Of a stretch of DNA of 32,000 nucleotides, positions 1 to 32,000 are shown one piece after another. The notes below the pieces were generated by a model, which was given only the letters and a program-made list of their open reading frames with translations, made no database searches and was not told where the DNA came from. The stretch comes from Clostridiales bacterium (GTDB taxonomy: Bacteria > Bacillota > Clostridia > Caldicoprobacterales > DTU083), in the NCBI GenBank assembly GCA_012838915.1, contig DUOI01000074.1, forward strand, positions 60,099 to 92,098, in the 5' to 3' direction. The position numbers and the translations under genes were made by a program. How positions within the stretch are numbered: the first letter of the stretch is position 1; the number at the start of each line of letters is the position of its first letter.

Positions 1-85
1 GATTAAAGAGAATTTCTCCGTTAAGATCGACTCCGGCCACAGAAGTGGTGTAGCAGCTGGTGTCGATGCCAAGAATATACTTCAT
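1..85 (-). CDS. N-terminal fragment (28 codons) of an ASKHA-fold TsaD/Kae1 (peptidase M22)-like protein. It continues past the window start.
   Basis: The ATG at 85..83 overlaps the nusB stop (ATGA). The translation MKYILGIDTSCYTTSVAGVDLNGEILFN carries an LGIDTS phosphate-1-like motif. It is too short for a firm call. Confidence 0.35.
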   Translation of the reverse strand, partial: MKYILGIDTSCYTTSVAGVDLNGEILFN

Positions 86-495
86 GGTGAAACTTTCCCG
101 CTTCGGATAAAACTGCCTAGGATTCCGTTTATAAAAGAACCGGTCTTTTCTCCTCCGTATTTTTTTGCCAGTTCCACCGCTTCGTTAATGGAAACGCTCT
201 CAGGTATATCATCACGGTACAAAATTTCATATAGTGCAAGACGTAAAATAGAAAGATCTACCTTGGAAATTCTCTCAAATTTCCAGCCCTTGCTGTTCCT
301 GCGGATAATATTATCGATTTTCTCCATATTTCTGCTGCAGCCTTCGATTATATCTTCAATATAGGAAATGTCCCGTTCATCCAGTTCCAGCTCATTATCA
401 ACCATACCTTTTAGTTCATCTATGTCATATCTCTCAGAAAAGATTCTTTGATATAATAAGCTCATAGCGGCTTCTCTGGCTAATCTTCTTGCCAT
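82..495 (-). CDS. nusB: Transcription antitermination factor NusB
   Basis: 137 aa with a typical NusB N-terminus (ARRLAREAAMSLLYQ) and C-terminal motif (INEAVELAKKYGGEKTGSFINGILG). An AGGAGG SD lies upstream of the ATG at 495. Confidence 0.9.
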   Translation of the reverse strand: MARRLAREAAMSLLYQRIFSERYDIDELKGMVDNELELDERDISYIEDIIEGCSRNMEKIDNIIRRNSKGWKFERISKVDLSILRLALYEILYRDDIPESVSINEAVELAKKYGGEKTGSFINGILGSFIRSGKVSP

Positions 496-542
496 TATGC
501 CCTCCTGTTATTTGTTGCAGCATTCTTTACCATATTTCTAAA

Positions 543-785
543 CTATTGTATTTTATTACGTATTCCATTTGGTAGTATCTTGTCCAAAAAGGAAAGAAAA
601 TTTTCCTTTCTATCACGAAAGCTGCCTATCCAATAGCCCAGCACAACGCATAGTGCAACAAAAATCACCCGCCAAAAACCCAGCCATAGAACTAACAGAC
701 CAAAGAGCAGTCCAAATACAACGCCGATGGTTCTTCCCTTATAAGTAGTTAAACAGGCCTCTATCCATTTACTAAAATCTTTCAT
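543..785 (-). CDS. Small integral membrane protein, DUF2273-like, of the asp23/amaP stress module
   Basis: 80 aa with two hydrophobic helices (GVVFGLLFGLLVLWLGFW, VIFVALCVVLGYWIG) and an AAGGAGG SD. Its position directly after amaP matches the conserved asp23-amaP-DUF2273 arrangement. Confidence 0.7.
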   Translation of the reverse strand: MKDFSKWIEACLTTYKGRTIGVVFGLLFGLLVLWLGFWRVIFVALCVVLGYWIGSFRDRKENFLSFLDKILPNGIRNKIQ

Positions 786-797
786 TGCCTGTCCTCC

Positions 798-1346
798 TTA
801 ATCAACACGGGCTTGTTTGACGCTGGTCAGGTTATCAATATAAACCTGTACCTCATTAACGGTTATACCTGACAGAGATTCTACATATTCTTTCACTTTA
901 TGTTGGATGTTTCTGGAAAGCTCGGGCATGATTATATCAGGCAGTATACTAATTTTCAACTTTACACGTATGCCCTCAGACTCGGTAAGAACAAGGCTTT
1001 TTATATCCTTCACTTCCTGGAAGCTTCGTACAGCCTTCTGTGTAAGTATATCCAGTGTATTTACGGATACTCTTATAACACCCAATTCAGAATTCATCAA
1101 AACTACACTGTTAGCTTTTTTTCCGGTATATCCGGCTACCAGCAGGCGGATACTGGCCAAAAAAAGCGCAACTGCGATGGCACCCAGAATCAGCGCAGGC
1201 CACCCATAGGTTGCATCTGAAAGTAAATTTACAATAGTATTGTAATCAATCATGTTCAGGGCAATGCCAAGAAGCGCCAAAGACAGCAATATTACAAATA
1301 AGGTATATAAAGTGAGGAGAATACGATCAAAAATTCTCATCCTCAT
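798..1346 (-). CDS. amaP: Alkaline shock response membrane anchor protein AmaP-like
   Basis: Two N-terminal TM helices followed by a soluble domain, located downstream of asp23. The ORF track starts at a TTG at 1370. The ATG at 1346 (MRMRIFDRILL) has AAAGGA about 9 nt upstream and is preferred, but the start is uncertain. Confidence 0.65.
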   Translation of the reverse strand: MRMRIFDRILLTLYTLFVILLSLALLGIALNMIDYNTIVNLLSDATYGWPALILGAIAVALFLASIRLLVAGYTGKKANSVVLMNSELGVIRVSVNTLDILTQKAVRSFQEVKDIKSLVLTESEGIRVKLKISILPDIIMPELSRNIQHKVKEYVESLSGITVNEVQVYIDNLTSVKQARVD

Positions 1347-1397
1347 GTGAAACATTCCTTTCTGTTGCAAAAAAGTATCGGCTTTAAATACTATTAA

Positions 1398-1417
1398 CCC
1401 TCTGAAGGATCAGAGGG
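1398..1417 (-). terminator. GC-rich stem-loop between asp23 and amaP, possibly a partial terminator or attenuator
   Basis: The minus strand reads CCCTCTGA-TCCT-TCAGAGGG (8-bp stem, 4-nt loop) followed by TTAATAGTATTT. The U tract is interrupted, so termination is probably leaky. Confidence 0.35.
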
Positions 1418-1424
1418 CTTTGAT

Positions 1425-1814
1425 TCAGCGTACTTTGTGTCCGGACTCTTCTGTTTTTGATTCCTTATCGAAATTGACACCTTGAATATGTATGTTTACC
1501 TCTATTACATTAAGCCCAGTCATATTCTCGACGGCCTTTTTCACATTTTCCTGAATATTCCAAGCTATTTCTGGAATTCTTACGCCGTATTCAACAATAA
1601 TAAAAAGATCTATTGCAGTTTCCTTTTCTCCTACTTCAACTTTTACACCTTTGGCCAGGTTTTTTCTGCCCAACCTTTCTACAATACCTCCGGCTATGCC
1701 GCCGCTCATAGCTGCTACACCGGGAATCTCCGTCGCCGCAACACCTGCTATGATAGCTACTACTTCATCAGCAAATGTAACCTTGCCATAATTCTCGGAA
1801 GATTGTTGTGTCAA
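1425..1814 (-). CDS. asp23: Asp23/Gls24 family envelope stress response protein
   Basis: Contains GKVTFADEVVAIIAGVAATEIPGV and a C-terminal VNIHIQGV, typical of Asp23. The track start (GTG at 1823) overlaps the GGAGG SD. The TTG at 1814, 8 nt after GGAGG, is the more likely start. Confidence 0.85.
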   Translation of the reverse strand: MTQQSSENYGKVTFADEVVAIIAGVAATEIPGVAAMSGGIAGGIVERLGRKNLAKGVKVEVGEKETAIDLFIIVEYGVRIPEIAWNIQENVKKAVENMTGLNVIEVNIHIQGVNFDKESKTEESGHKVR

Positions 1815-1848
1815 TACCTGCACCTCCTCATTACAATTTTGTGCCTAT

Positions 1849-1877
1849 ATTATACCAAAGAACATGCATATTTACAA
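1849..1877 (-). promoter_or_regulatory. Sigma-A type promoter for the asp23-amaP-nusB unit
   Basis: The minus strand has TTGTAA (1877..1872), a 17-nt spacer, then TGgTATAAT (extended -10; TATAAT at 1854..1849). It lies in the 73-nt gap after spoIIIAH. Confidence 0.55.
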
Positions 1878-1896
1878 ATAGTTCTATTTTGTTTTT

Positions 1897-2535
1897 CTAT
1901 ATTTTAGGTATAATTTTGATATTATCTGTTTCTTTTCCTGTTTCTCTTTTTACTATATCCAGGATCATGGCTACCTCTTCCGGTACCAGCTCGGGTTTAT
2001 CCACGATCACATTAACATTATCTTTATGAATAATTACTATTGCATCTTGAATACCTTTTGCCTTGATCAAGTTCTCAATTACAAGTTCCGCTTCCATATT
2101 GGATGTTATTTCCAAAAGCTGAGATTGTGCTTCTTTTACAGTTTCAGGTTCCGATTTGGGGTTATTTACCACTGAATTGATGTATTCCACTTCTTTACTT
2201 CGTTCCTGCGTTCTTTCAAATCGGTAATCCTTAAAAAAGGCGGCGCGGTTAGAAACGTTCGTTTCTGCTGATGCTTCTTTACCGGGGGAATCTGCAGGTT
2301 CCTCTAAATCCGTTACGGTTATTTTCCCATCCAAGTCGCTTTCATCTACTCGGGTTTCTTGTTGATTTTTCAACTGACCATGGCTTTGATTCATGTTATC
2401 AACGGATGACTTGCTGCTTTCATGATTCACAGTGGGTTTGGATTTTTGATTGAACCAAAAATTTAGGAAACCGGTTACAATTAACAGCACCACAAGCAAA
2501 CCGACAATCATGTTTTTCCTTCGGATAATCAACAT
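1897..2535 (-). CDS. spoIIIAH: Stage III sporulation protein AH (SpoIIIAH)
   Basis: Last gene of the spoIIIA operon. It has one N-terminal TM helix, a charged linker and a C-terminal ring-building-like domain (ENLIKAKGIQDAIVIIHKDNVNVIV). Its start overlaps the spoIIIAG stop (TAATG). Confidence 0.8.
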   Translation of the reverse strand: MLIIRRKNMIVGLLVVLLIVTGFLNFWFNQKSKPTVNHESSKSSVDNMNQSHGQLKNQQETRVDESDLDGKITVTDLEEPADSPGKEASAETNVSNRAAFFKDYRFERTQERSKEVEYINSVVNNPKSEPETVKEAQSQLLEITSNMEAELVIENLIKAKGIQDAIVIIHKDNVNVIVDKPELVPEEVAMILDIVKRETGKETDNIKIIPKI

Positions 2536-3146
2536 TACTCTTCACTCCTTCCTCCATTACATTCCATTACGAATATTTCAACCTTATTAGCACTGACACC
2601 CAATACTGTTTGCACTGCTTTTTGAAGCTCCATCCTTACATGAATATCTTCAGCTCCTTCGGCTATAACAATCACCCCCAGGACCTCCGGGTGAACTTCT
2701 GTTGTTATCAGCGGCTGAGAGCCTTCCGGGGTAGTCATGCTGACGGGTTGGCTGTTTATATCGGTTTGACTTACCTTACGGATACCCCCATTGCTGTCCT
2801 TTTCCTCTGTTTCTATATTGGTTTCAATGGTATTCATAGCTGGAATTAGCTCTTTCCCTGTTTTATAGGAAATCATAACGTCTACTTTCCCTGCTCCCTT
2901 TATAGAGGACAAAATTTGTTTCAGTCGGTATTCCTGATCCTGGGTATCATCATTTTCGGAAACTTCAATATGATTGTTTGCGGAAGTTTCAACCGCATCA
3001 ATTTCATGATCTTTGTTTTGAGGCTGAAACCAATTACCAAGCAAACCTATAATTATTGCTATGGCCAAAATAATAACAAAATACTCAATGTTCTTAACTT
3101 TTTTAAGTCGCTTGAAAAAACTACTCAAGTTTAAGCCCTTCTCCAT
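2535..3146 (-). CDS. spoIIIAG: Stage III sporulation protein AG (SpoIIIAG)
   Basis: Operon position, a single TM helix (YFVIILAIAIIIGLLG) and a C-terminal GVIVIAEGAED...VQTVLGV motif. The ATG at 3146 has GGGAGAGG 5 nt upstream. The alternative start at 3164 has a poor SD. Confidence 0.8.
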   Translation of the reverse strand: MEKGLNLSSFFKRLKKVKNIEYFVIILAIAIIIGLLGNWFQPQNKDHEIDAVETSANNHIEVSENDDTQDQEYRLKQILSSIKGAGKVDVMISYKTGKELIPAMNTIETNIETEEKDSNGGIRKVSQTDINSQPVSMTTPEGSQPLITTEVHPEVLGVIVIAEGAEDIHVRMELQKAVQTVLGVSANKVEIFVMECNGGRSEE

Positions 3147-3170
3147 GGTATCCTCTCCCTTCATCTTTCT

Positions 3171-3764
3171 TTAGTTCATGTATACAAATACCAGTTCAGG
3201 TTCTATATCATAAAGTACGGAAACAATTTCTTTAATCTTCAGAGTCACTTCCTTTAATACTGCATCTTCGCTATTATATGATTCATCTTCTGAATTAATG
3301 ACGACAGGATCAATTTGTACCTGTTGAGCCTTCAATGAGGTGTATACATCAATACGTTGAACGGAAGAATAATCAACTTCTCCATTCAGTTGGCCAAAAA
3401 TAATGCTGACATTATCAATATCCAAACCGGTTTTATGTTCAAGTTCCAGTGCCAAATCCTTTTCTAAGTTTGTTTTTATATAATGCTCTAAATTTTCCTT
3501 TTGACTTTTTTCTGTCAGGCTGCTTAAATAAGCGGCTGACTTGCTAAGTTGGTCGGTAGAATTCTGAAATATGACTGTTTCTAAATCTGATGACTGGCCT
3601 ACCATCAGAAGAAAAGGATGCAGAAACATAGCCAGAATAACTAAGCCGAAAAGGAAATCAGTATACTTCCGCATGCTGCCATTCGGCAAAACCATATCCA
3701 CCAAAGCTGCCAATATTGCTATGACAGCCAGATTGGCAACCCATTCTCCTACTATTGACTTCAT
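3171..3764 (-). CDS. spoIIIAF: Stage III sporulation protein AF (SpoIIIAF)
   Basis: The N-terminus, IVGEWVANLAVIAILAALVDMVLPNGSMRKYTDFLFGLVIL, matches the conserved SpoIIIAF signature. It has a GAGGTG SD. Confidence 0.85.
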   Translation of the reverse strand: MKSIVGEWVANLAVIAILAALVDMVLPNGSMRKYTDFLFGLVILAMFLHPFLLMVGQSSDLETVIFQNSTDQLSKSAAYLSSLTEKSQKENLEHYIKTNLEKDLALELEHKTGLDIDNVSIIFGQLNGEVDYSSVQRIDVYTSLKAQQVQIDPVVINSEDESYNSEDAVLKEVTLKIKEIVSVLYDIEPELVFVYMN

Positions 3765-3768
3765 ATTA

Positions 3769-4962
3769 TCACCTCAACATGACTGCAGTATTTCCTGTTG
3801 CTATCAACAAAGCCACAGTCATGAAAAACATAATTGCGATGCCCAGAACTGTTATCAATAATATGCTTAATACGTTTCCTATTCCATTAAGACTTTCCAC
3901 AATTCTCTCATCTGTAATTGGTTCCAGTAATGCACCTGCTAATTTGTATAGAAACAAAAGGCTGAATATTTTTACTGCAGGAGCAAGGCATATTAACACT
4001 AAAATAATAAGGCCTGCAGCTCCAACTGCGTTTTTTACCAGCAGTGCGCATCCCACAATGGTATCCAATGATTGGGAGAACATTTTTCCCACTATGGGAA
4101 CAAAGGTATCAACGGCAAATTTAGCTGTTCGGATGGAAATTCCATCAATGGAAGCAGTCAATGCTCCTTGAATAGCAAGAACGCTGATAAAAATAGTAAA
4201 AATAAAGGCTAAAGTCCAAGAGCAAAGACTATTCAACAATTTGCCAAGTTTTTGAATCTGAATTCTCTTACTTATTTGATTTACCAAAATGATAACAGCG
4301 GAAAGGGTAATCAGAGGAAAAACGAAATTTGTCAATACAGCCCCAACTGTACCTACTATCATTCCTATAGCAGGCTGCATAATTGTAACAGAAGAAAAGT
4401 TTCCCATAGATGTCAGCAGCCCCAGAAGAAGGGGAAAAAGCAGCTGCATGAAGCCTGACATATTATCTATGCTTGTTTTACCCACAGATAAAATTGAAAG
4501 AAAACTCTGGATGATAAGAATCATTACAACACTGTAGCAGACAAAATATCCGATTTCTCCTACCGAAGAATTTTTAAAGGAATCATTCATATTGCGAAAA
4601 ATGCCGCAAATAACAGCAATGATCATAATCTTGGCTATCATTACAAGATTCAGATTGAATTCACCAAAAAAAACACGGATAAGAGCTTTTAGCATATCTG
4701 ACCAAGAGAAAGAGAATTGACCGGTGATGAGCCTTCTGATTACGTCGCTGGCTGATTCACCTTCCAGAAGATCAAAGCCTTCCTGTTGCACATACTTTAA
4801 GAAAGGCGTCCAGTCATTTGTATCCAGATCATCTAATTGCTCAGCTATTAAACCTTCAGTGCTTTCATACCAGCTGCTGTTTTCCTGTGGTGATGCCTGG
4901 GCTTGTAGAGGAAGCAAAATAAGAACAAGAGTAAGAGTAAGCGAAAGTAACCATTTTTTCAT
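3769..4962 (-). CDS. spoIIIAE: Stage III sporulation protein AE (SpoIIIAE), polytopic membrane protein
   Basis: 397 aa with a signal peptide (LPLQAQA) and then multiple TM helices. Operon position fits, and it has an AAAGGAG SD. Confidence 0.9.
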   Translation of the reverse strand: MKKWLLSLTLTLVLILLPLQAQASPQENSSWYESTEGLIAEQLDDLDTNDWTPFLKYVQQEGFDLLEGESASDVIRRLITGQFSFSWSDMLKALIRVFFGEFNLNLVMIAKIMIIAVICGIFRNMNDSFKNSSVGEIGYFVCYSVVMILIIQSFLSILSVGKTSIDNMSGFMQLLFPLLLGLLTSMGNFSSVTIMQPAIGMIVGTVGAVLTNFVFPLITLSAVIILVNQISKRIQIQKLGKLLNSLCSWTLAFIFTIFISVLAIQGALTASIDGISIRTAKFAVDTFVPIVGKMFSQSLDTIVGCALLVKNAVGAAGLIILVLICLAPAVKIFSLLFLYKLAGALLEPITDERIVESLNGIGNVLSILLITVLGIAIMFFMTVALLIATGNTAVMLR

Positions 4963-4976
4963 AAGTGTTCTCCTTT

Positions 4977-5363
4977 TTATGGAAGAATTTTAAGGACAGC
5001 TTCCAACAAGGCAGTCAGTATAGGCAAGGCCAGAACCATAATCAGGATTTTACCGCCCAGCTCGATCTTAGATGCTATAGCGCCTTCTCCCGAATCCTTG
5101 CAAATTTGTGAACCAAATTCAGCAATATAGGCTATACCTATAACTTTCAGTACTGTCGTTATATATATTGAATCCAAATTGGCTTTTTGTGCCATATTTT
5201 CAACAGAGGAGACAATGGTTTTTATGTTTCCTAATAGTAAGATGAAGATGACAGAGCCAGCAGCCAATGAAATCATCATTGCAATATCCGGTCTCTGCTG
5301 TTTTACGATTATTACCAGCAGAGTGGTTATCAAACCTATAGCGGTTATCTGCAAGATATTCAT
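4977..5363 (-). CDS. spoIIIAD: Stage III sporulation protein AD (SpoIIIAD)
   Basis: 128-aa membrane protein. MNILQITAIGLITTLLVIIVKQQRPDIA matches the SpoIIIAD N-terminus. It has an AGGAGG SD. Confidence 0.9.
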   Translation of the reverse strand: MNILQITAIGLITTLLVIIVKQQRPDIAMMISLAAGSVIFILLLGNIKTIVSSVENMAQKANLDSIYITTVLKVIGIAYIAEFGSQICKDSGEGAIASKIELGGKILIMVLALPILTALLEAVLKILP

Positions 5364-5425
5364 TCACTACTCCTCCTGACATATGCTGTATTTCAGGGTT
5401 GTATTATTTTCTATGATTAGCTAAA

Positions 5426-5623
5426 TCAATACAATTTGAAGATGGATTTCACACTTTGAAAGAGTTGATTGATTAAGTTTATAACCATGAGCAAGACAAT
5501 AACAATTCCTGCCAATGTAGTCATCATGGCTATTTCTTCCCTGCCGGCTTTTTGAAGAACGATATTTATTATCGCTATCACAAGTCCTATAGCAGCGATT
5601 TTAAAAATCAAATCCACATTCAT
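5426..5623 (-). CDS. spoIIIAC: Stage III sporulation protein AC (SpoIIIAC)
   Basis: MNVDLIFKIAAIGLVIAIINIVLQKAGREE matches SpoIIIAC. The ATG at 5623 lies 8 nt after GGAGG. The track start at 5638 would add 5 aa. Confidence 0.9.
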   Translation of the reverse strand: MNVDLIFKIAAIGLVIAIINIVLQKAGREEIAMMTTLAGIVIVLLMVINLINQLFQSVKSIFKLY

Positions 5624-5638
5624 TTGTTTTTCCTCCAT

Positions 5639-6160
5639 TTATAGCAATAAGATTGCCAGGGCTATCCCTCCCAGTAATCCCAGGCTTTGGTACATTTTGT
5701 TATACTTTTCGCGGATTGCTCGTGCTTTTTTTTCTTCCTCATGTAATTGCAGCAGGGTTAATCGAATAAACCGGACCTGTCCTTCTTTGTCACTGCTGCC
5801 TAATTGGTCACCAAATCGTTTAAGAATGTCAATATCCTCCTGTTCCAGGCACAAGGTTGTCTTCAATTGTTCCAAAGAAGAGCTCCATGTCTCAGCTACG
5901 GTATACTTCTTCTTATCTAATAGAGTCTGTCCGGTTAAGCAGAACAATTTTCCGGTACCACCTCCAACAGACTTTCCTATTCGAACTAATGCCTCCGGAA
6001 GGCTGGAAGCATAATGCAATATTTCGGTTTCCAGTCTCGACAAAGCCCCTTGAATGGCACTCAGTTCCCTGGTGCGCACTATATATTTTTTGGCCAATTC
6101 AAGCCCTATCAGAGTGGAGAAGAGTATAATAACACAGCTATTGATGATCTTAATAATCAC
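5639..6160 (-). CDS. spoIIIAB: Stage III sporulation protein AB (SpoIIIAB)
   Basis: 173 aa with an N-terminal TM helix and the motif RELSAIQGALSRLETEILHYASSLPEAL, typical of SpoIIIAB. The GTG start lies 7 nt after GGAGGAGG. Confidence 0.85.
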   Translation of the reverse strand: MIIKIINSCVIILFSTLIGLELAKKYIVRTRELSAIQGALSRLETEILHYASSLPEALVRIGKSVGGGTGKLFCLTGQTLLDKKKYTVAETWSSSLEQLKTTLCLEQEDIDILKRFGDQLGSSDKEGQVRFIRLTLLQLHEEEKKARAIREKYNKMYQSLGLLGGIALAILLL

Positions 6161-6179
6161 CCATAAACCTCCTCCCTCA

Positions 6180-7178
6180 TTATCGAACGGGTTTACTTAA
6201 AAGCTGAGTGGAAAAATCGGAAGTATAGATTTTTTCCAGGGTTCCCACACCAAGGGAGTTTCCCAGTACTGCAATTCTTTCAAATATTCGGCTTTCCAAT
6301 AGACGGGATAGAAAAGGCCTGGCAAGAGCATCCTGTATATCGGATGCATGCGCTGAAGCAATAATGCAAATGCCAGCATTCAATGCTTCCTGAATAGCCG
6401 CAGCATCCTCCGTTCTTCCTATTTCGTCAGTTATGATTACCCTGGGGGACATGGAACGAATCATCATCATGATACCCGTTGCTTTGGGACAACCGTCCAA
6501 TACATCGGTTTTCATTCCAACCGATTTCTGGGGAAGTCCTTGCCAACAGCCTGCTATTTCAGAACGCTCGTCCACTATTCCTACCTTTACCCCTTGAAAT
6601 CCCGTAAAGCCATCACTAACTTTTCTGGAAATATCCCGCAGGAGAGTTGTCTTTCCCATTTGGGGCGGGGAAAGAATCAAGGTGTGTAAGATATTCTGAC
6701 CTGAAAAAAGATAAGGCATGATTTTGTCAGCTGCACCGATTACCTCCCTTGAGATACGGAAATTAAAGGATTTGATATATTTCATGGTTCTGATTTGTCC
6801 GTTTTCCAATACGGTTTTTCCGGCCATTCCTACTCTGTGTCCGCCCCTCAAAGTAAGGTATCCGTTACGGATTTCTTCGTCAAAAGCATAGATTGAGTAA
6901 TTTGAAACCAATTGAAGGATTTGATTGGTATCGTCTGCGGAAATATAATAGGCTGCTTCAGCACAGGAACCGATATTTCCATCCTTGGTAACAAAATAAT
7001 CCCTGCCATGGCTGTGTATCATAAGAGGACGATTCTCACGAATTCGGATTTCCTCCAGATCTCTGGCAATAGTAAAAGGTAATTTTCTGATTGCTTCCTG
7101 AATAGTATTCGGCAATGCATTAAGAATCGGTTGCTGCCAATGCAGTGCCGACTCTTTCTTCGGTAATGAGTCCAACAT
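6180..7178 (-). CDS. spoIIIAA: Stage III sporulation protein AA (SpoIIIAA), secretion-type AAA+ ATPase
   Basis: Walker A is PPQMGKTTLL and Walker B is VIITDEIG. It is the first gene of the operon. The ATG at 7178 lies 8 nt after AGGAGG; the track starts at the TTG at 7181. Confidence 0.9.
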   Translation of the reverse strand: MLDSLPKKESALHWQQPILNALPNTIQEAIRKLPFTIARDLEEIRIRENRPLMIHSHGRDYFVTKDGNIGSCAEAAYYISADDTNQILQLVSNYSIYAFDEEIRNGYLTLRGGHRVGMAGKTVLENGQIRTMKYIKSFNFRISREVIGAADKIMPYLFSGQNILHTLILSPPQMGKTTLLRDISRKVSDGFTGFQGVKVGIVDERSEIAGCWQGLPQKSVGMKTDVLDGCPKATGIMMMIRSMSPRVIITDEIGRTEDAAAIQEALNAGICIIASAHASDIQDALARPFLSRLLESRIFERIAVLGNSLGVGTLEKIYTSDFSTQLLSKPVR

Positions 7179-7204
7179 CAAATCTTCCTCCTTTGCTTAA
7201 TCTA

Positions 7205-7231
7205 TATCTATGAAGGGCTTATCCCAATTAT
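7205..7231 (-). promoter_or_regulatory. Candidate mother-cell (sigma-E type) promoter of the spoIIIA operon
   Basis: The minus strand reads ATAAT-N14-CATAGATA (7231..7205), against the sigma-E consensus of ATA-rich -35, about 14 nt, then CATACAnT. It sits directly after the upstream terminators. The match is imperfect. Confidence 0.3.
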
Positions 7232-7242
7232 CACTAAAAAAT

Positions 7243-7268
7243 AAAAAAACACGGGGCTTATCCCGTGT
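7243..7268 (-). terminator. Rho-independent terminator (second of a tandem pair)
   Basis: The minus strand reads ACACGGG-ATAAGC-CCCGTGT followed by TTTTTTT. Confidence 0.75.
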
Positions 7269-7272
7269 TATG

Positions 7273-7305
7273 AAAAAACTTAAGAAAGCCCCGGTTTGCC
7301 GGGGC
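7273..7305 (-). terminator. Rho-independent terminator (first of a tandem pair), flanked by A and T runs on both sides
   Basis: The minus strand reads AAAAAAA-GCCCCGG-CAAA-CCGGGGC-TTTCTTAAGTTTTTT. It begins 14 nt after the stop of the CD1247-like gene. Confidence 0.6.
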
Positions 7306-7318
7306 TTTTTTTCCATCT

Positions 7319-7738
7319 CTATTCTTTGTTATCTTCTTTGTTTTCTTCCGTGATGTATTCATCTTCCGAATAGATAGTTTCACTGCAATTTGGGCAAATG
7401 ATATCTTCATCGTTATCAAAAATGTCCTCGTCAAAGAATACCGTCTCATTACAATGGGGACATTCTACCTCAATATAATTGGTATAATCAAGTTCGTCCT
7501 CTTCTTCATCTTCGTATAGCATACTTTCTATATCTGCCAGATCTTCATCGACGGTTTCCACATATTCCTCCATCTCTGCCTGCACGGTTTCTAACTCGGC
7601 TATGGCTTGCGCCATTTCATCAAGAACATCTATTATGTGAGTGAAAAGCTTTCCTTCATTGGTATCTTCTGTAAGTGCCATGCCTTCCATCAAGCCCCGA
7701 AGATAAGATACTTTCTCATTCAAGTCGAACATTGTCAT
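7319..7738 (-). CDS. CD1247-like acidic protein with a C-terminal CxxC...CxxC zinc ribbon; function unknown
   Basis: About 137 aa, very acidic, with a helical N-terminal half and then CPHC-N23-CPNC. It lies directly downstream of efp, as in Clostridioides difficile. The start may be the ATG at 7732, 9 nt after GGAGG. Confidence 0.7.
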   Translation of the reverse strand: MTMFDLNEKVSYLRGLMEGMALTEDTNEGKLFTHIIDVLDEMAQAIAELETVQAEMEEYVETVDEDLADIESMLYEDEEEDELDYTNYIEVECPHCNETVFFDEDIFDNDEDIICPNCSETIYSEDEYITEENKEDNKE

Positions 7739-7797
7739 TCGCCTCCTTTACTATTCTTATTTAGGATCCTCCATAAAGTCAATTTTTATCCATCCAA

Positions 7798-8355
7798 TCA
7801 AACTCGTTCCATGTATTCCCCTGTTCGGGTGTCAACACGTACAGTATCGCCTATATTTACAAACAGCGGAACCTGTATTACAGCACCTGTTTCCAGGGTA
7901 GCAGGTTTGGTGCCTCCGGTAGCTGTATCACCTTTGAAACCCGGCTCAGTCTGAGTGACTTCCAATTCAACAAAGTTTGGCGGCTCTACAGAAAAAGCAG
8001 ATCCTTTAAAGAATTTGATGATTGCATTTGAATTTTCCTTTACATATTGCATTGCATCCTCTACTTGAGAGCGATTAAGTGGAATTTGTTCGTAGGTTTC
8101 CATATCCATGAAATAGTATAATTCGCCGTCATTATACAAGTATTGCATTTCCTTTGTCTCCACATGGGCTCTTGCAAGCCTGTCGGTGGGACTGTAGGTT
8201 TTTTCCAGAACACCGCCGGTCATGATATTTTTTAGCTTGGTTCGTACAAAAGCTGCACCTTTTCCGGGTTTTACATGCTGAAAATCGACTATAATGTAAA
8301 CAATATTGTCTATTTCTACAGTAATTCCCTTTTTAAAGTCACCTGCTGAAATCAT
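7798..8355 (-). CDS. efp: Translation elongation factor P
   Basis: 185 aa. It contains [19 protein letters not shown] with the conserved modified-Lys loop, and a C-terminal [20 protein letters not shown]. Confidence 0.95.
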
Positions 8356-8391
8356 TTAACTCATCCTTTCATATATCCACTAATTAATATT

Positions 8392-9468
8392 TCATAGTAC
8401 TATGAGATCCTTTCTTGAAGATACAAGATTGTCATATCCATCTTCCGTTATGACAACAAGATCTTCTATCCGGACGCCACCCCTGCCCGGAAGATAAATG
8501 CCCGGCTCTACAGATACCACCATTCCAGGCTCCAAAACATTTTCTCCATTTATTGACAGCCTGGGCGCCTCATGAACATTCAAGCCAACGCCATGCCCCA
8601 GCCCATGGCCGAAATATTGCCCATAACCTTTAGCGGTAATGTACTCCCGCGCCTGATTATCTACTTCTATTCCGGTCAAACCCGGTCCAATAACTTCTAA
8701 AGCCAATTGCTGCGATTTCAAAGTGATTTCATAAATTTCGCGCATTTCTTTATCCGGTTCTCCCAATGCAACTGTTCTGGTCATATCTGAACAATAACCG
8801 GAAATCCTGCATCCAAAATCCAGCGTGATAAGCTCCCCTTCTGCTATCTTTTTATCGGTAGGTTCGGCATGGGGCAGAGAACCATTCTTCCCTGAGGCGA
8901 CAATAATCGGAAATGCCAGCCCATCGCTTCCATTCCTTCTCAGGAAAAATTCCAATTCCAGTGCAATCTCCCTTTCGCTTACGCCAGGACGGATATAACC
9001 TAGAATATGTAAAAAGCCTTTATCGGCCAATGAAGCAGCATTCCTAATATGATTAATCTCATCCTCGGTTTTCCATAATCTTAGTCTGGAGGGGATTCCT
9101 CTGTCAGGAATCAGTTCCAAGGGATGCAATGCTTCTTTATAGGAAGTATATGTGCGAAAACTAATAGCATCGCTGTCAAACCAGATTCGTTTTGCATTAA
9201 GGGCCATGCATGTTTCTTTAATGAAGGGCCCGGTTTTGATTCCGGGTGCGTCCACTACATTGAAATCCCGGCATTGCATGTGAGCCTGTTCTATGTACCG
9301 GAAGTCTGTAATCAGGTAGCAGTAGCAGGCTGACCGATGAATCAGAAGAACAGCGTCCTCAGAAGTGAATCCGGAATAATACCTGATGTTGTTCTTTTCA
9401 GATATTATAGCAACATCAACTTGATGCTCATTTAGCATAGAAGTCAGTTTATCAATACGTTTTTTCAA
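8392..9468 (-). CDS. pepP: M24 family Xaa-Pro aminopeptidase/dipeptidase
   Basis: 358 aa with pita-bread metal-ligand motifs (DFGCRISGYCSDMTRT, GHGLGHGVGLNVHE, VEPGIY, GVRIEDLV). The start overlaps the aroQ stop (ATGA). Confidence 0.9.
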   Translation of the reverse strand: MKKRIDKLTSMLNEHQVDVAIISEKNNIRYYSGFTSEDAVLLIHRSACYCYLITDFRYIEQAHMQCRDFNVVDAPGIKTGPFIKETCMALNAKRIWFDSDAISFRTYTSYKEALHPLELIPDRGIPSRLRLWKTEDEINHIRNAASLADKGFLHILGYIRPGVSEREIALELEFFLRRNGSDGLAFPIIVASGKNGSLPHAEPTDKKIAEGELITLDFGCRISGYCSDMTRTVALGEPDKEMREIYEITLKSQQLALEVIGPGLTGIEVDNQAREYITAKGYGQYFGHGLGHGVGLNVHEAPRLSINGENVLEPGMVVSVEPGIYLPGRGGVRIEDLVVITEDGYDNLVSSRKDLIVL

Positions 9469-9971
9469 TCGAATACCCCCATTGTTGTATTCCCTTTAGT
9501 CAGCATATGTACAAAGTAATCAATAGCCAGAAAATACCCCAGTGTTCCCAATCCGGTGATCTGCCCGATACAGGCAGGCGCAGTCACAGAGATTTGCCGA
9601 AAGGATTCTCTGTTATAAATATTGGAAATATGTACTTCCAATACCGGAATGCTGATAGATTGTATAGCATCCCTTAGGGCATAACTGTAATGGGTAAGGG
9701 CTCCTGGATTAAGAATAACAGCATCAAAAGCTTTATCGGCATTGTGCAGACAGTCAATTATCCGTCCTTCATGGTTGGATTGAAAGCAATCCAGCATTGC
9801 TCCTGATTTTTTTGCATGGGAGTACAGTTCTGAAACTAAACTGTCGTATGTAGTTGCTCCATAAATGCCAGGTTCCCTGCTTCCCAACAGGTTAAGATTT
9901 GGGCCGTTTATCAGCAGCAGTCTCACTTTATCATCCCACCTATTATCAATTGCCATAGACCATATTATCAT
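9465..9971 (-). CDS. aroQ: Type II 3-dehydroquinate dehydratase
   Basis: Contains LLINGPNLNLLGSREPGIYG, ILNPGALTHYSYALRDA and EVHISNIYNRE, all canonical AroQ motifs. Confidence 0.92.
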   Translation of the reverse strand: MIIWSMAIDNRWDDKVRLLLINGPNLNLLGSREPGIYGATTYDSLVSELYSHAKKSGAMLDCFQSNHEGRIIDCLHNADKAFDAVILNPGALTHYSYALRDAIQSISIPVLEVHISNIYNRESFRQISVTAPACIGQITGLGTLGYFLAIDYFVHMLTKGNTTMGVFD

Positions 9972-10854
9972 AAATGGGAAGTGTTGAACAGGTACAATTT
10001 TTCTTCATAAATAGTTTTTAATGTCAAAGCATCCCTGGCCATTTTACCCCTGGATTCACAGATTATTACAGGATATATATCCCTCATAACGATTACCTCT
10101 GCCAAAGGATCAAAATCCGGACCAAAATCCTTGCTTTCATAAGTATGATGTTTTTTTCACCTGCAGCAGTGTATTCAACCCGGCTGAAGTGGGCATGAAA
10201 AGCTTTTCCCCGTTCCTTGCCTAACGCTTTTTCAATTGCATCGAGAACTGAGATGTAGTTTTTTGAAGATTGGAATATGCCCTGATGGAGTGCGTGCAGA
10301 TGTCCGAAATCAATGGTGGGCAACAAGGTTTCATCCAATTGGCAAAGTTCTAAAACCTCCTCCAGGTTGCCCAATTGGTTTTGCTTACCCATGGTTTCCG
10401 GGCATAGGCGGATTCCGTCAGCAATGTACGGACTACATTCCTCCAATGCCTGCAATAAGGTCTTTTTCGCTGTTTCTAAAGCCAGACCCCTGTCTTTCCC
10501 TGCCGAACCAGGGTGAAAAACTACCCGGGAGGCTGCTAACCACTGGGCTGCTTCGGCAGAACTAACCAGATACTGAACAGACCTTTGCCTGTTTTCTACT
10601 TGTTGGCTGGCTAAATTAATATAATAAGGAGCATGGACACTCATGGTAATTCCCCATTTTGCGGCCTGCTCGCCTATTTTCCTTGCTGTTAGCTCTTTTA
10701 ATCTAATTCCTCTGGTTAGTGAATATTCATATGCATTTAAGCCCATATCATGAAGCCACTTAGGCATGTCTATGCTGCTTTTGTAGCCTTGCTCGTAAAA
10801 ACTCTCATCGTTACCAGATGGACCGAATTTGACTTGTTTGTTAATGGGTAACAC
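9968..10854 (-). pseudogene. Endonuclease IV-like / xylose-isomerase-fold TIM-barrel gene, split by a 1-nt frameshift in an A7 run. This is either a sequencing error or a pseudogene.
   Basis: ORF 10093..10854 (KFGPSGN...SVHAPYYINLAS...DFGHLHA...HFSRVEYTAAGEK) ends in a junk tail after the homopolymer at 10151..10157. The +1 frame continues for 60 codons (HHTYESKDFGPDFDPLAEVIVMRDIYPVIICESRGKMARDALTLKTIY...). It stops at 9968..9970, overlapping the aroQ ATG as ATGA. Confidence 0.7.
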
Positions 10855-10867
10855 TTCCCTTAATAGG

Positions 10868-11380
10868 TTATTTTTTTGTATTAATTAATTGTATAATTTC
10901 TCTTGCTATCAAAAACGGGGATTTTCCGTCTACCACTACAATAAAATGTGCATCCTTATACAATGCAGCTCTTTGTTGATAAAGCCGTTCCAAGGTTTTT
11001 ACAGGATTATTTTCTTCAAGCAAGGGCCTGTCTGAACTGTCTTTCAATCTGTTCCATATGGTTTCTAAATTTGCTGTCAGAGCAACTACAATCCCGCTGG
11101 ATTTCATTCTGTTTCTATTGACAGGGCTTAATATCACGCCACCTCCTGTAGCCAAAACCTTATTTGAACCGCCTGCCGTTTCAGCCAATACACTTGATTC
11201 CAATTGTCTGAACCAAGCTTCACCCTTTTGTTTAAAAATCTCAGAAATGGAAAGGCCGGTAACCTCTTTTATAATCGTGTCCAGATCATAGAATTCCATT
11301 CCGGTCAATTCTGCCAGCTTTTTCCCCACTGTAGTTTTCCCTGTTCCCATAAAACCGGTCAGAAAAATATTTGGTCTCAT
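10868..11380 (-). CDS. aroK: Shikimate kinase
   Basis: 170 aa with Walker A GFMGTGKTTVGK, DLD and GGG motifs. The start overlaps the stop of the upstream pilO-like gene (ATGA). Confidence 0.9.
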   Translation of the reverse strand: MRPNIFLTGFMGTGKTTVGKKLAELTGMEFYDLDTIIKEVTGLSISEIFKQKGEAWFRQLESSVLAETAGGSNKVLATGGGVILSPVNRNRMKSSGIVVALTANLETIWNRLKDSSDRPLLEENNPVKTLERLYQQRAALYKDAHFIVVVDGKSPFLIAREIIQLINTKK

Positions 11381-11952
11381 TCTTCAATTCCTCTCACGAA
11401 AAAATTTAATGTCATTTCAACCTCTAAATTGTATCGTATTTTAGTATTTTTATCTATTTTATTTAAATCATTATTCTCAGTTTTAGCAGCTGAAATCTGC
11501 ATATAGGATATTGTAGGCCTGTTTTGAAGCTTTTCCAAACCAGACAAAAATTCTGATAAACCATAATTGTCCGTACTGAAGCTGAACCTAACCGGAATAA
11601 CTCTAAAATCCTGTCTCAAAATCGGATCGAGGAAAATTATACTATGTCTTTCTAATCTACTGGAGTTTGCATCAAGCAAATAAATGAGGTCATGTGAATC
11701 CAATTGCTCCGGCAGTTTTAACTTTTTCTCCAATATGGTTATTTGAAGTTGGTCTCTGTCTTCCAGGATGCTTTTAAGCTCTATTTTTTTGTTTTCTGCA
11801 ATTCTAGCGCTGTTTTGGATAACAGAAATATCCCGCAGTATCATATGGGTTTCTTTCAGAGTTGGATCAAGAAAAAAATGTAAATAAAGAGAGAATGCCA
11901 GTAATACAAATAGAACGAAGTAGAACAACAACTTTTTATTAGGGATTTTCAT
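11377..11952 (-). CDS. PilO-like type IV pilus assembly protein (second set)
   Basis: 191 aa with an N-terminal TM helix (LLFYFVLFVLLAFSLYL), a coiled-coil segment and an alpha/beta C-terminal domain. It follows the pilM/pilN-like genes with an ATGA overlap. Confidence 0.6.
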   Translation of the reverse strand: MKIPNKKLLFYFVLFVLLAFSLYLHFFLDPTLKETHMILRDISVIQNSARIAENKKIELKSILEDRDQLQITILEKKLKLPEQLDSHDLIYLLDANSSRLERHSIIFLDPILRQDFRVIPVRFSFSTDNYGLSEFLSGLEKLQNRPTISYMQISAAKTENNDLNKIDKNTKIRYNLEVEMTLNFFVRGIEE

Positions 11953-12518
11953 GGTATTCCCCCTCCTGTGATATCATAATCTTCGGTATTGGAATTCAGG
12001 GTGCATTGAATGATAAAATGAACTTCCTCTGGTTGTTGATACATAATTTTTAACATGCGCACCTCTGAAAAGCAGCCGCTATCCTTCAGGCTGCGCAAAT
12101 AAACAACCGATGTTTTGTCATTTTTACTTGTTCCAGTCAATAAAATGATGTTATTGTCACAGTTAAAATGATTAAGGCAGGAGTTTCCGGGTAAACAATT
12201 TATAATAGTGTCAAGTATGCTTTTCCAGTACTGAGGCGTGCCATCTTCCATTTCACGAAACGCATATATTCGCTGTTTTAATTCATCCGAGCCTGAGTGT
12301 TGATGAAGCAATACTTCGTCCAAATCTGAATAACCTGTTGTCTCTTCCTTGAGCAGAGTCAATTTATTAAGGGCTTCCCTTTTATTTTGAATGGGCACTA
12401 GAAAAGCATATTTAATAATTACAAAAAGTAATAGAATAAGTAATACAATTAGCAATAAACTCCTTGCAGCTATGGTTTTTTTTCTGTATTCTAAAGGAAG
12501 AAGGTTAAAATCTGTCAT
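11949..12518 (-). CDS. PilN-like type IV pilus assembly protein (second set)
   Basis: 189 aa. Its N-terminal DFNLLPLEYRKK matches the conserved PilN INLLP peptide that binds PilM. A single TM helix follows. Confidence 0.65.
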   Translation of the reverse strand: MTDFNLLPLEYRKKTIAARSLLLIVLLILLLFVIIKYAFLVPIQNKREALNKLTLLKEETTGYSDLDEVLLHQHSGSDELKQRIYAFREMEDGTPQYWKSILDTIINCLPGNSCLNHFNCDNNIILLTGTSKNDKTSVVYLRSLKDSGCFSEVRMLKIMYQQPEEVHFIIQCTLNSNTEDYDITGGGIP

Positions 12519-13470
12519 TTCTGATTTTCCTTTCCGTATTTAGTTTGTCTCCTTCCCAATACAATGAGCCAAGGCAGTTTGCATACAGATTCAAATCCAT
12601 ATCTGTGGGAATTTCAGATAAATAGAGACGGAAGTGATTTAATTGATTCCAACGTAAGGGAATTTGGTCTTTCAAATGAGATAAAACAGAAGCAGCAAAG
12701 GCGCCGCCTCCATAAAGTATGCCTTGTTGTAATTCCTCTTTATGAGAGCTGTGAATATAATGATCGATCATTTGCCAACATAGAATAATTATTTCCTGCA
12801 GATATTCATTCGAATTAGCAGGTGATTCTTCAATTATACGACAACCGATTGGGATGCCCTTAAGCGCTATTATTTCATCTATGTTAATAAGCGCAGCTGT
12901 CGTATTTTCATACCCCAAGTCCAGTACCAGGTAGGGCAATTCTTCAGATAGTTCCTTGCAACGTAACAGTATTTTCCTTATAACTCTTATAAATGCATTG
13001 AGTTGAATATCAACTGCTCTTGGTTTCAATCCTAAGCTTATAGCCTTCTCTATGTATCCCCGGTTAATACGCTTTGATATGCCTGCTGTTTTTGTAAAGT
13101 AGATTCCGGATTCTGAGTCATGAGATTGCACTGAATAATCAAAATCATATTCTTCCTTTAAATCGGTTTGATATTTTTGAAATTCATCGTGTATAATATG
13201 TTGCAATTGTAACTCATTATCGGCTTGCAATTTGAGTTCCCGGGTAATGAGCGATTTATGATGAAAAGATAAAACAACATCCCTGGAACGGCAACCAATT
13301 TTTTTCCACATTTTAGCAGGGAAATCTGAATTGAATAGTTCTGCTTCCTGACACAATCCATAGCGCAAAATTTGAAGTTTATTGGAGAGCTGAGCCTCAA
13401 TATACTTGTAGGAATGATTACCCATGTCCAAGGATAGAATGCGGCCGGGATGATTGAACACTATAATCAC
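12505..13470 (-). CDS. PilM-like actin-fold ATPase (second set)
   Basis: Actin-fold motifs LSLDMGNHSYKY (phosphate 1), LVLDLGYENTTAALI (phosphate 2) and ILYGGGAFAASV (adenosine). The start is uncertain: GTG at 13470, or GTG at 13461 after GAGGTG. Confidence 0.7.
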   Translation of the reverse strand: MIIVFNHPGRILSLDMGNHSYKYIEAQLSNKLQILRYGLCQEAELFNSDFPAKMWKKIGCRSRDVVLSFHHKSLITRELKLQADNELQLQHIIHDEFQKYQTDLKEEYDFDYSVQSHDSESGIYFTKTAGISKRINRGYIEKAISLGLKPRAVDIQLNAFIRVIRKILLRCKELSEELPYLVLDLGYENTTAALINIDEIIALKGIPIGCRIIEESPANSNEYLQEIIILCWQMIDHYIHSSHKEELQQGILYGGGAFAASVLSHLKDQIPLRWNQLNHFRLYLSEIPTDMDLNLYANCLGSLYWEGDKLNTERKIRNDRF

Positions 13471-13471
13471 C

Positions 13472-15247
13472 TCACCATTGTGCGTTATAAAGAACTTCTT
13501 TACAGGATACTACTTCGAACAGCGGTTTTTCTCTTTCTATTCTAAAGAATTTTCTTAAAGAATCATCTTCACTGCTAAGCAAATTCAGAATAAGATCCTT
13601 ATCTTCCTGCAGGATTAAACTGCCTTCTATAACAAGATTCTCTCCGGCAATCAGCAGACCTGTAAACTCAACATCTGCATCCGACGGGATACAAATGGAA
13701 CCATTTGTCATTATAATTCCCCTATATTCCCCCGCAGGCAGAATCAAATCCTTTACTTCAGGCATGATGCAAATTACAGGTTGATCAGGATCTATTACAG
13801 ACAGGTAATTACCTTCAATTATGGCATTATAAAATGGTACTGGAGTATTGGAATTTAATTGATAATAATAATCCCATGCAGTTTTCAGTTTCATACTTCT
13901 CAGAATACCTTCAAAGAAAACTTCAGCCTCTGCCATCTGAAAAGGTTTCATAACCTGACCATTAGCAAAAATCAAGCCGGATATATGACTGGTTTGAAGA
14001 CTGCCGGTTTCTAATTGAATACTGTCCTGGTTTATTCCCTCCAGATGTAGCAAATATTGTTCCAGATCTTCTTCAGAGTCAGGCAGGGTACTTAAATATG
14101 CATAGATTAACTCTCCCTGTTCCGACCTGCTTAGGTCTGCAAAATCAGGTGTAAAAAATTGATAAGCATGTTCTGGTATTGAATCCGGAAAATAAAAATG
14201 ATGATTCCCGCCACCAATGCTTTCACTGCTATGATAATAATTATTTTCTATTGGAATATGCTCCATTCCAAACAGATACCTATTCTCGGTTACATATTGC
14301 AAGGTGCCGTTGATAAACACCTCATCCTTTAACTGAATGATTCCTCCATTAGTAGCTGAGATTCCCGCGGGCAAGGATTTTTCTTCGGGATTTACATATA
14401 ATTTGCCACTTATTTGAATTATGTTACCCCAACAGTCGACAGATAATATACCATAGGAATATACATCATTTGAGCAATTGAGAATGGACGGAGTTTCTCC
14501 TTCAACATGTAATCCACTGCATATGACTTCGCCATCAAAAAATGCCTCACAGTCATTGATTATGTTTATTTCTTCTCGGATCGCGGCTAATTCATGAAAG
14601 TTTATCCTACTGCTATTAGCAACATGCAATCCTCCTTGTACATGAATTGCGCCGAAAGATTCCAGGTTGCTTCCATTAACGACATATATATCATTACCGA
14701 TAAGCAGTGCTTTATTTAATAGAAAACTGTCATATACTTTGCTAACCTTATTAATGTATACCTCGGCATCAATACGTCTTCTGATTTTTCCCATGTCAGC
14801 CCGGGAGCTAATGAGAAGGCGGGAAGGATTTCGATATATATCGGTAAATCGAATTCGTATGTCCATTTTGGAATCAGATCGTATACCGGGAATTTCCGGT
14901 ATCGGAAAATTATTAAGATATCCCATATCCAACAGCTTCTTATTAATTCTAGGACCTAAACTGTTCTCAATATGTTTTCTGGCACTCTCTTGCATGCTGT
15001 ACATGGGCTGCTGTAAAGGATCCCATTGAAAGTCATCCATACATTCTTCGTGAACCTGAACAACCATATTGTACAATTCATTTTGTGCAAACCCCATCCC
15101 TGATTCTGCCAGATAGTAAACTTCCTGATGCATGTTGTTGTTTCGTGTTATGATGAGATGAGTGTCTGCAATAGCAAAAGCTGTAATCAACAGCATTGAC
15201 ATAGCAGCCATAATAAATAGGGTGATAATCAAAACCGAACCCTTCAA
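13472..15247 (-). CDS. Large PilX-N / GspK-like minor pilus protein (591 aa) without a canonical prepilin cleavage motif
   Basis: The N-terminus (GSVLIITLFIMAAMSMLLITAFAIADTHL...QEVYYLAESGMGFAQNEL) looks like a PilX N-terminal domain. The TTG start lies 4 nt after GGGGGTGA. The long C-terminal part has beta-strand-rich G-x-hydrophobic repeats. Confidence 0.6.
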   Translation of the reverse strand: MKGSVLIITLFIMAAMSMLLITAFAIADTHLIITRNNNMHQEVYYLAESGMGFAQNELYNMVVQVHEECMDDFQWDPLQQPMYSMQESARKHIENSLGPRINKKLLDMGYLNNFPIPEIPGIRSDSKMDIRIRFTDIYRNPSRLLISSRADMGKIRRRIDAEVYINKVSKVYDSFLLNKALLIGNDIYVVNGSNLESFGAIHVQGGLHVANSSRINFHELAAIREEINIINDCEAFFDGEVICSGLHVEGETPSILNCSNDVYSYGILSVDCWGNIIQISGKLYVNPEEKSLPAGISATNGGIIQLKDEVFINGTLQYVTENRYLFGMEHIPIENNYYHSSESIGGGNHHFYFPDSIPEHAYQFFTPDFADLSRSEQGELIYAYLSTLPDSEEDLEQYLLHLEGINQDSIQLETGSLQTSHISGLIFANGQVMKPFQMAEAEVFFEGILRSMKLKTAWDYYYQLNSNTPVPFYNAIIEGNYLSVIDPDQPVICIMPEVKDLILPAGEYRGIIMTNGSICIPSDADVEFTGLLIAGENLVIEGSLILQEDKDLILNLLSSEDDSLRKFFRIEREKPLFEVVSCKEVLYNAQW

Positions 15248-15697
15248 TTATTCACCCCCGATGAAGAAGACCTGTTCGGCAGAAGATGTGGCTTCTCCCA
15301 GGTAGCCAATTCCCTCTATCTTTAACGTGAGATAATCATCTTCCAGACTGAATTCAAAAAGTGAAATGTTCCCACCGAGATTATTTGTCCCAAAACCAAT
15401 TCTCTCATATATATTACCGGACATATAATAATATTTAGTGTCTCCGATAATCAGCATATTATCCGAAACCGAAATATTATCAGGCAGGCCGTCTGTTCTG
15501 CGAAGGGTTTCGGAGATACGATTCAATACTGCCATGATGTTCTCTTCTACTTCTACTCGATGTTCCTGCCTGCGATACATTCTATACCCTGTCAGATATA
15601 GACTGACTGTTGATGTTAAAACAATGGAAAACAAGCATAGGGTCAGAATGCACTCCAATAGAGTAAAACCTTTCATATTACCCAAACCGATGCTCAC
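15248..15697 (-). CDS. Prepilin-type N-terminal cleavage/methylation domain protein (minor pilin, PilW/GspJ-like)
   Basis: Has the cleavage motif KG|FTLLECILTL with Glu at +5. 149 aa, with a GTG start after AAAGGAAG. Confidence 0.75.
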   Translation of the reverse strand: MSIGLGNMKGFTLLECILTLCLFSIVLTSTVSLYLTGYRMYRRQEHRVEVEENIMAVLNRISETLRRTDGLPDNISVSDNMLIIGDTKYYYMSGNIYERIGFGTNNLGGNISLFEFSLEDDYLTLKIEGIGYLGEATSSAEQVFFIGGE

Positions 15698-15714
15698 CGC
15701 TTCCTTTATCCCTA

Positions 15715-16542
15715 CTAGGGCTTAATCCAGATAATGCCTTGCCGGCTGCATATAGGTTGATGTTCTTTTCCCTTCTTTAAAGCAGTGATCTTAAGGGACA
15801 CGGCAACATCTACCAATGTTTCGCTTTTTCTGGAGCTAATAGAGATATAATCATCTTTCAATGGTTTTATCAATTGCCTTGTTGAGATGGTTTGATCGTT
15901 GTACTGAATTAATATATTGCCACTATGAAATGGATGTTCATGTATATAAATCTGCCAATTTGATGGCTGCTCATCAATATTAATATGAATATTTCGTTTT
16001 GAATTCTTTACTGAATCTACGTGGATGTTTATTATTTGCGCCTGCTTGTTTGCATTAAATTGATATTCGGCTATTTTTCCGCTATTATCTGTAAAAACTA
16101 TAGTTGTACGTTTTCCACAAGGAATTAAATCAATTATTAGAATTCCCTGCCCTGATATAGCAAGTAAATTGTGTATTGAATCACCATAGACATAGCCTTC
16201 ATATTTGTCTATACAATCATAATTAATAACCAGATCAATTAAGTTGTTGCCGGTCTGATTATTAGGTATATAGCGCTCGGCTTCAAATACATATTGTATA
16301 TTATCATCCCAGATTACACCGATTGATGACAGTTCAGACAAGTCAGGAATAGACATTCCTTTAGCCTTTTCATAAAGATTCCCTGCATATATACTGGCAT
16401 TTAGGTTCTCGGAACTAATTTGATTGCATTTCAGAAAAAATACTTGTATACCCAGAAAAGCTGACAACAGAATGCTCAGAACGGCAAGGCTGATAATCAA
16501 TTCTATTAGAGTGTATCCCACATTTCTTGCTAATTCTTTCAT
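15715..16542 (-). CDS. Prepilin-type N-terminal cleavage/methylation domain protein (minor pilin, 275 aa)
   Basis: Leader MKELARNVG|YTLIELIISLAVLSILL with Glu at +5. The start overlaps the upstream gene stop (ATGA). Confidence 0.75.
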   Translation of the reverse strand: MKELARNVGYTLIELIISLAVLSILLSAFLGIQVFFLKCNQISSENLNASIYAGNLYEKAKGMSIPDLSELSSIGVIWDDNIQYVFEAERYIPNNQTGNNLIDLVINYDCIDKYEGYVYGDSIHNLLAISGQGILIIDLIPCGKRTTIVFTDNSGKIAEYQFNANKQAQIINIHVDSVKNSKRNIHINIDEQPSNWQIYIHEHPFHSGNILIQYNDQTISTRQLIKPLKDDYISISSRKSETLVDVAVSLKITALKKGKEHQPICSRQGIIWIKP

Positions 16543-17033
16543 TTATCGTATACCTTGACCCTGCCGGTGGTTACGTCTACCGTAAGCCTGATGCTGTCTC
16601 CGCTATTGGTATTAAGTACAATTTCACCCGCTTGATTGGGACTGCCCAAATAGGAAAATTTCAGAATACGATATCCCTCCATAGAACCGCCATAACCCGG
16701 ATTATATAATGTTGAAGAAACGGAAGTAATCCTGGGATTAAAATGCACTTTCTTAATATTGGGATGAATGGGATCATTATTTCGAAGTATATAGAAAAAC
16801 TCCCTGGTCTGTAACTCAATATTGTAATTTGCACATTCCTGAACTGACAATCTTTGTGCCCGTCTGATATCATTGGCTAACATATAAGCACTGCTTCGTA
16901 GAATCCATCGGTCATTTGAGCGCAGAAGATTTGGTATTGTCAGTGCGGATAAGACACCTAAAATAACAATAACAAGTATCAATTCCATCAGGGTAATACC
17001 TTTTTTATTTTGCAGCAGCCCTTTCAAACCCAT
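16539..17033 (-). CDS. Prepilin-type minor pilin, GspH/FimT-like
   Basis: Leader MGLKGLLQNKKG|ITLMELILVIVILGVLSAL, then SSAYMLANDIRRAQRLSV and a C-terminal GEIVLNTNSGDSIRLTVDVTTGRVKV, which is the GspH/FimT pattern. The ATG at 17033 is chosen because the 30-codon upstream extension in the track covers the promoter. Confidence 0.75.
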   Translation of the reverse strand: MGLKGLLQNKKGITLMELILVIVILGVLSALTIPNLLRSNDRWILRSSAYMLANDIRRAQRLSVQECANYNIELQTREFFYILRNNDPIHPNIKKVHFNPRITSVSSTLYNPGYGGSMEGYRILKFSYLGSPNQAGEIVLNTNSGDSIRLTVDVTTGRVKVYDK

Positions 17034-17094
17034 CCCTCCTGCCTTACTTCCCAGGAACAGGTTAATTATGGTTATGATGTCATATATTGAGTAA

Positions 17095-17123
17095 ATTATA
17101 TAATAAATTACTATATTCATCAA
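17095..17123 (-). promoter_or_regulatory. Sigma-A type promoter of the minor-pilin / second pilMNO / aroK operon
   Basis: The minus strand has TTGATG (17123..17118), a 17-nt spacer and a perfect TATAAT (17100..17095). It lies about 60 nt upstream of the ATG at 17033. Confidence 0.45.
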
Positions 17124-17222
17124 GAATATTTATTTTATAATCTCATTTTTTACTATACTATAAAAGGTTAGCCGTCTTACATACGAGCAGATTAATATTG
17201 CAAGCTAAAAACTGTAATAACC

Positions 17223-17253
17223 AAAAAAAATAAATGGCAGCCTTGCAGCTGCC
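17223..17253 (-). terminator. Rho-independent terminator after pilD
   Basis: The minus strand reads GGCAGC-TGCAAG-GCTGCC followed by ATTTATTTTTTTT. It starts 21 nt after the pilD stop. Confidence 0.75.
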
Positions 17254-17273
17254 TGATCAAAAAGGTTTAAACA

Positions 17274-18044
17274 TTATAAGAATAAATTCAGATACCACAA
17301 TATCAGCTCATCACCGAATAAAACGGAAACTATTGTCCCGGCAGCAATGAATGGACCATAGGGTATGGCATCGCCTCGTTTCTTTATTCCACATAATAAA
17401 AGCAATCCGCCAACCAGACCGCCGGCATATACTGACACCAGAATAGTTAAGATGGTTAACTTCCAGCCTATCATCAGACCGATCATAGCCATGAGCTTTA
17501 TATCACCGCCACCCATTCCTTCTTTCTTTAAAATCAATTGAGAAAGAAATGCTACTAAAAGAAAGGTGCCGCCACCTGCTAATATACCTATTAGTGCATC
17601 CTTCCAATTCACTGACAGCCCGGCCAGGGTTAATGCTATACCCGCAACTGTACCTGTAATTACCAGCCCGTTTGGTATGATCTGATGTTCTATATCTATG
17701 ACAGTTGCAATGATTAGTATGGAGCATAATATACTATAGGTTAGGAATGTTCCGCTTATACCAAATTCTATGTATAAGAGAAGGAAAATCAGACCGGTTG
17801 TCAATTCAATTAATGGATACCGATAAGAAATCCGTTGCTTACAATAACGACATTTTCCCCCCAGGAAAATCCAGCTGAATACAGGTATCAGATCCCGCCA
17901 CGTCAGCCGTTTACAACAAGAGGTACAATAAGAAGGCGGAAATATAATGGATTGTTCCCTGGGGATTCGATAGATACAGACATTGAAAAAACTGCCCAGC
18001 AACAAGCCGATCAAAAAAACAATTACACCAAGAAAATAACCCAT
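17274..18044 (-). CDS. pilD: Prepilin peptidase / N-methyltransferase (A24 family)
   Basis: Has the zinc motif CTSC...CRYC, the first catalytic Asp in VIDIEHQIIPN and the second in GGGDIKLMAMIG. The ATG at 18044 lies 6 nt after AAAGGTG; the track starts at the GTG at 18053. Confidence 0.92.
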   Translation of the reverse strand: MGYFLGVIVFLIGLLLGSFFNVCIYRIPREQSIIFPPSYCTSCCKRLTWRDLIPVFSWIFLGGKCRYCKQRISYRYPLIELTTGLIFLLLYIEFGISGTFLTYSILCSILIIATVIDIEHQIIPNGLVITGTVAGIALTLAGLSVNWKDALIGILAGGGTFLLVAFLSQLILKKEGMGGGDIKLMAMIGLMIGWKLTILTILVSVYAGGLVGGLLLLCGIKKRGDAIPYGPFIAAGTIVSVLFGDELILWYLNLFL

Positions 18045-18055
18045 AAGACACACCT

Positions 18056-18898
18056 TTACAATTCGGGCTGATCTGCTGATACAGAATCGATTTCTGTATC
18101 TGTTGGTTCTGATGTCTCTGATGTAGTTTCTTCTTCATTAGAATCCTCCGGTGCTGCCTCTTCCTGTGTTGTTTGTTCCCCTGTCCTCGTTGCAGAGGTA
18201 AGCCTGAAAGGATTATCAGTACCCATAGGAGTGTTATAAGACCAGTTCAGAAACTCATCGTCTCCGGAATCATCGGCCAACTTCTTTAGTGAGTAGAATT
18301 CCATACTAATCGTTCCGCTGATCTTTCCGTCCATATCCCGTGTCATTTGAAGGCTGCTAAAAATAATATGACGATTCAAATTCTCCAACCGGCTGATAAA
18401 ATCCATAATCTTCGGATATGTTCCTTTAAATGGAATATCAATGGACATATATTGAATCTCTGGCAAAAAGGGAATTTCATCAGGATTTGGGTCTGTTGCT
18501 TCGGATTGTGTTTCTTCCTGGGTGATAATTGAATCCTCTTCTGACTGGATTTCCACTTCCATTAATTGGGCAAAATCAAGGGAATCAGCTTTGGTGCCGG
18601 ATGCTCGTAATTGTTCATCCATAATGATTAGCAGTTTTCTTTGCTGTAACTCTGGAAAAAAGTCTTCCGATAATGATTTAATTTCGCCTTTTAAAATGTT
18701 AAGTTCATCTTCCAGTTGAGGAAGAGACTGAATCTCTGACTTAACTGACTCTACTTGCCTGACCTTCTCATCCAACTCCGATCTAACATTCGTCAACTTA
18801 TCCAATTGCGGCGCTATAATGAAATAATAAGAAATGACTATTAAAGCTATAAAACCAACTAGTTTTAATAGGAAGGATTCCCTCTTTGTAAGTTTCAT
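18056..18898 (-). CDS. pilO: PilO-like type IV pilus assembly protein (first set) with acidic insertions
   Basis: 280 aa with a TM helix (LVGFIALIVISYYFII), a coiled coil, and the PilO core IDIPFKGTYPKIMDFISRLENL. It carries an acidic internal insert and a 45-aa E/T/S-rich tail. Confidence 0.7.
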   Translation of the reverse strand: MKLTKRESFLLKLVGFIALIVISYYFIIAPQLDKLTNVRSELDEKVRQVESVKSEIQSLPQLEDELNILKGEIKSLSEDFFPELQQRKLLIIMDEQLRASGTKADSLDFAQLMEVEIQSEEDSIITQEETQSEATDPNPDEIPFLPEIQYMSIDIPFKGTYPKIMDFISRLENLNRHIIFSSLQMTRDMDGKISGTISMEFYSLKKLADDSGDDEFLNWSYNTPMGTDNPFRLTSATRTGEQTTQEEAAPEDSNEEETTSETSEPTDTEIDSVSADQPEL

Positions 18899-19515
18899 TC
18901 TTCCATCACATCCTTTAGTTGACAGTCCATTATAAAGGAGTAAACATTCGTTGCTTCTAAACTATTTTCTTCAGGATTAGCATCAGCACTTAAAGAAATG
19001 GTGGTAATATTTGATACATGAACATCCTTGAATAAATCTAACGCTTGCATGTTGCTGAGGTATTCTGCGATAATCTTTCTGCTTGGAGCAGTTCCCTGTA
19101 TTTGCAAATGATCTGAAGTCATGGACAGATTATCAAAATATAATCCCTGTGGAATAGCAGAGGTAATTTGTTTAATATATTCAGTGCCAATTGTATCCTT
19201 CTGCTGAATATTCTTATAAAAGGAATTTAAAGAATCTGAATATTGTTTTAGGTTTTCGATTTCTTGTTTTCTTTCTTCTGCCATTTTCCATTGTATACTT
19301 ACTTCCTCCATTGAGAGATAGCTTTCAATGGAATTAATCTGATCCCGAGATGTTTGTATGGCGAATTCCAGTAGCAAATATACACCTGCAATTAACACTA
19401 AATACAATATAATCATCAATACAAGTATAATCCCCTTTTTCCTTGCAGACCGCTTTGAATCCATTGATGAAGAAAAAAAGTTATAGTCCATCTTGTGCAT
19501 TTCTATATTACTCAT
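18895..19515 (-). CDS. pilN: PilN-like type IV pilus assembly protein (first set)
   Basis: 206 aa. It has an N-terminal DYNFF variant of the INLLP peptide, a basic stretch and a single TM helix (IILVLMIILYLVLIAGVYLL). It overlaps both neighbouring genes. Confidence 0.65.
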   Translation of the reverse strand: MSNIEMHKMDYNFFSSSMDSKRSARKKGIILVLMIILYLVLIAGVYLLLEFAIQTSRDQINSIESYLSMEEVSIQWKMAEERKQEIENLKQYSDSLNSFYKNIQQKDTIGTEYIKQITSAIPQGLYFDNLSMTSDHLQIQGTAPSRKIIAEYLSNMQALDLFKDVHVSNITTISLSADANPEENSLEATNVYSFIMDCQLKDVMEE

Positions 19516-20566
19516 ATCGAATCAGGCCCCCTAATGCATTAATATAGTTCCTGGGGTTAAAATTGTATGCTCTCCTGGTTGGTTTTACGATGTTTAGGTT
19601 GTCTATATTCTTTGTTGGAATATTTAGAATGTGTTGAAAATAACTATTCAATCCATGCAACCTTGAGGAGCCCCCATACAGATAAATAGATTCAATTTTA
19701 TTTCCGGTTGTCCTGCTAATATAGTACTGAAATATCTTTTGTATTTCTGACAGCCAGATATCTATTTGGGAGCGGAGCACGTCATGGAAGGTATCCGATA
19801 TAAGATCACTAAACCCGTCCGGATTCAGGTCTGCATCCCGAATCTTTTTACTTTCCGCCTGCTTCATGGATAAATTGCATGCTATTGATATTTCATTGTC
19901 CAATTCCCTTGCTCCTAAGTTGATGATTCTACTGAAAGCAAGTTTTCCCTTCGAAAATATATGTATATTTATGCTACGATATCCCAAATCAATGAATGCA
20001 GATGTTTTTTCCTTATCCAATTCTATACCGTTTATAGCTGTAGTATGAGCAAGCAATTTGGCTACTGCGTTAGGATGAATATCCAGAGCAATCGGTTTTA
20101 AACCTATTTCTCTTATTAAATTCAAGTAATTTTCAACCATATTCTTAGGCATGGCGGCAACTTTAATCTTATATTTTTTCGCACCATCTTCTTCAATCTC
20201 ATCTGCTACGTAATATTCGATAACATACTCAGTAGTAACAATGGGCAAATGCTGTTCAATCTCATATCTTACCATATTGTCCAGCATCTGGCGCTCCGAT
20301 GCCGGTAATATTATGTCCCTGGAGATAATTGATGTACTCTGGATAGTCAAAACTACATTTTTTTCTTTGATTTTGTTGACGGAGATCAGTCTGCGGATGG
20401 AATCTTTCATTCGTTCAAAATCCTCAATTCTTCCATCCTTAAATACCCCTTCCTGTATGGGGAGGTGAGCTGCATTATTGACTATAATGCTGTCTTTGTT
20501 GTATTTACCGTGTACCATATGCAGATTTTGACTGCCTAAATCAAGGCATATTAGATTTTGACTCAA
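19508..20566 (-). CDS. pilM: Type IV pilus assembly ATPase-fold protein PilM (first set)
   Basis: Actin-fold motifs ICLDLGSQNLHMV, AFIDLGYRSINIHIF and IYLYGGSSRLHGL. The TTG at 20566 lies 6 nt after GAGGTG; the track starts at the GTG at 20575. Confidence 0.85.
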   Translation of the reverse strand: MSQNLICLDLGSQNLHMVHGKYNKDSIIVNNAAHLPIQEGVFKDGRIEDFERMKDSIRRLISVNKIKEKNVVLTIQSTSIISRDIILPASERQMLDNMVRYEIEQHLPIVTTEYVIEYYVADEIEEDGAKKYKIKVAAMPKNMVENYLNLIREIGLKPIALDIHPNAVAKLLAHTTAINGIELDKEKTSAFIDLGYRSINIHIFSKGKLAFSRIINLGARELDNEISIACNLSMKQAESKKIRDADLNPDGFSDLISDTFHDVLRSQIDIWLSEIQKIFQYYISRTTGNKIESIYLYGGSSRLHGLNSYFQHILNIPTKNIDNLNIVKPTRRAYNFNPRNYINALGGLIRYE

Positions 20567-20585
20567 CGAAATCACCTCTTATTTT

Positions 20586-21791
20586 CTATATCGTTTGCAT
20601 CATGTCAATCATAGGAAGGTACATGGAAACGACAAGGAAACCAATAACAACAGCCATCACTATGAGCATGAGAGGTTCCAGCATGGTAGTCATTTTTTGT
20701 ATAGCTACATTTACCTCGTCATCATAAAAATCCGCCGTTTTGCTCAGTACATCATCCAGGGAACCGGATTCCTCGCCAATTCGTATCATAGAGTCAACCA
20801 TAGGAGGAAAGAGTTTCAATCTGTGTATAAGCCCTGCCAGGTCATAGCCTTTACGCAAATCTTCCTTTACACTCATAAGTCCATCAGCCAATACCCGGTT
20901 TCCTACGATTTTTGAAACGATATCAATTGCAGGCAACAATGGAATGCCACTGGCCAAAAGAGTAGACATTGTTCGAGTAAACCTGGAGGTGGCCACTTTT
21001 ACAACTAAGTTTTTCACTATAGGCACTCTTAGTTTTATCTCATCAAATTTCTTCCTGCCCTCCTCTGTTTTAATATATCTGCGAATTAAATAAACGAATG
21101 CAATTATGATTAAAATAATCAAATACCAGTATTTCCTTATTCCGTTGCTGACAGCTAATAAAAAAAGAGTCGGACCGGGTAAATCTACTCCGGCGCCTTC
21201 AAACATGGTTAAAAAAGTAGGCAGGATGGCTACTAACATGAAAACAACTACTACAACAGATATTATTGCCAATACAGCCGGATAGATCATTGCCCCCCTG
21301 ACTTTGTTCTGAATCTTGGTTTCCTTTTCATAATGAAAAGCCATTCTGTTCATGATTGTATCCAGATTACCACTTGCTTCGCCTGCCTCTATCATATTTA
21401 TTAACAATTCAGGAAAAACACTTCGATGCTCTTTCATCGCTTCGGAAAGAGTTGACCCCTTCTGGACTGATTCATACACCTTTTCAATTACTTCTTTAAA
21501 CCTCTTATTCTCAGTTTGCTGCCTTAAGATATCTAAACATTGAATTATTGTAACACCTGCGTTCAGCATGGCATGGAATTGCCGGGCGAAAACAGCAATA
21601 TCCTTGGTTTTAACCTTATTAAGGATGCTCAATGAGCTAAGATCGGTACCTTCAGCCACTTCCTTAATCAGGACAGGGTGATAGTTTTTATTCCTAAGCA
21701 TCTGCATTATTTCGCTGCGATTCTTTGCCTGGGACCGTCCGTTTATGCTCTCACCGTTTTGATTCACTGCTTTATACTCAAACAACGGCAT
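20586..21791 (-). CDS. pilC: Type IV pilus platform protein PilC (GspF family)
   Basis: 401 aa. The N-terminus is MPLFEYKAVNQNGESINGR. There are two GspF repeats (FARQFHAMLNAGVTI, FTRTMSTLLASGIPL) and three TM helices. Confidence 0.92.
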   Translation of the reverse strand: MPLFEYKAVNQNGESINGRSQAKNRSEIMQMLRNKNYHPVLIKEVAEGTDLSSLSILNKVKTKDIAVFARQFHAMLNAGVTIIQCLDILRQQTENKRFKEVIEKVYESVQKGSTLSEAMKEHRSVFPELLINMIEAGEASGNLDTIMNRMAFHYEKETKIQNKVRGAMIYPAVLAIISVVVVVFMLVAILPTFLTMFEGAGVDLPGPTLFLLAVSNGIRKYWYLIILIIIAFVYLIRRYIKTEEGRKKFDEIKLRVPIVKNLVVKVATSRFTRTMSTLLASGIPLLPAIDIVSKIVGNRVLADGLMSVKEDLRKGYDLAGLIHRLKLFPPMVDSMIRIGEESGSLDDVLSKTADFYDDEVNVAIQKMTTMLEPLMLIVMAVVIGFLVVSMYLPMIDMMQTI

Positions 21792-21837
21792 GTTTCTTCT
21801 CCTTTCTCCAACATCCTTACCCTGGTTTGATTCACTT

Positions 21838-22890
21838 TTAAGCCATTCTCATGTGTTGTTGTAACATTTCTGTATCTATGGCACGTTCCATGGCTGCTTC
21901 TGATGTGATCAAATTCTGTCTCACCAATTCAGCGAGGGAGTAATCCATGGTACGCATACCATGCCTAATTCCAGTTTGAATGGATGTCTGAATTTGATGT
22001 GTACGGCCTTCTCTTATTAAATTTCTAATAGCATTGTTGGCTATTAAGATTTCCAAAGCAGCTATCCTTCCCTTATTGCTCTTTAAAGGGAGCAGTTGTT
22101 GAGCAATAATTCCCTCCAAAACAGCGGCTAATTGTGTTTTTATTTGCGGCTGCTGATACGCAGGAAAGGAGTCAATAATCCTGTCTACAGTCTGATCCGC
22201 ACTCATGGTGTGAAGAGTAGACATAACCAAATGGCCGGTTTCTGCCGCAGTTATAGCTGTAGCCATGGTTTCCGTATCTCTCATCTCCCCTACCAGAATA
22301 ACATCAGGATCCTCCCTGAGAGCAGCTCGGAGTGCTTTGGAAAAAGAATGGCTGTCGCTTCCGATTTCTCTTTGATTCACAATGCTTTTTTTATGCTTGT
22401 GCAGATATTCAATTGGATCTTCGAGGGTAATAATATGACAGCTTCTATTTTGATTTATGTAATTTACCATAGCTGCAAGCGTAGTAGATTTACCACTGCC
22501 GGTAGGTCCGGTAACCAGAATAAGGCCTCTTGGCTTCAGGGCAAGATCCTTAATACAACTGGGAAAACCCAGTTCATCCAGACTCGGGGGATTAATACTG
22601 ACCACTCGAATAGCCAGGGCGTAGCTTCCACGCTGCTTGTAGGCATTAATCCGAAAACGGGCTGCGCCCGGCACATTGAATGACAGATCCCATTCTCCGT
22701 GCTTTTCCAATTGTTCACGATGACTTTCGTTTAATACTTGATTTAAATAAATCTCGGTATCATCTGATGTCAAACGATTTTCGCCATAGTATCTTAGTAT
22801 ACCGTTGATTCGAAAAACCGGCGGTACTCCGACAGTAATATGAATGTCTGAAGCCTTTTCACGCACTGCTTCTACCAGTAGTTGCTCCAT
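21838..22890 (-). CDS. pilT: Type IV pilus retraction ATPase PilT
   Basis: Walker A GPTGSGKSTT, Walker B DVILVGEMRD, His box GHLVMSTLHT and the PilT-specific AIRNLIREG motif. The ATG at 22890 (MEQLLVEAVREKASDIHI) is preferred over the TTG at 22911. Confidence 0.92.
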   Translation of the reverse strand: MEQLLVEAVREKASDIHITVGVPPVFRINGILRYYGENRLTSDDTEIYLNQVLNESHREQLEKHGEWDLSFNVPGAARFRINAYKQRGSYALAIRVVSINPPSLDELGFPSCIKDLALKPRGLILVTGPTGSGKSTTLAAMVNYINQNRSCHIITLEDPIEYLHKHKKSIVNQREIGSDSHSFSKALRAALREDPDVILVGEMRDTETMATAITAAETGHLVMSTLHTMSADQTVDRIIDSFPAYQQPQIKTQLAAVLEGIIAQQLLPLKSNKGRIAALEILIANNAIRNLIREGRTHQIQTSIQTGIRHGMRTMDYSLAELVRQNLITSEAAMERAIDTEMLQQHMRMA

Positions 22891-22912
22891 ATCTATCAAG
22901 CATATCACCAAC

Positions 22913-24595
22913 CTAATCCAAACTATACGTAACTTTTAACATTTCATCCGATGTCGTTATCCCAGAGCGCACCAGCTGACTGCAACTGTCTCTCAGGTTA
23001 ATGGTGCCATATTTGGCCGCAGCATTTCTTAATTCATCAATGGAATCATGTCGATCAACCATTTCTCGAAGCTCACGTGTCATCAGCAAAATTTCATGTA
23101 TGGCAGTCCTGCCTTTGTAACCGGCATTATTGCATAGGCTGCACCCCTGCCCTTTGTACAATACATCGTTTTCGTTAAGCTGGAGAAGATCCATTTCCGA
23201 GTGAGACGGCTTGTATTCAATCTTACAATTGGTACAAATCTTCTTAACCAGCCGTTGGGCTACCACGCCGACAACCGACGAAGAAACCAAATATGGCTCA
23301 ATTCCCATATCAACCAGACGTGATACAGCGGAGGCGGAGTCATTAGTGTGCATAGTACTAAGTACAAGATGACCTGTAATTGCAGCACGAACGGCAATTT
23401 TAGCTGTTTCTGTATCACGGATCTCACCAATCATAATGATATCCGGATCCTGTCTGAGAATGGACCTAAGGCCACTGGCAAAAGTCAAACCCGCTTTAAT
23501 ATTGACCTGCACTTGATTTATCCCTTCCAGACGATACTCCACTGGATCCTCTACCGTGATTATATTACGACCGATTTTATTCAGCTCTTGCAGAACAGCA
23601 TATAAGGTGGTGGTTTTTCCGCTGCCGGTGGGGCCGGTTACAAGGATAATGCCATTAGGACTTTGAATTAATTTATCAAACATCCTGATATTTTCTGCAC
23701 TGAATCCTAGCTGGGTTTTTGTAAGAATGGTGCTGCTTCGATCAAGAAGGCGAAGAACGATTTTTTCCCCGTATACCGTGGGAAGCACAGATATACGAAG
23801 GTCAATATCTTTGTTGTCTATGTTCATATCAACTCTTCCATCTTGTGGAATTCTCTTTTCGGCTATATCCATCCTTCCAATAATCTTTATACGGGTGACA
23901 ATGGCGGAATGAGCTGTTTTAGAAGAAGTCATTATTTCCTGTAATTCCCCATCTATTCGGAATCTTATCCGGATATTTTTTTCAAAGGGTTCGATATGAA
24001 TATCACTGGCTCTGGCACGAACGGCATGCTGTATAATGGAATCTACCAACCTGACTACAGGAGCATTGGTAACTTCATTGAGTATTTCCTCTTCGATTTC
24101 GGTGATCTGTTCCAGTCCAATTTCCCTTGTGAAGTCTTCAACGGCTTTTTCAGCACTTTCCTTGCCATAATATTGATCTATGGCATTTTGTATATGATTT
24201 CGTAAAGCCAGCGTTGGTTTCACATTTAGCCCGGTAGCTATATTGACATCATCAATAGCATACAGATTTAAAGGATCAACCATAGCTACTGTCAATTGGT
24301 TGTCTTCTCTGGCAACCGGAATAAGCATATGCCTTCTGGCCAGACTTTCTCCGATTAACCTTGGAATCTCCGGATCGATTGACTGAGCAGTTAAGTCGAT
24401 ATAAGGGACTTTCAATTGGTATTCCAATGCTTCGATGAGCTGCCTTTCATTGATGATATCTTCCTCAATGAGCAGTTCCCCTAGTTTTTTTCCCTTGACC
24501 TTTTGCTTTTTCAGTACTTCATCCAGCTGCGACTGCGTGATTAATCCGGACTCCAAAAGAATTTCACCTAAACCCTTCTTGTTTCGGTTAATCAT
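22913..24595 (-). CDS. pilB: Type IV pilus assembly ATPase PilB (GspE family) with an MshEN-like N-terminal domain
   Basis: 560 aa. Walker A GPTGSGKTTT, Walker B DIIMIGEIRD, His box GHLVLSTMHTND and the tetracysteine motif CTNC...CSLC. It has a GGGAGG SD. Confidence 0.95.
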   Translation of the reverse strand: MINRNKKGLGEILLESGLITQSQLDEVLKKQKVKGKKLGELLIEEDIINERQLIEALEYQLKVPYIDLTAQSIDPEIPRLIGESLARRHMLIPVAREDNQLTVAMVDPLNLYAIDDVNIATGLNVKPTLALRNHIQNAIDQYYGKESAEKAVEDFTREIGLEQITEIEEEILNEVTNAPVVRLVDSIIQHAVRARASDIHIEPFEKNIRIRFRIDGELQEIMTSSKTAHSAIVTRIKIIGRMDIAEKRIPQDGRVDMNIDNKDIDLRISVLPTVYGEKIVLRLLDRSSTILTKTQLGFSAENIRMFDKLIQSPNGIILVTGPTGSGKTTTLYAVLQELNKIGRNIITVEDPVEYRLEGINQVQVNIKAGLTFASGLRSILRQDPDIIMIGEIRDTETAKIAVRAAITGHLVLSTMHTNDSASAVSRLVDMGIEPYLVSSSVVGVVAQRLVKKICTNCKIEYKPSHSEMDLLQLNENDVLYKGQGCSLCNNAGYKGRTAIHEILLMTRELREMVDRHDSIDELRNAAAKYGTINLRDSCSQLVRSGITTSDEMLKVTYSLD

Positions 24596-24636
24596 TCATA
24601 CCTCCCTAATTGCTTTACTGTTCCGATATTGAAATT

Positions 24637-25812
24637 TTAAATAACCGTTTCAAGAAAATCACGTATGTAAAGCTTGTTAATCCCTTTAAAATCCAACTTA
24701 TATATCTCTGAGTTTCTATTTTCCAGAATAGTGTCCTTTATGGGCACAACCTTTTCCAATTCCAGCGGCCAGGAACCTTGGTTTTTAAAACCTCCTGCTT
24801 CAAAAAAGGCACGATGTGCAATTTTAAAAGCTTGTTTTCTATATAAATAAGACTGATTCATATCGTTTTTAATATCAACTACTACATGTTCGGAAATATA
24901 CATAAACATAATTCCCTGCTCGGGATAGCATTCAACATTATCGATATGCTGGTAATAGTTTTTCCAGAAAAGGAACTTCTCTGTGTCACTGCCGAGATAT
25001 TTTTCCATCTTATTTAAATTATTCCATTGGAGGAACTTGTTCTGATGTTCTTGTGCAATATTCTGCCAAAAAGAGCTGTTGGGAGGTAAGTCGAAAAGCT
25101 CAATCAAAAGGTAATTGATTTCCTCTATATATTCCAAAACATCCATGATTTCAATGTAATGTATTATTTGTGGTATGGGCTTGTTTTCCGATGCACTAAT
25201 CCAATCCATGAACAGCTTTGCATTCTCCAGGTAACCATCTTTATCACATGAAAGAAAGAATATTTCTACTATTGCATTGAATAGTTCACTATCATTTAAG
25301 AAATTATATCGCTTCAGGAAATCGTTTAATGTACTTTGTTCTGATTTTAGAGCAAATAAAGCCTGATAAACAAGATCCTCGCCTGAGAAGGTCATTCTGC
25401 TGGCAAAGGAATTGTTGAAATCCTCTGGATATTTTTTTTTCATATAGTCAGTCAATAGTTTAAAGGACTCTATTAGGTAAGGATTCGTATAATGTTCCTG
25501 TAGTATTATCCAGTTATAATGAAAAAGCCGTTTTTTAAGACGTAAGGAAAGAATAAAAATAAGTTTTTCCTTCAAAGTTGTACCTAGGTTCTGAATCAAG
25601 GCATGAAATATTAGCTCCAATTGACTGTTTTGGAGCTTTGTGGCAAAATCCTTTAATTCATTTCCCTGCAATCTATTAACCTGCAGAAGCAATTTCTCTA
25701 CCTCATCACTCATGTCTATCCGAGCGATTTCCTCTATAAAGGGATGATATTTTCGAATCATCTTAAGTGAAGCTTGAAATTTCGAGGCAGGAGTAAATAA
25801 AGCATATTCCAT
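24637..25812 (-). CDS. Hypothetical soluble protein (391 aa) with no recognisable family
   Basis: A long ORF on the coding strand, packed between the coiled-coil gene (56 nt upstream) and pilB (41 nt downstream). The ATG at 25812 lies 9 nt after AAAGGA; the track starts at the TTG at 25830. It has no TM segment and no NTP-binding or metal motif. Confidence 0.6.
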   Translation of the reverse strand: MEYALFTPASKFQASLKMIRKYHPFIEEIARIDMSDEVEKLLLQVNRLQGNELKDFATKLQNSQLELIFHALIQNLGTTLKEKLIFILSLRLKKRLFHYNWIILQEHYTNPYLIESFKLLTDYMKKKYPEDFNNSFASRMTFSGEDLVYQALFALKSEQSTLNDFLKRYNFLNDSELFNAIVEIFFLSCDKDGYLENAKLFMDWISASENKPIPQIIHYIEIMDVLEYIEEINYLLIELFDLPPNSSFWQNIAQEHQNKFLQWNNLNKMEKYLGSDTEKFLFWKNYYQHIDNVECYPEQGIMFMYISEHVVVDIKNDMNQSYLYRKQAFKIAHRAFFEAGGFKNQGSWPLELEKVVPIKDTILENRNSEIYKLDFKGINKLYIRDFLETVI

Positions 25813-25868
25813 TACGTTTTGTCCTTTCAAGTATCCGTTACCCTTGCATTCCTTTCCAATGCAACAGC

Positions 25869-27389
25869 CTATTCCAGGCGTTTTCCAAGAGAATCAATTA
25901 TCACCGGCAGGTCGTCAATGGAATCTCGTATCTCCAAGAGAGTATTACTTAAGCGTTGAGTAATTTCTGCAAGGCCTTCATCAAATTCGGTTATAGTTTT
26001 CTTGGTTCCCTTTTCAACTACTTCAGCAAATTCTTTCATGGTTTCCTTCAGACCGCTGCTTAGTTCGCTAAGATGAAGAGAAATCTCTTTGGAAGCTATG
26101 TTCATATCCTTGGAATACTCCTCCATATTTTGAACCGCAATTTTATGGGAATTCGTCCAGGAATCCATAGAATTAAATACGGAGCCTTCCAACTTACTGA
26201 TCATTTCTTCTGAAATATCAGAAAACTTTTTTAAAGAATACTCCAATTTGTCTGAGGTATCACTCTGATACTTTTGAATCGAATCATATATCTCGTGTAT
26301 GGATTTTTTGTACTCCTCCTTAAGGCTCTGCTTCTCCTGTTTTATATTGTCCAGCATATCGCTGTTAAAAGTGACGATATCGTTTAAGGTCTGGGATAGA
26401 AGTCGTAAATCATCCAGGCTGACTGAAAGGCTTTGGCTGCAATTAGAAATATGTTCATGATAATTAGCAATAGAAGAAATAATAGCTTCTGAAGCATCAT
26501 TAATCTGTTTTTGTATTTCTGCGCCTCTTATAAGTTCCTCCATACAGGATTCTGTCCGCGATACATTCTGTAATTGTGTAATCGAAAGATTTTGAAAGGT
26601 TTCACCCAATTCCTGCAATTGGTTGCCCATCTTACTGTTCAGCCCTTCGAGAAAGGCGTCAACCAGCTGATTCATCCCATTTTGCTGCATATCTGCAATA
26701 TGTTGTGCATAATTAGCCAGCCTGTTGGTCATATTGTCTAAGGATGATATTATTCGCTCTAATTTTGTATATTCATGTGTTAGAGGGATTTTACGACGAA
26801 TTATTTTATTAATTTCATGAGCCAATGCATCTGCCTTATTGAACATGGACCGTATAATCCGATCAAATAAATATGAAAGGAAAATTGCAAACAAAGCAAC
26901 GATTGCTACTTCGCCTACAGCAGGATACAATATTTGAGTCAAATCTGCATCTGGATGAGCAGTAACAAAGCGTAGAAAAAAGCAAAAGAAAGCTGCTACC
27001 AGCCCTATGGTGGTTAAAAATGACGGCACCGAAACGGTTTTATTCCTTTTAGTCGGCACATCAACCAGAGAATACTTATTGAAATATTCATCCCAATGGG
27101 GTTGTATGGACCAGTTTTCAACATAATCAGCCCAAATTGGCTGCAAAAAAGACTTTTGCCCGGCATCGTTTATAAAATATTCCACTTGGGATCGATTTAT
27201 ATCGCTGGAATTATCCAGCTTGGACAGGAATTCGAAAAAATATTTCAATTCCTTTATTACAGGCTTCAGTAGTAAAACAGGATAACGAATAAAAAATATA
27301 ATCCATAATAGAAGCAGAAGACCTAAAGAAATTTCCAAGGAAAATGGTACTACTCTTGCAGAAAAAAACTCTATCAATTGCCCTGACAT
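25869..27389 (-). CDS. Hypothetical 3-TM membrane protein with a roughly 330-aa cytoplasmic coiled-coil tail (ExbB/MotA/ZorA-like topology)
   Basis: 506 aa. AAGGAGG lies 8 nt before the ATG at 27389. Hydrophobic segments are at about aa 15-42, 117-140 and 150-175. The remainder is Q/E/N/S/L-rich with heptad-like spacing. Confidence 0.7.
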   Translation of the reverse strand: MSGQLIEFFSARVVPFSLEISLGLLLLLWIIFFIRYPVLLLKPVIKELKYFFEFLSKLDNSSDINRSQVEYFINDAGQKSFLQPIWADYVENWSIQPHWDEYFNKYSLVDVPTKRNKTVSVPSFLTTIGLVAAFFCFFLRFVTAHPDADLTQILYPAVGEVAIVALFAIFLSYLFDRIIRSMFNKADALAHEINKIIRRKIPLTHEYTKLERIISSLDNMTNRLANYAQHIADMQQNGMNQLVDAFLEGLNSKMGNQLQELGETFQNLSITQLQNVSRTESCMEELIRGAEIQKQINDASEAIISSIANYHEHISNCSQSLSVSLDDLRLLSQTLNDIVTFNSDMLDNIKQEKQSLKEEYKKSIHEIYDSIQKYQSDTSDKLEYSLKKFSDISEEMISKLEGSVFNSMDSWTNSHKIAVQNMEEYSKDMNIASKEISLHLSELSSGLKETMKEFAEVVEKGTKKTITEFDEGLAEITQRLSNTLLEIRDSIDDLPVIIDSLGKRLE

Positions 27390-27411
27390 TTAGAAGACCT
27401 CCTTGAACCCT

Positions 27412-28257
27412 CTAATTTTCTATCCTATCGGCAGTTTCGCTCATATACTGCCAGGAATATCGTGGGAGCGGGTATCCGAGCCAGATTTCAACCGCTCTCA
27501 GACCCTGACCTATTAACATACCTATGCCGTCACAAGTTCTGCAGCCTTGTTCTTTTGCATACCGCAACATGGCAGTCTGCCTCGGATTATATACAATATC
27601 ACAGACTACCGTATGATTTGCCAACTTGAATCCCTTAATTGGATTGTTTTTTATATTCGGCCACATACCAAGGGTTGTGGTGTTTATAATGAAGTCGGCA
27701 TTCGGTGATATTTCTGATGATGCTTTAGCTGTTTTGCAACCCTTATAATAATTAATGACTTCAGCTAATCTTTCCGCTTTATGGAAAGTTCGGTTGACAA
27801 TTTGAATGGCAGCAGGCTCTTCTTTTGCAGTATACACTCCTACAGCTCTGGCCGCCCCACCGGCGCCGAGTATCACAACATTCTTTCCTTTAAATGAAAA
27901 ACCTGAATTCTTCAGAGACGAAATAAAGCCCTGCCCATCGGTGTTATATCCTATCATTTTCCCGTTTTCTATCTTTACAGTATTGACAGCTCCGATTATC
28001 TGAGCTTCCATATCCGTATAATCCAACAAAGAATAAACGCTTTCCTTATATGGAACGGTTATATTAAAACCTAAAAATCCTAAAGCCAAAAACCCGTTTA
28101 TTGCTGCTTCCACTTGACTGGGAACTATATCAAAGGCATGGTAAACCATATCCAATCCGAGTGATTTATAAAGACTGTTATGAAGCAATGGAGAAAGGCT
28201 ATGAGCCACCGGGTGTCCAATCAGACCAACTATCTTGGTTGCCGGTGTGATTTGCAT
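27412..28257 (-). CDS. aroE: Shikimate dehydrogenase
   Basis: 281 aa containing GLIGHPVAHSLSPLLHN, FNITVPYKE, NTDGQGF and the GAGGAARAV Rossmann motif. Confidence 0.92.
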   Translation of the reverse strand: MQITPATKIVGLIGHPVAHSLSPLLHNSLYKSLGLDMVYHAFDIVPSQVEAAINGFLALGFLGFNITVPYKESVYSLLDYTDMEAQIIGAVNTVKIENGKMIGYNTDGQGFISSLKNSGFSFKGKNVVILGAGGAARAVGVYTAKEEPAAIQIVNRTFHKAERLAEVINYYKGCKTAKASSEISPNADFIINTTTLGMWPNIKNNPIKGFKLANHTVVCDIVYNPRQTAMLRYAKEQGCRTCDGIGMLIGQGLRAVEIWLGYPLPRYSWQYMSETADRIEN

Positions 28258-28745
28258 ACATACCTCCTTCCCGCAACTAACTGTTCCATTAACCTGCTAA
28301 GTTTTGTTCCTATAAATTCCCTTTTATCAATAGGATCCACCAGAATGGTATATAAGCCTATTCGATTGCCCCCCAGAATATCCGTAAAAATTTGGTCACC
28401 GATAACCAATGTATTTTTAACACTAGCCCCCAGAGCAGACAAAGCACTTCGGAACGCACGAGGAAAGGGCTTGCCTCCAACAGGCGAAGAAATAACTCCT
28501 AAATCCAAAGCAAATTGTTTTACTTTTGATTGATTGCTGTTGGATAATAAACATATACGAAAGCCAATATCTTTGGCTATCAACGCCCAATTTTTGAGCT
28601 TAGGGGTGGTGATATAGCGATTCCAGGCAGTCATCGTATTATCAACATCAATAATAATATTCTGATATCCCTGATTCCACAGGGACATTAAATTGATATC
28701 AAAAATAGAACTATGTATCTGCCTGGGTTTTAACAAGCTGTGCAA
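28230..28745 (-). CDS. yqeG: YqeG-family HAD-IIIA phosphatase
   Basis: Contains IIIDVDNTMTAW (DxDxT), LLSNSN, GGKPFP and VIGDQIFTDILGGN. The TTG at 28745 lies 6 nt after AAAGGAAG and gives a YqeG-length N-terminus. The track start at 28793 lies inside the predicted promoter. The 3' end overlaps aroE by 28 nt. Confidence 0.8.
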   Translation of the reverse strand: MHSLLKPRQIHSSIFDINLMSLWNQGYQNIIIDVDNTMTAWNRYITTPKLKNWALIAKDIGFRICLLSNSNQSKVKQFALDLGVISSPVGGKPFPRAFRSALSALGASVKNTLVIGDQIFTDILGGNRIGLYTILVDPIDKREFIGTKLSRLMEQLVAGRRYVCKSHRQPR

Positions 28746-28775
28746 GATGATCTTCCTTTGCCAATTTATACATTT

Positions 28776-28804
28776 ATAATATAGAAATCTCAATGGCTTG
28801 TCAA
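28776..28804 (-). promoter_or_regulatory. Sigma-A type promoter upstream of yqeG-aroE and probably the whole downstream pilus block
   Basis: The minus strand has a perfect TTGACA (28804..28799), a 17-nt spacer and TATTAT (28781..28776). Confidence 0.5.
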
Positions 28805-28882
28805 TGGATTGAGTAAGCGTTATTGATAACTATTCCAGAAAATAATCAATAATTAAAAAATTGGATCTAAAGTCCGGTTTGA

Positions 28883-29617
28883 TTATTCGAACCCACTTAT
28901 ATTCTGGTTGCTTGAGACAATGAAATCAGGACTCATTTCCTTTGCCAGTTTCATTATCGCCCTCTTCTCAATTCTGGAAACATAGGATCGGGAAATACCC
29001 AATAGCTGAGCAATTTCCCTTTGGGTTCTGTTCTTGTCGTTATTGAGCCCATATCGCATCTCCAGAACTATCTGTTCCCTTTTTGTTAGAACGGATTGCA
29101 TTTTCTTACGTAGTTTTTTGGTTTGAAGCTTCAGTTCCACTTGGTCAGTTATCATTTCCGCATCAGTGCCTAATATATCAATCAAAGTGATTTCATTTCC
29201 TTCCTTGTCTATTCCTATGGGATCCTGGAGGGAAACTTCTCCTTTTGTTTTCTTGGAGGCTCGAATAGTCATTAAGATTTCGTTTTCAATACAACGGGCG
29301 GCATAGGTTGCCAATCTCGTTTTTTTTTCGGCATTATATGTGGAAATAGCCTTTATCAGCCCGATTGTACCTATGGAAATCAAATCATCCACCTCCTTAC
29401 CCGTGTTACAGTACTTCTTTACGATGTGTGCAACCAGCCTCAAGTTGTGTTCTATTAAAACGTTGCGAGAATCTTCACAGCCCTGAGCGTATCGTTTTAA
29501 ATGATAAGCCTCCTCCTCTGGATTCAAAGGCTGGGGAAAGGAATTATTTCCTGAAACATGCGCTAATATGAATAGGCATTTTGCCAAAATAAACAAGGTT
29601 CCGGTAATAGCCTCCAT
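28883..29617 (-). CDS. sigK: Sporulation sigma factor pro-sigma-K (uninterrupted)
   Basis: A hydrophobic pro-peptide (MEAITGTLFILAKCLFILAHV) is followed by NNSFPQPL, LIEHNLRLVAHIVKKY, DLISIGTIGLIKA, ATYAARCIENEILM and DPIGIDKEGNEITLIDILG. This is the SigK pattern rather than SigE. It has a GGAGGTG SD. Confidence 0.9.
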   Translation of the reverse strand: MEAITGTLFILAKCLFILAHVSGNNSFPQPLNPEEEAYHLKRYAQGCEDSRNVLIEHNLRLVAHIVKKYCNTGKEVDDLISIGTIGLIKAISTYNAEKKTRLATYAARCIENEILMTIRASKKTKGEVSLQDPIGIDKEGNEITLIDILGTDAEMITDQVELKLQTKKLRKKMQSVLTKREQIVLEMRYGLNNDKNRTQREIAQLLGISRSYVSRIEKRAIMKLAKEMSPDFIVSSNQNISGFE

Positions 29618-29648
29618 GATGTCACCTCCAAAGAATAAACCTGCCCTT

Positions 29649-29676
29649 TAATATATGAGGAAATTCTTTGAAATGT
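29649..29676 (-). promoter_or_regulatory. Candidate sigma-K/sigma-E type promoter of sigK
   Basis: The minus strand has AC (29676..29675), a 17-nt spacer and CATATATTA (29657..29649). This fits the sigma-K consensus AC-N17-CATAnnnTA and lies about 32 nt upstream of the ATG. Confidence 0.35.
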
Positions 29677-29703
29677 GCGGCTAAGGCTAAAAATTGGACA
29701 AAT

Positions 29704-31407
29704 TCAACTTTTAATATTCAACCAAATATCCCTTGCTATATCCTGAAAAATAGGAACTGCTGTTTCAACAGCCCCTCCTTCTTCCAAACTGAGCACTACG
29801 ATGATATATATTGGGTTATCCCTTGGAAAAAAACCGGCAAACCAACCATAGTTTGAACTTTTCAAATCACCGGAAACCTGAGGTGTACCGGTTTTGCCTG
29901 CTGTTCTCCCTACGATGGAATCCCTCATGTTTTTAGCAGTTCCATATTCTGTTACATCCCCCATCCAGTCCATCAATGCTGATGCGGTTTGTTGAGAAAT
30001 CACTCTGTGACCGGTTACTGATTCTTCCTGCTTGAAATCATATTTCGTAAAGTTCCCTTCTGGATCTACTAATCCATCAACAAGCTCTATGGGTTTACGT
30101 ATTCCACTATTTAAAATTGTAGCAATCATATCAGCTACCTGAAGAGGAGTAACCAGAATTGAACCTTGCCCGATTGCCAGATTTGCTATGCCTGATCCGA
30201 TGTATTCATCCTCTTCCATTAATCGACCTGCAGCATTGGGCAGTCCTATATCTATTGACCTGCCCAAGCCAAAACGTTTTGCTGTGCTAATTATTGTTTC
30301 GCCTCCAATCTCCTGAGCGAGTCGGATAAATGTATCATTGCAGGAATGCGCAAATGCCTCCCGTAAAGTTATGGTTCCCAGACCGCCTGTTGAAGCGTGA
30401 CAGGGCATCCAACGATTCCCCACCTGAATGCCTCCGCTGCAGGTAAAGGTTGTATTCCCGTTATAATACCCACTTTCAAGTGCTGCAGACGCCACTATGA
30501 TCTTAAAAACTGAACCTAGGGGATATTGTTCAAGGGGAATAGCAAGAAAGGATGAATCCATTCCATCCGTTTGCATTGCGATGGGATTATGCTGCTGATA
30601 TTGGGGTCGACTTGCCAATGCAAGAATACCCCCGGTAGCTGCATCAATTACTATGCCGCCGTGTCTGTGACCGGGGTATTTATCCAGTACCTGTTCCACT
30701 GTTTTTTGTATATTGTAGTCCAATGTGAGCTGTACATCGTACCACTTTCTTTCAGGTTCGTTTATCTGATACCCCAAGCTGAATATAGGTCGGTTTGCAG
30801 CATCAGAAAATACATTCACATAAGATTCCAAACCAGGATGCAGGTAGCTGCTGAATACCTTTTCGATTCCACTCATGGGTACATTATCCGACTTTCGCAA
30901 ATATCCGATTACATGCCTGGCTAGTGAATCATCATTGTACCGAATGTTTTCTTTGTAGCACAAAACACCATTAAACTGATTAGCTGCAACAGCCGCAAGC
31001 AGATCTTTATCCGGATTAATGACCGGCACATTGAATATTTCCATTGAATCACAGTTAAATTCCGTTTTATCTTTACCTGTCAAAGCTTTTATGACTTCAA
31101 AAGCCTTTTCATTGAAAGCAATAGTATGGGGAATAATTTTAAGTTTCCATATCTCTCCTGCCGAAGTAAAGGAAATACCGTTTCGATCCGTTATATTCCC
31201 GCTTTTTTCGTCCAGTACAATTTGGTCAATATGTTGATGCCTTACTCTGTTTGCATGCTCTTCTCCTTCCAGAATTTGAATGTAAAAAAGCCGCAAAGTA
31301 AGTAGAGCAAGCAAAAATGTAAACCAAGTGCCCAGCATTATAATACGTTTTTCTTTTTTTTTCCTGATTAATGCAGCTTTTCTTTTATCCATTCTGGATG
31401 TATGCAT
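29704..31407 (-). CDS. Class B penicillin-binding protein (PBP2/SpoVD-family transpeptidase, no PASTA domain)
   Basis: An N-terminal basic stretch plus a TM helix, then SxxK (GSVFK), SxN (HSCND) and KTG (GKTGTP). The ATG at 31407 lies 7 nt after AAAGG; the track start is 31422. Confidence 0.85.
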   Translation of the reverse strand: MHTSRMDKRKAALIRKKKEKRIIMLGTWFTFLLALLTLRLFYIQILEGEEHANRVRHQHIDQIVLDEKSGNITDRNGISFTSAGEIWKLKIIPHTIAFNEKAFEVIKALTGKDKTEFNCDSMEIFNVPVINPDKDLLAAVAANQFNGVLCYKENIRYNDDSLARHVIGYLRKSDNVPMSGIEKVFSSYLHPGLESYVNVFSDAANRPIFSLGYQINEPERKWYDVQLTLDYNIQKTVEQVLDKYPGHRHGGIVIDAATGGILALASRPQYQQHNPIAMQTDGMDSSFLAIPLEQYPLGSVFKIIVASAALESGYYNGNTTFTCSGGIQVGNRWMPCHASTGGLGTITLREAFAHSCNDTFIRLAQEIGGETIISTAKRFGLGRSIDIGLPNAAGRLMEEDEYIGSGIANLAIGQGSILVTPLQVADMIATILNSGIRKPIELVDGLVDPEGNFTKYDFKQEESVTGHRVISQQTASALMDWMGDVTEYGTAKNMRDSIVGRTAGKTGTPQVSGDLKSSNYGWFAGFFPRDNPIYIIVVLSLEEGGAVETAVPIFQDIARDIWLNIKS

Positions 31408-31524
31408 ACCGTTACCTTTCATTACTACATAATTGCAATCTTAGTTATGTTAACTTAAACGTTAATTCAGCTCGATTTCTTACCCTCTGGAGATTGCTTT
31501 TTTTTGAATATGAAGCCAAAAATT

Positions 31525-31580
31525 GAATAGATCCATGTATGGCTTACTATTTTGTTAGTATTCCCTGCATGGATCTATTC
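31525..31580 (-). repeat. Perfect 13-bp inverted repeat with a 30-nt spacer, downstream of the U32 gene. It could be a terminator-like hairpin or a protein binding site.
   Basis: GAATAGATCCATG (31525..31537) pairs with CATGGATCTATTC (31568..31580). On the minus strand the hairpin is followed by AATTTTTGG. The spacer contains a smaller TACTA/TAGTA stem. Confidence 0.4.
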
Positions 31581-31605
31581 TAATCTGCTTAAGCATATGT
31601 TTATG

Positions 31606-32000
31606 TTATGAGTTTCTCCTTCGTCTAAAAAGCGACCAGGGTTTCAAGCTTCCTTTAAAGGGCAGAAAAATCCTTTGTTGCGGATGAGGCGCTGATGTAA
31701 TGAGATTCTTTTCCTCATCATACATCTCTGCAACCTCATAATTCAAGTATTCTTCTCCCGGCTGTATTATTTCCAGCACATCTCCCTTCTTAAAATGGTT
31801 CCTCTGTTCAACCAGGATCATTCCACGGTCTTCCAGATTTTTCAGCAGAATGGCTACAAAGTCATAACCCCTTATATAACTACTGCTATTGTATTGTATG
31901 GAATCTTTATCGGGCTTTTTAAAATAGAAACCGGTGGTAAAGGGCCGATGGCTGGCTTTTTTCAGCTCATCCATACTTTTCCGATTAAAAAGGTAGCCCT
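31606..32000 (-). CDS. U32 family peptidase, C-terminal part (the gene continues past the window end)
   Basis: The frame stays open upstream of the listed Met to position 32000 (..GYLFNRKSMDEL..). HRPFTTGFYF and the FKKGDVLEIIQPG...MYDEEKNLITSAPHPQQ beta-barrel tail are typical of U32 C-termini. Confidence 0.7.
   Translation of the reverse strand, partial: GYLFNRKSMDELKKASHRPFTTGFYFKKPDKDSIQYNSSSYIRGYDFVAILLKNLEDRGMILVEQRNHFKKGDVLEIIQPGEEYLNYEVAEMYDEEKNLITSAPHPQQRIFLPFKGSLKPWSLFRRRRNS

What the first reader, a model, noticed from the sequence alone, without database searches (positions are those of the whole stretch)
25869..27389. Orphan ExbB/MotA/ZorA-like 3-TM protein with a roughly 330-aa cytoplasmic coiled-coil tail at the head of the pilus genes
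**Seen in the sequence.**
- A 506-aa ORF with a strong SD starts 22 nt after the aroE stop.
- Hydrophobic segments lie at about aa 15-42, 117-140 and 150-175.
- Basic residues follow TM1 (KPVIKELK), precede TM2 (PTKRNKT) and follow TM3 (DRIIRSMFNK..KIIRRK).
- The TM2-TM3 connector is short and acidic (TAHPDADLTQ).
- By the positive-inside rule the N-terminus is outside and the whole C-terminal roughly 330 aa is cytoplasmic.
- That tail is Q/E/N/S/L/I-rich with heptad-like spacing. It has no globular or catalytic motif, so I read it as a long coiled coil.

**Established knowledge.**
- N-out, TM1, an 80-aa cytoplasmic loop and a TM2-TM3 hairpin is the ExbB/TolQ topology.
- The same core followed by a very long cytoplasmic helical tail is the hallmark of ZorA in Zorya anti-phage systems.
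- The strings VPSFLTTIGL (TM2) and AVGEVAIVAL (TM3, with an embedded Glu) sit where ExbB/TolQ/MotA carry their P..LGxxGT and GxxEAL motifs. The match is loose.

**Inference.**
- This may be a divergent stator-A-like subunit.
- The window encodes no B subunit (a single TM with Asp plus a plug or peptidoglycan-binding domain) and no ZorD-like helicase/nuclease.
- The gene is packed into the pilus transcription unit.
- It is therefore either an undescribed pilus-associated membrane/coiled-coil component or a minimal Zorya-like envelope sensor.
Basis: partly seen in the sequence, partly recalled or inferred. Interest (0 to 1): 0.75.

Follow-up and report, generated by a model that had tools for sequence, protein, structure and literature searches.

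The report
Motor-dead Zorya remnant in pilus operon
The 506-aa protein is a genuine but very divergent relative of ZorA, the membrane "stator" of the Zorya anti-phage system. It belongs to a Zorya-derived gene set that sits inside type IV pilus operons of some uncultured Clostridia, has lost every residue Zorya needs to work as a motor-plus-nuclease defence, and in this genome has also lost its ZorB partner by deletion.

Summary
The ORF is real: window 25869-27389, minus strand, 506 aa, three TM segments and an all-helical tail of about 300 aa.

**What it is**
- It is a ZorA homologue. A family profile hits the TM domain of tail-less E. coli ZorA at E 8e-8, and the AlphaFold model's best PDB matches are ZorA, then ExbB/TolQ.
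- It is "orphan" only by recent loss. About 11 distinct orthologous loci read aroE - ZorA-like - ZorB-like (OmpA domain) - 391-aa protein - pilB. In the window, about 40 nt of the zorB 3' end survive between the two genes.
- The 391-aa neighbour is a ZorC homologue.

**What is unusual**
- The pilus-linked clade sits inside type IV pilus clusters in two different gene orders.
- It has no ZorD.
- Its ZorB carries Asn where all 71 other ZorB relatives carry the essential Asp.
- Its ZorC has lost the E/H/W signature residues.
- The window's ZorA has Ala at both ion-filter positions.
- All three genes are under purifying selection.

**Most likely meaning**
This is a domesticated, non-rotating ZorA(B)C scaffold serving the pilus machine. 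A pilus-guarding defence variant is the main rival. I found no description of this arrangement in the literature library.

The parts
25869..27389 (-). zorA-like gene ('A'), 506 aa: N-out, TM1, ~75-aa cytoplasmic loop, TM2-TM3 hairpin, ~300-aa helical cytoplasmic tail
   Evidence: ORF. Profile hit to ZorA TM domain, (E 8e-8). hhalign. PADLOC ZorA models on the tail, (E 1.9e-13). Precomputed Pfam PF28082 'ZorA-like_t1' on orthologues and on the near-identical copy in L017. Foldseek top hits ZorA.
27398..27404 (-). Shine-Dalgarno AAGGAGG, 8 nt upstream of the ATG; aroE stop 22 nt upstream of the ATG
   Evidence: read directly
27264..27347 (-). TM1 (about aa 15-42)
   Evidence: hydropathy; aligned with ZorA TM1; helix with pLDDT 79-90
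26964..27038 (-). TM2 (about aa 118-142). P122, G129 and F134 align with ZorA P136, G143 and F148. The ion-filter position T147 is Ala133 here, and the GxxGTFxG motif is degenerate.
26862..26942 (-). TM3 (about aa 150-176). ZorA S184 aligns with Ala165; ZorA S191 aligns with invariant Ser172; E160 is not conserved.
25872..26792 (-). Cytoplasmic helical tail (aa 200-506, roughly 40-45 nm if extended like ZorA). Hydrophobic period is 3.64.
   Evidence: ZorA tail geometry from PMC11946911
25890..26006 (-). Tail-tip motif (aa 462-500, T..TEFDEGLAEITQRLS.T..EIRDSIDDLP). It is the most conserved part of the protein and is shared with canonical ZorA (F..FSEG...L).
   Evidence: invariant columns; family-wide consensus; Klebsiella ZorA tip sequence; L106 alignment
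25813..25856 (-). Relic of the deleted zorB-like gene. It aligns with the last ~40 nt of zorB in orthologous loci L005 and L007.
   Evidence: The same junction is present in two other assemblies, L017 and L018.
24637..25812 (-). zorC-like gene ('C'), 391 aa (ATG at 25812). ZorC homologue with a degenerate EH signature: K279, W283, D313, F375, N379 in place of R, W, E, H, W.
   Evidence: Foldseek top hit ZorC 8r68. C-family HMM hits the third gene of ZorABCD loci. Residue mapping. BLASTP to the L106 ZorC-position protein, E 1e-16.
22913..24595 (-). pilB (T2SSE + MshEN), 41 nt downstream of C; followed by pilT, pilC, pilM, pilN, pilO, pilD and pilins down to about 11377
27412..28257 (-). aroE (shikimate dehydrogenase), immediately upstream; the conserved left border of the module in the close clade
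   Evidence: synteny

Best explanation
**Shown**
- ORF506 is a divergent ZorA-family protein of the MotA/ExbB/TolQ superfamily.
- It belongs to a three-gene module derived from a compact type I Zorya system: ZorA-like, ZorB-like and ZorC-like. ZorD is lost.
- In one monophyletic clade this module lies inside type IV pilus operons of uncultured Clostridia.
- In that clade, ZorB has Asn in place of the proton-carrying Asp, and ZorC has lost its Glu/His/Trp signature.
- In the 506-aa subclade, the ZorA GxxGTFxG motif and ion-filter residues are degenerate.
- In the window's species zorB was removed by an internal deletion, leaving ZorA-like plus ZorC-like.
- All three genes evolve under purifying selection.

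**Inferred**
- The protein still forms a ZorA-type pentamer in the membrane, with a cytoplasmic helical tail of roughly 40-45 nm whose conserved tip holds the ZorC-like protein.
- The complex cannot run as an ion-driven rotary motor and has no nuclease.
- Where ZorB is present, it would anchor the complex to peptidoglycan.
- It has been co-opted as a static scaffold or regulatory accessory of the pilus machine (positioning, anchoring or controlling PilB/PilT), rather than acting as a DNA-degrading defence.
For: **Identity**
- Searches show sequence and structure similarity to the ZorA TM domain.
- 43 of 57 distant relatives found with the family profile hit NCBIfam ZorA models (E down to 1e-59), and 17 of 57 hit Pfam MotA_ExbB.

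**Module**
- A-B-C lies between aroE and pilB in all of the ~11 distinct orthologous loci recovered.
- B's best match is ZorB (E 5e-13; hhalign 98%).
- C is a ZorC homologue.
- the nearest canonical relative (L106) is a complete ZorABCD.

**Pilus link**
- a 27%-identical relative lies in a different pilus gene order (pilMNO - minor pilins - A - B - C - GGDEF protein - pilB - pilC).
- 0 of 46 Asp-type ZorB loci with at least 4 kb of downstream flank have pil genes. Every Asn-type locus with enough flank does.

**Loss of motor and effector residues**
- WMSFTN/WNxxN replaces W.SY[SA]D. The PMC11946911 authors report that ZorB D26N abolishes Zorya defence.
- the Asn-type proteins form one clade.
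- the EH network is invariant in 22 canonical proteins and lost in 10 of 10 pilus-linked ones.
- window A133 and A165 sit at the ZorA T147 and S184 positions. The T147A/S184A double mutant is non-functional.
- no ZorD in the window, and the ZorC-like proteins of the close clade are acidic.

**Selection and deletion**
- uncorrected pN/pS is 0.25-0.32 for A, 0.11 for B and 0.20-0.28 for C.
- the zorB relic and the same B-less junction occur in three assemblies.
- a second lineage (L024) also has A directly followed by C.
Against: - There is no experimental or interaction evidence for any role in piliation. The pilus link rests on gene order in about 11 distinct loci, in two gene orders, all from uncultured organisms.
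- The close clade's synteny could be inherited from one ancestral insertion; only the L022 arrangement is independent of it.
- Defence genes can be embedded in core operons.
- The zorB loss in the window's lineage might signal decay rather than streamlining.
- Pentamer formation and C binding to the tail tip are by analogy only.
- L024 (A-C without B) shows no pilus genes in the flank available; the contig ends right after C.
- The Asp-to-Asn equivalence rests on alignment of a short TM segment. It is exact in register for L022 and one residue off in the close clade relative to the conserved Trp. The complete absence of any Asp or Glu in the TM helix is seen directly.
Confidence: 0.6

Rival explanations
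1. It is still an anti-phage defence: a Zorya variant stationed at the pilus machine to guard against pilus-dependent phages. It would work without ZorD, for example by blocking DNA entry or by switching off pilus extension or retraction through PilB/PilT when the envelope is perturbed.
For: - All three proteins descend from a proven defence system.
- Type IV pili are common phage receptors (general knowledge; reviews listed).
- In E. coli the non-rotating ZorB(D26N) complex still forms foci and still co-localises with ZorC on infection (figure-legend statistics read).
- The module is under purifying selection.
Against: - Every residue shown to be needed for Zorya defence is gone: ZorB Asp, ZorA T147/S184 in the window, and ZorC E400/H443. 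ZorD is also absent.
- The module is not in a defence island and shows vertical, syntenic inheritance with a housekeeping-like operon.
- Zorya is reported as under-represented in single-membrane bacteria.
Confidence: 0.22
2. It is a decaying, functionless remnant of a Zorya system that happened to insert next to pilB in an ancestor and is being lost piecemeal (ZorD first, then catalytic residues, then zorB).
For: - Functional residues are lost progressively, and zorB is deleted in the window's lineage, leaving a relic.
- A second B-less lineage exists.
- A and C evolve 2-5 times faster than pilB.
Against: - Intact, length-conserved ORFs (A is 504-510 aa in all but one close-clade locus) persist at 42-63% protein identity across at least five GTDB species and many metagenome lineages.
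- pN/pS is 0.11-0.32, well below 1.
- The tail tip is invariant, and there are many invariant residues in C.
- The Asn in ZorB is itself invariant.
- The module occurs in a second pilus gene order at about 27-30% identity.
Confidence: 0.1
3. One reading: a stand-alone ExbB/MotA-like ion channel that works without a B subunit, or with a B subunit encoded elsewhere in the genome.
For: - The fold is similar to ExbB/TolQ.
- No B subunit lies in the 32-kb window.
- The rest of the genome could not be searched.
Against: - The B gene was adjacent and has been deleted, leaving a relic.
- Pfam MotA_ExbB is not matched.
- The channel motif and both filter positions are hydrophobic or degenerate in the window protein.
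- Even where B exists it lacks the acidic residue.
Confidence: 0.05

Closest known systems
ZorA of type I Zorya (E. coli NCTC9026 ZorA, PDB 8QYD; Shewanella ZorA, 8VVN)
   Same: - 3-TM N-out topology.
- The W-x-[DE] loop motif; the Pro before TM2; Gly and Phe in TM2; Ser in TM3.
- A long all-helical cytoplasmic tail with non-heptad (about 3.64) periodicity.
- A conserved F-x-E/D-G tail-tip motif.
- Gene order A-B-C.

   Different: - Only about 15% identity, and below every curated ZorA cut-off.
- A shorter tail (about 300 versus about 500 aa).
- GxxGTFxG is degenerate, and T147 and S184 are both Ala.
- No ZorB and no ZorD in this genome.
- Embedded in a pilus operon of a Gram-positive spore-former.
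Compact Firmicute-type ZorABCD (e.g. locus L106: A 550 aa, B 245 aa, C 391 aa with a faint EH_Signature hit, D 926 aa SNF2)
   Same: - It is the nearest canonical relative.
- Same protein sizes, same tail and tail tip.
- C is alignable over about 340 aa (E 1e-16).
- The B peptidoglycan-binding domains are highly similar.
   Different: - L106 keeps GILGTF, ZorB Asp, the ZorC R/W/E/H/W network and ZorD. The pilus-linked clade has lost all of these in the window's subclade.
- No canonical locus has pilus genes nearby.
ExbB/TolQ (Ton and Tol-Pal systems)
   Same: 3-TM topology and overall fold of the membrane domain (Foldseek E 4e-3 to 3e-2).
   Different: - No ExbD/TolR or TonB/TolA partner.
- No Pfam PF01618 match.
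- It has a 300-aa tail that ExbB/TolQ lack.
E. coli ZorB(D26N) / ZorA(T147A,S184A) laboratory mutants (PMC11946911)
   Same: The natural proteins carry the equivalent substitutions: Asn in ZorB of the orthologues, and Ala/Ala in the window's ZorA.
   Different: Those are engineered loss-of-function mutants of a defence system. Here the state is fixed, conserved and under purifying selection in a pilus operon.

Membership tests
ZorA family (MotA/ExbB/TolQ superfamily) | Three TM helices, N-terminus out, cytoplasmic loop between TM1 and TM2, TM2-TM3 hairpin | tested here: met
   hydropathy and charge distribution; AlphaFold helices 2-57, 121-142 and 150-200 with pLDDT 73-92
ZorA family (MotA/ExbB/TolQ superfamily) | Significant sequence similarity to the ZorA membrane domain (not just the coiled coil) | tested here: met
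   family profile against tail-less 8qyh_A, query 10-192, E 8e-8; hhalign 96.2%, E 2.5e-9
ZorA family (MotA/ExbB/TolQ superfamily) | Structural similarity to solved ZorA | tested here: met
   Foldseek ranks 1-6 are ZorA chains, E 6e-6 to 3.5e-3, TM (target) 0.54-0.66
ZorA family (MotA/ExbB/TolQ superfamily) | Long helical cytoplasmic tail with conserved tip | tested here: met
   12 PADLOC ZorA models hit aa 213-503 at E<=1e-4, best 1.9e-13; all-helix prediction; tip motif shared across 57 relatives and with Klebsiella ZorA
ZorA family (MotA/ExbB/TolQ superfamily) | Reaches the curated family thresholds (NCBIfam ZorA subfamilies; Pfam PF01618) | tested here: not met
   23-25 bits against cut-offs of 100-250; no PF01618 hit. 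Only a precomputed faint-to-weak PF28082 'ZorA-like_t1' hit.
ZorA family (MotA/ExbB/TolQ superfamily) | Ion-pathway residues (GxxGTFxG in TM2; Thr147 and Ser184 filter) | tested here: not met
   window has A132-A133-F134-F135-C136 and A165; the canonical 35 sequences are near-invariant G-T-F-x-G and S
ZorA family (MotA/ExbB/TolQ superfamily) | Pentamer enclosing a ZorB dimer (5:2) | not testable with these tools
   only single-chain prediction is available
Type I Zorya anti-phage system | ZorB with peptidoglycan-binding domain and the essential TM Asp | tested here: not met
   gene deleted in the window; orthologues have the OmpA-like domain but Asn instead of Asp
Type I Zorya anti-phage system | ZorC with EH signature (Glu400/His443 network) | tested here: not met
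   a homologue is present, but its residues are K279/W283/D313/F375/N379; His and the second Trp are lost in 10 of 10 pilus-linked proteins; no Pfam or PADLOC hit
Type I Zorya anti-phage system | ZorD SNF2-type helicase/nuclease | tested here: not met
   no hit in the window, and none in any pilus-linked locus
Type I Zorya anti-phage system | Confers phage resistance | not testable with these tools
   requires experiment
Type IV pilus machinery accessory | Conserved co-location and co-orientation with pil genes across divergent lineages and gene orders | tested here: met
   aroE-A-B-C-pilBTC... in about 11 distinct loci; a different order in L022/L023; 0 of 46 canonical loci have pil genes; gaps of 22, 56 and 41 nt on one strand in the window
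Type IV pilus machinery accessory | Homology to a known pilus protein | tested here: not met
   no pilus family among the Pfam or NCBIfam hits for A or C
Type IV pilus machinery accessory | Piliation, twitching or DNA-uptake phenotype, or physical interaction with Pil proteins | not testable with these tools
   requires experiment or multimer modelling
Flagellar stator MotA/PomA | Four TM helices, large TM2-TM3 cytoplasmic domain, MotB partner with Asp | tested here: not met
   three TM segments; MotA/PomA only at Foldseek E 0.3-0.7

The most novel reading that the evidence does not exclude
A 5:2 stator-derived complex has been stripped of its ion pathway and its nuclease, and domesticated as a fixed, peptidoglycan-anchored stalk of the Gram-positive type IV pilus machine. 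The ZorA tail and the ZorC-like protein would serve as a cytoplasmic platform for PilB/PilT or for DNA handling. This would be the first case of an anti-phage Zorya system exapted into a cell-surface nanomachine, or, read the other way, a clue to where Zorya came from.
Probability: 0.4. Interest if true: 0.85.

Novelty: new variant of a known kind. Interest (0 to 1): 0.7.

Why it matters
Zorya is currently understood as a proton-driven rotary sensor that recruits a DNA-binding protein and a nuclease.

This is a natural lineage in which the same three-protein chassis is conserved under selection, yet it carries substitutions at the positions whose mutation abolishes defence in E. coli: ZorB D-to-N, ZorA T/S-to-A, and loss of the ZorC E/H residues. 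It has no nuclease and sits inside pilus operons.

- If the module serves the pilus, it is an example of defence-system domestication. It would also give Gram-positive type IV pili, which lack the secretin and peptidoglycan anchors of Gram-negative systems, a candidate envelope anchor.
- If it is still a defence, it shows that Zorya-like sensing can work without rotation or a nuclease.

Either way it separates what the ZorA tail and ZorC do from motor activity, which is an open question in the Zorya field. The A-C-only state in this genome is a natural minimal version for experiments.

Tried and rejected
**Searches with the 391-aa protein that found nothing**
- Pfam, PADLOC and NCBIfam scans gave no hits.
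- A PDB sequence search with its profile gave no hits.
- hhalign of its family against Klebsiella ZorC was not significant (0.2%). Its only local match did place D313 on ZorC E400.
- Homology was only established through intermediate sequences from metagenomes and Foldseek.

**Scans and libraries that failed**
- The same scan with 4 sequences found nothing.
- The scan with the ZorB alignment succeeded.

**Literature**
- 'ZorA-like', 'ZorAB-like', 'Zorya-like' and 'ZorB-like' returned 0 papers.
- Zorya plus type IV pili returned only papers that treat pili as phage receptors.
- The two Zorya structure papers and the stator-evolution preprint do not mention pili.

**Ideas considered and rejected**
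- The PADLOC and Apolipoprotein-type hits as proof of homology. They cover only the low-complexity tail and could be compositional, so I relied on the TM-domain hit instead.
- The TM3 Glu as a functional residue. It is not conserved.
- A classical heptad coiled coil. The periodicity is 3.64.
- An assembly artefact as the cause of the missing zorB. The same junction occurs in three assemblies.

**Not tested**
Whether genomes lacking the module have aroE directly abutting pilB.
Full report
**1.

- The ORF lies at 25869..27389 on the minus strand: 506 aa with an ATG start.
- The ATG is 22 nt after the aroE stop and is preceded by AAGGAGG.
- Hydropathy gives three hydrophobic segments at aa 9-45, 118-146 and 150-180. 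The charge distribution fits N-out / C-in.
- The last ~300 aa have almost no Pro, are S/L/E/I/K-rich, and are predicted all-helical.
- Hydrophobic periodicity of the tail is 3.64, not 3.5. That fits the right-handed supercoil reported for the ZorA tail rather than a heptad coiled coil (PMC11946911).
- The 'embedded Glu' in TM3 is not conserved.

**2. It is a ZorA homologue**

- Single-sequence scans gave only sub-threshold hits.
  - PADLOC ZorA models hit the tail only, best E 1.9e-13.
  - NCBIfam ZorA subfamilies scored 23-25 bits against cut-offs of 100-250.
  - Pfam MotA_ExbB was not hit.
  - Tail-only hits can be compositional, so I looked for evidence in the membrane domain.
- Only 12 close homologues exist among 5.8 billion proteins, nearly all 504-506 aa.
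- A profile of 11 of them (A1) hits E. coli ZorA in the PDB over TM1-loop-TM2-TM3 (query 10-192). The E-value is 8e-8 on the tail-less construct 8qyh, so this is not a coiled-coil artefact.
- hhalign against Klebsiella ZorA1 gives 96% probability, E 2.5e-9.
- The AlphaFold model is confident for the first 200 aa.
  - Its six best PDB matches are ZorA chains, with E 6e-6 to 3.5e-3 and TM 0.54-0.66.
  - ExbB and TolQ follow. MotA/PomA are weak.
- An exhaustive profile search finds 860 representatives at E<=1e-3.
  - Of 57 sampled, 43 hit NCBIfam ZorA models (E down to 1e-59).
  - 17 of the 57 hit Pfam MotA_ExbB.
- The orthologues carry the precomputed Pfam label PF28082 'ZorA-like_t1'.

**3. It is not an orphan by design**

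- About 11 distinct orthologous loci with enough flank (some recovered from more than one assembly) have the same gene order:
  - aroE
  - A (504-510 aa in all but one; 542 aa in L027)
  - B (258-277 aa, one TM, coiled coil, OmpA domain)
  - C (381-432 aa, no Pfam)
  - pilB, pilT, pilC, pilM, pilN, pilO, pilD
- B's best PDB match is ZorB: 8qyd_F at E 5e-13, and hhalign 98%, E 3e-14.
- In the window, A is followed after 56 nt by C, and tblastn finds no B.
- The 56-nt spacer aligns with the last ~40 nt of the B gene of L005 and L007. Window ...TTGAAAGGACAAAACGTA-ATG matches TTTGAAAGGACAAACACATA-ATG. This is an internal deletion that left a 3' relic.
- The same junction is present in two other assemblies that are 99.9% identical to the window, GCA_040364295.1 and GCA_033809615.1.

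**4. The neighbour C is a ZorC homologue**

- Its AlphaFold model is good: pLDDT 87, pTM 0.79.
- The top PDB match is ZorC (8r68): E 3e-3, probability 1.0. TM is only 0.31, with the next hit ten times weaker.
- A metagenome scan seeded with the B alignment returned 80 loci. I annotated them with HMMs built here.
  - All 80 carry B, nearly always directly after A, and about half also have a ~395-aa C.
  - Eighteen loci also carry a ~930-aa SNF2 protein that matches Klebsiella ZorD. These are compact type I Zorya systems.
  - The C-family HMM hits the third gene of these loci at E 1e-11 to 1e-32.
- The nearest canonical relative looked up directly (L106) has four genes:
  - A, 550 aa
  - B, 245 aa
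  - C, 391 aa, with a faint EH_Signature hit
  - D, 926 aa, ResIII/SNF2/Helicase_C
- Window C against L106 C gives 24% identity over 340 aa, E 1e-16.

**5. What sets the pilus-linked clade apart**

(a) Location
- A relative only 27% identical (P0017; loci L022 and L023) lies in a different pilus gene order: pilM - pilN - pilO-like - DUF7305 - pilin - large pilin - A - B - C - CHASE4/GGDEF/HD - pilB - pilC - pilin. Its C is 31% identical to the window's.
- None of the 46 canonical (Asp-type) loci with at least 4 kb of downstream flank has any pil gene.

(b) ZorB
- All 71 canonical B proteins whose N-terminus could be read have W-x-S-[YF]-[SA]-D-[ML]-M.
- All pilus-linked ones have Asn at that position. 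L022 reads WMSFTNVMI, exactly in register with ZorB WISYADLMT. The close clade reads WNxxN-hydrophobic, with no Asp or Glu anywhere in the helix.
- The PMC11946911 authors report that ZorB D26N abolishes Zorya defence and ZorD recruitment.
- In a neighbour-joining tree the Asn-type proteins form one clade nested among Asp-type ZorB proteins. One Asp-type sequence sits at its base.

(c) ZorC
- The EH network (R335, W339, E400, H443, W458 in Klebsiella/E. coli numbering) is invariant or nearly so in 22 canonical C proteins and in L106.
- In the 10 pilus-linked proteins it reads K/I/L, W/F, D/A/C, Y/F/T and G/N/C/D. The window has K279, W283, D313, F375 and N379.
- E400A and H443A abolish DNA binding and defence in E. 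coli.
- The close-clade C proteins are acidic, with net charge -4 to -17. Over all ten pilus-linked proteins the mean is -8.7, against +2.2 for canonical ones.

(d) ZorA
- Canonical proteins keep PG..T..GILGTF.GL..G in TM2 and Ser at the S184 position of TM3.
- In the 506-aa clade G146 becomes A/L, T147 becomes S or A, G150 becomes C, and S184 becomes A/V. The window has Ala at both filter positions.
- The E. coli T147A/S184A double mutant is non-functional.
- The L022/L024 branch still has GTF, so the ZorB Asp-to-Asn change appears to have come first.

(e) ZorD
- It is absent from every pilus-linked locus and from the window.

(f) ZorB loss
- B has been lost twice: in the window's species and in L024, where A is followed directly by C.

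**6. The module is not junk**

- Uncorrected pN/pS between the window, L005 and L007 is 0.25-0.32 for A, 0.20-0.28 for C and 0.11 for B. pilB gives 0.05-0.11.
- ORF lengths are conserved across 42-63% identity.
- The A tail tip (aa 462-500) is nearly invariant. It shares the F-x-[DE]-G...L motif with canonical ZorA.

**7. Interpretation**

- Shown: a ZorA-family protein in a Zorya-I-derived A-(B)-C module, fixed in pilus operons. ZorB's proton-carrying Asp, the ZorC signature and ZorD are lost throughout the clade, the ZorA filter residues in the 506-aa subclade, and in this genome zorB as well.
- Inferred:
  - A still forms a pentamer with a cytoplasmic stalk of roughly 40-45 nm whose tip holds C.
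  - The complex cannot rotate on ion flow and cannot degrade DNA.
  - It acts as a static scaffold or regulator for the pilus machine.
  - In E. coli the D26N complex still forms foci and still co-localises with ZorC but not ZorD. That matches the parts retained here.
- The main rival is a pilus-guarding defence with an unknown output.
- Simple decay is unlikely for the clade but cannot be excluded for the window's own copy.

**8. Novelty**

- I found no paper in the library describing ZorA-like genes in pilus operons, natural Asn-type ZorB, or EH-less ZorC.
- Zorya is reported as under-represented in single-membrane bacteria.
- All carriers are uncultured Clostridia, mostly from digesters and bioreactors. 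Only five GTDB species carry the close clade.
- I rate it a new variant of a known kind. It would be more than that if the pilus role is confirmed.

Noticed in passing
L024:8001-10957 (contig SRR29026315_10604): A second, independent lineage has the ZorA-like gene (523 aa, canonical GTF motif) followed after 210 nt by the ZorC-like gene, with no ZorB between them. Upstream are serine-biosynthesis-type genes rather than pilus genes. The contig ends right after C.
   Followed up: partly
L022:9724-11961 and proteins P0185/P0189: There are hints of c-di-GMP links. In L022 a CHASE4-GGDEF-HD protein sits between the ZorC-like gene and pilB. Two distant ZorA-like proteins carry a fused EAL domain (PF00563). 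PilB in the window has an MshEN domain.
   Followed up: no
window 11377-13470 and 18056-20575: The pilus cluster carries two pilM/pilN/pilO-like sets. One is 19508-20575 / 18895-19515 / 18056-18898. The second is 12505-13470 (weak PilM_2 hit) / 11949-12518 / 11377-11952.
   Followed up: partly
window 13472-15247: A 591-aa protein within the pilus cluster has no Pfam hit.
   Followed up: partly
window 9465-11380 and 27412-28257: The whole pilus cluster plus the Zorya-derived genes is sandwiched between shikimate-pathway genes (aroE upstream; aroK-like and aroQ-like downstream). This border is conserved in all close relatives.
   Followed up: partly
L048, L049, L064, L067, L069, L072, L073, L077 and others: Many metagenomic loci have a short ZorA-like protein (about 380-440 aa) followed by a long Asp-type ZorB-like protein (about 320-380 aa). 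No ZorC-like or ZorD-like gene was detected nearby. They may be other Zorya types or undescribed ZorAB modules.
   Followed up: no
window 2535-7181 and 28883-31422: By ORF size and sequence the region looks like a spoIIIA-like operon, a sporulation-type sigma factor and a SpoVD-like PBP flanking the pilus region. If so, the host is a spore-forming Clostridium-like organism. These identities were not checked with tools.
   Followed up: no
L098:4826-7497: An Asp-type ZorB (WPTFTD) groups at the base of the Asn-type clade in the NJ tree. It has a very divergent 648-aa ZorA-like gene and no detectable ZorC, ZorD or pil genes. It could be the closest non-pilus outgroup.
   Followed up: partly
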